Both the position numbers and the translations under genes were made by a program. This document shows positions 1 through 64,000 of a DNA stretch of 64,000 nt, in pieces; the stretch's first letter is position 1, and each line of letters begins with the position of its first letter. The DNA comes from a virus. Location: IMG/VR virus record IMGVR_UViG_3300045988_176686; one strand, given 5' to 3'. The notes beneath the pieces are model-generated. The model was not told the origin of the DNA. It made no database searches and saw nothing but the letters and a program-made list of their open reading frames with translations.

Positions 1-328
1 TGTGCCCACTGAAAAAACGAGCAATTCATCGTTTCCTTCTTGCACTTATCACGTTCAGCAATAGCTTCGCGAAGCCATCCAATGAGTGCATTACACTTTG
101 AAATATCGCGAATAGCATTAGGTATTTCATCAAGACAATCAAGCGGAAGTTGCAACAGAGCCTCCGTATTGTCGCTCAACAGTCTTGCCTTCTGCGTGAA
201 AAGACGCAACGTTTTTACATCCTGACCAATGCGTTCAGCATATTCTTTAGCCATATTAGCTACATGGTTGGCAGAAGTAGAGGTAAGTCCCTCTTTTCCA
301 AAAAATACTTGATTCATATTATATGTCA
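1..328 (-). CDS. hypothetical protein, N-terminal part (ORF runs off left edge)
   Basis: ATG at 328-326, 2 nt after stop of upstream gene; frame open to nt 1 (MTYNMNQVFFGKEGLTSTSANHVANMAKEYAERIG...). Confidence 0.4.
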
Positions 329-330
329 TT

Positions 331-1428
331 TCAATTTATTCTTCCATATATCTCCCTCAGTTCATCACGAGTGAGAAAAATGTTGCTTTCGTGACAAAGT
401 TTAATGAAGGTGTTTCCGGTGACTTTAGGGTAATGAGAAAACTGTGGCCACCTCTCCCGAATTTCAGATTCGCGATGAGCTTTAGAGTCTGATGGGCGAA
501 AACGAGATATGCGTCTCCACATATCCATTCCTGCTACAGGGTCTATGCTATATAAAGATATACCACACTTCACCCATGCGTCATAATTCTGCATAATGTC
601 AACACCTTTCGCCTCGATTTTACTGACTAAACGCTGCGCTTTTAGATAAACAATATCTGGTGTATCATTCTCCCAAGAGCGTTCTCCATATATAGTGCCA
701 CCACAGGGCGCATGCCTTGATACGTCAGAGAATGTTCGCTGATAATGCGAGATAGGAGATAATTCTACTTCGCTCACCTCCATACCCTTATAAGCCACAG
801 CATTTTCGTTGATATAGATATGTTCTTTGTCATCCCAAGAGGCAAAACGCACACGACCTATATTGCCACATTGTTTGTCGAGCATAATGCCAAATGCAGC
901 ATACTCTTTGAGCAATGCTTTGAATTGTTCCTTATGGCGTTCGGGATAGGCAAGACGTATCAAGCCAAAATACCCCGTGCCTGAACAGGAACGCATCAAC
1001 AATGCTATCTCTGGACGGAATTGTGCCAAATTACGTACATTATCGAAATTGGAGATTTGCTTATTATCGTCAAGGTCAATATCGATGGCAAGCCAACCTG
1101 TATGTTGCTGCAAGTGAGTTTCGCGACGCGACACCATCACACGCTGCCCTGGATGCGTAAGGCTATCATCCTCATAGAGAGAGAAAAGGCCACTGAGTGT
1201 TGCGCCAGGTAGTTTCTTTTTGGTTTCTATATACTCCGGCATCTTCTTAGCCTTGCTGCCATATTCTTTGCGCATAGCTCGCAAGCGTTGCACATACGGC
1301 TTCCATCTATCCGTAAGGCAAAACTCACGAATAGACATTTGCTGGATGCACTCCCCCGTGTCATAATCTACAAATCGACCATAAGCATCGGTGGCAGATT
1401 CATATATGGAGCATATTTCGTCAAACAT
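331..1428 (-). CDS. primase-like protein (BT4734/VirE-N-type domain plus PriCT-2-like C-terminal domain)
   Basis: 365-aa ORF; WLAIDIDLDD, RSCSGTGYFGL, GRVRFASWD resemble VirE_N/BT4734 family; AWVKCGISLY...GMDMWRRISRF resembles PriCT-2 (recalled, not searched). Confidence 0.55.
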   Translation of the reverse strand: MFDEICSIYESATDAYGRFVDYDTGECIQQMSIREFCLTDRWKPYVQRLRAMRKEYGSKAKKMPEYIETKKKLPGATLSGLFSLYEDDSLTHPGQRVMVSRRETHLQQHTGWLAIDIDLDDNKQISNFDNVRNLAQFRPEIALLMRSCSGTGYFGLIRLAYPERHKEQFKALLKEYAAFGIMLDKQCGNIGRVRFASWDDKEHIYINENAVAYKGMEVSEVELSPISHYQRTFSDVSRHAPCGGTIYGERSWENDTPDIVYLKAQRLVSKIEAKGVDIMQNYDAWVKCGISLYSIDPVAGMDMWRRISRFRPSDSKAHRESEIRERWPQFSHYPKVTGNTFIKLCHESNIFLTRDELREIYGRIN

Positions 1429-1463
1429 ACAGATATTTCAATTTTTGAATTTTATTTATGCTG

Positions 1464-1471
1464 CAAATTTA
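1464..1471 (-). promoter_or_regulatory. candidate Bacteroidota -7 promoter box (TAAATTTG on minus strand)
   Basis: Matches TAnnTTTG; 36 nt upstream of ATG 1428; same GCAAATTTAATAATTA string recurs at 43975. Confidence 0.3.
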
Positions 1472-1648
1472 ATAATTAAATATTGGTTGTACAAAGGTTG
1501 GCTTTGTTATTTTCCCTTTTTAGACAAAATACAGAACCTCAATCAATGTTCACCTTTATTTACTTATGCTTCCATAAGAATACATAAATCATTATTCCAC
1601 GCAAAGAATACTTCATAACCATTGGTTTTCACCCCTTACACATCAAAC

Positions 1649-1656
1649 TACCTTTG
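1649..1656 (+). promoter_or_regulatory. candidate -7 promoter box TACCTTTG
   Basis: Matches TAnnTTTG, 15 nt upstream of ATG 1671, heads a 5-gene plus-strand block. Confidence 0.35.
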
Positions 1657-1670
1657 CAACAAGTCCGATA

Positions 1671-2207
1671 ATGGACGAAACACAAAAACAAAACACTATG
1701 CAAATTAAAACGCAAAATGGCGACTACGATGTTGCCAGCAAGGGACTTGGCAATACTGCGCTTGGTCTCGGCATCGCTGGATTGGCTACCAGTCTGTTAG
1801 GCGGTGGTGCATTGCTCGGTGGTTTGGGTAATGGCAGACAAATGACTGCCAACCCTAATGACCCTGATGCAAGGTTTGTAACAAAGAGTGAGACTAATCT
1901 TATTCAAGAGAACTCTACGCTCAAAACAGAACTTGCTATTCAGAAGAGTGAAAACTACACCGACAAGAAGTTGGTAGAAGTAACGCAGTATATCGACGGC
2001 AAGGTGAACCGCCTTGAAGATCGAGTAAACGCAAACAAAGATGCACAGCAAGCCATTAACGCACAGCAAATGGCTTACAATGCAGCTGCCAATGCAAACA
2101 TTGATGTGTTGAAGTCGCAGGTTGCTTCGCTTTCAAGCGTTACCAAACTCTTTATTCCTTCAACCAATGTTTGCCAAACTGGATGCGGTTGCGGTTGCAA
2201 CGCATAA
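1671..2207 (+). CDS. membrane-anchored coiled-coil protein with C-terminal Cys cluster
   Basis: 178 aa; Gly-rich hydrophobic segment (approx res 26-55), heptad-rich middle, C-terminus CQTGCGCGCNA. Confidence 0.5.
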   Translation: MDETQKQNTMQIKTQNGDYDVASKGLGNTALGLGIAGLATSLLGGGALLGGLGNGRQMTANPNDPDARFVTKSETNLIQENSTLKTELAIQKSENYTDKKLVEVTQYIDGKVNRLEDRVNANKDAQQAINAQQMAYNAAANANIDVLKSQVASLSSVTKLFIPSTNVCQTGCGCGCNA

Positions 2208-2210
2208 AGC

Positions 2211-2642
2211 ATGATGAGTATGGAATATTCCAATTCACAAATCTTGGCTGCGGTCGTGTCTGAATGGGCACGACCCGCCATTTCGCAAATTGCTGCCAGC
2301 AATGTAATGCGTCTGCCCATGCTCCAATCATTACAAGCATCTATTGGGGCTTTAGGATTGGTAAGTGGGGAATACAACCTGCAAAAGGATATTGAACCAC
2401 TCATTCATCCAGTAGTCAATTCGCTCATCACCCCAATGCTTGCCCGATATTTCGGACAAATACCCGAAGAAAGCATACCGCAGATGGCTCACGACATCAT
2501 AGAAAAGGTGCGCTACAATGGTCCGCTATCGGTACTTGAAGGCATGATTACGTTTGACGAGGAAGATTTGGATGAACTTGCCGATCTCTTGCAAAAGAAC
2601 TTACCTGTAGAGAACGCAGAGCATTATCAAGTGAAGAGATAA
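2211..2642 (+). CDS. hypothetical protein
   Basis: 143 aa, ATG 4 nt after previous stop; no motif recognised. Confidence 0.5.
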   Translation: MMSMEYSNSQILAAVVSEWARPAISQIAASNVMRLPMLQSLQASIGALGLVSGEYNLQKDIEPLIHPVVNSLITPMLARYFGQIPEESIPQMAHDIIEKVRYNGPLSVLEGMITFDEEDLDELADLLQKNLPVENAEHYQVKR

Positions 2643-2696
2643 GTTTATTAACCAAAGCGGCGGCTCGCTTCGTCGCTATACTAAAACAGAAATTAA

Positions 2697-3128
2697 ATGA
2701 TGAACAAACGTACTTTTCCGGCTCACATTACAGCCACACTTGCAGTCGGCGCAACTGCCACTGCTCCGTATTATGACGTGAACATCACGCAGCAGCTATG
2801 TACTCCTGCTTGTGTGGACGAAACACCAGTGTTCTCGCCTACATTTACCGTAAAAAGTATTGCCAACGTAGGTACATCACAATATCTTGTTGTGCTCCAT
2901 GTGGAGGGTGTAATCAACTATGTGCCTTGTAACTGCGGAACATGCTGCACACGCTCTCAGGTGATAAGTCAAGACTTTACCATTCCTGTGTTTAGTGCTA
3001 CAGCTATTGGAAGCATAACACCTTCTATCGGCACTGTGCAAAACGGCATTGCACGAATAGCATGCTGCTCTTGCAGCAAGACGTTCGTGTCGGATGTACC
3101 TCTTACCTTAACCATAACCGCAGCATAA
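2697..3128 (+). CDS. Cys-rich hypothetical protein
   Basis: 143 aa; clusters CNCGTCC and CCSCS; Ala/Thr-rich hydrophobic N-terminus. Confidence 0.5.
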   Translation: MMNKRTFPAHITATLAVGATATAPYYDVNITQQLCTPACVDETPVFSPTFTVKSIANVGTSQYLVVLHVEGVINYVPCNCGTCCTRSQVISQDFTIPVFSATAIGSITPSIGTVQNGIARIACCSCSKTFVSDVPLTLTITAA

Positions 3129-3129
3129 C

Positions 3130-3420
3130 ATGGCAATACTATTGACAAGTTTTATTGTCATGGTATCGGTCAGTCTCATTCACCACCTCGGCTTGGCTCA
3201 CGCCATTTCAGAGGTGGTGGATAAGGTGCTTTCGTGCAGCCAATGCCTCACGTTTTGGAGTGTGCTTGCAGGACTTGTATATATAGGTACCGATATTATT
3301 ACTGCTATGTTCTTCGCCATCACAATGGCGTATTTGTCTAATTGGTTGGGATTATTACTGTTATATCTCCAACGACAATTCAACATATTATATGGAAGAG
3401 AAAAAGACAAAGAAGAATGA
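3130..3420 (+). CDS. small membrane protein (about 3 TM, holin-like size)
   Basis: 96 aa, starts 2 nt after previous stop, hydrophobic with charged tail REKDKEE. Confidence 0.5.
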   Translation: MAILLTSFIVMVSVSLIHHLGLAHAISEVVDKVLSCSQCLTFWSVLAGLVYIGTDIITAMFFAITMAYLSNWLGLLLLYLQRQFNILYGREKDKEE

Positions 3421-3534
3421 AAAAAAGTTTGCGGAAGTTTCTGCCACCTTTCAGCGACCTATCACATTCACTACCTTAGTGCCAGCAATACCTAAATTCA
3501 AAGGGTCTTGCCCTAACTGCTAAAAAGAAAAGGA

Positions 3535-4032
3535 ATGAAATATATTCAACTAATAGAACTGGCTCGCGCCACAGGCGTAGCTAATGAGAAAAAAATGTGG
3601 GATGCCATTCAACAAATGTCGTGCGACCTTACAGCCATCGAAGCTGAACATCCTGAAATGTATTGGCGTATCATGCGACACCAACATGCCATACTGTATG
3701 ACCGTCATTATAGCGAGAAGTTTGCCAACCACGACGTGAACCGCCTGGAATATGGCGAATTAGACGAAGAAGGTATGCCTACTAAATGTGGACCGCATTG
3801 GACTCGCTCACAAGTGATTGAAGCCACGGAAGGCATGAAATTCCCCCCAAAGGTAAACGATTGGGATAAATACGTAGCCTTCAACTCTATGTATGCCGAC
3901 CTTTGCGCAGATATGAATGAAGAAGAAATCATCAAGGCTGCATACCTTTTCTACTTTTGTGATGCTGATTGGCAACACGATAACGACTGCACCAAAATAT
4001 GGGATTACACGACCATGCACGCTACCATGTAA
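3535..4032 (+). CDS. hypothetical protein
   Basis: 165-aa ORF with ATG start, acidic, no motif recognised. Confidence 0.55.
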   Translation: MKYIQLIELARATGVANEKKMWDAIQQMSCDLTAIEAEHPEMYWRIMRHQHAILYDRHYSEKFANHDVNRLEYGELDEEGMPTKCGPHWTRSQVIEATEGMKFPPKVNDWDKYVAFNSMYADLCADMNEEEIIKAAYLFYFCDADWQHDNDCTKIWDYTTMHATM

Positions 4033-4212
4033 AAAGCTTCGGTCTTGTTTATACGTTCCCATATATCTCACAACTGAAAAAATCTACCCTAAAACAGGGC
4101 TATTAAAGTCCCCTCGCGCCAACAATTATGCCGCAAAGGGACTTTCATTGCGTCCTCATTTACACGTCTTATCCTTCTATTAGAAAATCTTTTTACAAAT
4201 GTTATTATCATA

Positions 4213-4235
4213 AGCAAATGTTACGTACCTTTGCT
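4213..4235 (+). promoter_or_regulatory. inverted repeat AGCAAA-N11-TTTGCT overlapping a TACCTTTG -7 box (4226-4233)
   Basis: Seen directly; about 30 nt upstream of LysR-type gene start; 11-nt spacer is reminiscent of LTTR boxes. Confidence 0.35.
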
Positions 4236-4264
4236 ATTAGGAACACATTAAATACTCTACTGCT

Positions 4265-5170
4265 ATGGAATTACGACATCTACGTTCCTTTGTTTACGTT
4301 GCTGAAACACTCTCGTTTTCTATTGCCGCTACAAAGTGCTGTGTCACCCAGTCTGCTATCAGCCAGCACATCAAAACTCTTGAAGATGAGTTAGGCTGCA
4401 AGTTGCTTGTTCGTACTTCTCACGACATCACGCTAACTGAATATGGAGAAGCCCTTTTGCCTCGAGCAAAAGATATTCTCAAACAGACTGCCGACTGCAA
4501 AGAGCATATCTACGCACTCAACAACTGCATGACGGGTGAACTGCGCATTGGTGTCGGCTCATTCATTGCGCCATATATCCGTGTGGCTGCCATGATATTC
4601 ATGGAGCGTTACCCGAATGTGCGACTGAATGCTGAACTCACCAAAGCCACCAGTTTAAATCATTTGTTGCGCAATCACGAAATTGACATTGCTTTCACCA
4701 TGAACACGGCATACACGCATGAGGGAATTGAGTCGCAACCTTGCATTCCCTTCCACATTTATGCGATTATGCGCAACACGCATCCCTTAACTCGTCTACC
4801 TAAAGTTTCTTACGATGATATGCTACGCCATAGCGTGATTATGCCAGCCGTAGGTGAACGTGTTTTCAATACTTTTCAGCAATACATTCAACACGACCTA
4901 ACTAAGCTGAACATCAAGTGCATTGTGAGTGATCCAGATGAAGACCTTGCTATCGTGGAAGAAACACAAAACATCACTTTCATGCCTAAACTTTACCTGC
5001 GGAACCACCCTACCCTTGTGGCAAGACCTATCATAGGATTAGAGCAAGAGATAATGAGTAATACGCACTGGATGCGCGATGTGCCACTCAAACGCTCCGC
5101 ACAGATATTTCTCGACATTATCCGTCAAGAGGCTATTCCTTACATCAACGAACTGGAAAAAACCTACTAA
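4265..5170 (+). CDS. LysR-family transcriptional regulator
   Basis: 301 aa; N-terminal MELRHLRSFVYVAETLSFSIAATKCCVTQSAISQHIKTLEDELGCKLL is a typical LysR HTH; length and C-terminal substrate-binding-like domain fit. Confidence 0.85.
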   Translation: MELRHLRSFVYVAETLSFSIAATKCCVTQSAISQHIKTLEDELGCKLLVRTSHDITLTEYGEALLPRAKDILKQTADCKEHIYALNNCMTGELRIGVGSFIAPYIRVAAMIFMERYPNVRLNAELTKATSLNHLLRNHEIDIAFTMNTAYTHEGIESQPCIPFHIYAIMRNTHPLTRLPKVSYDDMLRHSVIMPAVGERVFNTFQQYIQHDLTKLNIKCIVSDPDEDLAIVEETQNITFMPKLYLRNHPTLVARPIIGLEQEIMSNTHWMRDVPLKRSAQIFLDIIRQEAIPYINELEKTY

Positions 5171-5182
5171 AACACCTATTCA

Positions 5183-5218
5183 ACGGCAAAGTTCACTTTT
5201 TGGACTTTGCCGTTTTTC
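5183..5218 (+). terminator. rho-independent terminator
   Basis: Perfect 10-bp stem ACGGCAAAGT/ACTTTGCCGT followed by TTTTT, 13 nt after LysR stop. Confidence 0.7.
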
Positions 5219-5820
5219 GTGAACATTTTTACCCTCAAAAGTCCAAAAATGGTTTTGACCTAATTCTTAATTTTCCTTTCATTGTTCAAAACGGCTTTCA
5301 AAAGAACATTCACAGACCCCCATTTGACTACTATTTGACTAAACCAAAAGAGGCTTTTTCTTCTTGATTTCTAAATACTTACCTTTATAAAGTTCAAAAA
5401 AATTATTATTTTCTTGGAATACACGAGCGTAAAGACAACAAAAAGATAAAAGAATATATATAAATCCACACCAAAATAATACCGTTTGGCAAATGTTTGC
5501 TTTATACCGCTACCCATTTTTGCATTGAATATCAAGTGTTTACAACATAGCCGTGAATGCTACTCACTTATAGTTTGGGGTTAGGGGATTTTGTTTTTGG
5601 AGAAAAAAGAAAATGGTTGGAATTTTATATATATAGTAGCGGAATTGGGTGGATTTTTGAACTTTTGGGAGTTGAGTTGGTAAAAAAGTTTATGAATATC
5701 AATGAATTAGATGAAAAGTCCATTTTGAACTTTTGGTTGGGCGGAGTGGTCAAGCAAGAAAAAGACCGCCACGTAATCATAACGGAGCGGTCCTTACTTT
5801 TTACTAAATGATTGGGACTA

Positions 5821-5858
5821 TTAAAATGTGAAGTGAGTTGTTGTTTGTGTGCTTCACA
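5821..5858 (-). terminator. possible terminator of tape-measure operon
   Basis: 7-bp stem TGTGAAG/CTTCACA with 18-nt loop, followed on minus strand by TTTTAA; 32 nt after stop at 5890. Confidence 0.3.
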
Positions 5859-5889
5859 ATTCCTGTAATGCCTTTAGGTATGCTTGGCT

Positions 5890-8800
5890 TTATGATTTAC
5901 CTTTCATGAATTGATTGGCTTTCGACATGCTATCGTAGAGATTACCTCTACCGTACATATCTATCTTAGCATGGATAGGTTGGTCAAGACGCTGCATAAG
6001 CGTGTTTATAGCGGTTATGAGCGCGGTATTCGCTGCGCGACTATCAGCTATCAACCCGTCAGTTGCTGACGCACCTGACGAAAGATTACCTAATGCTTCG
6101 GCAAGGTTGCCTTCGTCGAATGCACGACGGGCCGCGTTGCGTCCCGAATAGTTTGCATCGTAATTGACGAGCGCCTTTAACAAAGATGGATTGTTCATCA
6201 TCATCGCCTTAGTGGTTTCGCGACCAATCACTAACTCAGGACCATTCTCGGCAACCAGGGCACGCTGTCCGTTTATGGTGGTTGCAGTGGGCGTGGTGAG
6301 AAGGTTGACACCACTCTTCGGCTTATATTGTTCCTTTGCCCAATAGATTTCACCATTGTCGCCCACAAAAGGCTTCATGTCTTGCACATTACCACTGTCG
6401 TAGGTAAGCATACCCGAAACAAGTTTTGTGTTTTTACTGGAAGAGTTATTACTCTTGTTCTTGCCTCCACCAAAAGCTGCATTTAAACCCCACTGCATTA
6501 ACCCTGTAAGGAGAGCCATCACTGCGGCAGCGGCAATAGGACCCGCAATAGGACCAAGGAACTCAAAACACTTACCAACTGCACCGACAATAGAGAAAGT
6601 ATTTTCAGCTTGTGCCGTATTCTTACTTTGCTCTACCACTTGCTGATCATTGTTTTTCTTTAGTTGAAAGTTGGTATTCAATGCTGTATCAACAATCGCA
6701 TTGGTAGTATTTTGCTTTAGCTCTTCCGTTTTAACCTGTGCCTTGCTTTCTTCCTCAGTAGACTTGGTAATTTCCTTGTTGCCTTTTTTATTTATCGTCT
6801 CACGTTCTTTGACGCCTTGCTTGGTTTCTTTCGTGAGTTCCTTTTGGTGTTTCTTGGCTTCTCTCTGTTGTTTCCGTTGTTCACGTTTCTCGCGTCGTGA
6901 TTGCTTACTGCCAAAGTCGGTATTCATGATAGCACCTATGACACTGCCAGCCATGCCCGCAGCAGCCTCGCCAAAAGAATATTGTCCTGTGGCTACACTC
7001 GCCGCGGCTTCACCAGTTTGCGATGCCACGTTTGTGGTGGTAGGCAAAACTGCTGTGGTGGGAGATGCTGGTGCGTTACCCGTTTTTCCAGACGGGCTAT
7101 GCTCGGTTGACACAGGCTTTACATTCTTATGATCTTCGCTTTCAGCATAAGGAACTCCCGTCGGATTGCCATTCTTATCCTCCAAGCCCAAATTACCAAG
7201 AGGCATTACATCAATGATTGCATGAATAGGATTCGCCGCTGTCCCCAAGTCTGACGGAATATTCAGTTCTCCATTCGATGCAGCCTTTGCCGAAGCCATG
7301 CGTGCTGCCTTTATGTCAGGCTTCGCTTTATCATTTGCATTCTTTACCCCCGCATTATTAATGGCTTGCCACATCTGTTTGTTTACATCATCCAGAGCCA
7401 TTTTACTCCACGATTCAAGCATCGATTTGAGCGCACTCTTAATAGCCTCATTTGCGCTTTTTGCATCGTCTTTCATTGTTGCCAATGCTTGACCTACTGC
7501 TGCACCAAAATCCTCAATAGGCTGCACAAAACTCTTCATTTGCGAGAGGCGTTCCTTCATTGAAGCCGCCACTTGATTCACGTAAGCAAGTTCAGCTTCG
7601 TAACGAGCACGCTCGGCTTCTTCTCGAAGTTTTTGATTATTCGTGTTTTGTTTTACAAAGGCGTAATAATCTTCTGCGGCTTGCATACGCGCTTTCATTA
7701 AGGCAATTTCGGGGTCGTTCTTAATATCCGTCAATCCTAAGTTAGACCCGAAAGTAGATTGCTTGCCGTACATTTTCTGTTGCATTTCAATCAACTTAAT
7801 ACAGTCTTGCACTTCCTTGTTACGTGCCTTCTTGCTCCAATCGAAATCTATAATCTTCTTTGCTTTGTCGTATTGTTGCTTTTCGGCTTCCGTATAACTC
7901 TCTGTGTACTTAATCAATTCGTAATAAAGAGCCTTTAGCTTTTGTACATTTAAAGCAGAAAAATCAAAACCTTCATTTGCTACCGAAAGATACTCTAAAA
8001 AATCTGACTTAAACGTATCACTCGCAGGATTAAGTTTGTAAAGTTCGGTTACAGAGGCTCTTGCCTTTGTTGTTAGAGCGTCAAACGACTCACTCATTTG
8101 TTGTAATCCCGATGAAGAATCCGCACGCAAGCCTTTGGCAGGTTGTAAAAATCCAAGCTTATCAAAGTTACTACGTGTGTCACGATTTACTGCTCCGGTA
8201 TAGTCATTCTCATTCAGTATCTTCTGAATTTCGCGTTGCTGTGCAAGTAATTTTTCGGCAGCTTCACGCAATTCTTTTGAACCATTTGCAAATATTTGGT
8301 CGAGCAATGCTCCCAAATTTTCAGAAAGCGTTTGATGATTTTCCTTTGACAAATCGCCCGACAATTTCTCAAATAAGTCATGCAGCTCTTTAATATTCGA
8401 ACCTTTCATGGCTTCTATTAAATCCTTAGAAGTCTCATCGGTCTTCACCATCATGTCCTTTATAGGCATTTCTTGTAGGAATTTCTCCCACTCATCACTA
8501 TTCTTCGCAATAGACTGTTTGGCTTTACCCAGGGCAGTACTCATTCGAGTGTCGATATAGTCAAGCATCTGTTGCTGCTGACCATCGCTCACCTTCTCAC
8601 CATCTGCATTCATGGTTGTTACCCATTCCAAGTACTTACGCTTTTGTTCTTCGTAGAATGCCTTAATATTCGAGACAAGTGCATTTGCGCGAGCTTTGGC
8701 TGATTGCTCTTGTTCCCTCAGCTTATCATCCTTTTTATTATGTTTCTTCTTATGATCAGGAACTAACGTCTCATCACCATCACTAAGCGAATTTACGTAA

Positions 8801-11307
8801 TCAGTAATTTCACCTTGCACTGGAGCATATTTATTGATAATTTGTCTATCAGTATGACGAGCCGAACGTGCTTGCATGATATAACGCAGCGCATAAAAGA
8901 GTCGTTGGTCTTCAGGAGCCATTTTCTGTTTTGCTTCTGTAGTATATCCGCCCGCCATACTGTTATTATATATGGCGGTACGAGTTGTAGCTTCCTTATC
9001 TCCTCTCTTTATTGAAGCTAAAACGGCAGCTGCGTGTTTAGAGCCAAATCGTTTTGCAAGGGTACCAATAATATAGCTCATACTTTTAGAGCTATTATCC
9101 TCCTCAAAACCCTTCAAAACGCTTGTACCAAAACCAGCTGGAGCGACTTTTTCATATTCACCCAATCTATCAAGAGCCCATCCCGCACGAGGTTTAAGAT
9201 ATTTATTACGATCCTCTTGCATAGATTCCAAGTAAATTTTTGCTTGAATAGCCCTTGATGCTTGTCTATAAGATTCAGCCAAATCCAGTACAGCACCATT
9301 TTCCTTCTTCAGGTTTTTAAAGTATTGTCCGAATTTGTCATTATAGATCTTCATTGCAGCACTATATTCTTTCGACCCTTTCTTGGCATTCCGAATGGCA
9401 TTATAATAAGCATCCAGTTCACCTTGCGCTTGGTTTGCGTTTTTCTTAACACCTTCAAGCGAACTATTGAACCTATCCACTGATTCTGTAGCATCATCTG
9501 TCTTTTTAACAAGGCTATAAACCCACACGCCAAGTTCAGCCACAAGCGAAATTGCAAGACCAATTACATTTGCCTTCATAGCCAAACTTAGTTCTCTCCA
9601 CTGAATCTTCAAAAGGCGAACCGCGGCAGCATTGCCAGTAACAGCCAGTGTAAGTAAATAGAAAAAACCAACTATGCCGCTACCAGATACACCTACCATT
9701 AAAGGTATTAACTTTGAAAAAGCCCACACCAGACCCCTCGTACCCAGATAAAGCACAAGTCCTGGGAGTATAGTAAGAAGAGCTTCAAAAGAGGTTTTTA
9801 TTTCCCAAAGAAGGATTTTTACAGACCCCATAAAAGGCATCGATTGCGTAAGCGTTTTAGAAAAATCGTACCAAGCCTTTGCAATTTCCTTCACCACGTC
9901 TATGCCGTCAGGATTTACAAAAGCCTTACTCCACATATTATTTGCACGTTCAAGCAATGCTTGTGCGGTTTCTTGCTGAATGGCGTATTCCTTTTGTACA
10001 GCAGTGGCATCCTCATAAGCTTCGCTCGATTCTTGCAAATGCGATTTCAGCACATCTACATTCTGTGCCATAGTCACAACCACCTGTTTCAGTCGCTGAC
10101 CATCCGAACCAAACTCCTTGAAATACGCATCCATAGAGTTTAAGTTTTTGTTGCTCACATGTTCGAGTACTGTTACAAGAGCCTGCATGGTCTGCCCCTT
10201 CTCCATCATGCCCTTCAACGAATCCTCTTGCATGCCCAGCATCTTCTCAATGTCATGGTAATTCGTCCACAAACTGCTTATCAATTTACCAAAAGCAGTA
10301 CTTGCCACTTCAGGCATCAACATCAAAGAGTCACTGGCAGAAGCAAGACCAAGGAGCTGGTCGCTCGTGATATGCGACACCTTAGAAAGACCTGTCAAGC
10401 GTTTTGCAAATTCAAGGATGTTGTTACCATTCGCAGTAGAAGTTGAAGCCAATTTGAAGATAGAACTTGATACAGCATCGAAGGCACTACTAATGTTACC
10501 GCCATGCTTCTCTACCTCGCCCATTGTTTCAACAAACTTAGACAAGGTAAGCATAGCATCGTCACCCAAATCCTCCTTCAAAGCTACATTCACGCGGTCG
10601 CTCGCTTGGGCAAATTCAGCCAAACCTTCAGCTCCATATTTACCCATACCCATACGAGAACCCACATACGCCAACTGTGTCAGCCCTTCGAGAGAAGTTC
10701 GGCTATCCACCTTTGCCAACATACGCGACAAGTCGTTCACAGAGTCCATTGATAGGTTACTCACCTTGCGCACATTCGCCAAAGAATCGGAATATTGAAA
10801 ATTCAATTTCAGTACATCAGTTAATTTCGACTTTATCATATTAAACGCACCAAACAACCCCACATAAGCCGTAAGGTTTTTCATAGCGGTACTCCATGCG
10901 CCGCCTTGCTTGTGAACCGAGCCTGAGAGTTTGTCTATTTGGGCTTGAAGGGTTTTTACGTCCTGTTGCTTCTTCTTTAAGTTCGGATCATCTTGAAAGG
11001 TGGTGCCAAGAACCTTTTTCGCAGATGCAAGGGCTGTGCGCAATTTACGAAGCGAAGTGGTGGAAAGATTATCAATAGCATGTTTCACACGCTCTTCGTC
11101 CGTGATATTTTGCGAAATTGCCGAATTATAAGAAACCAGTTCTTTCTTCAGTTTGTTAAACTCTCGCCTTCCTTTTGCGGTCGTCACGTCGAGCGCAGCC
11201 ATTTTTTGTTTAATGGCATCGGTGCGCTGTGCTAACTCGTCCATAACCTTTTTGGCTACGGCAGCATTGGCAGTAATGACAATTTGAGTTTTCTTTGATG
11301 TTGCCAT
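5890..11307 (-). CDS. phage tail tape measure protein (TP901-type N-terminal domain)
   Basis: 1805 aa; N-terminal third fits tape-measure domain pattern (GLAEFAQASDRVNVAL, FAKRLTGLSKVSHITSDQLLGLASA), central hydrophobic helices, long coiled coils, C-terminal VAENGPELVIGRE. Confidence 0.85.
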   Translation of the reverse strand: MATSKKTQIVITANAAVAKKVMDELAQRTDAIKQKMAALDVTTAKGRREFNKLKKELVSYNSAISQNITDEERVKHAIDNLSTTSLRKLRTALASAKKVLGTTFQDDPNLKKKQQDVKTLQAQIDKLSGSVHKQGGAWSTAMKNLTAYVGLFGAFNMIKSKLTDVLKLNFQYSDSLANVRKVSNLSMDSVNDLSRMLAKVDSRTSLEGLTQLAYVGSRMGMGKYGAEGLAEFAQASDRVNVALKEDLGDDAMLTLSKFVETMGEVEKHGGNISSAFDAVSSSIFKLASTSTANGNNILEFAKRLTGLSKVSHITSDQLLGLASASDSLMLMPEVASTAFGKLISSLWTNYHDIEKMLGMQEDSLKGMMEKGQTMQALVTVLEHVSNKNLNSMDAYFKEFGSDGQRLKQVVVTMAQNVDVLKSHLQESSEAYEDATAVQKEYAIQQETAQALLERANNMWSKAFVNPDGIDVVKEIAKAWYDFSKTLTQSMPFMGSVKILLWEIKTSFEALLTILPGLVLYLGTRGLVWAFSKLIPLMVGVSGSGIVGFFYLLTLAVTGNAAAVRLLKIQWRELSLAMKANVIGLAISLVAELGVWVYSLVKKTDDATESVDRFNSSLEGVKKNANQAQGELDAYYNAIRNAKKGSKEYSAAMKIYNDKFGQYFKNLKKENGAVLDLAESYRQASRAIQAKIYLESMQEDRNKYLKPRAGWALDRLGEYEKVAPAGFGTSVLKGFEEDNSSKSMSYIIGTLAKRFGSKHAAAVLASIKRGDKEATTRTAIYNNSMAGGYTTEAKQKMAPEDQRLFYALRYIMQARSARHTDRQIINKYAPVQGEITDYVNSLSDGDETLVPDHKKKHNKKDDKLREQEQSAKARANALVSNIKAFYEEQKRKYLEWVTTMNADGEKVSDGQQQQMLDYIDTRMSTALGKAKQSIAKNSDEWEKFLQEMPIKDMMVKTDETSKDLIEAMKGSNIKELHDLFEKLSGDLSKENHQTLSENLGALLDQIFANGSKELREAAEKLLAQQREIQKILNENDYTGAVNRDTRSNFDKLGFLQPAKGLRADSSSGLQQMSESFDALTTKARASVTELYKLNPASDTFKSDFLEYLSVANEGFDFSALNVQKLKALYYELIKYTESYTEAEKQQYDKAKKIIDFDWSKKARNKEVQDCIKLIEMQQKMYGKQSTFGSNLGLTDIKNDPEIALMKARMQAAEDYYAFVKQNTNNQKLREEAERARYEAELAYVNQVAASMKERLSQMKSFVQPIEDFGAAVGQALATMKDDAKSANEAIKSALKSMLESWSKMALDDVNKQMWQAINNAGVKNANDKAKPDIKAARMASAKAASNGELNIPSDLGTAANPIHAIIDVMPLGNLGLEDKNGNPTGVPYAESEDHKNVKPVSTEHSPSGKTGNAPASPTTAVLPTTTNVASQTGEAAASVATGQYSFGEAAAGMAGSVIGAIMNTDFGSKQSRREKREQRKQQREAKKHQKELTKETKQGVKERETINKKGNKEITKSTEEESKAQVKTEELKQNTTNAIVDTALNTNFQLKKNNDQQVVEQSKNTAQAENTFSIVGAVGKCFEFLGPIAGPIAAAAVMALLTGLMQWGLNAAFGGGKNKSNNSSSKNTKLVSGMLTYDSGNVQDMKPFVGDNGEIYWAKEQYKPKSGVNLLTTPTATTINGQRALVAENGPELVIGRETTKAMMMNNPSLLKALVNYDANYSGRNAARRAFDEGNLAEALGNLSSGASATDGLIADSRAANTALITAINTLMQRLDQPIHAKIDMYGRGNLYDSMSKANQFMKGKS

Positions 11308-11326
11308 ATTTGTTTAGTTTTTATGC

Positions 11327-11854
11327 TTAAAAAAGTTTGATAGGACTCGCCTCTTCAAAGGTGTTAATCATACGAACGGCACCCTCCATTCCGTAAAAGT
11401 CTGAAAGATATTTACCTATGCGGTCTGTAAGGTGGCGCAACTCCATCATGATAGCGGGACGTTGCGACTTACCCGCCTTACGATCCCATTTCGAGATGTA
11501 GCGAGTTCGGTAGTTAGCCTTCCTTGAATTATCCACATCCTCATACTTCGTTCCCATACCCACACCCATTTCGGCAAATCGCATGTAGTCGTTAAATGTA
11601 AAAGCCATGGTCACTTTTCCAGCTTGTCCTGCTTCAATAATCTTTCCGGCAAACGAATGTGCGCCCTCTCCAGTAGAGTGCCACATGCCCATTTCCTTGC
11701 GCTTTTGGTTCACCACTGCATAGCCATTATACACCTCTTTGGGGTAAATACATTGCGTCATGGTATTCACCTCTAACTGCGTAATGGTTTGTTGAAAGTA
11801 GCGAGCTGCCACTCGCGGAAATGGAAATATCGGATTTGTAATAGGCTTTCCCAT
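11327..11854 (-). CDS. hypothetical protein
   Basis: 175 aa, 19 nt upstream of tape-measure start; no motif recognised. Confidence 0.6.
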   Translation of the reverse strand: MGKPITNPIFPFPRVAARYFQQTITQLEVNTMTQCIYPKEVYNGYAVVNQKRKEMGMWHSTGEGAHSFAGKIIEAGQAGKVTMAFTFNDYMRFAEMGVGMGTKYEDVDNSRKANYRTRYISKWDRKAGKSQRPAIMMELRHLTDRIGKYLSDFYGMEGAVRMINTFEEASPIKLF

Positions 11855-11860
11855 ACGGCT

Positions 11861-12442
11861 TTATTTATTATCGGGTTGCATGATGTACTTATCGTTTCCA
11901 CCGCAGCCAAATTTATAAAGCGGTTGCAGGCTTTTCCAATCTACACCTGCCACAAGCCATTGCCCAGCATAAAGGTCGCCAATCAGTCCACACGATATGG
12001 TGCTCACATCAATGCTTTGCAATTCGGCTTGAATTACGGGATCGTCAGCAAACGAGCGTCCTGTGACGGGACATTTGCCTGTGCGCTTCACTTGCACTAT
12101 CCACGCCACAAGGTCTTTGCAGTATTCCATCAAGTCCTCAGCGGCTTGTTCAATTTTGTGTCCGTCGTATCTGCCCAAAGTTTGTGGTGTGTCCTTCACC
12201 TTAGCTAAGAACCACACTTGATGCGACACCTCCATTTTGTTAGCGTCGCGAAATTCACCCGTGTTGATTACGCTTTGTAGCATACAAGGCGAATGCACCA
12301 CATTGGCGTTGCGACTAAAAATGTTTTCGAGGTCGATGTAGCGAATCCTAAAAAACGCTTGTTCCTCCAGTTTGCCTTCGGGTTTATGTGAGAGGGGTTT
12401 GTAAATGGTTGCCCAATGTTCAAGAATGTTGCTGATGGTCAT
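11861..12442 (-). CDS. hypothetical protein
   Basis: 193 aa; start overlaps stop of upstream holin-like gene. Confidence 0.6.
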   Translation of the reverse strand: MTISNILEHWATIYKPLSHKPEGKLEEQAFFRIRYIDLENIFSRNANVVHSPCMLQSVINTGEFRDANKMEVSHQVWFLAKVKDTPQTLGRYDGHKIEQAAEDLMEYCKDLVAWIVQVKRTGKCPVTGRSFADDPVIQAELQSIDVSTISCGLIGDLYAGQWLVAGVDWKSLQPLYKFGCGGNDKYIMQPDNK

Positions 12443-13044
12443 TATTTATCCTCCTGTGGTTTAGGGTTGGTTTCTGTTTCGGTTTCTGTTTCGGGGTCGG
12501 GGTTCGGGGTGTTTTCGGTAGATGCGTCTGCGTCGCTTTTTTCCATGTTCTCTACATCTGCCATAAGTTCTTTAAGTTTGATATTGAAGTGGCGTTCGGT
12601 TTTGTCTGCCACAATCTTCTGCACCACCCTTGCCCATGCTGCACCATTGCAAGTACTTTCGTTTTCGAGAATGCTCACGAATTGCACCGAACAGTAAATT
12701 ACGGCTAAATAGTTAGCAAGGTGCAACTCGCCCATGTGCGCCAAAAGGTCGTTGTCGATAATCACGGCTAAGAAAATAGCCATGATAAGCACGGAAAAGT
12801 CTTGCACCATTTTAGCCATTTTCTTAGAGCGAAGTTTACCGTCCATTTTGCACTTAGGGTTGCGCTTTATAGCTTCTCGGTAACGCGAATAGATGCGACG
12901 GTTGCACCGCCACGCGGTGTAACAATCCAGAACGAGCGCGAAGAAACACACCGAGATGTAGTTTAACGACGGCTCAATGTAGCACCAAAGAATACCGATG
13001 AGTCCGGCTACGATGCGTGTGATGATTGGGGCTGCTGCTTGCAT
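12442..13044 (-). CDS. holin-like membrane protein (Phage_holin_4_1-like)
   Basis: 200 aa; 3-4 hydrophobic helices, LDCYTAW and FVSILEN motifs typical of LL-H-type holins, acidic TETETETE tail. Confidence 0.55.
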   Translation of the reverse strand: MQAAAPIITRIVAGLIGILWCYIEPSLNYISVCFFALVLDCYTAWRCNRRIYSRYREAIKRNPKCKMDGKLRSKKMAKMVQDFSVLIMAIFLAVIIDNDLLAHMGELHLANYLAVIYCSVQFVSILENESTCNGAAWARVVQKIVADKTERHFNIKLKELMADVENMEKSDADASTENTPNPDPETETETETNPKPQEDK

Positions 13045-13139
13045 AGTTGTTTGTGTTTAGTTGTTTGTGTTGTTTAGTTAGTTGTATGTAAGTCTTATTT
13101 TGAGTATGACTTTTTACTGTTCACTATTGTTTTTATGTT

Positions 13140-13147
13140 CAAAGGTA
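13140..13147 (-). promoter_or_regulatory. candidate -7 box (TACCTTTG on minus strand)
   Basis: TAnnTTTG match 96 nt upstream of ATG 13044 in divergent intergenic region. Confidence 0.3.
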
Positions 13148-13251
13148 AGCTTAGCTTTTTGCAGAATAAGGACATTGTTGGGAATGGGAATGAGAGAGAC
13201 AAGCAAACGTTCAAATGTCAGCATTGTCCGTAGGGATTAAAAATCAATATT

Positions 13252-13259
13252 TACCTTTG
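13252..13259 (+). promoter_or_regulatory. candidate -7 box TACCTTTG
   Basis: TAnnTTTG match 32 nt upstream of ATG 13291, head of plus-strand packaging/methylase block. Confidence 0.35.
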
Positions 13260-13290
13260 CATCAAACAAAAGAATAACACCCAAACCATT

Positions 13291-14130
13291 ATGAGCCAAA
13301 TTACCAAGGGCACACTTGCCCGAATTGACAAATGGTTGTCGTGTGGCACGAGCATTGAAATGGCTTTTCCAAAGTTGGAGCAGCGTTACCGCATGCAGGT
13401 GTGTGGCGAGTTCTACAAGCGTTGGCAACAGAACAACGACATTGACCCTCGCACCACCTGTCGCAACATTGCCCGACGCGATTATGAGCTATTCTTCAAT
13501 CAAGCGGCACAAGGCAACCAAGATGCGCAAGCTATGGTGCTTGCCTTGCACATTACGATCGACGATGAAGGCAACATACGTCCGCGCACCGTGACGGAGA
13601 TTAACAACGACGTTACGGTGTGCAACCATCTCATTCGTTTTTTTATGACAGACGAAAGTCCGCGCCACAAGGCGATGTATCTGAGCAGTGCCGAATGGCT
13701 GATACGCACAGGCAAACAGCAAAACAACGATCGTGCAGTAGATAAGGGTATGCAAGCCTTAGCGAATGTGTATGGCAACTTCCAGGAAGAGAAGGACGCT
13801 ACCGACGAGATGCCCGACATGAGCCGCATTTCTATCACGCAGGATGTGAGCATTGTGAAGCGCGACCGCGTGAACTACACTGATGAGTACAAAGCGAAGA
13901 TGGCACGCAAGTATGGACTTACGGCTAAGGATATGCAAGACATTGAAGAGGATGCTTTGCTTGCCACGAAGCCCGAACGCGAGAACGAGGAAGAGCCAGA
14001 CTACTTTGCGTATATGGAGGAACAAACCGAACAAGAAGATGCGCAGCACCCTCACTCCGCTGCTGCCGAGGCAGAAATGCCCATGCCTAACACCAATACC
14101 GGCCATGAAGCGAAACAGCAAGGGGAATAA
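13291..14130 (+). CDS. hypothetical protein (position compatible with small terminase; unproven)
   Basis: 279 aa, first gene of block that ends in terL; acidic C-terminus; no motif recognised. Confidence 0.55.
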   Translation: MSQITKGTLARIDKWLSCGTSIEMAFPKLEQRYRMQVCGEFYKRWQQNNDIDPRTTCRNIARRDYELFFNQAAQGNQDAQAMVLALHITIDDEGNIRPRTVTEINNDVTVCNHLIRFFMTDESPRHKAMYLSSAEWLIRTGKQQNNDRAVDKGMQALANVYGNFQEEKDATDEMPDMSRISITQDVSIVKRDRVNYTDEYKAKMARKYGLTAKDMQDIEEDALLATKPERENEEEPDYFAYMEEQTEQEDAQHPHSAAAEAEMPMPNTNTGHEAKQQGE

Positions 14131-14344
14131 CCATTATCACAACAAGCGCCCGCCTTTTCGTCCCGACCCCGAACATTGGACGCGCAAGAGTTCGCACGGA
14201 TGGAAGGCTAAGGTGAGTTACAACACCGAGGACGATGCCTACGAATGGTTGAACCAACAACCGCGCCTTCTAAACGAAGGTTACAAGGCTTACTTATGCA
14301 AAGTGTGCAATAAGTGGCACATTGGGCATAAGCGTGAGGAATAA
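14105..14344 (+). CDS. small zinc-ribbon-like protein
   Basis: 79 aa from ATG 14105 overlapping end of upstream ORF; C-terminal YLCKVCNKWHIGH (CxxC...HxxH). Confidence 0.4.
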   Translation: MKRNSKGNNHYHNKRPPFRPDPEHWTRKSSHGWKAKVSYNTEDDAYEWLNQQPRLLNEGYKAYLCKVCNKWHIGHKREE

Positions 14345-14402
14345 GTTTTGGGGAATACAATACTAACTACACACTAACCCACACAAACAAAAAGAAACGA
14401 AT

Positions 14403-15439
14403 ATGAAATACGGATTACCGTACAAAGGGAGTAAGAACAAACTGGCTGAGCGCATTGTGCGCCTATTGCCCCGACGCACCAACCTTGTAGACTTGTTTTG
14501 CGGGGGTTGCGCTATTAGCCATGCCGCCTTGCTTATGGGTAAGTTTGAGCACATTTACATTAACGACATCAACTGGATGTGCCCCACCCTATTTATGGAT
14601 GCCTTGCAGGGCAAATATGCCAACGACACGCGGTGGATTAGCCGTGAGGATTTTTTCCGACTACGCGACACCGACCCTTACGTGGCTATGGTGTGGTCGT
14701 TTGGCAACAATATGCGCGACTACCTTTATTCCAAAGAAATTGAACCGCTGAAAAAAGCCATTCACTATGCGCTGTTCTTTTCAGATTATTCGCTGGCAAA
14801 AGCACTGGGGCACGACCTTTCGTTTGTTGACGCCATTAAGGATGTGCAACAACGTTATCGTTCCGTAAGACAGTATTTCAGTCAGTTGGGCACTTCCAAC
14901 AACAATCTTTTGAGGGGGGGGGAATATCCGCGCGATTGGAAACGATGGAGCGACAGCAAACACGCTCCGTCTTTCAAAAAAAAAAAATCCAAAAACGACC
15001 TTGGGAGGCAGAACACAGAGATCGCACAAACAGCCTTACACATATTGCAATACCAAGAGCGGTCACACAACCTGCCCAGAAATACATGTGTGGAAAAAAG
15101 TTACCCATCACGCCATCTGTGCTTAGCTACGAGCAAGTGGTTATACCGCCAGATAGCGTAATCTATTGCGACATTCCTTATGAAAGCACAAACAAATACA
15201 ACAAAGCAGAAAATTTCGACTACGAACGTTTTTACACATGGACAGAAAGTCAGACTCCGCCCGTGTTCATCTCCTCCTACCAAATGCCCACCGACCGATT
15301 CGACTGCATTGCAGAATATTCGCACCGTTCTACGCTTAACGACAAAAAGAATAATGCCGTAACCGAGCGCATCTTTGTGCCAAAGCACCAAACTGAGCGT
15401 GGCAACATTTGCCAACAACTCACATTTCCATTGTTTTAA
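14403..15439 (+). pseudogene. Dam-like (D12-class) N6-adenine DNA methyltransferase, reading frame split
   Basis: ORF 14403-15161 carries PYKGSKNKL and LVDLFCGGCAIS (motif I); ORF 14936-15439 in -1 frame carries IYCDIPY (DPPY-type motif IV); G9 at 14914-14922 and A12 at 14976-14987 lie in the overlap. Confidence 0.7.
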
Positions 15440-15466
15440 CACGAACAAACAACCACACAAACAAAT

Positions 15467-15748
15467 ATGATTATCATTAAAATCAAAACGTGGAAGGACT
15501 ATAAAAAGGACTTCATAAATTGGGTGCAAGCACCGCGACGCAAAACTTGTAAGGAATTTGTGAATTACATGGGAAGCGTTTCGCAAAAAGTAGTAGACAA
15601 GCGTCTTGCTGAAGAACTCGACAAAATAGAAGGGTTGAACGCAGCGCAAAAAGACAACATCATTCGCACCGCACAACAAGCCATTGTGGATTGCCAAAAA
15701 GGTACTTGCCAGTTGATTAACGAATGTGTACCCCAAAAACTTTTATAA
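15467..15748 (+). CDS. hypothetical protein
   Basis: 93 aa ORF with ATG after A/C-rich leader. Confidence 0.5.
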   Translation: MIIIKIKTWKDYKKDFINWVQAPRRKTCKEFVNYMGSVSQKVVDKRLAEELDKIEGLNAAQKDNIIRTAQQAIVDCQKGTCQLINECVPQKLL

Positions 15749-15764
15749 CACGAACACCCACCAC

Positions 15765-16019
15765 ATGAAAAAGATAAACTATTCCTCGCAATCACTGCGC
15801 CACATCATTAGCAGTGCAATGGTAATCTTTATTCTGTTAATCATTGCAGCTTGCTTTTTAGTGACTGTTTCGGTAATGAGAGCCATTTCCTTTGCGCTAT
15901 TCATAATCAGCGCAATCACTGGGCTCTACTTAGTAGTTTTTATAACAGTCGATACGTTCTTGGATAAATTAAAGCATGAGCACGACAAGAAACAAAAACA
16001 CCACACCACATGGAAATAA
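15765..16019 (+). CDS. small membrane protein (2 TM)
   Basis: 84 aa from ATG 15765 (MKKINY...) after TAACACGAACACCCACCAC leader; two long hydrophobic helices. Confidence 0.5.
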   Translation: MKKINYSSQSLRHIISSAMVIFILLIIAACFLVTVSVMRAISFALFIISAITGLYLVVFITVDTFLDKLKHEHDKKQKHHTTWK

Positions 16020-16240
16020 CCGGCAAGTTTCTTCTTCGTTGCATGCGTCACACCTCTATATGGGCATTGGACACTTTCATCATGGACGCTGCCTATCATC
16101 TTCAACACCTCCTTCCACCCATACCGTGCATATTGATAATGGCGGTGGGGATATATATCTTCGTATTCTACATGGTGCGCCTCGCAGGGTTTCTTGCATG
16201 TATTCTTTGCGGCGATGAATTGTTTAAGGACGAAAACTGA
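16010..16240 (+). CDS. small membrane protein
   Basis: 76 aa, ATG overlaps end of previous gene; hydrophobic. Confidence 0.4.
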   Translation: MEITGKFLLRCMRHTSIWALDTFIMDAAYHLQHLLPPIPCILIMAVGIYIFVFYMVRLAGFLACILCGDELFKDEN

Positions 16241-16280
16241 TTAACTAAACACCCCATGCAACAACGACCTCACCAAATTT
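16239..16280 (+). repeat. 42-bp direct repeat, copy A (contains decapitated terL start MQQRPHQI)
   Basis: 41/42 identical to 18001-18042: GATTAACTAAACACCCCATGCAACAAC[G/A]ACCTCACCAAATTT. Confidence 0.9.
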
Positions 16281-16305
16281 TGAAGAATTATAAAACAACA
16301 ACACC

Positions 16306-16602
16306 ATGTACATATCAATTTTAGATTACAGCCGAGGAACGGTTTCCATTATATACGACACTGAAAACGTGACCGAGAACATGCAGAACGAGGACGTTTA
16401 TACGCTACTCGACACATTAGGTTTTCATAAATCGAATATCTATTTTATGATTTCTAAGGAGAACCCTTACGAACCAGTGGGAGAATACATCACCTTGCAA
16501 AAACTTTGTGAGGATATAAATGAAGACAGAATAGAGGAATTGTCACATAACCTTAATCTCTCTACTGAAGACTTGACAAGAAAGGAGGTTCACCATGGCT
16601 AA
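16306..16602 (+). CDS. hypothetical protein
   Basis: 98 aa ORF; stop overlaps start of next methylase gene. Confidence 0.5.
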   Translation: MYISILDYSRGTVSIIYDTENVTENMQNEDVYTLLDTLGFHKSNIYFMISKENPYEPVGEYITLQKLCEDINEDRIEELSHNLNLSTEDLTRKEVHHG

Positions 16603-17188
16603 GGACTGGGTTGGCGGCTCGGCTGCTGTGTTTAAGACATTAGGCGCAAGTAACCATACGGCTGCGGATAGGCAAAGTGAGGATTACTATGCCACCGAAC
16701 CAAAAGCTACAGAATGGCTGTGCAAACTGGAGCAGTTTGAGGGCAGGATATTGGAACCTTCGTGTGGTGAGGGTCACATGAGTAGGGTGTTAGAGGCAGC
16801 AGGGTATGACGTGGTGAGCCGCGACCTTGTGGATAGGGGTTACGGCAAAGTGGCAGACTTTCTTGCAATAGACAATTTGAAGTGGGATGGAAACATCGTG
16901 ACCAATCCTCCATACAAATTCGCGCAGCAGTTTGTTGAAAAGGCTCTGAGCATCATTCCCGAAGGAAAGAAAGTGGCGATGTTTTTGAAACTGACTTTTC
17001 TCGAAGGCAAGGCACGACGCACTCTCTTCCGTTCTACCCCACCCATTCGTGTATGGGTAAGTTCTTCACGACTGAAATGTGCTATGAATGGCGACTTCGA
17101 TGCTTTCGGCAGCAGCGCAGCGGCTTACGCTTGGTTTGTGTGGGAGAAAGGCTATAAAGGTGAGACAACTGTAAAATGGTTTAACTGA
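16595..17188 (+). CDS. N6-adenine DNA methyltransferase (NPPY type)
   Basis: 197 aa; motif I ILEPSCGEG, motif IV IVTNPPY. Confidence 0.8.
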   Translation: MAKDWVGGSAAVFKTLGASNHTAADRQSEDYYATEPKATEWLCKLEQFEGRILEPSCGEGHMSRVLEAAGYDVVSRDLVDRGYGKVADFLAIDNLKWDGNIVTNPPYKFAQQFVEKALSIIPEGKKVAMFLKLTFLEGKARRTLFRSTPPIRVWVSSSRLKCAMNGDFDAFGSSAAAYAWFVWEKGYKGETTVKWFN

Positions 17189-17209
17189 TAGATTTACAAA
17201 AAACAAAGC

Positions 17210-17980
17210 ATGATAGAACTGAATAAGATATATAATGAAGACTGCCTTGAAGGAATGAAAAGAATACCGGACGGGAGTGTGGATTGCATTGTGTGCGATT
17301 TGCCGTATGAAGTTCTGAACAAAGGCAATAAAAAAGCACGATGGGATAACATGATCCCGATGGAGCCTCTATTCAAGGAATACTGGCGAATAGCGAAAAT
17401 TAACGCTCCTATTATTCTCTTCTGCCAAGGAATGTTTACGGCACAGCTAATGATGGCATCACCTGACACATGGCGATATAATCTAATTTGGCAAAAAGAC
17501 AGACCAACGGGCTTTCTCAATGCGAAGCGAATGCCGATGCGGAGCCATGAGGATATTGCTGTGTTCTATCGTGCGCTACCTACATACAACCCGCAAATGA
17601 GACAAGGTTCCCCCTCTCACTCGCGAGGACATAAATGCGGAAAAGCAAATGGTAATGTCTGTTATGGCAACTATAATATTGAGACCTACTCTAAAGAAGT
17701 AACAACAGAGAAATATCCTATATCTGTATTGTTCTTCGACAAAGAAAAGAATCTTGATATGCACCCCACTCAAAAGCCCGTAGATCTTATTCAGTACCTC
17801 ATTCGCACCTACTCCAACGAGGGCGACACCATATTAGACAACTGTATGGGCAGTGGCACCACTGCCATTGCTTGTATAAAAGAGAAGCGCAACTTCATCG
17901 GTTTTGAACTCAACAAGGAGTATTACGACAAGGCTTGCAAGCGTATCAAACAGGAGCGGGCGCAACTTACCCTCTTCTGA
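17210..17980 (+). CDS. beta-class N4/N6 DNA methyltransferase (N6_N4_Mtase type)
   Basis: 256 aa; CDLPY (D/SPPY-type) near N-terminus, HPTQKP, DNCMGSGTT (motif I) near C-terminus. Confidence 0.85.
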   Translation: MIELNKIYNEDCLEGMKRIPDGSVDCIVCDLPYEVLNKGNKKARWDNMIPMEPLFKEYWRIAKINAPIILFCQGMFTAQLMMASPDTWRYNLIWQKDRPTGFLNAKRMPMRSHEDIAVFYRALPTYNPQMRQGSPSHSRGHKCGKANGNVCYGNYNIETYSKEVTTEKYPISVLFFDKEKNLDMHPTQKPVDLIQYLIRTYSNEGDTILDNCMGSGTTAIACIKEKRNFIGFELNKEYYDKACKRIKQERAQLTLF

Positions 17981-18000
17981 TAACACACAAAAAAACAAAC

Positions 18001-18042
18001 GATTAACTAAACACCCCATGCAACAACAACCTCACCAAATTT
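18001..18042 (+). repeat. 42-bp direct repeat, copy B (true terL start)
   Basis: See 16239-16280. Confidence 0.9.
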
Positions 18043-20015
18043 ACCTCACGCGCTTTCAGCAACAATCGCTCTACATGGCTGCTAAGGATGAGCGAGTAAT
18101 TGCTGCCCGCCGTGTGGGAAAGACCGACGGACTTGTGGCACCTTACGTGTGGATGGCAAGTCAGTCGATGCCGGGTATGCTTGGTGCTTGGGTGGCAGTG
18201 AGCCGACAGCAAGGCTTTGGCAAGACCATACCAAGCACGATGGCAGCTATGGAGCGCATGTTTGGCTTTGTGCAAGGCGTTCACTTTGGGTGGGGACGTC
18301 CGCCTAAGCATGCCAAACCCAGCATTTTTAAGCCTAAGAATTACGACAACTATATTTGGTTTGCCAACGGAGCGGGGTGGGTGCTCATTTCGCTCTCGCA
18401 AACTGCCTCGGCAAACTCTTACACCTTCTCGGCTATGGTGGGCGACGAGGCACGTTTTTTTCCCTATAAAAAGGTGACGGACGAACTGATGCCTGCGCTT
18501 TCGGGTCAAACACACCCCTTGGGCGACATCGCGTTTTCCGACCACAATCCGCTCTACAAAAGCACGCGCTTCCTCTCTGATGCCTCGCTCACCACCAAAG
18601 GCTCATGGTTGGAACGCGAGGAGGAGAAGCTTGACCTCGAAATTGAAACAGGACAGTTCAAGGGCAAAACTTACCGATGGGTGCAGGAGCAACTGGAGGA
18701 TTATGCCGACAAGATTATCCGCTACAACGACCTGCTGTATAATGCCCGCAAGTCGGGACACATTGTCCATGTGGTTCCCGATGAGATGCGCCAAGTGATG
18801 CGTGCCGTTGCACTGAAGATGATGCGCCATGAAGGGCAATTCCGCATCATGCCTAACCACGGACTGCATGTGACGCGAGCGATGGTGACCATGGCGGTGA
18901 ACTACCACCTTATTGACCCAAACGATGCCGAACTGATTTACGACTACGAATACCTCATTACGCCAGAGGAAGATTTTGAAATGCAGAAGTTCTTGCGTTC
19001 CAAAAAATTCTCTGAAGGTTATTTGCGCGAATTGCGTCGTGTGGCTTTTGTGGTGCGCAGAGCAAGCACCCTCTCGAATGTGGATCTTCTTTCTGAGGAT
19101 TACATCCGACAGATGAAGCGCGATCTTCCAGCCTACACGTTCATGGTCAGTATTATGAACGTAAAGATGCAAAAGTCGAACGATGGTTTTTATAGCAACC
19201 TTGATATTGATCATGTGCATGGCTACATTCCAGAGGACGTTGATCCCCTAAGTCAAGCAAATTTCAGTACCCAAAAAGCAACGGGCATTGTGGACGGCAA
19301 ACGCATTACAAGCGAAAGTTATCAGCCCGACTTTAAGGAACTGAGCGAGCGCAACGATTGCCGCATGGACTCTGACTGCCACATGAGCGAACCTTTGTAC
19401 CTTGCACTCGACTATAATGCCAACATCAATACGCTTGTGGTGGGACAGAAATATGAGCGCGATGGGGTAATGGCTCTCAATGTCATTAAGTCGTTCTATG
19501 TGAAGAACGAGCGCAAACTGCGCGAACTCATTCAAGACTTTTCGCGCTACTATGCTCCCAAACGTGCCATTTGTAGCGATGTGGTGTATTTTTACGACGC
19601 CACTGCCAAACAGGGTGCATCGTATGCCACCACCGACGAACGATTTTATATGGCGGTGATTAAGGAGTTGCAAGCCGCGGGGTGGACGGTGCGCGGCATC
19701 GACATGGGTGTGCCCGAACGTCACGACGTGAAGCACCGCCTTATTAACGAGGCTTTGGCGGGAGTTACATTCCCAGCCATACGCATTAACCAACCCAACA
19801 ACCCCGACCTCATTATTGCCATGCAGCTGTGTGAGGTCAGCCTGTCGTATCGCGGTTTTCAAAAAGACAAGAGCCAAGAAAAGAAACCTGAGACTGAGGA
19901 TAACCTACCCCTTCAGCAACGAACCGACTTTACCGATGCCTTCGATACGCTATGGTTAGGCGTGAAATACTTTATCGGTCGCTTCGGTTGGGCGTGGATG
20001 CCTGGGGGATATTAA
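18018..20015 (+). CDS. terL: terminase large subunit
   Basis: 665 aa from ATG 18018 (track start 17904 overlaps the methylase); Walker A-like AARRVGKTDG, Walker B-like MVGDEARF, nuclease-sized C-terminal half. Confidence 0.65.
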   Translation: MQQQPHQIYLTRFQQQSLYMAAKDERVIAARRVGKTDGLVAPYVWMASQSMPGMLGAWVAVSRQQGFGKTIPSTMAAMERMFGFVQGVHFGWGRPPKHAKPSIFKPKNYDNYIWFANGAGWVLISLSQTASANSYTFSAMVGDEARFFPYKKVTDELMPALSGQTHPLGDIAFSDHNPLYKSTRFLSDASLTTKGSWLEREEEKLDLEIETGQFKGKTYRWVQEQLEDYADKIIRYNDLLYNARKSGHIVHVVPDEMRQVMRAVALKMMRHEGQFRIMPNHGLHVTRAMVTMAVNYHLIDPNDAELIYDYEYLITPEEDFEMQKFLRSKKFSEGYLRELRRVAFVVRRASTLSNVDLLSEDYIRQMKRDLPAYTFMVSIMNVKMQKSNDGFYSNLDIDHVHGYIPEDVDPLSQANFSTQKATGIVDGKRITSESYQPDFKELSERNDCRMDSDCHMSEPLYLALDYNANINTLVVGQKYERDGVMALNVIKSFYVKNERKLRELIQDFSRYYAPKRAICSDVVYFYDATAKQGASYATTDERFYMAVIKELQAAGWTVRGIDMGVPERHDVKHRLINEALAGVTFPAIRINQPNNPDLIIAMQLCEVSLSYRGFQKDKSQEKKPETEDNLPLQQRTDFTDAFDTLWLGVKYFIGRFGWAWMPGGY

Positions 20016-20045
20016 ACATGAATGAATAACTAAACATAAATGCAG

Positions 20046-20079
20046 AAAAAGGGGAGCGCGTCATCACGACGAACTCCCC
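20046..20079 (-). terminator. rho-independent terminator between convergent terL and acetyltransferase genes
   Basis: Stem GGGGAG..CGTC/GACG..CTCCCC followed on minus strand by TTTTT. Confidence 0.6.
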
Positions 20080-20122
20080 TTCATTGCATATTTAATACCC
20101 TGATTAAATAAAGAGCTATACT

Positions 20123-20701
20123 TTACAATTCTTTTACCAGCAACGAACTGTGACGTCCAAATTCCTTTTCGTTATATCCAAGTCGCTCATACCATCGTAG
20201 CACCCATTCATCGGACTCGCGTCTGTCCCATTCCAAGCAAACGGTTTTGCAACCCATCTTCTTAGCTTCGCGTTCTGCCGTTTCAAGCAGTTTGCGGGCT
20301 ACGCCTTGTTTACGATAAGGTTCATCTACCCATAGGGCATAAATCAGTGCGTCGGCTTTGCCTTCTATGCGGTTATCGTCAGCATTCTTGTCGGGAATGC
20401 TTACTTGCACAGAGCTACGATGTATTCCGTCCACTATGAGTATTCGGTGTTCTTGATACCATTGTTGATGTAGCACCCTTTTGGTTTTCAGTTCAATCTT
20501 TGCAATAACATGTGCGGTATAATCTTCCCCCATTTCCCTCTCAACCATCGACATGATAGGCGAATGCTCTATGTGAGCAAGGGGAATGGGTTTCACTTCG
20601 GGTAGGTGACTATATTTGCTTTGATCGAAGATGCTATCTGAAATCACCGATATGGCAGCCGCTGCAAGCACGATGCAAATAATCAGTACGATTGTAATCA
20701 T
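20123..20701 (-). CDS. GNAT-family N-acetyltransferase with N-terminal membrane anchor
   Basis: 192 aa; hydrophobic N-terminus; ALWVDEPYRKQGVARKLLETAEREAKKMG is a typical GNAT motif A. Confidence 0.75.
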   Translation of the reverse strand: MITIVLIICIVLAAAAISVISDSIFDQSKYSHLPEVKPIPLAHIEHSPIMSMVEREMGEDYTAHVIAKIELKTKRVLHQQWYQEHRILIVDGIHRSSVQVSIPDKNADDNRIEGKADALIYALWVDEPYRKQGVARKLLETAEREAKKMGCKTVCLEWDRRESDEWVLRWYERLGYNEKEFGRHSSLLVKEL

Positions 20702-20704
20702 TTT

Positions 20705-20932
20705 TTATTGTCTTCTAAATGATTTTACTATCCAAACTATACGACGAACTATCCCTATAGCAAAAAGGAAAGTCCATAACAGAACTGCACGAGGAACGAG
20801 ATAACAAACATCTTTTACAAAAGTATCTGAGTTGTGTAAATTGTTAACTATATCAAGGTCTTTTTCGCATTCTTCCAACACCTTCTCTCGTATTATAAAT
20901 AATTTGCTATCTATTTCTTCTTTCCTGTTCAT
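20705..20932 (-). CDS. small membrane protein
   Basis: 75 aa; C-terminal hydrophobic helix; overlaps neighbours by 4 nt. Confidence 0.45.
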   Translation of the reverse strand: MNRKEEIDSKLFIIREKVLEECEKDLDIVNNLHNSDTFVKDVCYLVPRAVLLWTFLFAIGIVRRIVWIVKSFRRQ

Positions 20933-21546
20933 ATTCTATGTCCAATTTTACCTGCCTTACATTGTTTAATCCATTTTCTTAGCCAAGTTTTTTCTTTGAT
21001 TGTGGCGGTATAAAATTGTGTGATATAGCCATAAGTGCAGCGGTAAGGTGCACGCTGCATTTCGCCATAGTACTTGTCAGCAAAGGCTATGTAATGAACT
21101 TCGCCATGCTCGTCAATATGATGAATTTGAACAAGCGAATTGTCTAAGGCTTTAACTATATCACCACAACGCACTTTGTCGGCATCAACAGGAATGTTGG
21201 AAACTGCCTTTTTGTCTTTCTTTGACTTTGCCTTCACAATGCGCCATTTGCGTTTGCCTTGGCGAATGATGTGATATTTATTGCGATCGGGGTGTATCAG
21301 ATAGCCACGCGTGCCAATACGTGGGTTAATTCTGCGATGACTCGGAAAGATGATGCGGTCTAAGTAGACGGGCACCCCCGTCTTAAATATTTCCTTAAAA
21401 TTATCGCAAGCTTCAATCACCTGCAACCGCCAACCTTGGCGTCGTGCCAATTCAGTGAGCAACATTTCTTGATGATGCAATCTATGATACATATTATCTA
21501 CCCAAGGCTGACACTTACGTCTTAACTCTTTCAGCTTAATTTTCAT
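20929..21546 (-). CDS. hypothetical protein (C-terminal domain shared with 28168-28767)
   Basis: 205 aa; CGDIVKALDNSLVQIHHIDEHGEVHY...YRCTYGYITQFY aligns with RGDIVHASDDSLVLIHHIGAEGEVYY...YTCHYGFITSCY. Confidence 0.6.
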   Translation of the reverse strand: MKIKLKELRRKCQPWVDNMYHRLHHQEMLLTELARRQGWRLQVIEACDNFKEIFKTGVPVYLDRIIFPSHRRINPRIGTRGYLIHPDRNKYHIIRQGKRKWRIVKAKSKKDKKAVSNIPVDADKVRCGDIVKALDNSLVQIHHIDEHGEVHYIAFADKYYGEMQRAPYRCTYGYITQFYTATIKEKTWLRKWIKQCKAGKIGHRI

Positions 21547-21773
21547 GTCATAAAAGCTTTATAAATCCAATAAAAAAATGTGCAGTGGTTTTAATTAGTT
21601 TTCCTTCTCATATCATGCGTCTGCACCAGCATCCGTTAATTACGTTGTACGGCCACCTCAGACATCGCGAACAAGGTGCGTCGGCTAATCACACGCCCTG
21701 TCGCGACGGAGGCAGGACTACGATCCTTTGGCCTTCGGGATAGTTATGCCTTGTGCGCCACGTGGCAGCGGAC

Positions 21774-22247
21774 TTAGGCGTCCAAGTTGCCACCACCTGG
21801 CTGCTGCGTGCCACCAGTTGATGATGAACCACCGCCACCATCGGTTGTGGGTTCGTCACCCTCGTTGTCCTTAGTCCACGAAGTCTTGGCAGTAGCCACG
21901 GCAGCATGCACTTCGGTGCTGGGGTAGAAGGCCACACCAATTTTGTGTTCCACACCCACTTGCTCGTCGGCAGTTTTAGTCCATGCACCGCTGCAAGTAA
22001 AGCCAATGTTGCCGATACCCTTCAGTTCGACAGACTTACCTGCCGACAAGGTTTCCTGAATGGCATCGAGCATCAGTTCAAAAGCCATACGAAGCTCTGC
22101 CTTGTGCATGGTGGTGTTTTTACTTGCAGACGCAACGAGTGAGTCCATGTCTGCCTTACCGTTGGACTTTACGGTTGTACGAAAACCTACTTCCTTAGTT
22201 TGCGGATTGACGGTTTTCGTCTTTGAAAATTTGAGTGTCATTGCCAT
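21774..22247 (-). CDS. HU-related histone-like DNA-binding protein (Bacteroides type)
   Basis: 157 aa; N-terminal 90 aa fit the Bacteroidales HU-related pattern (...ELMLDAIQETLSAGKSVELKGIGNIGF); Gly/Ser-rich tail. Confidence 0.55.
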   Translation of the reverse strand: MAMTLKFSKTKTVNPQTKEVGFRTTVKSNGKADMDSLVASASKNTTMHKAELRMAFELMLDAIQETLSAGKSVELKGIGNIGFTCSGAWTKTADEQVGVEHKIGVAFYPSTEVHAAVATAKTSWTKDNEGDEPTTDGGGGSSSTGGTQQPGGGNLDA

Positions 22248-22298
22248 AAATCAAAATGGTATTAACTCGTTAAACATATAGCATATACCAAAACATGG

Positions 22299-22354
22299 TT
22301 TCGCGCGAAACTTTTTCAATCTTCGCGCGAAGTTTTGAAAATCTTCGCGCGAAA
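22299..22354. promoter_or_regulatory. three palindromic boxes TTCGCGCGAA spaced 22 bp (operator candidate)
   Basis: Cores at 22300-22309, 22322-22331, 22344-22353; first box is the perfect 14-bp palindrome GTTTCGCGCGAAAC; upstream of HU-like gene. Confidence 0.6.
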
Positions 22355-22419
22355 CTTGTTTTTCGTATGCTCACGGGCAAAGTTACAAAAGGTCCTTTCG
22401 GTGGTACGGACAAAGTGTG

Positions 22420-23216
22420 TTACGCCTGGGGCTTGTAAGGATCGCACGTGCCGAGCAAATGCTTTGTGTCGTCGTTGTAGGGTATGCACTGAAGCCAACA
22501 GGCGCTGACACAATCATACGGTGCATCTTCGTCTTTGCTAACAAACAAGTCGCATGTCCACATGTCATTATCTCCATCTCGCACAAGCACCTCGTCAAAA
22601 GGCTCCAACTTGAACTGCGCAGCAGGCTTCTCATTCTTCTCTGGCACTGGTTCAACGCATTTCTTTTCGGCATTCCATTGCAAATAATGCTCACTCAAGG
22701 ATTTATTCATTTCAAACACTTCACAATCGCAAGCCGGCAGGCACCTAACTTCGCTCGCATGGGGGGTTATGAGAACAATGGACAAGCCTTCCCGGCCGTA
22801 CCACTTATCTGAATCAATTTCCATACAGGCATGGAAATGAATAAGGCCATCACTCCAGTCACATTTTTTGAAAATCATAATGTATTTATTCGAATTTTCA
22901 CGCCAGCTGTCGTACTCTTTCACCACCATTATGTCACCATTTTCAAACTGGGTTACGTCCCACTGGCGCAATACCTTTGACGGGAAAAGGAGGCATTCGC
23001 CATTGTCGGACACACAGTCCTTTTTACCGCAAAAACGGCCATATCCCGTAAATCTTACGTAACCTATTTCAGTATAGTCGTGAGTGCGGCAATAAATGAG
23101 GTCCTCGTCATCGTCTATATGTCGAGGAACAAATCACCACAAATAGGTGAATAGAGCTTTGTGCCTCTCGGTTGCTTTTTCAGAATGTCCGCAATGTTGA
23201 TATTGTCTGTTGCCAT
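22420..23216 (-). pseudogene. hypothetical protein, frame-broken paralog of 27935-28171 family
   Basis: ATG 23216 opens MATDNINIADILKKQPRGTKLYSPICGDLFLDI* ; -1 frame continues ...PRHIDDDEDLIYC...ECLLFPSKVLRQWD into ORF 22420-23013; both halves align to one 78-aa paralog. Confidence 0.5.
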
Positions 23217-23416
23217 AATGTTTATAATGTTTTTTTGGGGGGGGGTAGTTTTGTTGTCGTTATATCGTCACTTGTTTAATCATAATCGGGCAGTCGCTCC
23301 CATTCGGTCTTGCGAAGTAACAAGCCTTGTGCATGTTTTGCATGTCTCGCTCCGTATGCGACAGGGCAAAGCGCAAACAAGCCTTGCGCTCCTTGCAGCC
23401 TTGCCCGTCGCATGAT

Positions 23417-23953
23417 TTAATCTTGCTCATTTTCGTCAAGCTCTTTTATCAGTTGCTCGTAGCTCTTGGTGGTGCCTACCAATCGTTCGGTAGCTTTGGA
23501 TAGGGGGAGAACTTGTCGCCAAGTGTATTTGTGGCGTCCTGGACCGTAAAATAGCACATCACCATCAGTATTCTTTCCTGCACAGGCCAAAACATTCCAA
23601 GGTCCATTATCGTCATCTCTCACCAAACAAGGTTGCCACTTTTGCGGCACAAAGTTGGAGTAGTTGCGGAAGTAGGTGGGGACTTTAATATGGAGGTCTA
23701 AATCTGTATCCTTGGTAATATAATACATACCATTGCGCATAAACTCGCACACCCTTTCATGTCCATCTTTTATTTTCACCAAAGCTATTACGTTGGAGGG
23801 CGAGATAGGGCTTCTTTTATCCTCCCTATCTATGCAGATTATTCTTGCCTCGCGTCCGTCTCGCGTCACTATCTCTCCTTTCACTTCCTTGTTGGTTATC
23901 TTCTTCGCCAATTCAAGGTCGAAAGGAATGCGTTTAAAAAATTGATTATTCAT
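23417..23953 (-). CDS. hypothetical protein (paralog of 28784-29557)
   Basis: 178 aa; FKRIPFDLELAKKITNKEVKGEIVTR, KWQPCLVRDDD, LVGTTKSYEQLI conserved in both copies. Confidence 0.65.
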   Translation of the reverse strand: MNNQFFKRIPFDLELAKKITNKEVKGEIVTRDGREARIICIDREDKRSPISPSNVIALVKIKDGHERVCEFMRNGMYYITKDTDLDLHIKVPTYFRNYSNFVPQKWQPCLVRDDDNGPWNVLACAGKNTDGDVLFYGPGRHKYTWRQVLPLSKATERLVGTTKSYEQLIKELDENEQD

Positions 23954-24039
23954 TTTTTTATTGTTGATAGAATTTTAAGAATTGCATTTCAATAATGAAT
24001 ATTGATTACACAAGAACCGGCAATCAATATTCACTTTTG

Positions 24040-24276
24040 CTATTTACGTAAATTTCGATATTTGCCTTTGTTTATAGGCCAAAGCATGAATACGCAGAAT
24101 GCAACGGCTGCAAACACGACAAAAAACATGGGCAACCAAACGGGCAGTGTGATCCACCACCACGACCACTGCACTACGCCAGTGAGTTTGAGCGTAAGCA
24201 GGATGTAGAACGGAATGCCACCAAGGAGGTAGAACTTGATGGGATTTACTGGGAATACTTTTTTTACGTTTTCCAT
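24040..24276 (-). CDS. small membrane protein
   Basis: 78 aa, Trp-rich hydrophobic helices; its 5' end is duplicated (degenerate) at about 24468-24545. Confidence 0.55.
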   Translation of the reverse strand: MENVKKVFPVNPIKFYLLGGIPFYILLTLKLTGVVQWSWWWITLPVWLPMFFVVFAAVAFCVFMLWPINKGKYRNLRK

Positions 24277-24290
24277 AAGTGTTTATGTTG

Positions 24291-24452
24291 TTAGAGTTCA
24301 ATTAAGATTTTTATATGTTTCCACCCCACTATTGTGTGAATAGTGGGCGCAATGCCAAGGGGAGAGAAAACACGTCGCGAGTGTTCAAACCAACCATTAT
24401 AGGGCGGGAAGTTTAGGCTACCCACTACAAAGGTGTGAAGAGTGCGGTTCAT
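24291..24452 (-). CDS. mini-protein resembling core of C5-methyltransferase target-recognition domain (copy A)
   Basis: 53 aa MNRTLHTFVVGSLNFPPYNGWFEHSRRVFSPLGIAPTIHTIVGWKHIKILIEL; below ORF-track cutoff; synonymous-biased divergence from copy B. Confidence 0.5.
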   Translation of the reverse strand: MNRTLHTFVVGSLNFPPYNGWFEHSRRVFSPLGIAPTIHTIVGWKHIKILIEL

Positions 24453-24557
24453 GGGGTAAGTTATAAAAGTTTGAGCGTGAGCAGAATGTAGAACGGAATG
24501 TCACCAAGGAGGTAGGACCTTATGGAGTTACGGATTTTTTTCCATAAGAGGGTATTT

Positions 24558-24722
24558 TTAGAGTTCAATTAAAATTTTTATGTGTAGATTTCCTCCCCCC
24601 ATTGTGTGAATGGCTGGCGCAATGCCATGTGGAGAGAATACACGTCGAGATTGCTCAAACATTCTGTCGTAAGGTGGAAAGTTTAAGCTGCCCACTACAA
24701 GGGTGTGAAGGGTGCGGTTCAT
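24558..24722 (-). CDS. mini-protein resembling core of C5-methyltransferase target-recognition domain (copy B)
   Basis: 54 aa MNRTLHTLVVGSLNFPPYDRMFEQSRRVFSPHGIAPAIHTMGGGNLHIKILIEL; ATG in ATGA overlap with stop of ORF 24719-24970. Confidence 0.55.
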   Translation of the reverse strand: MNRTLHTLVVGSLNFPPYDRMFEQSRRVFSPHGIAPAIHTMGGGNLHIKILIEL

Positions 24723-24970
24723 ACCTGATTCCACCAAGACAAAATAAGTTCACCGTGGGGTGTAGATTTTTCATAACCATACCGAAGTCTTAAAAACTTG
24801 GCTAATGTGTCTACATCGGGAAAAAGTTCCTCTGCATTCTCAATACGCACGCCTACTTGTCCTTTTGCACAAGCCTCGGTAATATACTTTTCTACTACGC
24901 TGAGTTGGTCTTTAAACCGCTCTTCGAGCACATCTAAACTCTTTTGTCGTGCTTCTTTTGCTGTAATCAT
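24719..24970 (-). CDS. hypothetical protein
   Basis: 83-aa ORF with ATG start. Confidence 0.6.
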   Translation of the reverse strand: MITAKEARQKSLDVLEERFKDQLSVVEKYITEACAKGQVGVRIENAEELFPDVDTLAKFLRLRYGYEKSTPHGELILSWWNQV

Positions 24971-24990
24971 AATGGCTGGATTTTTAAAAA

Positions 24991-25467
24991 TTAGTGTTGC
25001 GTATTTTTCTTCAAGTGTTCAAAATCAGGAATAACCAATCTTAAAGTTTTTTCTCCTGGTCCATACGGATTGATAGCATCGATGAACATAAATTTTGAAT
25101 TTATTTGCTTTGCAAATGCTTTTATTCTTTTTATTTCGTCTTCGCGGTGGAAGCTAATGATGTGCATATTGTCATAGTCTAACGCAAGCATACAATCGCG
25201 ATGTTGCGCAAAATCGGGGAACGAATGCAGCATGCTGTTGTAATACTGGCAACCATGAATCCATTCGGGAATGAATGCTTGGGTGTAATGGTCGCCTTTC
25301 GCACCAATCACAAAATAGCATTCAAGCAAACGCTCGGCTGGGTAATAAGTCTTGGGTGCGAAGTAGAGCATTTTGCGCTCACCGTCCTCGTCGTAAAAAA
25401 GGCTATACACTTTGCCTTGGCTCAATACGCAAAAGTCGGCATCGCCTATCTTTACACCAGTTATCAA
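24991..25467 (-). CDS. hypothetical protein (frame stays open upstream to about 25650; likely longer)
   Basis: 158 aa from TTG; upstream in-frame coiled-coil-like LVAALTRRLGEKEKEYVELEERYAALSDACESLEKQL has no start; ATG 25657 is out of frame across a 6-nt A run. Confidence 0.55.
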   Translation of the reverse strand: MITGVKIGDADFCVLSQGKVYSLFYDEDGERKMLYFAPKTYYPAERLLECYFVIGAKGDHYTQAFIPEWIHGCQYYNSMLHSFPDFAQHRDCMLALDYDNMHIISFHREDEIKRIKAFAKQINSKFMFIDAINPYGPGEKTLRLVIPDFEHLKKNTQH

Positions 25468-25653
25468 AATGGGATGTTCGTTTTTTGCAATACATTCGCC
25501 TATCTTACTTAACTTGTATTTAGTGTCAAGTTGTTTCTCTAAACTTTCACATGCGTCTGATAACGCAGCATAACGCTCCTCTAATTCTACGTACTCTTTT
25601 TCTTTCTCGCCTAATCGTCGAGTGAGCGCAGCGACTAAATTTTTTGTTTTCTA

Positions 25654-25857
25654 TCATTGCTTTTCTGAGTTAAGATCTCGGTTCATTTGTTCGTGGAATT
25701 TGTCTAAGTATCGTTCCTTTTCTTTTTCCTTGTCGTAGTCGTGAGCGCAAAGAACAGTTTTAGTATTACCAAAATCGCCTTTTATGTAATGCTCACAATT
25801 AAAGCATACCAAAGAGCCGACTATCGCTTTTACACCATACGGGCAATCATATTCCAT
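25654..25857 (-). CDS. small Cys-rich protein
   Basis: 67 aa; CPYG...CFNCEHY...C pattern suggests a zinc ribbon. Confidence 0.55.
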   Translation of the reverse strand: MEYDCPYGVKAIVGSLVCFNCEHYIKGDFGNTKTVLCAHDYDKEKEKERYLDKFHEQMNRDLNSEKQ

Positions 25858-25970
25858 ACGCTCAAACGTAGATTTTTCAAAACGTGCAATGCGGCTTTCT
25901 GCCCCTTCAAGAAGAAAAGAAAGAGTATAGTACTCCTCGTCCGCTTCGTCAAGTCTTTTGTCGGCACATT

Positions 25971-26603
25971 TTAATTTAGAGTTCGCATATTGAGCTGTTG
26001 GGATAACTCCTCATACTTTTGTTGCAAGTCGTTATATTGCTCCTTAGCTTCGTCGCGTTCTTCGCGGACTACATTTAATTCTTTGCGTTGGAGGTCATGT
26101 TGGTTGAATAACGCTTCATAAAGTTTTTGTCCATGGTCGTATTGCTTTTTACAGAAATCACGATCGCGTTCCAACTCCTCCAACTTGTCAAGAGCTTCGG
26201 TCAAGTCGCTCACTGTGTGGTAGGAATTAATTCGCTTTACTAAGCGGTTGTAATCGTCCATAAGGTGTTTTACCCGTCCAACAAGTTCGTTGTTCTCTTG
26301 CTTTAGGTCGCCCATCATGGTAGCAAGAGCAATAAAACGTTTGCTTGCAGCTTCGGCATTTGTGCCGTAAAAATCTGCGAGTTTGCTATCCATATATTGG
26401 CGTTGCTCTTCGGTGGCAGGTTCGTAATGATCGGCAGTTAATTTACTACTATCTGGATTGAGAAAAACATGGAAGCACTTCGCCATGTCAGTGTAAGCCG
26501 AACGCAGAATAAGACCATCGGGTGTTACCTCGGCTACCTTATTGATCATGCCGTCTTCGGTGCGAACAATTACGTCGCCTGTTTTAATGTCTTCGATTTT
26601 CAT
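25971..26603 (-). CDS. coiled-coil hypothetical protein
   Basis: 210 aa; C-terminal 120 aa heptad-rich. Confidence 0.65.
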   Translation of the reverse strand: MKIEDIKTGDVIVRTEDGMINKVAEVTPDGLILRSAYTDMAKCFHVFLNPDSSKLTADHYEPATEEQRQYMDSKLADFYGTNAEAASKRFIALATMMGDLKQENNELVGRVKHLMDDYNRLVKRINSYHTVSDLTEALDKLEELERDRDFCKKQYDHGQKLYEALFNQHDLQRKELNVVREERDEAKEQYNDLQQKYEELSQQLNMRTLN

Positions 26604-26616
26604 TGTGAGTTATTTT

Positions 26617-26877
26617 TTAAAATTTAGTGTTTACGGTGGTGCCTTGCACTTTCTGCAAATCGGCAACGCGGGGAAGTCCTCTATCCAACTTCCGCTTCAG
26701 CCACACCTTGCGGTTGTAGCCATCCTCAATGTACACCACTTCCCATCCATGCTTTCCCTCTGCATTGAGTTTAGGCATAGGGTCTTCGTCGTTATAGATG
26801 ATGATAGATTTATATTCGAATGTGTGCATTTGTGGGTCTATTTCTATTATGTGAGGATAGTTGCTTTTTTGTTTCAT
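26617..26877 (-). CDS. hypothetical protein
   Basis: 86-aa ORF, ATG start, tight spacing. Confidence 0.6.
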   Translation of the reverse strand: MKQKSNYPHIIEIDPQMHTFEYKSIIIYNDEDPMPKLNAEGKHGWEVVYIEDGYNRKVWLKRKLDRGLPRVADLQKVQGTTVNTKF

Positions 26878-27249
26878 TTAAGAATGTTGCAAATCTAAGT
26901 AAGCTTGATATTCGGCATCGGCTTCTAAACTCATACAAGTAAAAACACGTCCTAAGATATAATGATTGATGGGGGTGGATAGTGGCGGAACGGGTGTGCG
27001 CTCTTTATGCCAGCTAATGGGAGTGTCATTTTCTCCGTCTTTGTCGTTACCATATTTTAGAAGGTGTATCAACTGCTTCTGCATGTAGTACGAAATTTCG
27101 TGGAAGGGTTCTTGTGTGGTATAACCATTCACCACATATCCACCTGCACAAAGTTGATAGCTCGCTCCATCCAGTTTGTGCTTATACAAGCGAATGCCTG
27201 CTTTTGCGCATAATGAGCGAAGTGTTTTTTTTGTTTGATATTTGCCCAT
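26878..27249 (-). CDS. hypothetical protein
   Basis: 123-aa ORF abutting next gene. Confidence 0.6.
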   Translation of the reverse strand: MGKYQTKKTLRSLCAKAGIRLYKHKLDGASYQLCAGGYVVNGYTTQEPFHEISYYMQKQLIHLLKYGNDKDGENDTPISWHKERTPVPPLSTPINHYILGRVFTCMSLEADAEYQAYLDLQHS

Positions 27250-27251
27250 AT

Positions 27252-27425
27252 TTATTCAAATTCATACACCACATAGGGTGTAGTGTTGCCTAATCCGTCC
27301 TCTTGGCAGGTGTGTGCACCACCCGTGGCTTGGGTTATGGCGTTGCTCACATCTGTCTTTTCGGGTCGCGACACAACTTTGCCGTCGCGGTCGCGGATCC
27401 AGCCAATGTATGTGCGTTTAGTCAT
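27252..27425 (-). CDS. small hypothetical protein
   Basis: 57 aa (MTKRTYIGWIRDRDGKVV...), below track cutoff; start overlaps upstream small ORF, stop 2 nt before next gene. Confidence 0.4.
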   Translation of the reverse strand: MTKRTYIGWIRDRDGKVVSRPEKTDVSNAITQATGGAHTCQEDGLGNTTPYVVYEFE

Positions 27426-27567
27426 AAGTGAGAAGTTTCATTGTGTGTTGCCCATGCTCATCATACAAACCTGCCCAAGCCTCGTAGCGTGAGGAGAGTG
27501 CGCTGGAAAAACCGTTCAAACGAGGAAATAGCTGAGCATCTGCATTGAAAGGTTGTTGGTTAATCAT
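27418..27567 (-). CDS. small hypothetical protein
   Basis: 49 aa (MINQQPFNADAQLF...), overlaps both neighbours by 8 nt. Confidence 0.3.
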   Translation of the reverse strand: MINQQPFNADAQLFPRLNGFSSALSSRYEAWAGLYDEHGQHTMKLLTYD

Positions 27568-27838
27568 ATTCTTTATAATCGCGTCCGTATTTAGCATAAT
27601 AATATTTGCGATTGTTTAGCCAATATCTATGCCAAACATTGCGTTCATATTCTTCTACGCTCATGCCTTGCTTGTAAATACCACTATAAAGTTTGTAGCA
27701 TTCTGATGTGCGATAACCAAACGAAACAGAAGAAACAGACTTACGCGATATTGTAAAATCGTTTTCAGTAGTAATACTCGTAATATGGGCGCACCCCTTT
27801 GCTATACTCCGTATCTTTCGCAATAGTTTACATTTCAT
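27560..27838 (-). CDS. hypothetical protein
   Basis: 92-aa basic ORF. Confidence 0.55.
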   Translation of the reverse strand: MKCKLLRKIRSIAKGCAHITSITTENDFTISRKSVSSVSFGYRTSECYKLYSGIYKQGMSVEEYERNVWHRYWLNNRKYYYAKYGRDYKEYD

Positions 27839-27934
27839 AAGCTACATTCTTTTTAATCATATTCAATCATCACCGCTGTAGCATCAAACCCATCATTACC
27901 CGTAGTAAAAATGGTCAGTAACTGGGTCACTCAC

Positions 27935-28171
27935 TTAAAACTTGCTCCAATCACGTTGGTCTTTGGATGGGAAAAGCATACATTCAGTATCGGAATAATC
28001 GCAGAAAAGCATACCATCTCTTGTAAAAAAAGCATAAAATCCATTTTTTGTTATACAAGTAATAGGATACTCTTCATTATAATCAACTTTTGTCAGTTCC
28101 ACTTCGCCATAAACAGGACTATAAAGCTTTGTCCACTTTGGGCACTTTCTCAATATTTCTGCAATATTCAT
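27935..28171 (-). CDS. hypothetical protein (family with 22420-23216)
   Basis: 78 aa; NIAEILRKCPKWTKLYSP and ECMLFPSKDQRDWSKF shared with paralog. Confidence 0.6.
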   Translation of the reverse strand: MNIAEILRKCPKWTKLYSPVYGEVELTKVDYNEEYPITCITKNGFYAFFTRDGMLFCDYSDTECMLFPSKDQRDWSKF

Positions 28172-28767
28172 TGTTTCTTGTTTTTATTGTAAGACCTTAG
28201 CCATTTATGTTTTCTAATCCAATTCATAAGCCACCGCTTTTGCTTTTCGGTAGCAGGATAGCAACTTGTTATGAATCCGTAATGACAAGTGTACGGTTCA
28301 TCTTGTAGTCGTCCACGAGCATTGTCAGCATAGGCTTCATAATAAACTTCTCCTTCTGCACCAATGTGATGAATTAAGACGAGAGAGTCGTCTGACGCAT
28401 GAACAATGTCTCCACGATTTACCATGTTGGCTTCAAGCTTAAAACAAAACTGCCTACGAAGAAAATAATCTTGCTTGATATATGCTTCCATTTCCTCTTT
28501 AGTGTGCTCGCCTTCCCAAAGGAAATCAGTGTGACAACCACTGCGTGCATCATCAACCGACCAAGGAACTGCATACACAGACCACTCAGAACCGAATAAT
28601 TTTGCTTGGCTATAAGTGCCATATTTTCTTATCCAAATAAGCATAGCACCATCGAAACGCGCCCAATCGTCACTTTTCACATCTGGCAAATCTGAATTGA
28701 TAGGAAGAGCATAATGCCCAGCACAACCATTCGTTCCGAAATAGAACATTCGTTGTTTCTTTTCCAT
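28168..28767 (-). CDS. hypothetical protein (C-terminal domain shared with 20929-21546)
   Basis: 199 aa; see 20929-21546. Confidence 0.65.
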   Translation of the reverse strand: MEKKQRMFYFGTNGCAGHYALPINSDLPDVKSDDWARFDGAMLIWIRKYGTYSQAKLFGSEWSVYAVPWSVDDARSGCHTDFLWEGEHTKEEMEAYIKQDYFLRRQFCFKLEANMVNRGDIVHASDDSLVLIHHIGAEGEVYYEAYADNARGRLQDEPYTCHYGFITSCYPATEKQKRWLMNWIRKHKWLRSYNKNKKQ

Positions 28768-28783
28768 ATTGTTTTTAGCTATG

Positions 28784-29557
28784 TTACGCTTTTACTTTAA
28801 TTCCGTAATATTGAAAGAACAAATCTTCAAATTGTTTTGCTGCATATAGTGCTGCTTTCCGACTGTTAAAGCGAAGTGGGAAACCGCCATCCGTGAAAAT
28901 TAACCCAGAACGAGTACACACCCCCGCACAGCGTACACCCGAAACACCCGTATCAGGCGCAACAACACAAGAGATGATGGGCCTAATACCCAGACTCTGC
29001 TTTTCCTCCTCACTCAGGCACGCAATATCTTCCTTGGTGTAGAACATCCAATATGGGGGTATGAGTTCTTCGTAGCTCTTTGTAGTACCTATCAAACGCT
29101 GGGTAACTTTTGAGATGGGGAGAAATTGCTTCCAAAAGTGTGTGTCTCCTCCCTCACTGAAAAATACCACTTTATCAACTACATTCCTTCCAGCACATAC
29201 CAAAACGCCCCATATATCATCATCATCATCTCTCACCAAACACGGTTGCCACTTGTCCGGCTCAAAGTTGGAGTAGTCCTCGTAGTAGGTTGGAATTTCG
29301 ATGTGGAGGTTATATATGTCTCGATCCTCTCTAAATATTTCTTTGCCATCGGTGTTAAAACACAGTACAACTTCGTAATCGCCATGTTCAACAAGAACTG
29401 CAAGGTCTTTTTTGCCTACGAGATATTTAAAATCGAAGCAAACAATTCTTGCCTTTAGCCCGTTCCTCGTTACAATTTGTCCTTCCACTTCCTTGTTGGT
29501 TATCTTCTTTGCCAACGCAAGGTTGAAGGGGATTCTCTTAAAACTTGTTTGTGCCAT
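28784..29557 (-). CDS. hypothetical protein (paralog of 23417-23953 with an 80-aa C-terminal extension)
   Basis: 257 aa; N-terminal 170 aa align to 23417-23953 product. Confidence 0.65.
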   Translation of the reverse strand: MAQTSFKRIPFNLALAKKITNKEVEGQIVTRNGLKARIVCFDFKYLVGKKDLAVLVEHGDYEVVLCFNTDGKEIFREDRDIYNLHIEIPTYYEDYSNFEPDKWQPCLVRDDDDDIWGVLVCAGRNVVDKVVFFSEGGDTHFWKQFLPISKVTQRLIGTTKSYEELIPPYWMFYTKEDIACLSEEEKQSLGIRPIISCVVAPDTGVSGVRCAGVCTRSGLIFTDGGFPLRFNSRKAALYAAKQFEDLFFQYYGIKVKA

Positions 29558-29576
29558 TGTCTTATCTGTTTAAGCA

Positions 29577-30002
29577 TTAGGATTGTTCTTCTTCGTTATC
29601 GTCATCAGAAGCTGTATCACTGCTTTTTGTGAGAAATTCTGCCAAATCGGCATCTTTCTTTTCGACGGCTTGTTTAAAGTAGTTCATAAACATCTCGTTC
29701 TTTGTAAATTCTGAAAGGTCTTTGTCGTCCTTCAACTTTTGATAAGTGGGTTCGCTCTGCATGAGTCTGTCGATGTGCCCAGCTACCTTTTTAATGGCTA
29801 AAGCAAACTGCGGACTGTCGAGCGTTAGAATGCCAAACATCACAATCAGGTCTAACAGCGAACAATTACACATGGCTTGAATACCACTTCCGTTGGCTGC
29901 TATAAGAAGGTGGCGATGCTTCGCTTCGTTGGCATTTTCCCATTTTTTTAAGTTTTTGAGGACGGCTTCCATCAATTCGTCTTTTTCTTTTTTTGTTTCC
30001 AT
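29577..30002 (-). CDS. hypothetical protein, acidic tail
   Basis: 141-aa ORF. Confidence 0.6.
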   Translation of the reverse strand: METKKEKDELMEAVLKNLKKWENANEAKHRHLLIAANGSGIQAMCNCSLLDLIVMFGILTLDSPQFALAIKKVAGHIDRLMQSEPTYQKLKDDKDLSEFTKNEMFMNYFKQAVEKKDADLAEFLTKSSDTASDDDNEEEQS

Positions 30003-30050
30003 TTTTTGTTGTTATTGTTAGTTGTATATCATTAAGTGTAAATCTTTTGC

Positions 30051-30554
30051 TTATTCTGACTGAAAATACTCTCTGTATTGTTCCCATCCTGGTTCGTTGA
30101 TATTGCCAACAACCTCGAATTTCTTCATTTTCTGTCGCGAGACATCATCAAGAATGCCGTCCGAAATACCATTCACATCTGATTTCGGGTTCTTTGCCGT
30201 TGCTATAGCGAAGCATGCTCCCTCCTCGCAATAATACACTACGGCATAGTAGTTATCGCGCTTGTTGTCTTTGAGGCAACTGTACGGATATTCGTCCGAG
30301 CGCAACACGTCACCCTCATAAATTTCATTGCCGTTCTTGTCAAAAAAGCCAGTGAACTGACAGATGGTATCAGGATCTACGCTGAAATAATTGAACACTT
30401 TGTCGTGGTCGTGTTCAAAAATTCGTTCCGTTCCATCGGGAGATGTAAGAAGCGAGCCACATGCAATTTTTCCATCAAATTTAGGGTCAATGCACTGGCC
30501 TTTGAATTTAATTGCTCTCATTGTTTTGTTTCTTTTAAAAGATTGTGGAATCAT
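30051..30554 (-). CDS. YopX-domain protein
   Basis: 167 aa; ICQFTGFFDKNGNEIYEGDVL and FEVVGNINE fit the YopX family. Confidence 0.75.
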   Translation of the reverse strand: MIPQSFKRNKTMRAIKFKGQCIDPKFDGKIACGSLLTSPDGTERIFEHDHDKVFNYFSVDPDTICQFTGFFDKNGNEIYEGDVLRSDEYPYSCLKDNKRDNYYAVVYYCEEGACFAIATAKNPKSDVNGISDGILDDVSRQKMKKFEVVGNINEPGWEQYREYFQSE

Positions 30555-31294
30555 TCATCTATTTCGTCTACTCCATAAGCAATCGGGAGTTCGCGAATAG
30601 TTTCTGAGCCGTAGCTATCCTTTGTAAGACGAACGAACTCGCGGACGGTGGTGCTATCATCAAGGTTGATGCCCTTATCCTTGCAGAAACTCTCTCTGCC
30701 CATTCGGCATGAGCCAGTGAGAACGTGATGATAAGTGAAAAGGTCTCGATTGGAATAGGGCGTGTCGTAATTGGGGAACTTTTTGAGGAATGCTTCTATT
30801 CGCTCTTCTTCGGTGCTGCCGTCGTAGAGTTTTTCTTGCAGGGCAGCGAAGGCATCGTGCAAAGTTTCGCCATGCGCAAACTTATTCTGTTCCTTGACAA
30901 TGTAGCAAGGATGCAAGGTAAGGTCGCTGTGTAGCATAAAACCTTGTGCAATGTTGTCGTGAACTGATGTGATAATCGTTGGAATGTAATCTACGGAATA
31001 AACCTTGTTTCCATTCAGTTCCTTTATGTAACAGCCTGTGATAGAGCCATATCCACAACCCTCGCCATATTCAGATCCGTAACCAGCGCCATAACCATCG
31101 CCTTCGCCATCGCCATAGGAGTCGCAATTACCAGAGACACCGCCACAACAAACACTGTTGCCACGAGAAACGGCAGAGCCACATCCAGAACCAAAGCCTT
31201 CGCCATAACCAAATCCACCACCAGAGCCACGACCAAAACCATCGCCATAGGTTTTGCTCAGAAATGCTTTGATGCGAATATCTAAAGTTTCCAT
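30551..31294 (-). CDS. glycine-rich repeat protein with conserved C-terminal domain
   Basis: 247 aa; res 17-85 are G-x-G/GYG repeats with Cys; C-terminal half has AHGETLHDAFAALQEKL. Confidence 0.65.
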   Translation of the reverse strand: METLDIRIKAFLSKTYGDGFGRGSGGGFGYGEGFGSGCGSAVSRGNSVCCGGVSGNCDSYGDGEGDGYGAGYGSEYGEGCGYGSITGCYIKELNGNKVYSVDYIPTIITSVHDNIAQGFMLHSDLTLHPCYIVKEQNKFAHGETLHDAFAALQEKLYDGSTEEERIEAFLKKFPNYDTPYSNRDLFTYHHVLTGSCRMGRESFCKDKGINLDDSTTVREFVRLTKDSYGSETIRELPIAYGVDEIDE

Positions 31295-31578
31295 TCCTCC
31301 ACTCCTTCTATTGATTTGATTGCTTTGTCAGTACATGGAATGATTTCTATTGCATCAAGAATGGTAATGCTTTTTACCCTGACGGTAAACTTGCATTCGT
31401 CAGGTTTCGACGTGCCATCTGTGGCGAGCTGAGAGAGGGTCGCTGCTCCAGACCAAGACCAAATGCGACGTGCGTTATAAAGCGTAACTTCACTGCCGTT
31501 GTGTTCTGCAAGTGTTCCAAACTCTACTCCGCTGCGGTCGCCACGGATAATTACTTTTTTTCCAATGTTTAAATCCAT
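31282..31578 (-). CDS. hypothetical protein
   Basis: 98 aa; GDRSGVEFGTL...NARRIWSWSGAATLSQLA, a pattern common in phage genomes. Confidence 0.6.
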   Translation of the reverse strand: MDLNIGKKVIIRGDRSGVEFGTLAEHNGSEVTLYNARRIWSWSGAATLSQLATDGTSKPDECKFTVRVKSITILDAIEIIPCTDKAIKSIEGVEEWKL

Positions 31579-31685
31579 AATTCTAACTACTTTAGTATGT
31601 TAGGGTTGATAACTGTTTTTTTTATTGATTATGGAATAGCGTTGCGCTGCTATGAGAGCAACACTATGAATGTTAAGTGCAAATG

Positions 31686-32999
31686 TTAGTCGTGATTAGA
31701 CTTGCGTTCCATGTTCTCTTTGAACAAATCTGCAAAGCCGTACCAAAAATAATTCATCCACTTGGGCGACTGCTTGAACTGCTCGTACATTATCTTTACT
31801 GATAGCATCTTCAAATGCTTCTCGCAATCTGTTATACTCTTGTGCCATCCGTCCCATTTCTTCATTTCTATCTGAAGCACTGTCTTTAGGAACATTGCAG
31901 CCTCGTGAGTAGGTGGAAGGTCGAACTGAAGGAAAAGTGCGGTGTCGGTATCATTGGCTTGCAAAAACTTTCGCACGGCATCATCTTTCAGAAAATAGCG
32001 TTCTGACACTTCCTCGTCTAACACATCCTCCAATCGCATCTGCAAGGGAAAGGCTTCGGGAAACTGATAGTCGAAAGCTACATCTTTGCGCATGGATAGG
32101 CAGAACACGCGGTCGCGGTTTTGCGGCACACCATAGTCCTTGGCATTGAGACGTGCCCAGCGGTTAACGTAGCCCAGACTTTCGAGTTTGGCGAGCCACA
32201 GCTTAAAATCGGGCATGAACTTTTCGCTTACCAAAGCTGCCACATTCTCTTGAAGCAGATATTTGGGTTTTAACACCGCCACGGCATCGGCTACGTGCCA
32301 AAGCAAGGCGGAACGTGTGTCACTACCCTCTTTCAGTCCCATTTGCTTTCCGGCTTGGCTGATGTCTTGGCATGGGGAAGAGTAAGTAAACAAGTCTACT
32401 TCGCGACCTTGCAGCGACTGCTTTACCTTGTGCCAATCTATTTTCGTAATGTCGCCTAACGCACGGACGGCATATTGCGGAAAAACGATGTTGTGCATTT
32501 GACAAGCATATTTGTCGATGTCGCTCCAACCCATGCACGTCCACCGAAAGTTGGGATGATCCTCGCGTAAAGCATCGGCTGCCATGAGTTGGGAATCGTA
32601 CCCACTAAAGGTGGTAATGATTACTTTTTCGCCTTCGTTTGTATCGACAGGCATAGAAGGCAAAGCGTCTTCAGGAAAGAAAGCATCGAACATGGATAGC
32701 TGCGCTTGTGGTTTGGGCGGTTTGGGGTACCACAGTTGGGAGTAGACGTGTTTTAAAACGTCAACACAAATACTATTTCCAGCTTGCTTGTATTGCTGAC
32801 TCACCGACACCGCCATGTCGGTGGGTTTGCCTTTGCCCTCAGTGCCAGGCATGCGCTCTGCTGCTTGGGCATTGGTGATTTGCATCACGTTAATCACGTC
32901 CTGACGCACACCCATCAAACGGAAGCATTCGGGGGGGGTAAGTTTTCGGATGGCATAACTCTTAATGGTGTGGTCGGTGAAGTTGAGTTTCGTTATCAT
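31686..32999 (-). CDS. C5-cytosine DNA methyltransferase, circularly permuted motif order
   Basis: 437 aa; IX RKLTPPECFRLMG (18-30), X YKQAGNSICVDVL (70-82), I TTFSGYDSQ (129-137), IV SSPCQDIS (207-214), VI QENV (250-253), VIII QNRDRVF (293-299). Confidence 0.85.
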   Translation of the reverse strand: MITKLNFTDHTIKSYAIRKLTPPECFRLMGVRQDVINVMQITNAQAAERMPGTEGKGKPTDMAVSVSQQYKQAGNSICVDVLKHVYSQLWYPKPPKPQAQLSMFDAFFPEDALPSMPVDTNEGEKVIITTFSGYDSQLMAADALREDHPNFRWTCMGWSDIDKYACQMHNIVFPQYAVRALGDITKIDWHKVKQSLQGREVDLFTYSSPCQDISQAGKQMGLKEGSDTRSALLWHVADAVAVLKPKYLLQENVAALVSEKFMPDFKLWLAKLESLGYVNRWARLNAKDYGVPQNRDRVFCLSMRKDVAFDYQFPEAFPLQMRLEDVLDEEVSERYFLKDDAVRKFLQANDTDTALFLQFDLPPTHEAAMFLKTVLQIEMKKWDGWHKSITDCEKHLKMLSVKIMYEQFKQSPKWMNYFWYGFADLFKENMERKSNHD

Positions 33000-33343
33000 T
33001 GGTTCTTGGGGGTTGAGGGTTTCGGCTTATCGGCAATCATGCTAAATCGGCAACCTTTTAACCACGATTTAAGATTGATGTTGCCTTTAATTTCGCCATA
33101 CTTGATGTTGGCGTCGCGCCATTCGACATACTCATCATAGGTGAGGTTGGCTTGAAGAACGAGTACCATTTCTTCGGGGGTGAGGAAGTCGGTATCTTCA
33201 AAATCGCACAAACCGCCAATTTCGTTGGCTACCCAATAGGGGTCGCGTAGGCTCTCGAACAACTGCACGTTCACAGCATTTGCAAGAGCATTGCATGCAG
33301 CGTAGAACTGCTGAATAAGTCGGGCGTTTTTAGATGGGTTCAT
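32996..33343 (-). CDS. hypothetical protein
   Basis: 115 aa; stop overlaps methylase start (ATGA). Confidence 0.6.
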   Translation of the reverse strand: MNPSKNARLIQQFYAACNALANAVNVQLFESLRDPYWVANEIGGLCDFEDTDFLTPEEMVLVLQANLTYDEYVEWRDANIKYGEIKGNINLKSWLKGCRFSMIADKPKPSTPKNQ

Positions 33344-33356
33344 AAGAGTTGTAGGG

Positions 33357-33602
33357 TTAAATGAAACGTGCGCCAGGGGTTTCCATATCGTCCATGGTTT
33401 TTACCTTGTGCCACTTTTTGCGCTTCACAGGTTTAAACACCTGCGCAATAGAAAGGAACGCATGGCAAGCAAGGGCAAAGGGACTCACGGTGCCTTTATA
33501 ATGAATGGACGACGGCTCGCGGCATCCGTTACTGATGCAGTTGTAAAAAACACAACGCCCGCAAGTTGGGGGGGGGTATAAATTTTCATATTTCACTTTC
33601 AA
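33357..33602 (-). CDS. small Cys-rich protein
   Basis: 81 aa; CGRCVFYNCISNGC; C9 run encodes YPPP at codons 9-12. Confidence 0.5.
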   Translation of the reverse strand: MKVKYENLYPPPTCGRCVFYNCISNGCREPSSIHYKGTVSPFALACHAFLSIAQVFKPVKRKKWHKVKTMDDMETPGARFI

Positions 33603-33828
33603 TTCTCATTGTGATATGGACTATAGACGTTTCGAGACTTTTAAACGCACGGTCTAACTCTGCAAAGAACCATTCGCCTAACATGCGTTTTATGCTTTCT
33701 TTGTCGTTGGGGCCTGACCCTACAACGGCTGCTTCTTTAGTGAGTATGTTTGTATCTCCGAGTACGATGCCATTGTCAATTTCCTCGGCAGTCCATTCTA
33801 CTTCAACAATTTCGTTTGAATCTTCCAT
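33586..33828 (-). CDS. hypothetical acidic protein
   Basis: 80-aa ORF. Confidence 0.55.
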   Translation of the reverse strand: MEDSNEIVEVEWTAEEIDNGIVLGDTNILTKEAAVVGSGPNDKESIKRMLGEWFFAELDRAFKSLETSIVHITMRIESEI

Positions 33829-33832
33829 AATG

Positions 33833-34552
33833 CTATGCGTTTGTTTGTTGTTCGGTGTTTTCAGTTTCCTCGCCAGCTACCACGTATAAACCATGTCGGT
33901 GTGCGGTTGCCTCCATTTGCGGTGAACGGTCGGTTTCGCTGTCGTAGCATACCCATTCGGTGTGGTCGGGGTCGGCAAAGTAGTTTTTCTTCCTAATCAT
34001 TTCCGACTTCTGAGCACGTGCTGCATGAGATAGTGTGTTTACCGTTAAGCGTAATTTTGTAAGACGAGGCAAACCATATTCCAAGCGCAAACGGTCGCGA
34101 CGTATCAAATCCTTACGCTTCTCAGCACGATCTTTAATCATGCGCTTGTACTTTCGCGGATGTTTCTGCTTAAATACTGCTAAAGGGGAAAAACCCTCGG
34201 CACGAATGCGCTTGGTAGCTTCGATGGCTGCTTCGCTCGGACGACGACCGCGCAATGACGCGTAATAGCCGCTTTCAGTGTTAGTTTTCTTAGCTGCCTT
34301 TGCCTGTTTGCGCCTAATTACATCCATGTCTTTTTGTAAACAATAGGTACGTGCAAAACGAGTAATGGTGCCATAGCATACACCAAAGATTTTCATGAGT
34401 TCGGGGTTGGTGTGCGTAGGATAGAGTTCAAAAAACTTCTCCTTTATCTCACCATCGAGATAGTACATTAGGACGTTTGCCGTGGGATGTGGCTTTTGAG
34501 GAATGGGATATTTAGGCTTTACGTCGGAGAATTTGTTGGGTACTCCACTCAT
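33833..34552 (-). CDS. basic protein with possible HTH
   Basis: 239 aa; ELMKIFGVCYGTITRFARTY HTH-like; Arg/Lys-rich middle. Confidence 0.55.
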   Translation of the reverse strand: MSGVPNKFSDVKPKYPIPQKPHPTANVLMYYLDGEIKEKFFELYPTHTNPELMKIFGVCYGTITRFARTYCLQKDMDVIRRKQAKAAKKTNTESGYYASLRGRRPSEAAIEATKRIRAEGFSPLAVFKQKHPRKYKRMIKDRAEKRKDLIRRDRLRLEYGLPRLTKLRLTVNTLSHAARAQKSEMIRKKNYFADPDHTEWVCYDSETDRSPQMEATAHRHGLYVVAGEETENTEQQTNA

Positions 34553-34581
34553 GATAGTATTCTTGGTGATGATTAAAATGT

Positions 34582-34908
34582 TTATTTTCTGGAAGTAATG
34601 TTTTTGTCGTAGGTAAACTTCAGACCCATAGAACGTAGGGCTTCTTCGTTATACGACTGTTGCGCCCCGAAAATATTGCCATCGGCAAAGCCTTCGGCAC
34701 GACCTTCCTTTTGACCAATTTCGCGTCCTTGTGTGAGTCCGCAGTTGTAGCCTTCGGCAAAACCATTATCGCGTCCTTTGGCATAGGAAGCTTCCTTTTC
34801 GGTTTGAAGCATACCAGTTTTATCTTTGTAGCCACAATGATACGCGATTATGCCAATGGCGATGTTGACTACAAGAACAATGAGTGCAAATAATATAAGG
34901 TTGCTCAT
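34582..34908 (-). CDS. membrane-anchored protein with GxxxG-type repeats
   Basis: 108 aa; N-terminal TM; repeats GFAEGYNCGLTQGREIGQKEGRAEGFADG. Confidence 0.55.
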   Translation of the reverse strand: MSNLILFALIVLVVNIAIGIIAYHCGYKDKTGMLQTEKEASYAKGRDNGFAEGYNCGLTQGREIGQKEGRAEGFADGNIFGAQQSYNEEALRSMGLKFTYDKNITSRK

Positions 34909-34938
34909 AACGTATCTTAGGTTTGAATGTGGATAATG

Positions 34939-35166
34939 TCAATGAGTGCCTTCCTCTATGCACTGAAAACCTTGCTCAATGTGTTCGTACATTTTCTTGC
35001 ACCAATCATCAGCAGGGAGTCCGTTTAGCCGATCGGCAAAGACCTTCATGCTATACAACATGGTTTTCACACCTACGTCGTAGGCTTCTCTACCATTTTC
35101 GCGTTGCTCGGCTTCGGTGTAACCACCTAACCAATGAATGATTTTAGTTTTGAGTTTGTCAATCAT
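34939..35166 (-). CDS. hypothetical protein
   Basis: 75-aa ORF. Confidence 0.5.
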   Translation of the reverse strand: MIDKLKTKIIHWLGGYTEAEQRENGREAYDVGVKTMLYSMKVFADRLNGLPADDWCKKMYEHIEQGFQCIEEGTH

Positions 35167-35190
35167 AATTTATCCTCCTCTTTTTAATAG

Positions 35191-35745
35191 TTATTCTTCG
35201 TTATGCAGAGCGTGTTTCACATCCTCGTACATTGCCATTTCTACTTGTGTGCCATCGAAATGACCAACGGCAAGCAGTTGTCCGTTCTCTAACGTGGCAT
35301 CCTTAGCCGAAGGTGCTGAAGCACGAATAATCATGATGTCGAACTCTCGGATAACATCAAGACTTTCAGGCTTGATTTCGCTCATCGTGGTACGAGCATG
35401 CTGACGAATGCGGTAGATGTCGGCATTGGTCAGGTTGGGATTGTCTTGCTGTGCATGGCGCACTGCTTCAGTTTCAATATCCAACACACGCTGTTCGTAA
35501 GCAGCGGTAATGAGTTGGTAGTTTTGCCAAGTTGCTACTTGTTCAAGAAACTTTTGAAAGCCTTCTTTGCCCTCAGCTATTTTAAGCAGGGCAAAACGCT
35601 CTTCAATAAGCAAGATGTTGTCTTTCTCTTTCCAGTAGATGTTGCCTCGCTTTGACAACTGGTCAAGTATGCCAAACATGGTTGAGAGGTTACGAATGCC
35701 GCTTAATAGCTCTTTCTGTCTTCTTCGTTTAAAGAAATTCCACAT
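35191..35745 (-). CDS. hypothetical protein
   Basis: 184-aa ORF. Confidence 0.6.
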   Translation of the reverse strand: MWNFFKRRRQKELLSGIRNLSTMFGILDQLSKRGNIYWKEKDNILLIEERFALLKIAEGKEGFQKFLEQVATWQNYQLITAAYEQRVLDIETEAVRHAQQDNPNLTNADIYRIRQHARTTMSEIKPESLDVIREFDIMIIRASAPSAKDATLENGQLLAVGHFDGTQVEMAMYEDVKHALHNEE

Positions 35746-35834
35746 AATTGTAAGTTTTTTTAAAAATACGTTTCCTATTCATCGCGAACCAGAAACGCGG
35801 AATAATCTAATCCAATAATCATAACATAAACAAA

Positions 35835-36149
35835 TCAATGCGTAATAAATCGGGTGCCGTCCACCTCTAACACTAAGATGTCGTTGACCCACCTTATTTC
35901 TTTGCTCTCAATAAACTGCACTCTGCGTTTGTGCGTGAGTGTGTTAACCGAAAGGCAAATGCAGTTGCCCTCGTCTACATGCCCTGTTTTAGTGAGAAAC
36001 TTGATGTAGAACGGGTGGCGTTCAACTTGGGTGGCACTCTGCGGATGCACATAGCCCGTCACGAGTTGATGACTGCGAGGGTCAATCCATTGCCACTTTT
36101 CGGTATATTGGCGAAGGTTGGTGTAGGATTGTTGTGGACGACTATTCAT
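35835..36149 (-). CDS. hypothetical protein
   Basis: 104-aa ORF. Confidence 0.55.
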   Translation of the reverse strand: MNSRPQQSYTNLRQYTEKWQWIDPRSHQLVTGYVHPQSATQVERHPFYIKFLTKTGHVDEGNCICLSVNTLTHKRRVQFIESKEIRWVNDILVLEVDGTRFITH

Positions 36150-36768
36150 AAGGCGGAAATTCTACGTTGAGGAAATGAGTTAACTCAGAACACAGGTTTG
36201 TGCGCTTACTCTGCTTTGCGCCTTGACGGTGACGAAGCACATCGGGAAAGAGCACATTGCACAAAGGGTTGCCCCAATCCTGACTATTAGAATATGTTGA
36301 CAATATGGGGTAGAAGGTGGCATGATAGTTGGTTAGTCTGGCACTCATAGTGCGAGAGTACATAGGACCTTCAACGACCAATGCCTTGTCTGCGGAGTAC
36401 AGAACTAAGTGGGATGCCCCATCTGTCGCATCTCGGTGCTGCACATATAACACCTTATTCTTATAGTCGGACAGATACTTATCAACCATTGCCGAACAAT
36501 CTTGTGAGGTAGACAATACCAAAGCATTTATCCAGCCGCGCTCAAAGCATTGCAGAAAGAACGCCATCGTTTCGACTTCAATAAAGGTCATGCTTACTAC
36601 CATTGTGTGCGACTGTTCTAACATATAACCCAAGGCACGATACAACTTTTCGAGTGTTACGTCGCTATGGGTGTAGAACGTGAGCGAACGGTAGGGGGCT
36701 TGCATGATAGCCCTTGGCAATTTGCGGTCTACGCAACAAGGCGGAATGAATAATAACGTATCTTCCAT
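36142..36768 (-). CDS. hypothetical protein
   Basis: 208-aa ORF directly downstream of clamp gene. Confidence 0.6.
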   Translation of the reverse strand: MEDTLLFIPPCCVDRKLPRAIMQAPYRSLTFYTHSDVTLEKLYRALGYMLEQSHTMVVSMTFIEVETMAFFLQCFERGWINALVLSTSQDCSAMVDKYLSDYKNKVLYVQHRDATDGASHLVLYSADKALVVEGPMYSRTMSARLTNYHATFYPILSTYSNSQDWGNPLCNVLFPDVLRHRQGAKQSKRTNLCSELTHFLNVEFPPYE

Positions 36769-36800
36769 TGTGTTCTGAGTTTAGGTTTTGTGGGTTGTGG

Positions 36801-37985
36801 TTAATCGAAGAGCATTGGCATACAAAGCGTGAGAACCTTGGGTGCCGGGTCATCAGCTGTAATCAGAATAGCTCGGTTGGGTTCTGAAAGCTGCATGCGC
36901 ACATTATCTGAGTCGATGGCGTTGAGTGAATCTTCTATACGACCTGCGTTCACACAAATACGGAATTGCTCATCGCATTGTGAGTCTATAATAAACACTT
37001 GATCGTCGGCGGCGGTTGAATAATCCACATCCTTTGCCGAAACATCAATGAACATACCGTTCTTGGTAAGCATAAGTCTGTTGTGATTCTTGTCACCAAA
37101 AATGCTTACACGCTTTATAATCTCGATCATTTCTTTCTTATTAAATGAAATATAGAAAGGATTGCCCATTGGGATAACCGACGCGTAGTTGGGATAAATT
37201 TTGTCGATAGACTTACAGATCAACTCAATGTCGTCGGCTGTAAATTTAAGTGTGTGTGTGTCGCTCTCAATCTCCACTACCTCGCAACCATCGAACACCG
37301 ACATGGTGCGGAAGAACATCGATGGCAAGAGCAAACGGCCGGGCTTACCTCCTTTAAAGAACTCACTACCTCCATTTGCAGGATCGTTAGAATAAGTGGT
37401 TCGAATAAGGGTTTGTCCGTCTGTAGCCACGAAGTTAATGGTTGAACGATCTTCTAATACGTCCATGCAAAGGCAATTCATTTGAGGGCGCAACTCGTCC
37501 TTTGACGTAAAGTTTGCTGAGTGCGCAAGTACCTCATTGAAGAATGGAACCGGAAGTACAAGTTTTGTTGTATCACCCTTTGGTTCAATGAGCATAGGAA
37601 ATTCCGTACCATCGAGGAAGGGAATTGAAGCCTTACCCTCCTTGGTGTTGCCGTTGCTATCGGTGCAATAAGTGAGCGCAATGGTATTGCTATCCTTGTC
37701 GAAAATCATTGAGAGTGTGCAATCGGGCAAAGTAGCGAGGAAAGGAATAAAAGTTTTGATAGGCAAAGCAACGGGATCTTCGAACGTGCCTTCAAACAAG
37801 GTTAAAGGTGCGGGAATGGTGAGCTGCGAACTGCTGGATGCCGAAATGAAGTAGAAGTTGTTTTCGCCCTTGCAAGTAAGTAACACATTGTCGAGAATGG
37901 CCAACGGGTTTTTACTGGCAATACACTTTGAAGCCTTGCATAAGGCAGTGTGAAGGGCTTTAGATGATTGAGCTTGAAGTTTCAT
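36801..37985 (-). CDS. dnaN: DNA polymerase III beta sliding clamp
   Basis: 394 aa; KALHTALCKASKCIASKNPLAILDNVLL, FVATDGQTLIRT, three-domain length. Confidence 0.75.
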   Translation of the reverse strand: MKLQAQSSKALHTALCKASKCIASKNPLAILDNVLLTCKGENNFYFISASSSSQLTIPAPLTLFEGTFEDPVALPIKTFIPFLATLPDCTLSMIFDKDSNTIALTYCTDSNGNTKEGKASIPFLDGTEFPMLIEPKGDTTKLVLPVPFFNEVLAHSANFTSKDELRPQMNCLCMDVLEDRSTINFVATDGQTLIRTTYSNDPANGGSEFFKGGKPGRLLLPSMFFRTMSVFDGCEVVEIESDTHTLKFTADDIELICKSIDKIYPNYASVIPMGNPFYISFNKKEMIEIIKRVSIFGDKNHNRLMLTKNGMFIDVSAKDVDYSTAADDQVFIIDSQCDEQFRICVNAGRIEDSLNAIDSDNVRMQLSEPNRAILITADDPAPKVLTLCMPMLFD

Positions 37986-38008
37986 TGTTGGGTTCGTTTA
38001 AAAAGGTT

Positions 38009-38617
38009 TTAGAATGGGAGGTCTTCTCCATTGAAGTTCGCACCCCATTGTGGTTGCGTAGTTTCGTTGTTGGCAGGTGCTACATAAGCAGTAGCATTGC
38101 TTGCGGCATTGTAGGCTTGCTGTGGATAGGCTGTTTGCTGCGCATTATTCTGTGGCTGATAGAGCATGGCCAAACGCTTGTTCATGCGGTTGCGAAGTGC
38201 CTTAAACAAATGACTATTTTCGTCTTGCACATCTTGCGTCATAATGCTTGGGTCGCGCTCTTTGTTCTGCTCCTTTACTTGTTCTACCAAATTAGGGAAT
38301 GACTTAGCAATGTATTTCACAAATTCGGTAGTGTAAGAGATTTTCATCTCGTGCGTTGGCACATTCACATTGTTGTCGCCTCGCTCTTGTGCCTTTCGAC
38401 GAACGGCATTTTTATATTCCTCGTGGAGTGGCCAAATGTTTACGCGCAGTCCGGCAATTTGCTTGGTTGCATCATTGCGCGAGGTGGTTAGTCTGATTTC
38501 GTTTAAGTCAACTGGCACACAGACAAATGCACGTGTGGGGTTCTGTGGGTCGATACCTGTAAAAACTTGTGCGCCATTGAGCGCAAGGAGGTCAATACTC
38601 CCGTTGTAACTTGCCAT
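38009..38617 (-). CDS. SSB-like protein (acidic C-terminal tip EDLPF)
   Basis: 202 aa; Q/N/A-rich linker then ...NFNGEDLPF, analogous to the bacterial SSB tip DDDIPF; located between primase-helicase and clamp. Confidence 0.45.
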   Translation of the reverse strand: MASYNGSIDLLALNGAQVFTGIDPQNPTRAFVCVPVDLNEIRLTTSRNDATKQIAGLRVNIWPLHEEYKNAVRRKAQERGDNNVNVPTHEMKISYTTEFVKYIAKSFPNLVEQVKEQNKERDPSIMTQDVQDENSHLFKALRNRMNKRLAMLYQPQNNAQQTAYPQQAYNAASNATAYVAPANNETTQPQWGANFNGEDLPF

Positions 38618-38657
38618 AATTGTTTGAGTTTATTTGTTTGTTGTTGTTTCGTTGTTA

Positions 38658-41600
38658 TTAGAAGGGTAAATCCTCCTCTTTGATTTGAGCAACCGATTGG
38701 GCGACTTGGTTTTCGTTATTGCTTATGACTATTCGTTTGCCTTGCTTGCGCGACATGAAGTTGTCCCAACGGGTTTGTTCTTCGTCGGTGAGCTTCACAA
38801 TTTTGCCATCTTCATCGCGACAGGGCAAAAGGTCGGGTTGTTCAGCAAACTTACGCGCAATGCTTTTGAGTTCTTTGTAGTCCTTGGGTACTTTATCCTT
38901 ACCAGGTCGGTAGAAGAAGAACACATGCTTTGACGTTTGCAAGTAGCGAATGTATTTAGGCGAAACGGTTTTGTCGTTTTCCCACTCGCGACCCACAAAG
39001 TACTCTTGTGTGACCCATGCTTGCAACTTGAAACATTTGCGGTGCTTATCAGCATCGTTCTCAAAGAGGTGCTTGGGGTTGCAAGTAATGCCCATGTTCT
39101 CGCAATAGTCGTAAATCTTCTTTTTAAAAGTGGCTCGGCTATACTCTTTCGATTTTCCTTCGCTGGCATCTGCCCAGTTGCGAAGAAAGTCGTTAAACAT
39201 CTCGTCCGTGCAAATGGGTACACCATAAATCTCCGACTGAGAGAAGAACCATTCAAAGTAGTTCACAATATTCTCGGTGAGTTTCTGAACCATTTGTCGA
39301 CGGCGCACATTCTCTTGCGGTGCAATAGCAAAGGTGTGGTAACGCATAAGGAACTGAACCGCCAAAGCACAGATATATATAATCTGATTGCGGTCTGTGT
39401 CGGACAAGTCTTCGGGGTTTTTACTGAACCCTTTCATCAGATCGCTCATCATGCGTGCCGGTTGTCGCTTTTGTGGATTCTCACGTGCAAATCGGTTGGA
39501 GAAGCTAACTAAAGGAAATCGTCCGATTGTAGACGAGGCATCATCCGACAACGGATAGTTAGACGTGATAACATGCAGAGGCGAGTCCTTCATTTTAAAG
39601 GAAACAGCATCGCTATTCTTTCGCTCAGCACTCGTTCCACCCGTTATCTGCACATAGAAATAATCCAATGGAAAACTTCTCGGTTTGTCTTCCCAGTGAA
39701 CCACTCTGAACTTACCAGGGTATTTGATGATGTCTGTAAGGACAAATCGCGCATCGCCAATATCCTTAAAATGTCGCATATCAACGCTAAACACATTAAC
39801 GGCAGCACCGACGAAAGTATTTATCACCCACGACTTACCCGAACCACCCGTAGCCTGCTTCTCATCTGGAATAGAGTCCTCGAGCAGATATGGGCAGACG
39901 TTCTCCATCTTGTCCCATGTTCGGAAGCAAACACGACCTATTCCTGAAATCAGGTTCACAAAATGACTATTGATAACCGCTATGTCATCCTCGGACATCT
40001 GTTGCTTTTTACGGATAGAGTCTTGTTCCTTCTCCCACAAGGTGTTGGCACAACCGCGAATGATACGCAATGAAGGCCACAAGTCCTGCTCACGCTTGCC
40101 ATTCCAATCTACCTGCCAACGGTATGTCTGCGCCCATTCAGCAAGTTCAGCTTTCATTTGTCCCACCTCGATGATAGAGAACACAGGCGAATCATCCTCG
40201 TTGCGCATCGCCTCTTTTGCCTCAATGGACTTCTTCTTATCAATATACTCCTGACTCTCCCTTATCGCAAATGGAGGCTTGAATACACGCATCGTGAAGT
40301 CGTAGGGTTTGCGAGCTAAGGCAGGAATAAAAAAGTTGATGTTGTCGTAATTGACAGGTATTATAGCATCGGGCGTAATCTTCAGAGCCATATTGCGGAA
40401 GTAGAAATATTCCGTCTTGGCATTAAAAGCATCGGCAAAATCAATCACCATAGACAGTAAACCACCTGCACTCTTCTCGGTAAAAGTCTTATCTACCATG
40501 TTGGCACAGTCCGACATAAGGCGTTGCTCGAGGTCGTTGTGTCGCCAACATTGTTCAATAAATTCCAGCAACAAATTCTTCATAGCCTGAATGATACTGT
40601 TGCTTTCTATATATTCCACAAAGCAACGGTCGAGGTGAATGTACTGTCCTACAAGGTCGGTGCTTTCAGGATCTATCATGCGGTAATATCCGTGTGCCGA
40701 CATAAAGAGCCAAACCTTAGAAGGTGATACCTTGCAAGTAGGTGGCTTAGGTTTGCCACTTCGCGGATCACGCGGATATTCAATTTCAAATGGGTCGGTG
40801 TTCTTTGCGCCACGCAAACGCGAGTAGAGTGGTATGCGAAGGTCGTGGTCGAACTTAAAATTATCCTCGTCGGTCATGCGGTAGGCTATCATGTAATCGC
40901 GCACAGAACGAGGTGAGCAACCATATAACCATTGCCAACGCTGATTGTAACGTGAGCGGAAGGCTTCTGGCAACATAGCATAGAATAAGTCGCTATATTT
41001 AGTTGCAATCGCTCCGCAATCACGTTGACTGGCAATATCATTTGGGTAAAGCATAATGATACGCTCAGCAAAGCGTTTCATCTTTTGATATTGTATGGCG
41101 TTGAAGTCAAGTTTCTCTTGTCGCCATTGTCCGCGGTCGATATAAAAGAAATTTCTTCTGCCTATGCTGAAGGCCACATGATACCAACAGAATTTTTGAA
41201 AATGCGGATCGTGCTCTTTGTCGATGCGAAGCGAACGCATGGCGTAATATACGCTAATGGCATCTTCTGGTGTGCGGCAGAACACGATGTTGCGAGCTTT
41301 TACGTCGGAAGGCTTTATTTTTTCTTGTTCCAAACGAAACGTTCCTTTCGGCTCGCCATCCTTAGTTTCGTTCTCCACCCAAATATCTCTTGTGTCGGAA
41401 TATTGCTCGTTCGGATCAAACTTATCAATGGCTGCATGTACGGCAGTGGATGCGCTATCGCGATTATCCATAGCGTAGGTAAAGACCTTATCGCCCATGA
41501 GCCAACGGCTAACCTTGCGCACACTGTGGTCGTCGCAAGTAGAAAAGACTATTGGGTCGCCTTTCATTGCCGGACGGAACAGACAACCACATGAACCTTG

Positions 41601-42347
41601 TGGTGCTATAACATCAGTAGCGAAGCAAACAAAAAGTGGATTCCACGGCGTGCCATAAATGACCTCGCTCACTTGCTTTCCTTCTCGCACTACGTTAGGT
41701 AGCGTAACACTATCAACGGCATAAATGCGGAAATCTTTGTTGAGCATGTCGGTGGAAAAGTCCTTGCCAAAACCAAAAGTAGGAATGCCTTTTACCAACG
41801 TGACCTCACAACCGAGTGCGGCAAGTTCTTGCGGATTAAAATCCATCTTAGGCATGAACGAGAAGGTGTCTATCGTCTGCGGTGCAATGGTGCGGTAGTC
41901 CATTTTGCCAAACAACATTGGGAACACCGCACGCGTTTCATCAGTGTCGCCATATACCCGAACCACCAAGTCTTTGCACAATCGCAACAAACTGGCTCCG
42001 TGCATAGGCAAATTGCGCATGGCAGCATAAAGTTCTAAAGTACCATAGCCTTGCTTGCCTGTTTTTGTACACATCCAGCGCACGGCTCCGTGCTTGGCTT
42101 GCGTATCGCCATCAACCCCTACCCCATTGTAAAGACCGCCACGCTCATCATTGTAGATAATGAAGTGCGGTGTCTTTCCTGCCTTTGCCTTATCGTCGGT
42201 CGGGACATCGGCATCCTCGGTCCCCTTCTTTTGGCAGAAGGGACAGAAACACGCGGTCTGACCTTCAAAATGCTGTTCCTCGGCTGGCTTCACAAGGTAA
42301 GTCAGCGGGAGGTTTGCAAGACGATTGATAATTGGGTGGAATTGCAT
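38658..42347 (-). CDS. DNA primase-helicase fusion (zinc finger + Toprim + P-loop D5/P4-like)
   Basis: 1229 aa; CFCPFCQKKG...PHFII zinc finger, FCRTPEDAISV and LYPNDIASQ Toprim-like, Walker A ATGGSGKSW; ends ...EEDLPF. Confidence 0.65.
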   Translation of the reverse strand: MQFHPIINRLANLPLTYLVKPAEEQHFEGQTACFCPFCQKKGTEDADVPTDDKAKAGKTPHFIIYNDERGGLYNGVGVDGDTQAKHGAVRWMCTKTGKQGYGTLELYAAMRNLPMHGASLLRLCKDLVVRVYGDTDETRAVFPMLFGKMDYRTIAPQTIDTFSFMPKMDFNPQELAALGCEVTLVKGIPTFGFGKDFSTDMLNKDFRIYAVDSVTLPNVVREGKQVSEVIYGTPWNPLFVCFATDVIAPQGSCGCLFRPAMKGDPIVFSTCDDHSVRKVSRWLMGDKVFTYAMDNRDSASTAVHAAIDKFDPNEQYSDTRDIWVENETKDGEPKGTFRLEQEKIKPSDVKARNIVFCRTPEDAISVYYAMRSLRIDKEHDPHFQKFCWYHVAFSIGRRNFFYIDRGQWRQEKLDFNAIQYQKMKRFAERIIMLYPNDIASQRDCGAIATKYSDLFYAMLPEAFRSRYNQRWQWLYGCSPRSVRDYMIAYRMTDEDNFKFDHDLRIPLYSRLRGAKNTDPFEIEYPRDPRSGKPKPPTCKVSPSKVWLFMSAHGYYRMIDPESTDLVGQYIHLDRCFVEYIESNSIIQAMKNLLLEFIEQCWRHNDLEQRLMSDCANMVDKTFTEKSAGGLLSMVIDFADAFNAKTEYFYFRNMALKITPDAIIPVNYDNINFFIPALARKPYDFTMRVFKPPFAIRESQEYIDKKKSIEAKEAMRNEDDSPVFSIIEVGQMKAELAEWAQTYRWQVDWNGKREQDLWPSLRIIRGCANTLWEKEQDSIRKKQQMSEDDIAVINSHFVNLISGIGRVCFRTWDKMENVCPYLLEDSIPDEKQATGGSGKSWVINTFVGAAVNVFSVDMRHFKDIGDARFVLTDIIKYPGKFRVVHWEDKPRSFPLDYFYVQITGGTSAERKNSDAVSFKMKDSPLHVITSNYPLSDDASSTIGRFPLVSFSNRFARENPQKRQPARMMSDLMKGFSKNPEDLSDTDRNQIIYICALAVQFLMRYHTFAIAPQENVRRRQMVQKLTENIVNYFEWFFSQSEIYGVPICTDEMFNDFLRNWADASEGKSKEYSRATFKKKIYDYCENMGITCNPKHLFENDADKHRKCFKLQAWVTQEYFVGREWENDKTVSPKYIRYLQTSKHVFFFYRPGKDKVPKDYKELKSIARKFAEQPDLLPCRDEDGKIVKLTDEEQTRWDNFMSRKQGKRIVISNNENQVAQSVAQIKEEDLPF

Positions 42348-42356
42348 AAAGGATTA

Positions 42357-42782
42357 TTATAAATTTAGGAAAGTTTCGAGCCTGTAATGCCGAATGGCAC
42401 AGTTGCAAATATTCCTAATGTGTGCTATTAGTAACAAAGTAAATTCCTTAAATGAGATAAAGTGTTCGTTAAGGTTTATCACGCTCACGGCATAACGCCA
42501 ATAACATTTGCCATTCTTGTGTCGGCACGAATGCTCTAACTTTATTTTCAAGTCTCTTACATTTCCACACATCGTTTTGTGAATGTGGCAACAAGCGTCC
42601 TTTAGCAAGGCAAAGGGTGCGCCATAAAACAAGAGGGTCGGTATTTCGTCCTCATTGCCTCGCATGGTTTCGGTGTACGCAATGCGGTGCAGATATTCGT
42701 GAATGATGGGACGACCCTTATCTTTTTTTCTATCCCTCAGATTGGGAATGTAAGGAGAAAAAATATGACGATTATTTGACAT
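42357..42782 (-). CDS. hypothetical Cys/His-rich protein
   Basis: 141-aa ORF. Confidence 0.55.
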   Translation of the reverse strand: MSNNRHIFSPYIPNLRDRKKDKGRPIIHEYLHRIAYTETMRGNEDEIPTLLFYGAPFALLKDACCHIHKTMCGNVRDLKIKLEHSCRHKNGKCYWRYAVSVINLNEHFISFKEFTLLLIAHIRNICNCAIRHYRLETFLNL

Positions 42783-42791
42783 AACTAAGCG

Positions 42792-43454
42792 TTATTGCTC
42801 GTGATTGGACAAACAACTGACGTACTTCATCATTTGCCAAGTATTATGAATGCTTCTTTTGCAATCATACAAGGGGTCGTGTGCAGCACCTGGTGCTTCG
42901 TAAGCGTCTACCAAGTCATAAGCCTTGTCGGGTGTAAACTCTGCACCAGACATTTTGCATATTTGAGCTACACTCTCCATGAAGAATGTGCGGTGGTCGC
43001 GGAAGTTTTGATGACTGATGGGAATTTCGATTTGGTATTTATAGCAAATGTTTCGCAAAATAGCCATGTCGTAATCTGTACCTTGACACCAAAGATTTAC
43101 CTCGGTTGCTTTACATGCTCGTTTCACATAGTCGATCCAGCAGAAGAAGTCTTTCATTACTTCTTGAATAGGAGAGCAAGGCGAACCCTCGTTATCCTCG
43201 TCCAATACCGCGGCTTTGGCTTCGTCGCTACGTTTTGACCACCATTTAGCGGTGGTAGCATCGAACGTAAAGCCATCTATAAACATTCCGCGTAAGTCTA
43301 CATGCTCTGAAAACATGGGATAAACGATTGGTTTTCTTTCGTCAAAAAATGGGGTATCTTCTCCATTTCGATTCCACGCAACTGCCCCAATGCTCATGAC
43401 AGCAGCTGTGGGGCGTAGCGAACAAGTCTCTAAGTCGAAGGTTATATCAATCAT
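42792..43454 (-). CDS. DEDDh 3'-5' exonuclease
   Basis: 220 aa; Exo I FDLET, Exo II GTDYDMAIL, Exo III HDPLYDCK. Confidence 0.7.
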   Translation of the reverse strand: MIDITFDLETCSLRPTAAVMSIGAVAWNRNGEDTPFFDERKPIVYPMFSEHVDLRGMFIDGFTFDATTAKWWSKRSDEAKAAVLDEDNEGSPCSPIQEVMKDFFCWIDYVKRACKATEVNLWCQGTDYDMAILRNICYKYQIEIPISHQNFRDHRTFFMESVAQICKMSGAEFTPDKAYDLVDAYEAPGAAHDPLYDCKRSIHNTWQMMKYVSCLSNHEQ

Positions 43455-43950
43455 TACGCGAAGCTATATATTGATTCAACAAAGACTGAATACCCACACT
43501 CTCCCACGGTTTCCAATTCTCATCGGTAAAACGCTTGATGGTGGTGCCTGTGCTCATGCCCTTTTGTGCCATAAAGTCGCCAAACTTTACACAAAGCCCA
43601 CCTTGCGCTTTTTTCAAGCAAGAGTAAAACACATTGGGTTTGTCGCACTGAGCCAACGTATAAAGGTACCCTTTGTCGCCAAGTGTTGCGCCAAGCACAT
43701 CTGTTTCAACGTAATCGAGCAGACATTGCGCCACGTCAGGTAAAGCTAAAAATTGATTTTTGCAATTTTCAATACCCACAATTTCCCATTCTGAAAATCC
43801 TTTTTGAAAGAAACGAAGGTAAAATGTTGACATTGAAAATCCAAAATCCATAAAAAAGGTTTGCATTGCCTTTTTTTCTTCGAGTGAAACAGCGTTAATA
43901 TCTAAAGCTATTCCATCTTTAAGAATTTTATGGAGAATTTCTTTGGTCAT
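43447..43950 (-). CDS. hypothetical protein (first gene of replication operon)
   Basis: 167-aa ORF, promoter box 27 nt upstream. Confidence 0.6.
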   Translation of the reverse strand: MTKEILHKILKDGIALDINAVSLEEKKAMQTFFMDFGFSMSTFYLRFFQKGFSEWEIVGIENCKNQFLALPDVAQCLLDYVETDVLGATLGDKGYLYTLAQCDKPNVFYSCLKKAQGGLCVKFGDFMAQKGMSTGTTIKRFTDENWKPWESVGIQSLLNQYIASRND

Positions 43951-43976
43951 TCTATTTTTAATTTTTATTTTCGTTG

Positions 43977-43984
43977 CAAATTTA
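43977..43984 (-). promoter_or_regulatory. candidate -7 box (TAAATTTG on minus strand)
   Basis: TAnnTTTG match 27 nt upstream of ATG 43950 in divergent intergenic region. Confidence 0.35.
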
Positions 43985-44078
43985 ATAATTAGAATTGAAA
44001 CATCAATGCTTAGTATTGAGAAATTTTCGGATTTTTCGATATTTGGCTTATTTAATAACTTAAAAACAATAGAGAACT

Positions 44079-44747
44079 ATGTTGTACAGATATAATTATT
44101 CGTACCTCGCGGAGTGGATAGAGGCAAATGCACAGATGCCCGTTAACACCATTCTTCAAGCCGTTGGTTCAAAATCGAACAACAGCCTGCGCTCATGGGA
44201 GCAAAAGTTGTGCGCCATGCCAGTTATTACCTTGCTGCGTTTTTGCAACTCGTTTCAGATTCCTATCGAAGCGTTTATTTGCAACACAGGCGAACCGTTT
44301 AAAGACCATGTTCGTATTTCCACATCAGCACAGTTTGAACCCGATGGTGGCTACACCACCGACCCGACACTCAGACTGCCTGGTGAGCGAAAACCTTTAG
44401 ACCCTACAAACGTAAACATTGTTCCGTCGGTTCTGCCCCATGTAATTGCTTTCACTCCGTGCAAGGAGGGGCAAACAGAAGGTGTGCTCAAAACGGATGC
44501 GGAAACTGAAACGACAAACGAACCATGCGAGGGCGACAATTTACAACCAGAGGCTGGCGCAAGTTTGCTTTCGCTTATCACACTCCAGCAACAGCACGCC
44601 ACAAACGAAGCCGAGCATCTTAAACAACAACAAGCCATGCTCGACATCATCAAAGCGCAACAAGCACAAATTAAAGCACTGACCCAACAACTGCAAGAGG
44701 AAAGAATGCGTAACAAAGGGTATAACTCAATGGTAGCTGAGCCTTGA
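44079..44747 (+). CDS. putative DNA-binding regulator with C-terminal coiled coil
   Basis: 222 aa; only plus-strand gene in 20-64 kb, divergent from replication operon; N-terminal HTH-like NTILQAVGSKSNNSLRSWEQ; Q-rich coiled coil. Confidence 0.45.
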   Translation: MLYRYNYSYLAEWIEANAQMPVNTILQAVGSKSNNSLRSWEQKLCAMPVITLLRFCNSFQIPIEAFICNTGEPFKDHVRISTSAQFEPDGGYTTDPTLRLPGERKPLDPTNVNIVPSVLPHVIAFTPCKEGQTEGVLKTDAETETTNEPCEGDNLQPEAGASLLSLITLQQQHATNEAEHLKQQQAMLDIIKAQQAQIKALTQQLQEERMRNKGYNSMVAEP

Positions 44748-44782
44748 TCAGTTGCTAAGGGTTTACCGTCCGGAAACAGCAG

Positions 44783-44820
44783 AAAGGTTAGAACGAAATA
44801 GGCAATTCGTTCTAACCTTT
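44783..44820. terminator. bidirectional rho-independent terminator
   Basis: Perfect 15-bp stem AAAGGTTAGAACGAA/TTCGTTCTAACCTTT, 8-nt loop, then CATTTT; between convergent genes. Confidence 0.75.
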
Positions 44821-44846
44821 CATTTTAAGTAGGTAGCAATGATATG

Positions 44847-45368
44847 CTATCTCTCGTTTACCGCTGCCAAACGTCTGCGGTAAAATTCCTTTTCTTCAAT
44901 CGGGGTAAGTGTGATGTCGGCTGACCGATAAGGCACCTCTATATACCACAATCCATGATGAAGGAATATGATGGGCGTTTCGTTTCCAAAGGTGTACATA
45001 GGCAACTGACCTTCTTTTTTGTTATCGTGAACAAAACGAAGAATGCCAATCAATTCCGTTTCGCTCACCACCGGAAGATTATACATCTCTTTTTCAAAAT
45101 GTGTGTTCGATTCGGGATAGAAAAAAGCTCGTCCATCGGGTGTAACCACTTTTTCCCAACCCTCTTTCGACAAGGTGTTGTTAAACTCCACAGCAACTAC
45201 ACCACCTGCCATGCCGTTAGGCGACTCGTAATAGTGGTCGGCACCAATCTTTTCTGCCCACTGACGGGCTTGTTCTTCGGCAGCTGCGCATTTATTCATA
45301 AACGCTTGCAAACGCTTGCCTGTTTCGCTCTCGGTTGTTACCGAATAGTAATACTTTACTTTTTTCAT
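44847..45368 (-). CDS. hypothetical protein
   Basis: 173-aa ORF. Confidence 0.6.
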   Translation of the reverse strand: MKKVKYYYSVTTESETGKRLQAFMNKCAAAEEQARQWAEKIGADHYYESPNGMAGGVVAVEFNNTLSKEGWEKVVTPDGRAFFYPESNTHFEKEMYNLPVVSETELIGILRFVHDNKKEGQLPMYTFGNETPIIFLHHGLWYIEVPYRSADITLTPIEEKEFYRRRLAAVNER

Positions 45369-45392
45369 GAAGCTCTATTATTTTAAAAAAAA

Positions 45393-45692
45393 CTATTTAG
45401 CTCGACAATAAATGACGGGTTCTCCGCATTCGTCATTACGCATTTTAAAACCGCGCATTTCAAGTTCTTGCAGGTAGAGCGACAAGGGGTCGCCCAACGG
45501 ACAAACCACGGCTTTAAAATAAGTGCGTAATTGGTAATCGGTAAACACATCGCAATCTTCCGTCCAATGGTCCTGCGGTTTGTACTGATTGCAAAATGCT
45601 TGTATTTTAGATGGAATTACAAAGTCTTGCAGCGTAACCTCTGCTTTTTCGCTGACTTCATAATCTTGTTGGTGTCTCTTGCTCATAATCAC
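45393..45692 (-). CDS. hypothetical protein
   Basis: 99-aa ORF. Confidence 0.55.
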   Translation of the reverse strand: MIMSKRHQQDYEVSEKAEVTLQDFVIPSKIQAFCNQYKPQDHWTEDCDVFTDYQLRTYFKAVVCPLGDPLSLYLQELEMRGFKMRNDECGEPVIYCRAK

Positions 45693-46279
45693 TAATGTTT
45701 TTTGTCATACTGAAAAGCCCATATCAACAAGCAAAAGAACACGACCATTAAAAGGATTCCCTTTGCTCTCCCCCACCCTATTATTGGTTTTATGTTCGAG
45801 GTGTTTTTTTCAGCAACATTGTTGATACTATCATGCTTCGTCAGGGACTTTTCGTTGGCATTTAAATTGTTTTTTCTTTCACGGCTCAAACTGTCTATGT
45901 ATTGTTTCAATGATTGTACTTGATGAAGGAACGAGCCATCAACTTGTGCTTGTTTGGCACGATTACCCTTGCGCTGAATGGTGCGATTAGTCTTGATGGT
46001 TTTATTACCCTCAGTGTCGTAGGTTTCGGTAATTTGCTCCGTAATGGTTTCTTCGCTTGTGTCGGTTTCGCAAACGTCTGCCGAAAAATGTGTGCTATCG
46101 GTTAGGGTGGTGGTTGTGGAACCTTTCTGCACCTCTACCACCTTTGCGCTATCGGCAATAGACAAGGAGGTGCTATCCTCAGTAACGGTTGACACATGAT
46201 GCTCTGTTGTGCGTGATGAAACACAAGCAGTGAATAAAAAGACGGACAATAACGTCAAGAATGAAATTGTTTTGTACAT
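45692..46279 (-). CDS. lipoprotein with C-terminal membrane helix
   Basis: 195 aa; signal plus lipobox LFTAC; Thr/Ser-rich; C-terminal hydrophobic helix. Confidence 0.6.
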   Translation of the reverse strand: MYKTISFLTLLSVFLFTACVSSRTTEHHVSTVTEDSTSLSIADSAKVVEVQKGSTTTTLTDSTHFSADVCETDTSEETITEQITETYDTEGNKTIKTNRTIQRKGNRAKQAQVDGSFLHQVQSLKQYIDSLSRERKNNLNANEKSLTKHDSINNVAEKNTSNIKPIIGWGRAKGILLMVVFFCLLIWAFQYDKKH

Positions 46280-46339
46280 ATTCGTTTTGTTTTAAATGAT
46301 AGGGCAAAAATAAGGCATTCATGGCGAAGGGTACGGACA

Positions 46340-46379
46340 AACACAAAACACCGCACTACCCTTGCGGATAATGCGGTGT
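46340..46379 (-). terminator. rho-independent terminator
   Basis: Stem ACACCGCA/TGCGGTGT followed on minus strand by TTTTGTGTTT, 26 nt after stop at 46405. Confidence 0.6.
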
Positions 46380-46404
46380 AATTGAAAAGAACAGATTTTA
46401 TTCG

Positions 46405-47205
46405 TTATTTTTTACGCCAGCCCCAACCCCTTTGTGCGTTCTCCTCAGAGAAAAACTCTATCGAATCATCATTTCGCACATAAATGAATGAATGCTGCTG
46501 CGTGTTGGGATGAAGGAAATGGGTAAAGGTTACATGCCCATTCTTTGTTGTATAAGTGGTTGTAAAGTCTACACCTTCACTCTCGGCTACGAACCTAACA
46601 TTTCCTTTTTTATTGAGCGTTATAGTGAAGCCGACGGGTGTATTTTCTCTATAAGCAGTCATTTCCCATGTACCATGTAGGGCTTTGTCGTGAGCAGATG
46701 CGTCGGTGTAGTCTGTAAAAGTGCGTTTTTTAGCCCCATATTCTTCAGTATGTTCCAAATAGTGGGTTTCACCAATAGAATCCGTACAGGTTACTCGGTC
46801 TACATTACTCGCAAGATCGGTCACAGTGAGCGTCCCGTAAAGTCGGTTATTTATATTAGGCTCTTTATACGTTCCAACCGTAAACGTGGTTAAAAGGTTA
46901 TCTCCAGCCGTATTCCATGTTCCGAAATAATAAACATTATCGTAAGTAAGCATACCTGAGACTAATTTACCCGAACTACTAAAACTCATTACAAGGTGGT
47001 TGCGAAAGAATGAATATTGGGTATCAGTTTTATCCATAAAATTGTTTTTAAAAAACCACCGTTTGCCATACAGATAGTTTTCGATTGCTATGGGGTTAAC
47101 ACCATTAGCCCCGTCTCCATCGCCACTGCAAGAGGTTAAGCCTACACACAAGCCTATACTTACCAATATGGCCATAGCACTATTTATTAGATACTTCCTT
47201 GTCAT
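46405..47205 (-). CDS. lipoprotein
   Basis: 266 aa from ATG 47205 (track GTG 47241 overlaps rep); lipobox GLTSC. Confidence 0.6.
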   Translation of the reverse strand: MTRKYLINSAMAILVSIGLCVGLTSCSGDGDGANGVNPIAIENYLYGKRWFFKNNFMDKTDTQYSFFRNHLVMSFSSSGKLVSGMLTYDNVYYFGTWNTAGDNLLTTFTVGTYKEPNINNRLYGTLTVTDLASNVDRVTCTDSIGETHYLEHTEEYGAKKRTFTDYTDASAHDKALHGTWEMTAYRENTPVGFTITLNKKGNVRFVAESEGVDFTTTYTTKNGHVTFTHFLHPNTQQHSFIYVRNDDSIEFFSEENAQRGWGWRKK

Positions 47206-47227
47206 GTATTTTCTATTTTCAAATGTT

Positions 47228-48421
47228 CTACTTAACACCACGCACTAAAACGCGAGCGGCAGCCTTTCCTATAAAGCTTGCTAAGGTACGCATCATCTTG
47301 TCGTACTCATTTTTGTTTGCAGGCTTTTCGCATTCGGCATTAAAACTTTCGAGCGTCTGTTTATCGTCAAAACGAATTGACATAAAACCTGCTGCATTCG
47401 CTCCATAATGTTTTGCTTTTAAAAGCCAAGGTTTGAAGAAGCCTTCATATTGCGCTAAGAACTTATTCCACTCATCAGCATATTTTCCAGGGTAATCCTC
47501 AATAATGGGTTCTTGTCGTTTCTTTTCTTCTTCTTGTTTAGCAAAAAGTGATGATTGATAAGCTTCAGGATTGGTGGCTTTCTGCATTTCGTCTATTGTG
47601 CCGTAGATATTGAAACGAATGAAAGCCGGGTTGCCCACTTTACGTTTGCCATTGTAGACAGGTTCAAAACTTACGCACACATCAAGCAAACCCTTTCGTT
47701 TTAAACGGTTGATGTCATCAATGCTTGTTTCAATTACCTTTTTGCGAAATTGCGAATACTTAGGATAAGCCTCTTTCAGCACACGTCCGTCTGCCCAAGT
47801 AATCATGCCAAGGTATTCCTTAATTTTGTTTACGGTAAGGTCTACGGTGCGCTTGTTCCATTTATGCCCACTACTTACGCGCAACAAATAGTAAATCATG
47901 GGCATGCGCTCCACTTCACCAATTAGAGCTATATTGTCGGGATGCGACACATAATCTTGCGACATATCAAACACGCGGTCAACCACATCGGGGTTAAGTC
48001 CAAACACCACACCTGTATTATTGTCAGACGACATGGAACCTTGCGTAAATACATTGTATTTTATCATCGCATCCTTGCCATTCTCATCTTTGCCTGGTGC
48101 ATCTACTTGTATTTTCAACACCTCCTCTACGGCTTTCGCTGCCGAATAGTAATTGTTGATGGAAACACCTAACTCAGCATAGGAGATACTGAATTGCAAA
48201 ATACCCGAATTTTTTACAGCTTCAGAAAATAAGCCTCTTGGAACCTTTTTAGATTTGCATAAATCAGATCCAAAAAATTCTTTGATATAAGGTTGCAAAT
48301 GTTCTGATACCTTTACCAACACGGCTTGTTGCAAGAGTGTAAGATTTTTGCTGATCCTTGTATAAGAGAATGGCGTGTTTATCCAATTCGATTGTATTAT
48401 ATCTTTACTATCCATGACCAT
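47228..48421 (-). CDS. plasmid replication initiator (Rep_3/RepB-like)
   Basis: 397 aa; IIQSNWINTPFSYTRISKNLTLLQQAVLVKV and a second winged-helix-like half (YSQFRKKVIETSIDDIN); iterons begin 17 nt upstream. Confidence 0.7.
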   Translation of the reverse strand: MVMDSKDIIQSNWINTPFSYTRISKNLTLLQQAVLVKVSEHLQPYIKEFFGSDLCKSKKVPRGLFSEAVKNSGILQFSISYAELGVSINNYYSAAKAVEEVLKIQVDAPGKDENGKDAMIKYNVFTQGSMSSDNNTGVVFGLNPDVVDRVFDMSQDYVSHPDNIALIGEVERMPMIYYLLRVSSGHKWNKRTVDLTVNKIKEYLGMITWADGRVLKEAYPKYSQFRKKVIETSIDDINRLKRKGLLDVCVSFEPVYNGKRKVGNPAFIRFNIYGTIDEMQKATNPEAYQSSLFAKQEEEKKRQEPIIEDYPGKYADEWNKFLAQYEGFFKPWLLKAKHYGANAAGFMSIRFDDKQTLESFNAECEKPANKNEYDKMMRTLASFIGKAAARVLVRGVK

Positions 48422-48437
48422 TTTTGTTTAGTCAGCA

Positions 48438-48918
48438 GGTAAAGTGATACTAAAATAGTTTACCTGCTTAGTACCTATTTAGGTAAACTGGTACTAAAGT
48501 AGTTTACCGCGCAACTTCCTAAACTGTTGATTTTCAGTGATTATACACCCACCTATAATATAAATATAAAGAGAAACATATTTTTTCCTATATTCTTTAT
48601 ATTAAATAAGAAGGGTAAACTACCTTAGTAAATAGGTAAACTACTTTAGTACCAGTTTACCTGTTTTATTGCATTTGGGTAAACTACCTTAGTACCTGTT
48701 TACATTTTGCACTTTTAGGTAAACTACTTTAGTAGCAGTTTACCTTACTTATTCTTCTATTAGAAAAACTCATAAGGTAAACTGCTACTAAAGTAGTTTA
48801 CCTTACTTATTCTTCTATTAGAAAAACTCATAAGGTAAACTGCTACTAAAGTAGTTTACCTTACTTATTCTTCTATTAGAAAAATTCATGAGGTAAACTG
48901 CTACTAAAGTAGTTTACC
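48438..48918. repeat. iteron array / candidate oriV
   Basis: 27-bp element GGTAAACTGCTACTAAAGTAGTTTACC or variants at 48438, 48482, 48614(half), 48635, 48678, 48718, 48776, 48834, 48892; AT-rich block 48540-48612. Confidence 0.8.
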
Positions 48919-48960
48919 TTCTCCATTCGTGTGATTTTCTACGAACGCGATAACAACAAG

Positions 48961-49524
48961 TTAAAGATCATCATAGTTCTTATTCTCGCTTTTCTTAAAA
49001 TTCTCAACATCGCCATAGAACAGACTGATGAGATATTTTCTTTGAAGAATGCCATCTGGTCTTATTAACTTCTGCATAATAATGCCTAACATTTTCTTTT
49101 CTTCAGCGTCAGGCACATAGAATTGAAAACCTTCTGGATCGCCATCACTATTCTTCAGTACATCAACAACGGCCTTGGAGTATTTCTCCTTTAACTGTTT
49201 TAGGATGTTAGCAAATGGTGTTTTTGCCAATTCGAGAGAAGAATAATCCATAGAGACTTCCACCGCAAACACGTTTTTGTCTTTAGGATTAAAGAATATC
49301 ATGAACTCAGAGTCCTCACCCATGAACAAACCTTTATATATTTTCACGCCAGAAGGAGAAGCCTTTGTTTTAGCTACATCACAAGTAAGACCTTTAGCTT
49401 TCAACTTCTGCGTAAACAACTCTACGTTGCCATTCAAGGGAATGCCCATGAATTTCATGTGTGTCTGTCCTTGCACAATCATGCAGAACAAAGACAGCAA
49501 TAAGGTAACTATTGTCTTTTTCAT
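48961..49524 (-). CDS. secreted hypothetical protein
   Basis: 187 aa from ATG 49524; signal peptide MKKTIVTLLLSLFCMIVQG. Confidence 0.6.
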   Translation of the reverse strand: MKKTIVTLLLSLFCMIVQGQTHMKFMGIPLNGNVELFTQKLKAKGLTCDVAKTKASPSGVKIYKGLFMGEDSEFMIFFNPKDKNVFAVEVSMDYSSLELAKTPFANILKQLKEKYSKAVVDVLKNSDGDPEGFQFYVPDAEEKKMLGIIMQKLIRPDGILQRKYLISLFYGDVENFKKSENKNYDDL

Positions 49525-49537
49525 TGTCGTATAGAAT

Positions 49538-49921
49538 TTAGTCGTTCTTATGCTTATCCACGAACTCAATAACTGCTTGCAATGCCAAGTCGCGAATAGG
49601 TATGCCCGTTCGCATTTTCATGAGCGTAATGCGTTCGTAGTATTCCATGGGGACTGAAATGGTAATGCCGTTCTCAGACTTCTTAGGACGCGCCTTACTA
49701 ATTGGTGCAGCGTTTGAAAATGAAGTAGTTTGCGCTGGTGTTGTCTGCTCTTGCTGTGGCTGAACGGGCGCCATTGCTTGCTGCTGAACATCTGTGGTTG
49801 GTTGGGTTACTTGTTGCTCGGTTGCGGTTGTTGGATTATTTAATATACGTTCATTCTCTGCCACAACGGGAGAGGCTTCAAGATTGAATGGTGTGAACTT
49901 GCGTTCTTGTTTTCGTGCCAT
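49538..49921 (-). CDS. ribbon-helix-helix partition/centromere-binding protein candidate (ParG-like)
   Basis: 127 aa; Q/T/P-rich N-terminus; C-terminal ITISVPMEYYERITLMKMRTGIPIRDLALQAVIEFV fits RHH; directly downstream of parA. Confidence 0.5.
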   Translation of the reverse strand: MARKQERKFTPFNLEASPVVAENERILNNPTTATEQQVTQPTTDVQQQAMAPVQPQQEQTTPAQTTSFSNAAPISKARPKKSENGITISVPMEYYERITLMKMRTGIPIRDLALQAVIEFVDKHKND

Positions 49922-49955
49922 GTCAGTGATTGTTTATAGTCATTATAACGAGTGA

Positions 49956-50828
49956 TTATTCGGGCATGCTTTCAAGTATCTCTTCTGTAAACTTCTTATA
50001 GTCCAGCCCTACCCTACTATAAGGTGCATACGTAAAGATGTCCTCGTTCATAGCCTGCGCTTCTACCATCTTGGTATCTCTGCGCGTATAGGCATCGAAC
50101 ATGTAGTCATCAAACTTCTCGCCTAAATATTGTTTGAACTGCTTGGTCGCATTGGTTTGGTCGTTACTCATTACCATCAACAAACCGCGAATATCAAGGT
50201 TAGGATTTAGATCCTCGCGTGTTTCCTTCACTGCATTGATGATTTCAGCAATACCTTTGGTGGCCAGCATCTCCAACTGCACCGGCAATACCACACTGGT
50301 GGCAGCGGTCAGCGCATTGTGTGTGAGCAATGACATGGCCGGAGGACAATCTATCAGCACATAATCAAATGCTTCGGTCACATTCATTGTACCTTCATCA
50401 GCCAACTCGGTACCTTGCATCTCTATTAAAGGTTTACCCAACAATTTACAAAGTGCTTTGCGTGGCACCGCCATTTGGTTTAGGAATGGTTCTATGCCTA
50501 TTAATCGTCCTGATGCCGGAGCAAGGTATATGCCCTCTCGCACTTGATATACGGGGATTTGCCCTTGTTGTACCAGGGCATCATACATAGTCGGCTTGCC
50601 CATTTGCTGTGTTTCGCTCCAACCAAAGAGGAATGAAGCACACGCCTGTGGGTCAAGGTCGATAATCAATATACGCGGAACGCGTCTCTTCCCTTCTACG
50701 TCTACACCAAAGAAACCTTTACCGAACCGACGTAAACCGGTTGCAAGGTTCTGCACTGTTGTGGTCTTGCCTACCCCACCTTTGTGGTTGACGAAGGCAA
50801 GCACTTCTCTGAGTCTTTCTGTTGCCAT
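49956..50828 (-). CDS. parA: ParA/Soj-family partition ATPase
   Basis: 290 aa; deviant Walker A NHKGGVGKTT, Walker B YVLIDCPP. Confidence 0.9.
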   Translation of the reverse strand: MATERLREVLAFVNHKGGVGKTTTVQNLATGLRRFGKGFFGVDVEGKRRVPRILIIDLDPQACASFLFGWSETQQMGKPTMYDALVQQGQIPVYQVREGIYLAPASGRLIGIEPFLNQMAVPRKALCKLLGKPLIEMQGTELADEGTMNVTEAFDYVLIDCPPAMSLLTHNALTAATSVVLPVQLEMLATKGIAEIINAVKETREDLNPNLDIRGLLMVMSNDQTNATKQFKQYLGEKFDDYMFDAYTRRDTKMVEAQAMNEDIFTYAPYSRVGLDYKKFTEEILESMPE

Positions 50829-50847
50829 AAATCCAAGTATTAAAAAG

Positions 50848-51150
50848 TTTAATTGTTCGTTTGTTCAAATGTTCAAACAAACAATTAAACATTTGAACAA
50901 ACAAATATTCAAACAAATGAATATTTGTTTCTTGCTGCAAATTTAAGATTTGTATATTACACCACAAAACAAAACGTTCATTTATTTATATAAACAATCA
51001 AATAAACATTAAAACAAATGAACAAATATACGTTTCAACGAACATACAAATAAACAAACGTGTAATTGAATAAATATTTGAATGTTCAAACAAACAAATA
51101 AACAAATACACAAATGTTCATTTGTTGAAATGTTTGTTTGTTCATTTCAA
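50848..51150. promoter_or_regulatory. repeat-rich region upstream of parA (candidate centromere, operator and promoter)
   Basis: About 11 TGTTCA/TGAACA motifs; 13-bp perfect IR AAACAAATATTCA/TGAATATTTGTTT (50899-50930); -7 box TAAATTTG on minus strand at 50938-50945. Confidence 0.5.
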
Positions 51151-51161
51151 TAAATAAACAT

Positions 51162-51707
51162 TTAATTATTCCATTTGTCGTTTACATCAATCGTTATTTT
51201 GTCAGTTTGGCTATTTAATAGTTCAGTACGTATAGGCAAAATGCAGTAATTTGTTTTCATTCCAGCCTTCACGATTGTGCCATTCGGTACGTACGTGTAG
51301 TAGTTTCCCGTGCCGAAAAGTTTTGAGCCTATTTGTGTCTTTCTGTCCGCTGGAGTGTCGTAGCACAGAATGCGTTGCCCACTTTGCCAATATCCTTCAG
51401 GTAGAGAGATATTTCGCAAAACGGCAAAAACTTCTAATTTCGTAGGCATTCTATAATGAGGGTCTTCTATCAGTTTCGATGGAGTGGGGGAGGTTGAGAG
51501 CATGACGTTACATATCTCCGTACAAGACAGGTAAAAGCGAGCTGTATCATTGGTGGCTATCAATGTATCAACCTTTGCAGCATCATTACCAGGCAATGAG
51601 GGGGTGGTGTCATCTATATCTTTTGGAAAATCCAGCTCTCCACATCCAAACACCGAAAGCAGAATAAAAATAGGATACGAAAAAAAACAGTGATTATTTT
51701 GAGCCAT
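51162..51707 (-). CDS. lipoprotein
   Basis: 181 aa; lipobox SVFGC; YRMPTKLEVFAVL loosely DUF1566-like. Confidence 0.55.
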   Translation of the reverse strand: MAQNNHCFFSYPIFILLSVFGCGELDFPKDIDDTTPSLPGNDAAKVDTLIATNDTARFYLSCTEICNVMLSTSPTPSKLIEDPHYRMPTKLEVFAVLRNISLPEGYWQSGQRILCYDTPADRKTQIGSKLFGTGNYYTYVPNGTIVKAGMKTNYCILPIRTELLNSQTDKITIDVNDKWNN

Positions 51708-51788
51708 ATAACGTAAAGAATGAAAAAGAGCGCACTGACTATATGATTATGATGGCACTATATAGCCAGTGCAATTCCTTGCAAATGA

Positions 51789-52745
51789 TTAAATGTTTAT
51801 GTCATAGCCTGTATCGTCCCAAGCATCATTGAGTGAAATGGAAAAACCTTGATTGTGGTTGTAGAACGATCCGGTAATGGTAGTTGTCTTGTTACGCTCG
51901 AAGTGTACATTCGGTACGGTTATCGATGAATAGGGCGTTCCTGATTTACTGTTGGTGGTAAAAGTAATGTCCGTTGTATAGCCATCAGCAGGCACCATCA
52001 CGTAATAAGTGAGTGTAGTGCCGGTAGTACCAGCTAACGACGAAACGTCCGTGGTACGCTGATTTTTCATGGCGTTCATCACGTCGAATGTCTGTAAAGA
52101 GAAATCTTTATATTCTTGAAATGAAGCGTCCCATGTGCTGCAATCCGTTGGAAAAACATCTGTACTTTTTACAATCATACGAGCCACTAAACGATCCAGT
52201 GTAAGATTTACCATTTGTGCTTCGCCGATCCCCACCACAATGTCACGTTGTGCGCCAAAGGTGTCTGAGGTCTTAGCAGAAGAAAGGAGGGCAGGGATAG
52301 TTGCACCCGAAACAGGTGTAAGCACGTTGGCAGGTAACTCCCATGATGCCGAGGTCGCATCCAATAGAGTAGGGGAGGTGCTTCGCGTAGCTATCACTTT
52401 TAGTGTGTGTTCGCCATAATCGAGCATCAAATCAGGTTCAGCAAAATCTGCTGCCGTGCTCGTTTGGTGCAGCACCTGTAACAATTTACCAGACTTCTTG
52501 TCGTAGTCCATAATGTAAAGGTCGGTCAACTCTGTGCCATTTGCCGTGAGGGTAGCTCGCGAATGTGGCGCAGCATGGTGCAACGTCAATCCATTACTCG
52601 TGCCACACTTCAAGCGTACATGCGCTTTGCCGTGGGTAGGCTGATTAGTCACTAACTCTGTAAAAGAGCCTTCGTTGTCGTTTGAACATGATGCACTCAT
52701 GCAAAGAGCCATTATTGCAATGACCGCAAAAAATAAATTTCTCAT
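51789..52745 (-). CDS. lipoprotein
   Basis: 318 aa; signal plus lipobox MSASC; beta-rich Thr/Ser composition. Confidence 0.6.
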   Translation of the reverse strand: MRNLFFAVIAIMALCMSASCSNDNEGSFTELVTNQPTHGKAHVRLKCGTSNGLTLHHAAPHSRATLTANGTELTDLYIMDYDKKSGKLLQVLHQTSTAADFAEPDLMLDYGEHTLKVIATRSTSPTLLDATSASWELPANVLTPVSGATIPALLSSAKTSDTFGAQRDIVVGIGEAQMVNLTLDRLVARMIVKSTDVFPTDCSTWDASFQEYKDFSLQTFDVMNAMKNQRTTDVSSLAGTTGTTLTYYVMVPADGYTTDITFTTNSKSGTPYSSITVPNVHFERNKTTTITGSFYNHNQGFSISLNDAWDDTGYDINI

Positions 52746-52798
52746 TGTAATTGTTAGATTAAAAAGATGATGAAAAAGATTTGTTTACAAAGTTCGTG

Positions 52799-54592
52799 TT
52801 AGGGTAATAGGGGAGGAGGTAAAGAGAAGGTATGCACATTCTTTTGTGTCGATCGTCCGCTACTTGCCGGCATGCGCTTGTTTTGTACGTTCGTGTGACA
52901 AGCCACACCACACCGCCTCACAATCAGCAAAGGATAGTTTATAGGTTGTAGCACGGATAATGGCACAGATCGCACAATACATGGCTTTTCGGTGTGGTTT
53001 TCTTCCGCACATACATTCACAGTTGGCTTTGCTGTTTCCGTTTCCGCACATACATTCACCACTTGCTCTGCTGTTTCCTTGCATACATTCACCTGTGGCT
53101 TTTCGTTCGCTACTGCTTCCGTAGATTGTTCCTTCACCTTCAAAGTTTTATTGAAAAGTTTTTCCAATTTTACGCCCTCCCTATAAAAGAACGCGCAGCC
53201 ACGATAACTATTCGACTTGTTGCGTTTCTCTTCAGGCATGAAAGTTTTACAAAAACCCGATAACGTGTAGGTATTGCCTTCAAACGATACCTTATTGTCA
53301 TCTACCGCAACAACCTCCTTGCCATCTACAAAGGTTAGTTTGTCACCAGACTTCACCCCTATTGCTGCAAAGGTAAATTTGCGCGAAGGGTCAACTTGCT
53401 TTACCGTTGTGGGCTTATCTACTTTTTTAGCAACAGTCTTTTTTGCCGTAGAATCCTTGCTCGATACAACCTTAGTAGTACGTTTCACATTTAGTACGTA
53501 ACGCTCTAAAACATTTATATCACATTCCACGTTAGGAGCTACTAACACATCGTCCACATGCTCACCCACAAAGGTTTGGTCTTCTTCAACCTTTGGGCAT
53601 AAAACATACACATTGCCGTTATTGTCAACTGCTTCTACATATTTACTGTCTTCTGTACCTAAATACAAGCACATGCTTTCGGCTTTTTTGATTATACCAA
53701 ATCGCTCAGCATCAAACAATAAGCAAAAACTATGCTTCAACTCCTTGCCTGCCTCTACTTGCGCTTCACAATCACCTGCTTTAAATTGAATGGTATTGTC
53801 GCCACGTTTACCACAAACGACAATATTCTCTCCCTTACCCATTTTTACAAGTTTGCAAATAGTCTTCCAGTTGGAGACATTCACGCACAATTCAGACGAA
53901 CGCTCCACACAAACGGAGTACCATTTTACTAAAACGCATTCGTGCTTTGCACGTGCAGCAATACCTTCAAACATAATATTGGTGCAAACATCATAGTCCA
54001 TGCGTTCTTTCGTCGCGGTCATTTGGTAAATATTCTTACCTTTCATTTTCGCGCACATTTTCTTAAAGTCTGCTGCCAAAATGCGCATACCCGAAGTGTC
54101 ACCCTTTATATTACTAAAAGCAACAGGACACACTTTCATACTACGGCCATTTGTAGCGACTAAGCATTTACGCTTGGCATCAATGAAAATAAAAGCATAA
54201 GCCGGATTCCAGAACTTAGGGTCGGTAAAATCGCACAACTCTCCCAACTCCTTAGTGACGGCAAAGGTTACACTGGCTTCTACCTCACCTTTGTTTTCAG
54301 CCACGAACAAATGGCGTTTACTGCCCACACCTACCAATAACTCGAATTTTGCCACAAGATCGAAAATTTGGTTTGTTGGGAATGCACAACGGAAATTGCC
54401 TACCTCCACATGGTGCAAATTGTTAGCGTCCTCTCTTTCAAAAAACATATCATTACCCATGTGTTTTGGTGAATTAATCTCACGTGCTGTAAAACTACCC
54501 ACAACGTCGTATCTACGCATCAATGGCCAAACCTCGTCCGCTATCTTGTACAGTTCATTCAATATAGCCGTATTCAATTCTTTGTCAGTCAT
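52799..54592 (-). CDS. large protein with beta-clamp-like central region and VNVC repeat tail
   Basis: 597 aa from ATG 54592; CLVATNGRSMKV and LLFDAERFGIIKK...YVLCPK resemble DnaN domain signatures; three VNVC[AK]E repeats near the C-terminus. Confidence 0.55.
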   Translation of the reverse strand: MTDKELNTAILNELYKIADEVWPLMRRYDVVGSFTAREINSPKHMGNDMFFEREDANNLHHVEVGNFRCAFPTNQIFDLVAKFELLVGVGSKRHLFVAENKGEVEASVTFAVTKELGELCDFTDPKFWNPAYAFIFIDAKRKCLVATNGRSMKVCPVAFSNIKGDTSGMRILAADFKKMCAKMKGKNIYQMTATKERMDYDVCTNIMFEGIAARAKHECVLVKWYSVCVERSSELCVNVSNWKTICKLVKMGKGENIVVCGKRGDNTIQFKAGDCEAQVEAGKELKHSFCLLFDAERFGIIKKAESMCLYLGTEDSKYVEAVDNNGNVYVLCPKVEEDQTFVGEHVDDVLVAPNVECDINVLERYVLNVKRTTKVVSSKDSTAKKTVAKKVDKPTTVKQVDPSRKFTFAAIGVKSGDKLTFVDGKEVVAVDDNKVSFEGNTYTLSGFCKTFMPEEKRNKSNSYRGCAFFYREGVKLEKLFNKTLKVKEQSTEAVANEKPQVNVCKETAEQVVNVCAETETAKPTVNVCAEENHTEKPCIVRSVPLSVLQPINYPLLIVRRCGVACHTNVQNKRMPASSGRSTQKNVHTFSLPPPLLP

Positions 54593-54801
54593 AACTATGT
54601 ATCGTATTAAAATGTTTTTTGTTTCGTTGTGGGGATAGTGAATTTTCGCTATCCCCATAACATGAGTATCTATTTTGCCGTGAATGCTCCACCAATTAAA
54701 GGCAGAAGGAACACGCCTACACCTATTAACGAGAATAACACCACACACACGCAAGCCACTACCAATGCACCGATGATATACTTAATAATCTTTTTCATAA
54801 A

Positions 54802-55332
54802 TTACACAGCTTGTTTAAATGCACGAATGTCTTCTGCAATGTCGTAAATATCTAAATCGTAAATAACGCCATCAAAAATAATACCGCTAAGAGCTTCGTT
54901 CAACTTGTCAGGGTCGCCAAAGTCCTCCTCATTAAGGTAGGCTTCATCTTCTAAGTAAGCATCAAAATCCCTAATAAAGTCACGGATCACGGTGCGCAGG
55001 TCTATTGCCCATTCGCTGTTGTCGTCAGGTCGGATGCCGATTGATTTGCACGCTACGCTTGTAACTTCGTCAAGCGGCATTCTGCTTTTGATGTATGCGT
55101 TGAAATAGAAGTCGAAACGGATAATCTCATCGAGCATCCAGCCGTTCGGTTCGTTGATAGCTGCCATGTGCCCACCGCCTACAATGTACCCCATGCGCTC
55201 GCCAGGCTTTTTGTCAGATAAGGTTCTGGCAATTACGCCACGTTCGTTGAGTCGTTCAACATAAACATCGCCATTATAAACGATGCTGTTTGAGTTATTT
55301 ACACGCTGAATGTTATTTCTAAAAGTTGTCAT
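54802..55332 (-). CDS. hypothetical acidic protein
   Basis: 176 aa from ATG 55332 (track start is TTG 55341). Confidence 0.6.
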   Translation of the reverse strand: MTTFRNNIQRVNNSNSIVYNGDVYVERLNERGVIARTLSDKKPGERMGYIVGGGHMAAINEPNGWMLDEIIRFDFYFNAYIKSRMPLDEVTSVACKSIGIRPDDNSEWAIDLRTVIRDFIRDFDAYLEDEAYLNEEDFGDPDKLNEALSGIIFDGVIYDLDIYDIAEDIRAFKQAV

Positions 55333-55379
55333 AATCTGCAAGTATTAAAATGTTTATTTTTATGTTTTGAAGTTGTTTT

Positions 55380-55634
55380 TTACATGTCTGATAGAACCCA
55401 AAGTCTAACCAAACCTTCCACATCATTTGTGGCAATTAAAAGCAAAAGGTTAGCTGCTGCTCCAATATACCTCCGTTGTTCTTTTTCGGGTAATTGAGCA
55501 ATGTTTTTGCTGTTGAACCAATCACGCACTGCTTCTAAACTACCTCGTGATACGCCATCAAACATATCCAGTTCAATAGTAGCCAGCGTGTCTTCGCTAA
55601 TTTGCATTCTGTTCTCGTTCATATCAATAGACAA
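55380..55634 (-). CDS. hypothetical protein (start uncertain)
   Basis: 84 aa from TTG; an ATG at 55669 is out of frame across a 7-nt A run. Confidence 0.5.
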   Translation of the reverse strand: MSIDMNENRMQISEDTLATIELDMFDGVSRGSLEAVRDWFNSKNIAQLPEKEQRRYIGAAANLLLLIATNDVEGLVRLWVLSDM

Positions 55635-55711
55635 ACGAGTAGCAATAATTTTTTTAAACGTTCTCTCATTTTAGTCGTTTTTTAAAGGTTCTATAATAAC
55701 TTCATTTTTTC

Positions 55712-56236
55712 TTAACTATTGTGTTTCCCTGTCGAAATTTCAACATATCCACGCACTTTAGCATTTCCCATAATAATCGCGTTGCCGCGTACTGTTGCTT
55801 TTTCGCAAACAAGCGCATTGCTATATACCTGTGCCTTGTCACGTACACATGCTTCACCGCACACACACGCATTGCCTGCAATCTCAGCTTGGTCCATAAC
55901 AGTTGCATTGCCTGCAAGGTGAGCATTGCCTAACAATTTTGCACTACCACCAACGAATGCTCTGTTACACACATGCGCATGATCCGTAACGACGGCACAT
56001 CCGAACACTTGTGCATGTCCGCTCACCCTTGCATGGTCGCACACGATGCTGTTCCCATACACACACGCATTGTCCGCAATCCAGGCTTTGCCAAACAAGT
56101 TTTCAGTTGACTCAACAAATCCTCCTAATTCGCCTGCTTTCACCTCGTCGAAAGGCTCAACACACGCTATGCGATGAAGCACATGCTTGTCAATTGTGAT
56201 TGTTTCATCCGTCAGGACGTATCTAATAGTTCTCAT
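55712..56236 (-). CDS. left-handed beta-helix (hexapeptide-like) repeat protein
   Basis: 174 aa; about 15 tandem units of type GNAxVxxxAxV. Confidence 0.65.
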   Translation of the reverse strand: MRTIRYVLTDETITIDKHVLHRIACVEPFDEVKAGELGGFVESTENLFGKAWIADNACVYGNSIVCDHARVSGHAQVFGCAVVTDHAHVCNRAFVGGSAKLLGNAHLAGNATVMDQAEIAGNACVCGEACVRDKAQVYSNALVCEKATVRGNAIIMGNAKVRGYVEISTGKHNS

Positions 56237-56270
56237 TTTCAGTCGTTTTTTTGATAGTCTATAACAAGGT

Positions 56271-56708
56271 TTACTTCAGTTCTAACGATACACCAAGCGC
56301 ATCAGCAATCTTGTCCAGTACGTCAATTCCAACGGAATACTTTCCTTCCTCAACTCTGCATACATTTGCTTTGGTGATGTCGGCAGCTGTGGCGAGTTCT
56401 TGTTGTGTCATATCGCGTTGAAGTCGAATACTTTTTATACGTTTTCCAATAGCGGAACGTATTCCGCGATTTTCGCGTTCACACGCAAACGATAAATCCG
56501 AGTAGAAGTCTTGCAGCTCCTCGTCGCTTGATTGAGAGAATAGCTCGTCAAACAGATCCGCCAACTTGCTACCGCCATAATTGTAGCATTGATTGGCGTA
56601 ATCATCATACGGAATGTCTACAGACTGATCCCAGTTGTCCTTATTCCATGCAGCCACACATGCTACGCATTCTTTGATTATAGCTGCTTGTAAATTTGTC
56701 TTTTCCAT
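56271..56708 (-). CDS. XRE-family HTH protein with N-terminal extension
   Basis: 145 aa; C-terminal IGKRIKSIRLQRDMTQQELATAADITKANVCRVEEGK is an XRE-type HTH. Confidence 0.7.
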   Translation of the reverse strand: MEKTNLQAAIIKECVACVAAWNKDNWDQSVDIPYDDYANQCYNYGGSKLADLFDELFSQSSDEELQDFYSDLSFACERENRGIRSAIGKRIKSIRLQRDMTQQELATAADITKANVCRVEEGKYSVGIDVLDKIADALGVSLELK

Positions 56709-56712
56709 TTTT

Positions 56713-57414
56713 TTATTTGTCGTTAAAATTCATGTTCATTCTTGCCTTATCCTTCACTTCGCTCCGATCGATAAGCCCTAATTCAGCTTCGTGCCTATAT
56801 TCGTCGAGTAGGTGCTCATAGTTAGAGTTATTGTGACGGTGAGAGGCTTGTATAATAGCAATAGCATGCTGCTCATCTTCTATACGTCTAAGAGGATTTT
56901 CTCGCTCCATTGTGCGTATAAGTGTTGCACGCTTCGTGCTATAATTGTCGTATTGCTTGGCTTCTACTTTTTCTATTTGTTGTCGTTTGTAGTCGTTTTT
57001 TTCTTCGGCGATAGAGCGTGCAACATCCATAGTTACCCATTCATAGCCATTGCAATTAGCCAATAGTCTCACTAATCGCTTAGCCCATGTATCGCGCACC
57101 TGCGTCCATATCTTTACCGTTTTAAGCTTTGTTGCTTTTCCTTCTACTAATTTTAGGAAATCCTTCTCTGAATTTAAGAAGAAATTGTTGAACTTGTCTT
57201 GATAGCCAAAACCATTCCAATTCTCCCCATAATGTTCTTCATACACTTTATGGGTCGAGATGTATTCTTTAATTTTACCGCGCATGGCACCGCTCCACAC
57301 TCTTCTATACACCTTCTCGTTACATATACGAAAAACGTCGTTAGGGGATTTTTTAGACGCATTGTCAATGTTGGCATAACGCGTCAAAACGTACACTGAA
57401 TTATAAGTAGCCAT
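56713..57414 (-). CDS. hypothetical protein (DUF2293-like C-terminus?)
   Basis: 233 aa; IIQASHRHNNSNYEHLLDEY recalls the RHxxTxYDxLL signature. Confidence 0.55.
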   Translation of the reverse strand: MATYNSVYVLTRYANIDNASKKSPNDVFRICNEKVYRRVWSGAMRGKIKEYISTHKVYEEHYGENWNGFGYQDKFNNFFLNSEKDFLKLVEGKATKLKTVKIWTQVRDTWAKRLVRLLANCNGYEWVTMDVARSIAEEKNDYKRQQIEKVEAKQYDNYSTKRATLIRTMERENPLRRIEDEQHAIAIIQASHRHNNSNYEHLLDEYRHEAELGLIDRSEVKDKARMNMNFNDK

Positions 57415-57435
57415 TGTTTCAAACCGAATTACTGG

Positions 57436-57762
57436 TCAGTCCTCGAAGATTTTTGTCCCAATTTCATGTTCGTAGACTGACCACCAGCCCTTGCCGTTAA
57501 GACTGCCTGATGCGATAATCAAGCCATTGCTGTCCCAGACAGTGTAGGATGAGCGATTATAAGGCTGTTGGAAATGTTCGCCCCGCACAATCCTTTTTAT
57601 GTCTTTAATGGCTATTGCCTTATTGGTGTATTCGTATGGTTCAGACAATATCGTAGAGCCATTGTTGGCTGAAAAACTTGCGTAATATTTCATCGCTTCA
57701 AGCCGAATTGCTGTTGCCGCCAGTTCTAAGAGTTTTTTGTGAAAATGATTTATTGTTCCCAC
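57436..57762 (-). CDS. hypothetical protein
   Basis: 108 aa from GTG; first ATG would be 57693. Confidence 0.5.
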   Translation of the reverse strand: MGTINHFHKKLLELAATAIRLEAMKYYASFSANNGSTILSEPYEYTNKAIAIKDIKRIVRGEHFQQPYNRSSYTVWDSNGLIIASGSLNGKGWWSVYEHEIGTKIFED

Positions 57763-57814
57763 CGTGATGTCGCTTCACCTTGTGCCAGTCGTGCTGAAGT
57801 GGGTAGGCTATTTT

Positions 57815-58237
57815 TTAAAACGTTGCCCAATCGTTTAAATCTGTCGTATCGCTGTTTGCCCAATACTCTTCAACCCTTGAATAAAGGGCTTCTACGTTTG
57901 CGCCATGCAGCGTTTTAATCTTCTGTGTAAACGCTTCAACATCTACCTGCCATTTGCGGTCTAAGTCCTCCAGTTGTGCCGCATCCTCCACATGTGCCAC
58001 AAGTGCTGAAACATTGCAGCGAAAGGACTCAGAAACGCTCGTGCCGTTTAAACTATCTGCCAGGAATTTCCACTCTTCAGGAGTAAACACCCCCCTAAGT
58101 TCTCCCGCTGAAACCAGGCGCACTCTTCGCAAATTTTGTGCGCATTCCACAACGGCTTGATTTATAGATTTTCCGTCGCCCGTAAGCCACTCAATGAGTT
58201 CTTCAGGCAAACGGATCGTTGCATTCTTTACAGCCAT
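57815..58237 (-). CDS. RHH-like small regulator candidate
   Basis: 140 aa from ATG 58237 (MAVKNATIRLPEELIEWL, RHH-like strand-helix start); TACCTTTG box 28 nt upstream. Confidence 0.5.
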   Translation of the reverse strand: MAVKNATIRLPEELIEWLTGDGKSINQAVVECAQNLRRVRLVSAGELRGVFTPEEWKFLADSLNGTSVSESFRCNVSALVAHVEDAAQLEDLDRKWQVDVEAFTQKIKTLHGANVEALYSRVEEYWANSDTTDLNDWATF

Positions 58238-58264
58238 AATCGTATTACTTATTGTTTGATATTG

Positions 58265-58272
58265 CAAAGGTA
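58265..58272 (-). promoter_or_regulatory. candidate -7 box (TACCTTTG on minus strand)
   Basis: TAnnTTTG match; adjacent 9-bp IR ACACACAAA/TTTGTGTGT at 58288-58320. Confidence 0.35.
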
Positions 58273-58350
58273 CGAAGAGTTTTTTAAACACACAAACATT
58301 TTACACATTATTTTGTGTGTAATTTGTTTGTTTTTTATTTGTTCAGTCGA

Positions 58351-58521
58351 TCAACCTTTAAAAGTTGAGCGCAAACAGTCGCATAGCATTTGCAATCCCA
58401 GACTTAACTCTGTTGTTGCTTCCTCGGCTGTTGGTGTGTTCACCGCAAAGTATTCAAGCATTGCGATTGTTGCGAGCTGCACTGATTCTCTGTCCATGTC
58501 GATTGTCACTGTTGTTGTCAT
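58351..58521 (-). CDS. small hypothetical protein
   Basis: 56 aa (MTTTVTIDMDRESVQLATIAMLEYF...), below track cutoff; fills an otherwise empty 270-bp gap. Confidence 0.35.
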   Translation of the reverse strand: MTTTVTIDMDRESVQLATIAMLEYFAVNTPTAEEATTELSLGLQMLCDCLRSTFKG

Positions 58522-58562
58522 TTCTGTTGTTTTTTTTTAAATATTAATAATAAATAAATTTA

Positions 58563-58874
58563 CTAAGATAGCTCATATTTCCCTGCCTTAACGGCGTAAC
58601 CAATTTTAGTCAATTTTGTTCTCCCGAAGGATTGTACGTCGCTATACCAGGGCGTAAAAGTCAAAAAAATACTATCATCTTTCAGGCTGCATCCCAGAAT
58701 GTCACAACCGACACGATGCCCCTGCTGTATGTGCCTCATATATGCGTTCTTTGCCTCACGTAAAGTACGATAACACTCACCGCCACATTTATACGGGTCG
58801 TCAACGGGAAAATTATAATAATCTATTTTCATAATTGGTGAATTTAGATAGGATGTAATTAGGGAGTGGCTCAC
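58563..58874 (-). CDS. hypothetical protein
   Basis: 103 aa from GTG in GTGA overlap with upstream stop. Confidence 0.55.
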   Translation of the reverse strand: MSHSLITSYLNSPIMKIDYYNFPVDDPYKCGGECYRTLREAKNAYMRHIQQGHRVGCDILGCSLKDDSIFLTFTPWYSDVQSFGRTKLTKIGYAVKAGKYELS

Positions 58875-59272
58875 AAATCATGCACCACCGCTACATTATT
58901 CTGCAAGGAGCGGTGATTATTTTCATAAGCTATAACGTTAGTATAATACCATACTACCGCCTGTGCCATTTGGTCTTTTACGGCGTCAAGATACTTTCGT
59001 GCCGTTTCCTGTCCGCAGATTTCGAGGTGCCGTTCGGGGTAGCGTCCTCTTTGGTCGCCACTGGCGACTTGCACAACACAAAATGTGCGGTCGGTTCCAT
59101 GAGTTGCCACAAAGCCCTCGCGTGCCTCGCATTGCGCCACGGCTGCCTTTAAATTCTCGGCTGTGGTCTGCACAACTTGCAACACGCACCACGGCCACTC
59201 CTGTGCAGTTAGGAGGGTGTGCCCTTCGCGTTCCTCAATCTCGTAGGTGTAAATGGTTTTTGATGTAGTCAT
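58871..59272 (-). CDS. hypothetical protein
   Basis: 133-aa ORF. Confidence 0.6.
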   Translation of the reverse strand: MTTSKTIYTYEIEEREGHTLLTAQEWPWCVLQVVQTTAENLKAAVAQCEAREGFVATHGTDRTFCVVQVASGDQRGRYPERHLEICGQETARKYLDAVKDQMAQAVVWYYTNVIAYENNHRSLQNNVAVVHDL

Positions 59273-59283
59273 TTTTTTCTATA

Positions 59284-59574
59284 TTAAAAGTAGGAGCCAT
59301 CTTCCACTAACTGAAGAGAGCCATATTCTAATTTCGTCTGCAAATCATAACACAAGGCCGTTGCATCTTGTCGGGCATCATTTTCCAAACATGCAATTTG
59401 TTCGCTCTTTTCCAGTTCGTCGCTTTCATACACAAACAAACCTTTTTGTATGCCTTCGCGAATAACGTTTAACAAACGCTTTATGCCAGTCTTTCGGCTA
59501 TTCACCAGGAAATAAGGCTGCATTGATGCGGAAGACTTCCACGCGTCGCAAGTAGAAAGTAAAAAGATTTTCAT
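59284..59574 (-). CDS. hypothetical protein
   Basis: 96-aa ORF. Confidence 0.55.
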   Translation of the reverse strand: MKIFLLSTCDAWKSSASMQPYFLVNSRKTGIKRLLNVIREGIQKGLFVYESDELEKSEQIACLENDARQDATALCYDLQTKLEYGSLQLVEDGSYF

Positions 59575-59636
59575 AAACCAGTCGTTTTTTTCGCGTGCTA
59601 TAATAGGGGATGCGTTCCCCCATTATAGCTGCGCTG

Positions 59637-60119
59637 TTATACTTCACGTTTTGGAACTTCAATCTTTACGTCCGTTCTCTTGTTCACATCGTAGACTGCA
59701 TACTCCATGTAATCTTCAAGAAATGAATGTTTAAAAATCCAGTACATATCGTCTGGCAGGTCGGGAAATTCCCTGTTTTCTCTGTACGCATCATTGCACA
59801 ACTGGAAGAACTCCAAAAGCTTTTTCGTGTCTTCTTCGTCGAGGTCTAAATAGGGATCGTACAAGGCTACTGCACCGGCAAGCTTATAACTTAAACAAAA
59901 ATCGGCGGAGTAATTAAGCCAAACTGTTACTGATAAGTCCCTGCCTTCTTCCGGGTCTACAGAATGTGTGCTTATATACACCACACAATCTGTGTGGTTG
60001 CCCATGTACACAAGCTCTTCTTGTTCGCTTGCTTCATACTGTGCATAAATTTCCAATCCTTCAGCAAGGCTAAATCCGTATCGGCTTAAAATCAAAGCTA
60101 CGTTGTCTGCAATTTTCAT
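59637..60119 (-). CDS. hypothetical acidic protein
   Basis: 160-aa ORF. Confidence 0.6.
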   Translation of the reverse strand: MKIADNVALILSRYGFSLAEGLEIYAQYEASEQEELVYMGNHTDCVVYISTHSVDPEEGRDLSVTVWLNYSADFCLSYKLAGAVALYDPYLDLDEEDTKKLLEFFQLCNDAYRENREFPDLPDDMYWIFKHSFLEDYMEYAVYDVNKRTDVKIEVPKREV

Positions 60120-60244
60120 AATGCTATTTTTTTAGAAGGGTCTAACATATTTTTTTACTTCCATTAATTCAGTAGATTTTTTTTGTGTTCTATAATAGAG
60201 AGTACTGGCACGGGAGCCAGAACTACTCCAGGTTGTTTTGTCGC

Positions 60245-61057
60245 TTAATTTCGCCACACCCGCGAAGCATGCACACCTGTTTCTGCGTCGTGGTCCCGCG
60301 CAAAATCCTGTAAAGTGCTGTCGTACTCGTTTAATTCCCTGACAAGTTTTGCCGCCTTCTCCGCCAACTTCAAGTAGGCGGAATATTGCTTTTTTGTGGC
60401 GTTTAGTTCGTCGATTAGCTTTTTACGTTCGTTTATATAAGGTGCTATAATAGCAGCCACTTTGCCAGCTTCCAAACGATCACCCACACCCCATCTCCAT
60501 AAAAGACGGCCTGTACGGTTGCACTCTTCTGTTTTACTTCCGTAGATACGCACCATCGGTTTTAATGTGTCGCCATAATCGTAGCCGAAGTATTGCATAT
60601 CGAGCACACACTCGTAATACTCAGCAAACGAACAACGCAAGCCAGAAGCCTCGCTCACGGCATCGGTGAAACGCTTGTTTAATACTTTACCGTCGAACTT
60701 TTGGCAAACTTCCTGTAGGGCGTTTAGAGCCTTAATTTCATGTCGTTCTATTTTCACTAATTCGTCAACGTAAGCGGAATAAGCCTTCACTTGCTTTGCA
60801 CGTTTCAACTTTACAAAGTCGCGTCGCGATTTTAGATAGTTTTCTTCCGTGCCTATAACGTAAGAGCACTCCGGCATCTCCAGTAAACGGGAATAATCAT
60901 GTCTCAAAGCTACAAACTCCTCCGCGTTTTCCTCCGTACCGAAACGTATAGGACTTGACAGCACGCCATCTCCATTACTCCACACGTACACGGAGCCTTT
61001 TTCGTTGATAAGTGAGAGCATTTTGTCACAGAGTGTTTTTTTCTTTGTAGTTTCCAT
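60245..61057 (-). CDS. hypothetical protein
   Basis: 270-aa ORF. Confidence 0.6.
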   Translation of the reverse strand: METTKKKTLCDKMLSLINEKGSVYVWSNGDGVLSSPIRFGTEENAEEFVALRHDYSRLLEMPECSYVIGTEENYLKSRRDFVKLKRAKQVKAYSAYVDELVKIERHEIKALNALQEVCQKFDGKVLNKRFTDAVSEASGLRCSFAEYYECVLDMQYFGYDYGDTLKPMVRIYGSKTEECNRTGRLLWRWGVGDRLEAGKVAAIIAPYINERKKLIDELNATKKQYSAYLKLAEKAAKLVRELNEYDSTLQDFARDHDAETGVHASRVWRN

Positions 61058-61075
61058 AAAGCGAAGTATTAAAAT

Positions 61076-61199
61076 ATTTTTGTTATTGTTTGAGTTGTGG
61101 GTGCAGCGGACCTCGGACCGCTTGGAAAGCCTAAATACTTTTACACCATATAATGTGAAGGCTAAAATTTAATGCTTAACACGACCACCACAACAACAG
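61076..61199. repeat. about 120-bp direct repeat, copy 1
   Basis: About 85 percent identical to 63458-63575; core GTGGGTGCAGCGGAC...AAAGCCTNAATACTTTTACACC...TGAAGGCTAAAATTTAA. Confidence 0.85.
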
Positions 61200-61254
61200 C
61201 GCAGATGTATGCAAAAATTTCCTCATTTATTTTGAAGGTCTATAATATAAGGAA

Positions 61255-63129
61255 TTAAAAACCTGCTGCCTGTCCCGTTACATCCTCCGGAGTTGACACG
61301 ACACGCACACCAGGGCGGAAACGTGCCAAGGCTTTTGCGGCTTCGGTGATTTCGCCGCCCTCGTATAACGTGGCACTTTCCCCCGTTTCTGGGGTTGTGC
61401 TGTCGTGCTCGTTGGTCGTGCTGTCGTTCTCGTTGGCTGTGCTGTCCTCTTCCGCGGTCGGGGTATCATTCACCCCAAACCACTCGCGCAAGGTTTGCAC
61501 GGCTCCCGTGTCGGTTGCTTGCCATTGTTGGGCGGTTTTGTTCCAGCGTGCGCCGTGTGCTTTTATTGCTTTGCGGTTGCGGTATGTGGTGCGGCTGTCG
61601 CCCACTACTGCCACGCCTTCGGCAATTTCCACGAGTTCCAAACCCTCGGCGGGTGCCTCGTCGGTTGTGTCGGTGTTCGTGTCGGCTGCCTGAGCCTTGC
61701 CTTGTTTGGGGTCGGTAGGATCGGGAGTTGTGGGGGTGTAGCTGCGTTTGTTCCACGCAATGCGGGCTAACGTCTCGGCGTTCTCATTGTAGCCGCAAGG
61801 GAAAAGGTCGCACACATCACTAAAGCCCAATGCAGTAGCCACGGCTTCTGCTTCGGTGTTGGTGTAGGTGTAATTTTGCAAATATCCGTATTTATTGCGG
61901 TTGTTTGCTTCAGGCACAACGGCGAAAATTTTCGCTAAAATTTCTTCGCGTGCCTCGTCGCTCATTTCTCGTGCCGTGTCAATGGCGCCGGAGTTGCTGC
62001 CCATCGTGAGGCGTGCAAAATCCGTGAACTCTGAATAAATTACATCTGTCGAGTCGTCCCAGCCGTTGAAGGTGTCACGACGGCTACAAAATAAATCGAG
62101 ATCCGTTTTTTCGTTAAATTCTTCTTCGGTCGGTCCGTCAGTCCATGATAAGTCAAAGTCAGCCCCCCAACCGTGGCGTACCTTCAGGAAGAATTTAACG
62201 CCAGGGAAAGCAGCGCGACACATGGCCAAAATATTTGCCTTTCGTGCGTTGATGAGCTGTTTATTGGTGATTTTTTTGTCAGCCTCTAACGGGCGAACAT
62301 CGCGCATAAGATGCGCCCACTTGTCACAACGCGCGCGGTATTCAGCGAGGCGGCGCACCTTTGCTTCTGCCGCCAGTCGTGCGGCTTCTGCCTCGCGTGC
62401 TTTCTCTTCCTCTTTTATGCGTTCTACCTCGCCGGCGAAAAGTGCTGGCCATTCTATAGGTACATAAATATATCGGGCGTAACTGTACCCCTCGGCATCT
62501 ATTAAATAGTATTTACCAGATGGCGACACTACAAGGGTGCCAACGGTGTAGAAGGTCGCTAATTTTTCGGGGTCGCTTGTAGCGGCCATGTATTCTTCAT
62601 CGGGCACATCGTCAGAGCAAAAACCGCCTTTTAATTCGTGAGACTGCACGAGCTCATCCGCCAACTCAGGGCGTGCAAAATCTTCTTCCGATACGTTTAT
62701 AACTTCTTCCACATAACACAAGCGGGCGGGATGGTCTTCTGCGTGGGTGTAAAATGTAAGGGTGTGCAACTCTTCATATAACCCCTTGCCTCCGTCACAT
62801 TTAAACCCGCTATTATCCGCCCAAAAGAAACCGCCCACAGCGGGCACGCCTTCCAGTCGGTCGGCTTCCTGCGCGTGCTCGTAATACTTCGTGCGCTTGC
62901 GTGCTGCCTCCTTCTCGGCTATAATTTCGCGTGCGCGTGCCTCGGCTGCGTCGGTTGTAGCCTTGCCAAATTCTTTGTAATAGGCGGGGCGTGAGAGGGG
63001 AGACATCACACCACACCAACCACAAAGGCCCTGGTATTGTTCCGTGTCGCTGCAATACGTGTTAAATTCTTCTTTGTCTGTCAATACTTTTACTAAGTTC
63101 TCAGCTATTTGATTTAATGTTGCTTTCAT
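61255..63129 (-). CDS. large acidic protein of unknown function
   Basis: 624 aa from ATG 63129 (track start 63411 runs through the neighbouring ORF); coiled-coil EEKAREAEAARLAAEAK; DLSWTDGPTEEEF; C-terminal VVGDSRTTYRNRKAIKAHGARWNKTAQQWQA. Confidence 0.6.
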   Translation of the reverse strand: MKATLNQIAENLVKVLTDKEEFNTYCSDTEQYQGLCGWCGVMSPLSRPAYYKEFGKATTDAAEARAREIIAEKEAARKRTKYYEHAQEADRLEGVPAVGGFFWADNSGFKCDGGKGLYEELHTLTFYTHAEDHPARLCYVEEVINVSEEDFARPELADELVQSHELKGGFCSDDVPDEEYMAATSDPEKLATFYTVGTLVVSPSGKYYLIDAEGYSYARYIYVPIEWPALFAGEVERIKEEEKAREAEAARLAAEAKVRRLAEYRARCDKWAHLMRDVRPLEADKKITNKQLINARKANILAMCRAAFPGVKFFLKVRHGWGADFDLSWTDGPTEEEFNEKTDLDLFCSRRDTFNGWDDSTDVIYSEFTDFARLTMGSNSGAIDTAREMSDEAREEILAKIFAVVPEANNRNKYGYLQNYTYTNTEAEAVATALGFSDVCDLFPCGYNENAETLARIAWNKRSYTPTTPDPTDPKQGKAQAADTNTDTTDEAPAEGLELVEIAEGVAVVGDSRTTYRNRKAIKAHGARWNKTAQQWQATDTGAVQTLREWFGVNDTPTAEEDSTANENDSTTNEHDSTTPETGESATLYEGGEITEAAKALARFRPGVRVVSTPEDVTGQAAGF

Positions 63130-63185
63130 AAGTTTGTATATTTTGGGGGAGTAAAAAAAATCAGTGATAAAATTGTAGGCTATAA

Positions 63186-63452
63186 TTAGAAGATCCAGTT
63201 TTCCGCACCATTGATGCGATCTACGAGTCGAACACCAGGGCGACAAAGGTCCAGCACTTCGACGGCGGCCCAATAGGTAGGGCATACAACACAAGCGGAA
63301 GGACTCCCGACAACGGGGCCGCATACATTTACAAAAATCATGTAGCCGGAAGAAGTAAAGCGAATTTCGTGATAATAATCGCCCATCGCTGTGCGCTGCA
63401 TAAAAATCCATGTAGGGAGCGCGTTTTTTGTTTTAGGTTTGTAAGTTGCCAT
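63186..63452 (-). CDS. hypothetical protein
   Basis: 88-aa ORF with ATG just downstream of repeat copy 2. Confidence 0.45.
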   Translation of the reverse strand: MATYKPKTKNALPTWIFMQRTAMGDYYHEIRFTSSGYMIFVNVCGPVVGSPSACVVCPTYWAAVEVLDLCRPGVRLVDRINGAENWIF

Positions 63453-63457
63453 AATTT

Positions 63458-63575
63458 TTTTTTGTTATTATTTATGATGTGGGTGCAGCGGACGCGGACC
63501 ACTCGAAAGCCTGAATACTTTTACACCCTATAATATGAAGGCTAAAATTTAAGACTTAACACGAACACAACAACG
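63458..63575. repeat. about 120-bp direct repeat, copy 2
   Basis: See 61076-61199; overlaps the 3' end of ORF 63542-63799. Confidence 0.85.
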
Positions 63576-63799
63576 ATGCCCAACAGAGCAAAGCAAAGAT
63601 ATTGCGCACCCGTAAGCGTTACGGGGTCCTCGTCGTCGCCTGGGGTGAAGTTGTGCTTTGTTACGGCCCATTGTGCGGCCTTACGCATAGCTGACAAGGT
63701 AAAGCGTAAAACGCGAAGCAAAAGGAGCACAAAAGCGGCTAAAATAAGCATGCAAAGATCAACGCTCTTTGTTTGCTTTGTAATGTATGCTTTTTCCAT
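63542..63799 (-). CDS. small membrane protein (2 TM)
   Basis: 85-aa ORF, two hydrophobic helices. Confidence 0.5.
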   Translation of the reverse strand: MEKAYITKQTKSVDLCMLILAAFVLLLLRVLRFTLSAMRKAAQWAVTKHNFTPGDDEDPVTLTGAQYLCFALLGIVVVFVLSLKF

Positions 63800-63830
63800 T
63801 TTTTTAAAATTTAAAAAGGTCTATAAATTA

Positions 63831-64000
63831 TTATAGAAAGCTTAAACTATCGTTATTTATTTCTATTTCTTTAAGTTGTTCATTTAGCCCGTTTTCAGTC
63901 AAAACATTAAAAACGTTGTGCGCCTGTACCTCCGTTTCAACTAAAAACGGATCTCCCCCCATTGTTACAAGGGCCCCTATAACCTCATAAGGTTCTTTTA
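63831..64000 (-). CDS. hypothetical protein, C-terminal part (ORF enters from right edge)
   Basis: Open minus-strand frame from nt 64000 to TAA at 63833-63831 (...GALVTMGGDPFLVETEVQAHNVFNVLTENG...). Confidence 0.4.
   Translation of the reverse strand, partial: KEPYEVIGALVTMGGDPFLVETEVQAHNVFNVLTENGLNEQLKEIEINNDSLSFL

What the first reader, a model, noticed from the sequence alone, without database searches (positions are those of the whole stretch)
24185..24722. Two tandem, diverged mini-genes that encode only the core of a C5-methyltransferase target-recognition domain
Seen: minus-strand ORFs 24452-24291 (53 aa, MNRTLHTFVVGSLNFPPYNGWFEHSRRVFSPLGIAPTIHTIVGWKHIKILIEL) and 24722-24558 (54 aa, MNRTLHTLVVGSLNFPPYDRMFEQSRRVFSPHGIAPAIHTMGGGNLHIKILIEL) sit in the two units of a 270-283-bp tandem duplication. 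Both are below the 60-aa ORF-track cutoff. The right copy starts in an ATGA overlap with the stop of ORF 24719-24970. Codon-by-codon comparison gives about 15 synonymous and about 11 non-synonymous differences plus one codon indel, so both copies look constrained as protein rather than decaying. Each unit also carries the 5' end of the 78-aa membrane-protein gene, which is intact only in the left unit. Established knowledge (recalled): RxxYSxxGIAxTLxxxGGG is the conserved core of C5-MTase TRDs. In canonical enzymes such as M.HhaI it lies immediately before motif IX. Inference: the permuted C5-MTase 7 kb away (31686-32999) begins almost exactly where these peptides end (...KILIEL then MITKLNF...AIRKLTPPECFRLMG) and has no such segment itself. 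The peptides may therefore be detached, exchangeable TRD subunits acting in trans, possibly with two specificities, by analogy with the two-subunit M.AquI. I know of no described system of free-standing duplicated TRD-core genes.
Basis: partly seen in the sequence, partly recalled or inferred. Interest (0 to 1): 0.8.

Follow-up and report, generated by a model that had tools for sequence, protein, structure and literature searches.

The report
Free-standing methyltransferase target-recognition mini-genes
A gut phage encodes a DNA cytosine methyltransferase that lacks its DNA-reading module, and ~50-residue copies of that module sit nearby as separate mini-genes (two in tandem here), which suggests, without proof so far, a methylase whose target sequence is set by swappable mini-subunits.

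Summary
Two minus-strand mini-ORFs (24558-24722, 54 aa; 24291-24452, 53 aa) lie in a diverged tandem. Three independent assemblies carry the identical tandem. A profile of the peptide family matches single target-recognition (TRD) modules inside multi-TRD C5-methyltransferases (E down to 4e-22). The 437-aa methyltransferase at 31686-32999 is circularly permuted. It lacks exactly this ~48-residue segment but keeps all catalytic motifs. Both copies evolved under purifying selection (dN/dS 0.15). Their differences fall on the family's variable positions.

The window holds two more mini-genes of this kind (27252-27425, 27418-27567). In 79 of 80 related phage loci the same TRD-less core is flanked on the same strand by 2-13 mini-ORFs. 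Six of those families match TRD modules of large methyltransferases.

My best reading (about 0.62) is that the mini-proteins act in trans as specificity subunits of the core, giving multispecific anti-restriction methylation. This is inferred only. AlphaFold modelling was uninformative, and some relatives keep mini-genes after losing the methyltransferase. I call it a new variant of known kinds: split, permuted and multispecific C5-methyltransferases.

The parts
24558..24722 (-). Right copy ('R'): 54-aa stand-alone TRD mini-gene, MNRTLHTLVVGSLNFPPYDRMFEQSRRVFSPHGIAPAIHTMGGGNLHIKILIEL. Its start overlaps the stop of the upstream 83-aa ORF as ATGA.
   Evidence: ORF confirmed. TRD-module HMM E 5e-23. 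20 close homologs, all 46-67 aa and free-standing. The family profile hits TRD modules of PF00145 enzymes. Deposited in nr as DAI31104.1, hypothetical protein.
24291..24452 (-). Left copy ('L'): 53-aa diverged allele of the same TRD mini-gene, MNRTLHTFVVGSLNFPPYNGWFEHSRRVFSPLGIAPTIHTIVGWKHIKILIEL. It has VGW in place of GGG and a one-codon deletion.
   Evidence: ORF confirmed. TRD HMM E 5e-15. Omega against R is 0.15. The differences from R fall on the high-entropy columns of the family, and the scaffold residues are kept. Identical in three other assemblies. Deposited in nr as DAI31103.1.
24453..24557 (-). Spacer between the copies. It is a duplicated, inactivated 5' fragment of the membrane-protein gene: a stub ORF ATGGAAAAAAATCCGTAA at 24545-24528, then repeat D2 at 24468-24525. 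It marks the recombination junction.
   Evidence: Repeat families D2 and D4. Alignment with the single-copy relatives L009, L010 and L012.
24040..24276 (-). 78-aa predicted membrane protein. It is the conserved downstream neighbour of this TRD mini-gene in the window's lineage, and its 5' end is part of the repeat unit.
   Evidence: Weak Pfam match to Tmemb_185A (E 0.0012). Homolog follows the TRD gene directly in L001-L013.
24719..24970 (-). 83-aa ORF of unknown function upstream of the R copy. The 4-nt ATGA stop/start overlap suggests translational coupling.
   Evidence: Homolog is in the same position in L001-L004 and L009-L012. It is fused to the TRD by a frameshift in P0295.
31686..32999 (-). 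437-aa circularly permuted C5-cytosine methyltransferase core. The order is motifs IX-X (aa ~15-90), a linker, motifs I, IV (SPCQ), VI (ENV) and VIII (QNRDR), the first half of the variable region (to aa ~356), then a family-specific helical C-terminal extension. It has no TRD module.
   Evidence: PF00145 E 2.8e-48 in two stretches. M.MpeI 112-284 aligns to aa 187-356 and M.MpeI 333-379 aligns to aa 15-61, so MpeI 285-332 has no counterpart. The TRD HMM finds nothing. More than 7800 homologs of ~435-443 aa with invariant catalytic motifs.
27418..27597 (-). A further mini-gene ('fam7'). It is 59 aa from ATG 27597, or more likely 49 aa from ATG 27567: MINQQPFNADAQLFPRLNGFSSALSSRYEAWAGLYDEHGQHTMKLLTYD. 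The 27567 start overlaps the stop of the 92-aa ORF by 8 nt. It is a candidate TRD subunit on context only.
   Evidence: Family HMM E 4.8e-23. The family occurs next to the core methyltransferase in 56 of 80 loci. Omega 0.20. 137 homologs, all 47-78 aa. No sequence link to known TRDs was shown.
27252..27425 (-). A further mini-gene ('fam6'), 57 aa: MTKRTYIGWIRDRDGKVVSRPEKTDVSNAITQATGGAHTCQEDGLGNTTPYVVYEFE. Its start overlaps the fam7 stop by 8 nt (TATGACTAA). It is a candidate TRD subunit on context only.
   Evidence: Family HMM E 6e-28. Found in 49 of 80 loci. Omega 0.32. The same module type is fused to the C-terminus of the permuted methyltransferase in P0279 and P0288 and fused to fam7 in P0314.

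Best explanation
The two mini-genes each encode one complete minimal target-recognition (TRD) module of a C5-cytosine DNA methyltransferase, made as a free-standing protein of about 54 residues.

The phage's 437-aa methyltransferase (31686-32999) is a circularly permuted catalytic core. It has every catalytic and AdoMet-binding motif but lacks the roughly 48-residue TRD that normally sits between the variable region and motif IX. Its N- and C-termini lie exactly where a TRD would be inserted.

The proposed mechanism is as follows; it is inferred, not shown.
1. A mini-protein docks non-covalently onto the small-domain remnant of the core. Docking would use the conserved N-terminal strand (T-L-V-V-G) and C-terminal strand (I-K-I-L-I-E-L).
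2. The mini-protein supplies the DNA-contact loops. Its segment EQSRRVFSPxGIAPxIHTxGGG aligns with M.HhaI residues 237-258.
3. This reconstitutes a sequence-specific m5C methyltransferase.
4. Different mini-proteins compete for one core, so the phage DNA is methylated at several motifs. That would protect it from host restriction enzymes, as the single-chain multispecific enzymes of Bacillus phages do.

The R and L copies are two diverged alleles joined in tandem by recombination. They differ at the family's variable positions and may give two specificities.
For: Shown by tools:
1. Homology. The peptide-family profile hits 771 proteins (87 at E<=1e-10), including PF00145 enzymes with 2-6 tandem copies of the module between motifs VIII and IX. 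The mini-protein boundaries match the module boundaries in those enzymes, from 'VVG...' to '...KIxV[DE]'.
2. The core lacks the module. The TRD HMM finds nothing in it, and M.MpeI residues 285-332 have no counterpart. Its catalytic motifs are invariant among homologs, and the family has more than 7800 members.
3. Linkage. In 54 of 80 loci found with the methyltransferase, this TRD type is present, always on the same strand and always downstream. In L031 and L096 mini-ORFs abut or overlap the methyltransferase stop codon.
4. A wider array. 545 of 1330 small ORFs near the methyltransferase carry the shared C-terminal strand signature, against 32 of 6158 elsewhere (odds ratio 133). 79 of 80 loci have at least two such ORFs. 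HMMs of six further mini-families (fam2, 3, 5, 8, 9, 16) hit segments inside large multi-TRD proteins returned by the TRD-profile search, the sampled ones being PF00145 methyltransferases (E down to 2e-15).
5. Selection. Omega for R against L is 0.15. The family median is 0.31, and all 283 pairs are below 1. The other families range from 0.11 to 0.63.
6. The R/L differences sit on high-entropy columns, and the scaffold is conserved.
7. Fusions in other genomes (Rosetta-stone-like evidence). A mini-module is fused to the methyltransferase C-terminus in P0279 and P0288, and two mini-modules are fused to each other in P0314.
8. The tandem is identical in three independent assemblies.

From the literature: C5-methyltransferases tolerate both natural and artificial splitting and circular permutation in the variable region, and the fragments complement each other (PMC5944983; PMC2836561).
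Against: - No biochemical, expression or methylome data exist. The assembly of mini-protein and core is pure inference.
- AlphaFold2 on a peptide-methyltransferase fusion gave pLDDT of about 23-26 for the peptide and 58 overall. The peptide family alone gave pLDDT 54. There is therefore no structural support.
- In the window the genes lie 7 kb from the methyltransferase, not next to it.
- Some relatives keep mini-genes without the core. L001 has a clean deletion of methyltransferase residues 1-346 yet still has intact fam0, 2, 4, 6 and 7 mini-ORFs. L005 and L020 have an intact TRD gene with no methyltransferase within 9-10 kb, and L028 lost the methyltransferase and the array but keeps the last TRD gene.
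- Whether this TRD gene is intact is not clearly tied to the presence of the methyltransferase: 12 intact and 9 disrupted with it, 2 intact and 5 disrupted without it.
- The L copy replaces Gly-Gly-Gly with Val-Gly-Trp and changes the residue aligned with M.HhaI Gln237 to His, so it may be inactive.
- The Pfam and PDB single-sequence searches of the peptides found nothing.
Confidence: 0.62

Rival explanations
1. The mini-proteins are real, conserved phage proteins derived from TRD modules, but they do not work with the phage core methyltransferase. They might act as small DNA-binding regulators, as decoys or inhibitors of host restriction or modification enzymes, or as partners that re-programme a host C5-methyltransferase.
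For: Mini-genes persist in genomes where the core methyltransferase is deleted or is not within 10 kb (L001, L005, L020). In the window they lie 7 kb from the methyltransferase. Purifying selection shows that they have a function but not which one.
Against: They are positioned strictly on the same strand and adjacent to the TRD-less core in 79 of 80 loci. What the core is missing is exactly what the mini-proteins carry. Fusions to the core exist in P0279 and P0288. No DNA-binding or inhibitor family matched.
Confidence: 0.15
2. The mini-ORFs, or at least the left copy, are non-functional debris. They would be fragments left by the break-up of an ancestral single-chain multispecific methyltransferase, or a redundant recombination product drifting towards loss.
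For: This TRD type is often disrupted in relatives. 14 of the 25 genes with a G-run of at least 6 are frameshifted or truncated. The L copy has VGW in place of GGG, Gln24 changed to His, and no overlapping upstream ORF to couple its translation. The R unit carries a dead gene stub.
Against: Omega is 0.15 for R against L and below 1 in all 283 family pairs. Start and stop positions are conserved across dozens of diverged genomes. All 29 genes with a G-run of 5 or less are intact. The L copy keeps every invariant residue of the family and is identical in three other assemblies.
Confidence: 0.1
3. The modules are joined covalently to the core or to each other, for example by programmed frameshifting or by termination-reinitiation read-through across the 4-8-nt overlaps, so the active enzyme is a single chain.
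For: Overlaps of the forms ATGA and ATGAnTAA link successive mini-ORFs. Fused versions occur in some assemblies (P0279, P0288, P0314, P0295).
Against: The window's mini-genes are 4-7 kb from the methyltransferase, with unrelated genes between them. Successive ORFs lie in different frames, each with its own ATG. The stop sits at a conserved structural boundary in each family. The fused forms are rare.
Confidence: 0.05
4. The 437-aa enzyme is complete by itself. Its variable, helical C-terminal extension (aa 357-437) would act as an unconventional TRD, and the mini-proteins would be accessory or unrelated.
For: The C-terminal ~80 residues are family-specific and occur in several alternative sequence variants among homologs, as a specificity element might. 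This region was the best-predicted part of the weak AlphaFold model.
Against: The extension shows no similarity to any TRD or Pfam family. It does not explain the universal adjacent array of TRD-homologous mini-genes.
Confidence: 0.08

Closest known systems
Multispecific C5-methyltransferases of Bacillus phages (M.SPRI, M.phi3TI, M.H2I, M.rho11sI; titles cited in the reference lists seen, details recalled)
   Same: The setting is the same: a phage-encoded enzyme, one catalytic core and several short TRD modules of about 40-55 aa, each thought to give one target sequence. The window peptide's only tblastn hits in cultured phages lie in the TRD regions of the phi3T, SPbeta and H2 enzymes (E 2e-3 to 8e-3). 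The profile search links it firmly to multi-TRD enzymes.
   Different: In those enzymes all TRDs are contiguous parts of one polypeptide between motifs VIII and IX. Here each TRD is a separate gene product, the core has none, and the core is circularly permuted.
M.AquI (alpha and beta subunits), a naturally split C5-methyltransferase
   Same: It is a C5-methyltransferase assembled from two polypeptides split in the variable region, and fragment complementation works (PMC5944983).
   Different: Both M.AquI subunits carry conserved catalytic motifs, with beta holding the TRD plus motifs IX-X. Here the small subunit would be a bare TRD with no catalytic motif. Many alternative small subunits exist per genome, and in the window they are not adjacent to the core gene.
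M.EcoHK31I (alpha and beta polypeptides)
   Same: It is a heterodimeric C5-methyltransferase that needs a small second polypeptide (PMC2836561).
   Different: Its beta polypeptide supplies motif IX and is encoded in another frame inside the alpha gene, while alpha keeps the TRD. In the window, motif IX is in the large protein and the TRD is the detached part.
Natural circularly permuted C5-methyltransferases (M.BssHII, M.Alw26I, M2.Eco31I, M.Esp3I, M2.BsaI)
   Same: Motifs IX-X precede motifs I-VIII, and the permutation point lies in the variable region (PMC5944983).
   Different: Those enzymes keep their TRD in the same chain, mostly in the order TRD-IX-X-I...VIII. The window's enzyme starts after the TRD position and ends before it.
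Separate specificity subunits of Type I restriction-modification systems (HsdS), an analogy only
   Same: The logic is the same: a catalytic methylase is programmed by a separately encoded, exchangeable and sometimes phase-variable specificity polypeptide.
   Different: The proteins are unrelated. Those are N6-adenine or N4-cytosine methylases with HsdS subunits of about 400 aa carrying two TRDs, and there is no sequence or fold relationship to the proteins here.

Membership tests
C5-cytosine DNA methyltransferase (Pfam PF00145): the 437-aa protein | Conserved motifs I, IV (PCQ), VI (ENV), VIII (QxRxR), IX and X are present | tested here: met
   PF00145 E 2.8e-48. The motifs can be read in the translation and are invariant among 39 homologs.
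C5-cytosine DNA methyltransferase (Pfam PF00145): the 437-aa protein | Canonical order I to X, with a TRD between motifs VIII and IX in the same chain | tested here: not met
   Profile positions 22-220 map to aa 153-353, and IX-X are at the N-terminus. M.MpeI 285-332 has no counterpart. The TRD HMM finds nothing.
TRD module of multispecific-type C5-methyltransferases: the two peptides | Significant sequence homology to TRD modules inside genuine C5-methyltransferases | tested here: met
   Profile search: P0028 at 3.8e-22, P0032 at 2.3e-17, P0034, P0036, P0039 and others, all PF00145, with the match lying between motifs VIII and IX.
TRD module of multispecific-type C5-methyltransferases: the two peptides | The module is part of the methyltransferase polypeptide | tested here: not met
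   Each is a free-standing ORF of 53-54 aa with its own ATG and stop. All 20 close homologs are 46-67 aa.
TRD module of multispecific-type C5-methyltransferases: the two peptides | The module determines the methylated DNA sequence | not testable with these tools
   This needs methylome mapping with and without each peptide.
Naturally split C5-methyltransferase of the M.AquI type | Two polypeptides, each carrying some of the ten conserved motifs | tested here: not met
   The peptides carry no conserved catalytic motif. They have no Pfam hit and match only the TRD module.
Naturally split C5-methyltransferase of the M.AquI type | Activity requires both polypeptides | not testable with these tools
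   The AlphaFold attempts were uninformative. No biochemistry is available.
M.EcoHK31I-type heterodimer | A small polypeptide supplies motif IX and is encoded within the large gene in another frame | tested here: not met
   Motif IX (IRKLTPPECFRLMG) is in the 437-aa protein. The peptides lie 7 kb away.
Natural circularly permuted C5-methyltransferases (M.BssHII group) | Motifs IX-X lie N-terminal to I-VIII, with the break in the variable region | tested here: met
Natural circularly permuted C5-methyltransferases (M.BssHII group) | The TRD is retained in the same chain | tested here: not met
Phase-variable (contingency) gene with a homopolymer tract | An in-ORF homopolymer whose length differs between otherwise near-identical genomes and switches the reading frame | tested here: inconclusive
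   Relatives show G6 to G11 tracts in the GGG codons, and frameshifts occur only when the run is at least 6. The window's R copy has only G6 and is in frame, and the L copy has G4. Variation within a population was not measured.

The most novel reading that the evidence does not exclude
A widespread group of human-gut phages would use a modular DNA-methylation system. One TRD-less, circularly permuted C5-methyltransferase core is programmed in trans by an array of 2-14 interchangeable mini-proteins of about 50 residues. Each mini-protein is a single target-recognition module. New combinations arise by recombination, as in the window's tandem. At least one module would be switched on and off by a hypermutable poly-G tract. 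This would be the C5-methyltransferase counterpart of the separate specificity subunits of Type I systems, and the smallest known stand-alone DNA-specificity subunit.
Probability: 0.5. Interest if true: 0.9.

Novelty: new variant of a known kind. Interest (0 to 1): 0.8.

Why it matters
How one catalytic core uses several tandem TRDs in multispecific C5-methyltransferases was, as I recall, never settled structurally. A natural system in which each TRD is a separate 6-kDa protein would make the question directly testable, by mixing the core with one peptide at a time.

It would also show that the specificity of a C5-methyltransferase can be supplied in trans by a roughly 50-residue module. That is useful for engineering programmable m5C writers, where split M.HhaI, M.SssI and M.EcoHK31I are already used.

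It would add a new layer to phage anti-restriction strategy in the gut: arrays of specificity cassettes that are reshuffled, lost and possibly phase-varied.

There is a practical point as well. These genes are below common ORF cut-offs and were not called in three of the four assemblies that carry them. Phage methylation potential is therefore being under-annotated.

Tried and rejected
- **Tandem Repeats Finder** did not report the duplication because the copies are too diverged. The repeat finder did.
- **Single-sequence searches of the peptides** found nothing: Pfam, PDB and PHROGs for the fam6 and fam7 mini-proteins. Only profile searches were informative.
- **Megablast of the region against cultured phages** gave no match.
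- **AlphaFold2 of an R-peptide plus methyltransferase fusion** gave mean pLDDT 58, with the peptide at about 23-26. This is uninformative, because the alignment covered only the methyltransferase part and was shallow.
MAFFT misplaced the free peptides on the fused query.
- **AlphaFold2 of the peptide family alone** gave pLDDT 54 and three beta-strands. I did not run Foldseek on either model because models this weak give meaningless matches.
- **The sigma-70 promoter and terminator scan of 23300-27900** was at background: 13 promoter-like sites against 9.4±3.4 expected, and 5 terminator-like sites against 4.6±2.4.
- **Host identification through genome contigs** returned only seven metagenome-bin contigs with inconsistent taxa, so the host is unresolved.
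- **Showing that the fam6 and fam7 mini-proteins are TRDs by sequence** failed. tblastn against phages gave nothing or chance hits. There was no hit in the 73 large proteins held locally. hhalign between families was mostly non-significant. The fam7 profile search returned only small proteins.
- **Stop-codon reassignment or read-through** was considered and rejected. Successive mini-ORFs are in different frames, and the window's long ORFs read normally in table 11.
- **An assembly artefact as the source of the tandem** was considered and rejected.
- **A link between intactness of the TRD gene and presence of the methyltransferase** was looked for, and none was clear.
Full report
**1. The observation**

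They lie in two direct-repeat units. The repeat segments are 21-128 nt long, 80-90% identical, and spaced 267-283 nt apart. R's ATG overlaps the TGA of the 83-aa ORF 24719-24970.

Each unit carries the 5' part of the 78-aa membrane-protein gene. In the R unit this is a dead stub (ATGGAAAAAAATCCGTAA, 24545-24528). Only the L unit runs into the intact gene 24040-24276.

The peptides are 78% identical. Nei-Gojobori counting gives 18.5 synonymous and 13.5 non-synonymous differences, dS 0.82, dN 0.12 and omega 0.15.

The same tandem, with identical peptides, is present in three further assemblies from different samples: L124, L125 and L126, which are 99.7-100% identical over this 1-kb region. It is therefore real and belongs to a circulating lineage. 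The gene callers used for those assemblies did not call either ORF. In nr the two are DAI31103.1 and DAI31104.1, hypothetical proteins of a Caudoviricetes metagenome-assembled genome.

**2. Origin of the tandem**

DNA alignment with single-copy relatives shows that the R unit is almost identical to L009 and L010. The L unit has a diverged coding part, and its downstream flank matches L010. The arrangement therefore looks like two pre-existing alleles joined by recombination in the shared 5' part of the membrane gene. It is not a recent in-place duplication followed by divergence.

**3. What the peptides are**

Single-sequence searches against Pfam and PDB found nothing. tblastn against cultured phages gave only weak hits, all in the TRD regions of the multispecific methyltransferases of Bacillus phages phi3T, SPbeta and H2 (E 2e-3 to 8e-3).

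The word-indexed protein search found 20 relatives, all 46-67 aa and free-standing, at 57-93% identity.

A profile of that family was scored against 1.84 billion representative proteins. It found 771 hits at E<=1e-3 and 87 at E<=1e-10. Of the best 150, 52 are 120 aa or shorter and 73 are 250 aa or longer. Large hits that I sampled are PF00145 C5-methyltransferases. In them the profile matches 2-6 times in tandem, between motifs VIII and IX. An example is P0039: '...VVGNIEEGKWGKVTEMHQRVYSPKGIAPTITAQGGGNQEKKIML...VVGMMEGGKWDKVYNLSRCVYDPEGIAPTLV...KKIIVDD...IRKLTPTECWRLMGW'.

The mini-protein therefore corresponds to one complete TRD module of the multispecific type. Its boundaries are the same as in those enzymes: an N-terminal 'VVG' strand and a C-terminal 'KIxV[DE]' strand. 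The best PDB match of the profile is M.HhaI residues 237-258 (QGERIYSTRGIAITLSAYGGGI), the DNA-recognition loops, although alone this is not significant (E 0.49).

**4. The methyltransferase**

ORF 31686-32999 matches PF00145 at E 2.8e-48. Motifs IX-X (IRKLTPPECFRLMG, YKQAGNSI) are at the N-terminus. They are followed by motifs I (FSGYDS), IV (SPCQD), VI (ENV) and VIII (QNRDR).

Against M.MpeI (PDB 4dkj), residues 187-356 align with MpeI 112-284, and residues 15-61 align with MpeI 333-379. MpeI 285-332 is left without a counterpart. A broadened TRD HMM finds no module in the protein. Residues 357-437 form a family-specific, sequence-variable helical extension.

The family is very large, with more than 7800 proteins at E<=1e-10, mostly 435-443 aa, on gut-phage contigs of about 100 kb. 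Its catalytic motifs are invariant. It is therefore a maintained, presumably active enzyme that lacks its DNA-reading element.

**5. Linkage in related phages**

I fetched 27 IMG/VR loci using the peptide as query and 80 using the methyltransferase. In 54 of the 80 methyltransferase loci the TRD type found in the window is present. It is always on the same strand and always downstream, by 0.4-10 kb. Several distinct variable cores sit between the conserved end strands.

Loci L031 and L096 showed that the methyltransferase is directly flanked by further overlapping mini-ORFs, each ending in a hydrophobic strand followed by YE, YD or EL. I then counted small ORFs with this ending:
- Near the methyltransferase, 545 of 1330 same-strand small ORFs carry it.
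- Elsewhere in the same loci, 32 of 6158 do (odds ratio 133).
- 79 of 80 loci have 2-13 such ORFs.

The signature was defined after I had seen examples. The near-versus-far contrast is still a fair test of localisation, because the same pattern was applied everywhere.

Clustering gives about ten major mini-protein families. HMMs of six of them (fam2, 3, 5, 8, 9, 16) hit internal segments of large multi-TRD proteins returned by the TRD-profile search; those I sampled are PF00145 methyltransferases (E down to 2e-15). All nine families tested for selection are under purifying selection, with median omega 0.11-0.63.

**6. The window re-read**

Scanning the window with all the family HMMs gives exactly four hits:
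- the R copy;
- the L copy;
- a fam7 mini-gene at 27418-27567, or 27418-27597 from the upstream ATG;
- a fam6 mini-gene at 27252-27425.

The fam7 and fam6 genes are chained to their upstream neighbours by 8-nt ATGAnTAA overlaps. Their identity as TRDs rests on context only, and sequence links could not be shown. The supporting context is that they sit next to the core in 49-56 of the 80 loci, and that fam6 is fused to the methyltransferase C-terminus in P0279 and P0288.

Close relatives carry 8-14 mini-genes (L010, L013, L019). The type found at 24.3-24.7 kb is usually the last gene of the array. The window's lineage has therefore lost most of the array, gained unrelated genes between the methyltransferase and the remaining mini-genes, and acquired a second allele of the last one.

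**7. Mechanism**

The best-supported reading is fragment complementation. A mini-protein docks through its two conserved strands onto the small-domain remnant of the permuted core, whose two termini flank the empty TRD position. It supplies the recognition loops.

Different mini-proteins would give different targets. The result would be multispecific methylation of phage DNA against host restriction, as in the Bacillus-phage enzymes but with the TRDs acting in trans.

The R and L copies differ at positions 8, 19-21, 24, 32, 37, 41-42 and 44-46. Almost all of these are high-entropy columns of the family. The scaffold (VVG, FE, RRV, G33, P36, T40, G43, IKILIEL) is kept in both. That pattern fits altered specificity rather than decay.

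The literature shows that C5-methyltransferases tolerate both splitting and circular permutation in the variable region (PMC5944983; PMC2836561).

Every step from 'docks' onward is inference.

**8. Evidence against and caveats**

- Both AlphaFold2 attempts were uninformative.
- L001 has a clean deletion of methyltransferase residues 1-346 yet keeps intact fam0, 2, 4, 6 and 7 mini-ORFs. Its copy of the window's TRD type is truncated.
- L028 lost about 3.9 kb holding the methyltransferase and the array, and keeps only the last TRD gene, which is frameshifted. L005 and L020 have an intact TRD gene with no methyltransferase within 9-10 kb.
- Whether this TRD gene is intact does not clearly follow the presence of the methyltransferase.
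- The L copy has VGW in place of GGG, His at the position aligned with M.HhaI Gln237, and no upstream ORF overlapping its start. It may be inactive.

**9. What is known and what is new**

Three things are already known:
- naturally permuted C5-methyltransferases such as M.BssHII, which keep their TRD;
- naturally split ones, M.AquI and M.EcoHK31I, in which the small subunit carries catalytic motifs;
- multispecific phage enzymes, in which the TRDs lie in one chain.

Full-text searches found no description of free-standing single-TRD mini-genes or of arrays of them. That covers only the open-access library.

I classify the finding as a new variant of known kinds. Interest is high because the prediction is sharp and easy to test, and because the system appears in thousands of gut-phage contigs.

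Noticed in passing
window 27252-27597 (-): Two further mini-genes of the families that flank the TRD-less methyltransferase in relatives: fam7 (49 or 59 aa) and fam6 (57 aa). They are chained by 8-nt ATGAnTAA stop/start overlaps, and their exact sequences occur on 32-34 other contigs.
   Followed up: yes
L096 9644-12200; L019 5881-10150; L010 4412-10162; L031 8698-10524: Related phages carry arrays of 6-14 overlapping mini-ORFs around the permuted methyltransferase, some upstream and most downstream. They fall into about ten families, and six of these match TRD modules of large multi-TRD proteins returned by the TRD-profile search, the sampled ones being PF00145 methyltransferases.
   Followed up: yes
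L005, L014-L033 at about 10130-10150 (the Gly-Gly-Gly codons); window 24592-24597 (G6): The GGG motif of this TRD type is encoded by a poly-G tract that varies from G6 to G11 among otherwise near-identical phages. All 29 genes with a run of 5 or less are intact. Of the 25 genes with a run of 6 or more, 14 are frameshifted or truncated. This could be a phase-variable on/off switch or simply a mutational hot spot.
   Followed up: partly
L011 289-1359: In a close relative the methyltransferase carries an in-frame 357-aa intein with LAGLIDADG motifs, inserted exactly at the catalytic cysteine of motif IV (YSSP|CFVAG...IVHN|CQDIS). The multi-TRD methyltransferases P0028 and P0036 also have Hint (intein) domains.
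   Followed up: partly
L001 482-787; L028 9508-9614 compared with L018 5629-9603: Natural deletion variants exist. L001 lost methyltransferase residues 1-346 but keeps five intact mini-ORFs. L028 lost the methyltransferase together with the whole array and keeps only the last TRD gene.
   Followed up: partly
proteins P0026, P0279/P0288, P0314, P0295: Chimeric products occur in other assemblies. P0026 is the methyltransferase N-terminus (36 aa) joined to a TRD at a GTMQ/GMMQ microhomology. P0279 and P0288 are the methyltransferase C-terminus fused to a fam6 module. P0314 is fam7 fused to fam6. P0295 is the 83-aa upstream protein fused to the TRD. It is unclear whether these are natural variants or sequencing errors.
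   Followed up: no
window 32996-33343 (-) and 31282-31578 (-): A conserved 115-aa ORF overlaps the methyltransferase start as ATGA, and a 98-aa DUF6948 protein follows the methyltransferase. Both keep these positions in relatives, even in L001 where the methyltransferase is deleted. Their function is unknown.
   Followed up: no
L116 (Bacillus phage Deep Blue NC_031056, 72102-77929): Three consecutive genes annotated as DNA methyltransferase (420, 341 and 222 aa). The window's permuted enzyme aligns across the boundary between the first two (C-terminal IX-X of one, then I-VIII of the next). This is the kind of tandem arrangement from which a permuted gene could arise, and the last two genes may form a split enzyme.
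   Followed up: no
window 23417-23953 (-), 28784-29557 (-): Two paralogous ORFs (178 and 257 aa, 52% identical over 170 aa) flank the mini-gene region. Homologs recur in several copies in relatives (L009, L010). Their function is unknown.
   Followed up: no

Follow-up and report, generated by a model that had tools for sequence, protein, structure and literature searches.

A plasmid-type replication and partition module in a tailed phage of gut Prevotella points to a possible phage-plasmid lifestyle

The tailed phage represented by IMG/VR record IMGVR_UViG_3300045988_176686 has no detectable integrase, and the locus at 47228-51161 may account for how its genome persists in the host. The window, that is, the whole 64,000-nt stretch that was analyzed, carries at this locus an initiator gene, iterons with an AT-rich block, the genes for ParA and a small protein, and a field of heptad repeats. 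An earlier note, made from the letters alone, had described a plasmid-type replication and partition module in a tailed-phage genome; all five parts are present where it had placed them, and homology, folds and repeats bear out their identity. The complete kit together with the lack of a detectable integrase suggests that the phage probably persists as a low-copy plasmid in its host.

An iteron-type initiator and its candidate origin

The rep gene (47228..48421, minus strand) encodes a 397-aa iteron-type initiator of the Rep_3 superfamily. The earlier description of this protein as Rep_3/RepB-like held: among Pfam models only Rep3_C/WH2 was matched (21.5 bits against a cut-off of 21.1, E 2.9e-4) and the N-terminal Rep_3 model was not, whereas a 44-sequence Rep profile aligned to R6K pi (2NRA, E 2.2e-9) and the AlphaFold2 model (pLDDT 91.8) was paired by Foldseek with pi, RepE54 and Rep-iteron complexes at probability 1.00 and target TM-scores of 0.64-0.72 over ~280 columns. 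Tblastn searches with Rep additionally recovered, at 22-33% identity, plasmid-borne initiators of Segatella and Prevotella that are annotated as RepB-family. The predicted architecture comprises WH1-WH2 in roughly the first 280 residues and an extra C-terminal domain at ~300-397.

Upstream of rep, we observed eight matches to the iteron consensus GGTAAACT-N11-AGTTTACC (two or fewer mismatches allowed), all within 48438-48918 and against 0.02 expected by chance, plus one additional half-site at 48614-48630. The iteron array and AT-rich block that had been claimed for this region therefore exist, but each iteron is a 27-nt unit with dyad symmetry, and the units occur in both orientations instead of forming a simple tandem array. 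The rep-proximal pair (48438..48508, minus strand; units at 48438-48464 and 48482-48508) ends 17 nt before the rep ATG, a position that makes it a candidate operator for Rep autorepression. Between this pair and the half-site lies a 105-bp block of 25.7% GC (48509..48613, no strand assigned), a candidate DNA-unwinding element. The next segment (48614..48744, minus strand) holds the half-iteron plus three iterons at 48635, 48678 and 48718 that are in the opposite orientation with 40-43 bp spacing, while the three distal iterons (48776..48918, minus strand) are oriented like the proximal pair and repeat at an exact 58-bp period (TRF score 354, 98% matches). No DnaA box with fewer than two mismatches was found in the candidate origin.

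From these folds and repeats we infer that Rep would use its pair of winged-helix domains to bind the 27-nt iterons, that the flanking arrays would place Rep around the AT-rich block of 105 bp and promote its melting, and that a host helicase would be recruited; no phage helicase was found. A phage primase-polymerase-like protein, a DnaQ-like exonuclease, the beta clamp and an unassigned 1229-aa protein may then join. Rep would repress its own gene through the two iterons upstream of the rep ATG, and pairing of opposed arrays between copies ("handcuffing") may limit copy number.

Three iteron types were seen among the family loci, and the N-terminal part of Rep co-varies with them. In one relative (L008), whose iterons are of the same type as in the window, the N-terminal 270 aa of Rep are 96-100% identical; in two others (L004 and L005) the N-terminal part is only 43-76% identical and the C-terminal 120 aa are 90-100% identical, and these loci carry six copies of a different iteron, GGTAAAATGACTACTAATGTTTTTTAC, while their ParA is still 99% identical. 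In the distant relative L014, Rep has 525 aa (hhalign probability 100%, E 4e-62) and there are two opposed arrays of classic 22-bp iterons. Such an exchange of Rep/iteron cassettes beside a constant ParA is the pattern expected from plasmid incompatibility.

The partition genes and the heptad field

The parA gene (49956..50828, minus strand) encodes a Soj-like ATPase with a deviant Walker A motif and no N-terminal HTH domain. The KGGVGKTT motif noted earlier sits at residues 15-22, and the assignment is upheld by matches to AAA_31 (3.9e-37), CbiA (8e-13) and the ParA-like phrog_164 (6.8e-45), as well as by alignment of residues 8-287 to Soj (1WCV/2BEK, E 6e-29); the NCBIfam ParA_partition match (1e-19) falls below that model's cut-off. 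All 16 fetched family loci that hold ParA keep it at 77-99% identity, even on contigs where identity of the primase-like gene falls to 59-66%, a degree of conservation that may reflect selection on partition.

The ORF downstream of parA (49538..49921, minus strand) is present as claimed, but its product, which had been called an RHH protein, matches no Pfam (RHH families included) or NCBIfam family, so the fold assignment rests on the AlphaFold2 model. Family alignment shows a conserved basic N-terminus of 27 aa (MARKQERK...) followed by a variable P/Q-rich linker, and the model places a C-terminal strand-helix-helix at about residues 85-123 (helices 92-105 and 109-123, pLDDT >90). The top Foldseek matches are MatP, PutA, Arc and CopG, all non-significant at E >1. 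The protein also aligns to the product of a small ORF that follows parA in a plasmid of Segatella copri (hhalign probability 88%, E 2.9e-6). Collectively, these data suggest an RHH-like, parG-like putative centromere-binding protein. Between its gene and the origin lies an ORF for a signal-peptide protein (48961..49569, minus strand; 202 aa, or 187 aa in another call) that has no Pfam or NCBIfam family match and is missing from this place in L014; it is probably cargo rather than machinery.

The repeat field reported upstream of parA is readily recovered: within 333 bp of 21.6% GC (50829..51161, minus strand), TTTGTTT/AAACAAA occurs 11 times against 0.28 expected, in both orientations and to either side of a TAAATTTG promoter core (50938-50945). 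This core is kept in all relatives and the repeat unit differs in distant ones. The arrangement marks the field as a candidate centromere and par operator. Dimers of the RHH-like protein would coat the heptads at the par promoter, forming a partition complex and repressing the operon, and the invariant basic N-terminal peptide may stimulate the ATPase of nucleoid-bound ParA, which would then separate sister copies at cell division.

The host element, its persistence and the alternatives

The module resides in a tailed gut Prevotella phage whose genome of ~98-101 kb has a circular map. The longest recorded contigs for many Rep-family clusters measure 97.7-103 kb, a 101,243-bp contig of a relative bearing both ParA and Rep ends in a 295-nt tail that repeats its head, and contig 156677 bridges both ends of contig 000005. 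The expectation of a Bacteroidota host in the earlier note agrees with the binning of the element in metagenome-assembled genomes (MAGs), where the contigs carrying a marker gene are assigned to Prevotella in five of eight cases.

Of the phage genes first proposed, the tape measure (phrog_25337, 2.3e-20) and YopX (1.4e-10) were confirmed, the holin match is weak yet above the Pfam cut-off, and the "large terminase" is weakly supported by a single match to phrog_2 (1.4e-4) and none in Pfam. The remaining 34 kb, taken from a close relative, adds a head protease, an endolysin, tail proteins and the reverse transcriptase of a diversity-generating retroelement (DGR). Outside the module, the content is that of a phage, with genes for replication, packaging, head, tail and lysis; the element also encodes many DNA methyltransferases and nucleotide-metabolism proteins, with lipoprotein and LysR-type cargo genes around the module. 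The only lysogeny-type regulator is a Cro/CI-type HTH_3 protein beyond the module (56271..56708, minus strand; Pfam HTH_3 1.2e-12, PHROG repressor/regulator families), which has no peptidase (cleavage) domain and which we regard as a candidate prophage repressor.

The recurrence of the module, the circular map, the lack of a detectable integrase, the confinement of element proteins to contigs of at most 200 kb and the homologues on Segatella plasmids together make episomal maintenance the best reading. We favor, with moderate confidence, the interpretation that 47228-51161 is a working cassette for low-copy plasmid maintenance that most likely keeps the genome as a circular extrachromosomal prophage (phage-plasmid). 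Of the episomal prophage suggested earlier, the kit and its residence in a phage thus stand as found, and the maintenance step is one that we infer.

The strongest competitor, which we regard as possible but distinctly less probable, is a virulent phage or transient carrier state in which Rep and the iterons form a lytic origin, and ParA with its small partner is active in the course of infection, for instance in positioning or controlling the replicating genomes, without providing stable inheritance. The rep gene heads a co-directional phage replication cluster (exonuclease at 42792-43454, the 1229-aa ORF, clamp at 36801-37985), and because no second initiator or origin was recognised in the element, this origin could serve lytic replication only. 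The circular map, the uniform ~100 kb contigs and the missing host junctions would fit a virulent, circularly permuted phage equally well, and the methyltransferases and nucleotide-metabolism genes would suit it too. Toxin-antitoxin modules and multimer-resolution recombinases are common in well-studied low-copy plasmid prophages; neither was found in the window, and the HTH regulator is not of the cleavable kind. The model-based RHH fold, the unmatched N-terminal Rep_3 model and the lack of an evident DnaA box likewise count against a phage-plasmid, and Benler et al. raise the same caveat for the "Flandersviridae" (PMC8008677). What tips the balance toward stable inheritance is that the centromere-like field and the ParA-adaptor operon are kept at 77-99% across the family, that Rep-iteron cassettes are exchanged around a constant ParA, that homologues of all three proteins occur on resident Segatella plasmids, that cargo genes flank the module and that binning places contigs of the element in Prevotella MAGs.

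An ordinary integrating temperate phage would require an integrase too divergent to detect or located in an unscanned part, which we consider improbable. A very divergent recombinase is conceivable, since many structural proteins could be placed in no family and the limits of detection in this phage lineage are real; the scan of the relative also began about 400 bp into it and stopped 4.7 kb before its end, although this last part corresponds to window sequence. However, no integrase, recombinase, transposase or protelomerase was found in the window with PHROGs (all ORFs of at least 100 aa) and Pfam (56 of those 66), the tested ORFs in the 34 kb beyond likewise yielded none of these, and when 3.2 Mb of family loci (5654 ORFs) were searched by phmmer with three Bacteroidales integrases, the one match was on an unrelated 5-kb fragment. 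As the window also has no tRNA or Rfam match, the original observation that no integrase, recombinase or att-like tRNA fragment could be found in it is sustained. An exact Rep variant is indexed for 87 collection blocks, against 51 for the LysR gene and 47 for a DUF7841 gene, never on a contig >200 kb; one carrier is NODE_692 of 100,317 bp, and SPAdes numbering implies 691 contigs at least that long in its assembly. The MAG contigs are all ≤94.5 kb.

We consider it very improbable that a mis-assembly joined a plasmid to a phage or that the element is a plasmid with a defective prophage. The module gene order and the phage genes on both sides recur with identical junctions in independent IMG/VR and ENA assemblies, including a Hadza ENA contig, so the module is not an artefact or chimera and the mis-assembly part is refuted; for the second part, the rest of the element consists of phage genes, with no conjugation or mobilisation genes in the window or the out-of-window part of the relative. 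A chimera was one finding that the earlier note had said would overturn its view, and every such point that could be examined in silico came out in its favor. Least probable of all is a linear N15-type plasmid-prophage with hairpin telomeres: IMG/VR contigs 175279, 180979 and 000005, all close relatives, begin at nearly one genome position, but contig 156677 crosses that position, the breaks in other assemblies fall at different places (one of them inside the tape-measure gene), the ends of one relative overlap and no protelomerase was found with PHROGs or Pfam.

Comparison with known systems

Like R6K pi, mini-F RepE and pPS10 RepA, Rep has the two winged-helix fold (Foldseek 1.0; pi profile E 2e-9), and its gene is immediately preceded by repeated sites and an AT-rich block, with sites adjoining the start codon. 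Identity to solved iteron initiators is only ~12-14%, however, and Rep differs in its extra ~100-aa C-terminal domain, which recombines independently, and in lacking a Pfam N-terminal Rep_3 match. In place of 17-22-bp direct repeats in helical phase, the window has 27-nt iterons with an internal dyad, 40-58 bp apart and in both orientations, and its candidate origin has no evident DnaA box; L014, by contrast, does have classic 22-bp iterons.

The partition genes resemble TP228 ParF-ParG and pSM19035 delta-omega in pairing a short deviant Walker A ParA that lacks an N-terminal HTH with a small downstream partner that has a flexible basic N-terminus and, here from the model, a strand-helix-helix C-terminus. 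Omega binds heptad arrays, and a further type Ib likeness is that short repeats in both orientations surround the promoter of the operon itself. Nevertheless, ParA is closer to chromosomal Soj (E 6e-29) than to delta (E 8e-9) or ParF (E 1e-5), and the partner has a long P/Q-rich linker, no sequence match to ParG, omega or Pfam RHH families, and only putative heptad binding.

As a ~100 kb tailed phage with a plasmid-type initiator, ParA partition and no integrase, the element recalls P1, N15 and SSU5. It has no sequence relationship to them, infects Bacteroidota, is a putative phage-plasmid, and shows no Cre/lox-like resolution, addiction module or protelomerase. Its type Ib-like partition also contrasts with that of P1 and N15, in which ParA is of type Ia, bears an HTH and is accompanied by ParB. 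A GenBank phage set gave no near-identical DNA match for 40000-64000 of the window and no protein-level match to Rep.

The remark on novelty for Bacteroidota was overstated, since episomal phages had been proposed there before. CrAssphage (Carjivirus communis), an abundant ~100 kb gut Bacteroidales phage without integrase and with proposed extrachromosomal persistence, has been put forward as a phage-plasmid (PMC10983915; PMC7969092). It is a different lineage and is backed by culture evidence, whereas our element is known from sequence only, carries a tape measure and a DGR, and has an explicit kit of initiator, iterons, ParA, adaptor and centromere-like repeats. Benler et al. 2021 proposed RepA-mediated episomal replication for an integrase-less "Quimbyviridae" branch infecting Bacteroidetes; these gut phages include Prevotella hosts, some DGRs and a RepA-like winged-helix protein, but are set apart by their description as ~75 kb genomes with a DnaB helicase beside RepA, and in the section on them no partition genes or iterons are mentioned (PMC8008677).

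Large extrachromosomal elements and plasmids have also been described in closed Segatella genomes (PMC10635906). These plasmids differ in having no phage genes and in carrying integrases, transposases, mobilisation genes and metabolic cargo instead. Rep homologues at 28-33% identity nonetheless occur on NZ_CP137558.1, NZ_CP137560.1 and NZ_CP085934.1 of the Segatella copri complex, and the circular plasmid NZ_CP137558.1 encodes Rep (31% identity), ParA (36%) and a small post-parA ORF that aligns to the RHH-like domain. These plasmids also belong to the likely host clade of the phage.

The Rep initiator and its iteron origin

The last gene of the module in the direction of transcription, rep (47228-48421, minus strand), had been read from the sequence alone as a Rep_3/RepB-like initiator, and homology and structural modelling both bore this out. 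In a tblastn search, Rep matched initiators annotated as RepB-family on four circular plasmids of Segatella and Prevotella, at 22-33% identity over two thirds of the protein, and a profile built from 44 diverse homologues matched R6K pi (E 2.2e-9), over WH2 only. The AlphaFold2 model of Rep (pLDDT 91.8) has a tandem winged-helix fold (WH1-WH2), and Foldseek aligned it with 2NRA, 1REP and 8AAN (pi, RepE54 and Rep-iteron-DUE complexes) at probability 1.00, with target TM-scores of 0.64-0.72 over ~280 columns; residues ~300-397 make up a further domain with no counterpart in the solved initiators. The family-model check suggested by the earlier note gave a divided answer, with Pfam Rep3_C (WH2) scoring marginally over its cut-off (21.5 bits vs 21.1) and the N-terminal Rep_3 model silent. 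No NCBIfam model matched Rep, and a single-sequence search against the sequences of solved structures returned only noise. The Pfam evidence is thin by itself; we consider the initiator identity settled because tblastn, the profile and AlphaFold2/Foldseek support it. The gene is called two residues shorter elsewhere than in the window.

Between rep and a signal-peptide ORF lies a non-coding region of 539 bp (48422-48960) in which the earlier note had placed an iteron array and an AT-rich block. We found eight copies of the motif GGTAAACT-N11-AGTTTACC, all within 48438-48918, against 0.02 expected from shuffles of the window, and an asymmetric core, TACTAAAGT, orients each iteron and exposes a ninth (half) site. 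Read towards rep, the region begins with three iterons at an exact 58-bp period, followed by three iterons and the half-site in reversed orientation, 40-43 bp apart, then a 105-bp block of 25.7% GC, and finally two iterons, the last ending 17 nt before the rep ATG. In layout this is an iteron origin, with a cluster of repeated sites adjoining rep and an AT-rich candidate unwinding region, and its unit is a 27-nt near-palindrome, unlike the classical direct repeat of 17-22 bp. No convincing DnaA box was seen in the origin, where only two-mismatch matches to TTATCCACA occur; a DnaA box is not present in every iteron origin, so its absence is compatible with Rep_3-superfamily membership. A sigma-70 promoter scan of the module gave fewer matches than shuffled sequence, and such a scan carries no information for a Bacteroidota host. 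We also considered the AT-rich spot at 63777-63886 as a candidate second origin and discarded it, since no repeats turned up there.

Comparison of Rep and iterons across relatives shows that the two vary in concert. In locus L008, the N-terminal 270 aa of Rep are 96-100% identical to those of the window and residues 271-390 are 33-73% identical; this locus has the window iterons, and its ParA is 88% identical. In loci L004 and L005, the N-terminal 270 aa are 43-76% identical, the last 120 aa 90-100% and ParA 99%, and the iterons are of another type (GGTAAAATGACTACTAATGTTTTTTAC, six copies, mostly at 60-bp spacing). The distant relative L014 (IMG/VR 3300030040_000144; ParA 84%) encodes a 525-aa Rep homologue (hhalign probability 100%, E 4e-62) directly preceded, with no intervening signal-peptide ORF, by classic 22-bp iterons (GTACACAAAAAGGGAGGTTT..) in two opposed tandem arrays at 18491-18865. 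Iteron type therefore tracks the DNA-binding half of Rep and not the remaining genome, which is strong comparative evidence that Rep would bind the module iterons. Rep-iteron specificity cassettes are exchanged among relatives, a pattern that plasmid incompatibility would select for. Rep itself (47228-48421) is mosaic: set against L005 and L008, its DNA-binding N-terminal part and its C-terminal domain of ~100 aa have had separate histories in different relatives, pointing to a recombination point near residue 270.

The partition genes and their repeat field

The parA gene (49956-50828, minus strand) encodes a Soj-like, deviant Walker-A ATPase, matching AAA_31 (3.9e-37) and a PHROG ParA-like family (6.8e-45) and aligning to Soj over residues 8-287 (E 6e-29). 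The deviant Walker A that the earlier note had recognized, KGGVGKTT, occupies residues 15-22, and since it begins at residue 15 this ParA has no N-terminal DNA-binding domain.

Downstream of parA lies a small partner gene of 127 aa (49538-49921, minus strand), followed by the signal-peptide ORF (202 aa; 48961-49569, minus strand) that separates it from the origin. An alignment of 24 homologues of the small protein revealed an invariant basic N-terminus (MARKQE.K...F.L..S....ENER, with M1, A2, R3, K4, Q5, E6 and K8 unchanged throughout), a variable P/Q-rich linker and a nearly invariant C-terminal 45 residues. AlphaFold2 modelled the linker as disordered and the C-terminus as an extended strand followed by helices 92-105 and 109-123, with pLDDT >90. 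No Pfam or NCBIfam family matched the small protein, its profile returned only noise against PDB sequences, and the top Foldseek matches were ribbon-helix-helix (RHH) proteins (MatP, PutA, Arc and CopG), none of them significant (E >1). Of the small RHH protein previously proposed here, the ORF and a strand-helix-helix model stand, and because the best structural matches are RHH yet fall short of significance, we regard the RHH fold as likely.

Upstream of parA lies a 333-bp field of 21.6% GC (50829-51161, minus strand), where the repeats noted earlier resolve into 11 copies of the heptad TTTGTTT/AAACAAA against 0.28 expected. Heptads of both orientations flank each side of TAAATTTG (50938-50945), which we take to fit the Bacteroidota -7 promoter element TAnnTTTG. 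A short-repeat field precedes parA in every relative examined, with the heptad enriched in most but not all of them, and the repeat unit changes where the small partner diverges, as in locus L023, which has a different unit and whose small protein shows only 33% identity. The promoter core TAAATTTGCA is kept in all fetched loci with ParA, and the short repeats surrounding it change in distant relatives. We regard this short-repeat field around the operon promoter as a candidate centromere.

Wherever a fetched locus carries ParA, its identity is 77-99%, and this extends to contigs on which the primase-polymerase-like protein, the marker we used to find relatives, is only 59-66% identical to that of the window, and the module is under selection. 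Collectively, these features make it very probable, as judged from sequence and comparison, that the module is a true Rep-iteron origin joined to a ParA-adaptor-centromere partition operon.

Five predicted signal-peptide or lipoprotein ORFs surround rep-par (45692-47241, 48961-49569 and 51162-52745, minus strand), with a lipobox, LTSC, in 46405-47241 and a weak DUF6562 match in one of them; they may be expressed during carriage.

The carrier phage, its topology and its host

The virion genes expected in the window were largely recovered, namely the 1805-aa tape measure (phrog_25337, 2.3e-20), a holin-family protein and YopX, and the large terminase fared less well, its candidate matching phrog_2 weakly (1.4e-4) and no Pfam family. 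The window further encodes a beta clamp, a DnaQ-like exonuclease, the primase-polymerase-like protein, and LysR and Cro/CI-type HTH regulators. A further 34 kb outside the window, rebuilt from loci of the close relative IMG/VR 3300029828_000005 (99,585 bp) that agreed without mismatch where they overlap, encodes guanylate kinase, ThyX, dUTPase, a head maturation protease, an endolysin and tail proteins, together with the reverse transcriptase of a diversity-generating retroelement (DGR). Phage structural, packaging and lysis genes thus share one replicon with plasmid replication and partition genes. At least 127 confirmed relatives in IMG/VR carry the primase-like marker, on contigs of up to ~110 kb, and many Rep-family clusters have a longest recorded contig of 97.7-103 kb. 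The module's carrier is a ~100-kb tailed phage.

Several other features of this genome were observed. The DGR reverse transcriptase (phrog_1423, ~2e-52; Pfam RVT_1) adjoins tail proteins (phrog_5302) just past the right end of the window, at 943-4333 of locus L017 and 7361-10359 of the 99,585-bp relative. An ORF of 1229 aa (38658-42347, minus strand) between the DnaQ-like exonuclease and the beta clamp gave no match in Pfam, NCBIfam or PDB sequences, and among the PHROGs it matched a single unannotated family; from where it lies, it may be a very divergent replicative polymerase. A full-length LysR-family regulator (4265-5170, plus strand; HTH_1 and LysR_substrate), identical in 51 collection blocks, seems an unusual phage cargo. 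At least four DNA methyltransferase genes (14403-15439, 16595-17980 and 31686-32999; Dam-like MethyltransfD12, phrog_799, phrog_67 and Dcm-like phrog_116) probably serve anti-restriction. Paralogous small-gene pairs, alike in their translations, lie in the early/accessory region (20929-21546 with 28168-28767, and 23417-23953 with 28784-29557). A 718-aa protein (61255-63411, minus strand) carries an LPD29 ('large polyvalent protein') domain and a weak DUF5710 match, a 39-nt tandem repeat at 53003-53078 encodes a repeated VNVCAE... peptide inside a 651-aa ORF, and a 22-nt tandem repeat, TTCGCGCGAAACTTTGAAAATC, lies in 2.6 copies in intergenic DNA at 22300-22357.

The window has no terminal repeat of its own and is a slice of a larger genome, whose map is circular. 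In a 101,243-bp relative with ParA and Rep, a 295-nt tail repeats the head with nine mismatches and one 27-nt indel; contig 156677 runs unbroken from its match to the window's right end into its match to the start of the 99,585-bp relative; and other assemblies of the element break at different places. Three close relatives, IMG/VR contigs 3300045988_175279, 3300045988_180979 and 3300029828_000005, begin at nearly one genome position, ~13.3-14.7 kb from rep, which is probably a recurrent assembly break and not a physical end. By exact-protein look-up, each protein queried recurs in 47 to 87 collection blocks, none of them with the element on a contig >200 kb; one carrier, NODE_692 of a Hadza assembly (100,317 bp), comes by SPAdes numbering from an assembly with 691 contigs at least as long.

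The host is most likely Prevotella or Segatella. Assignment in GTDB rests on the primase-like marker, which we found on eight MAG contigs, all <=94.5 kb, five of them Prevotella and the remainder Bacteroidales, Paludibacteraceae or unnamed bacteria; a search of GTDB genomes with Rep found none, and a Rep fragment carries the name Prevotella sp. in nr. One closed circular Segatella copri plasmid carries the nearest non-phage homologues of both Rep (31%) and ParA (36%) and a match to the C-terminal domain of the small protein (hhalign probability 88%, E 2.9e-6); its source study described large extrachromosomal elements in that species complex (PMC10635906).

Lifestyle, significance and known systems

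We favor the explanation that the module maintains the phage as a plasmid prophage, and judge it reasonably probable. Speaking for it are a conserved partition system of little obvious use to a purely lytic phage, incompatibility-like cassette exchange, a kit common to resident plasmids, missing integration machinery, the lipoprotein and LysR cargo around the module and binning with host genomes. Prevotella MAG binning and the circular map hint, both indirectly, at plasmid inheritance and virion spread. The main rival, a lytic origin whose ParA acts during infection, strikes us as rather unlikely; in its favor, Rep stands first in the replication cluster of the phage, for which it may be the sole initiator, a circular map without host junctions is equally given by a virulent, permuted phage, and the searches brought up neither an addiction module nor a resolvase or cleavable repressor, which we count against the plasmid prophage (Pfam likewise gave no toxin-antitoxin in ten small on-strand ORFs). 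Of the episomal prophage proposed in the earlier note, the module's identity and the lack of a detected integrase held up, and the lifestyle itself is what we infer.

We consider an integrated prophage with a hidden integrase very unlikely. PHROGs (all 66 window ORFs >=100 aa) and Pfam (56 of the 66) gave no integrase, recombinase, transposase or protelomerase, nor did the out-of-window ORFs tested; a phmmer search of 5654 ORFs (3.2 Mb of family loci), queried with three Bacteroidales integrases, matched only an unrelated 5-kb fragment; and no tRNA or Rfam match lies in the window. The lack of integrase, recombinase and tRNA reported earlier is thus upheld, within the detection limits of a divergent lineage. 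A linear prophage of N15 type was rejected, given that PHROG and Pfam searches gave no protelomerase, that the ends overlap in a relative and that contig 156677 bridges the common break. Chimeric assembly of a plasmid and a phage, raised beforehand as an objection, is dismissed by independent assemblies, in that the same genes in the same order with the same phage flanks recur in IMG/VR contigs of 74-99.6 kb and a 97,710-bp ENA contig, and the module with its immediate neighbors again in the 100,317-bp Hadza contig.

More tentatively, the plasmid-prophage reading may extend to a large, globally common Prevotella/Segatella phage-plasmid family in which one Rep-iteron origin would serve both maintenance and lytic growth with a phage-encoded replisome, and incompatibility would drive cassette exchange among co-resident phages and resident Segatella extrachromosomal elements. 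Much of the Prevotella phage DNA taken as 'free' in gut metagenomes would in that case be intracellular plasmid prophage. Prevotella and Segatella dominate many human guts, especially non-industrialized ones, and, to our knowledge, cultured phages and genetic tools are scarce for both. A documented family would recast ~100 kb 'viral' gut contigs as carried replicons, not lytic bursts, would add a clear, kit-complete Bacteroidota phage-plasmid case, and would offer a compact rep-ori-par cassette of 3.9 kb, which occurs naturally in at least three iteron specificities and from which stable, mutually compatible Segatella vectors might be built. Its abundance, and the practical use of such a replicon in a genus that is hard to manipulate genetically, add somewhat to the module's importance; should the lifestyle reading be wrong, it nonetheless gives a common gut phage family a well-defined origin.

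We use the term phage-plasmid as do Pfeifer et al. 2021 (PMC7969092), who flagged Bacteroides among the clades where such elements are likely under-counted. This is not the first proposal for Bacteroidota, where the earlier note knew of none well characterized: crAssphage was flagged as a singleton phage-plasmid in 2021 (PMC7969092), culture data were used in 2024 to argue that it is one (PMC10983915), and Benler et al. (PMC8008677) proposed RepA-mediated episomal replication for an integrase-less 'Quimbyviridae' branch. Our literature searches found no paper describing the present Prevotella phage family or its rep-par module, and its nearest relative in the databases, a metagenome-derived Caudoviricetes record, is unannotated, with 'DNA REPLICATION protein' as the sole label on its Rep.

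As a whole element the phage resembles P1, N15 and SSU5 in concept only; the GenBank phage set held no near-identical DNA for 40000-64000 and no Rep protein match, and by these searches it appears to have no sequence relationship to them. Functionally, we liken the module to a pi/RepE-type iteron replicon, here joined to a partition system, and that system to type Ib partition (ParF-ParG, delta-omega), with which it shares a deviant Walker-A ParA that has no N-terminal DNA-binding domain. The flexible, ParA-activating peptide of the type Ib partner would have its counterpart here in the invariant basic N-terminus of the small protein and the disordered linker that follows.
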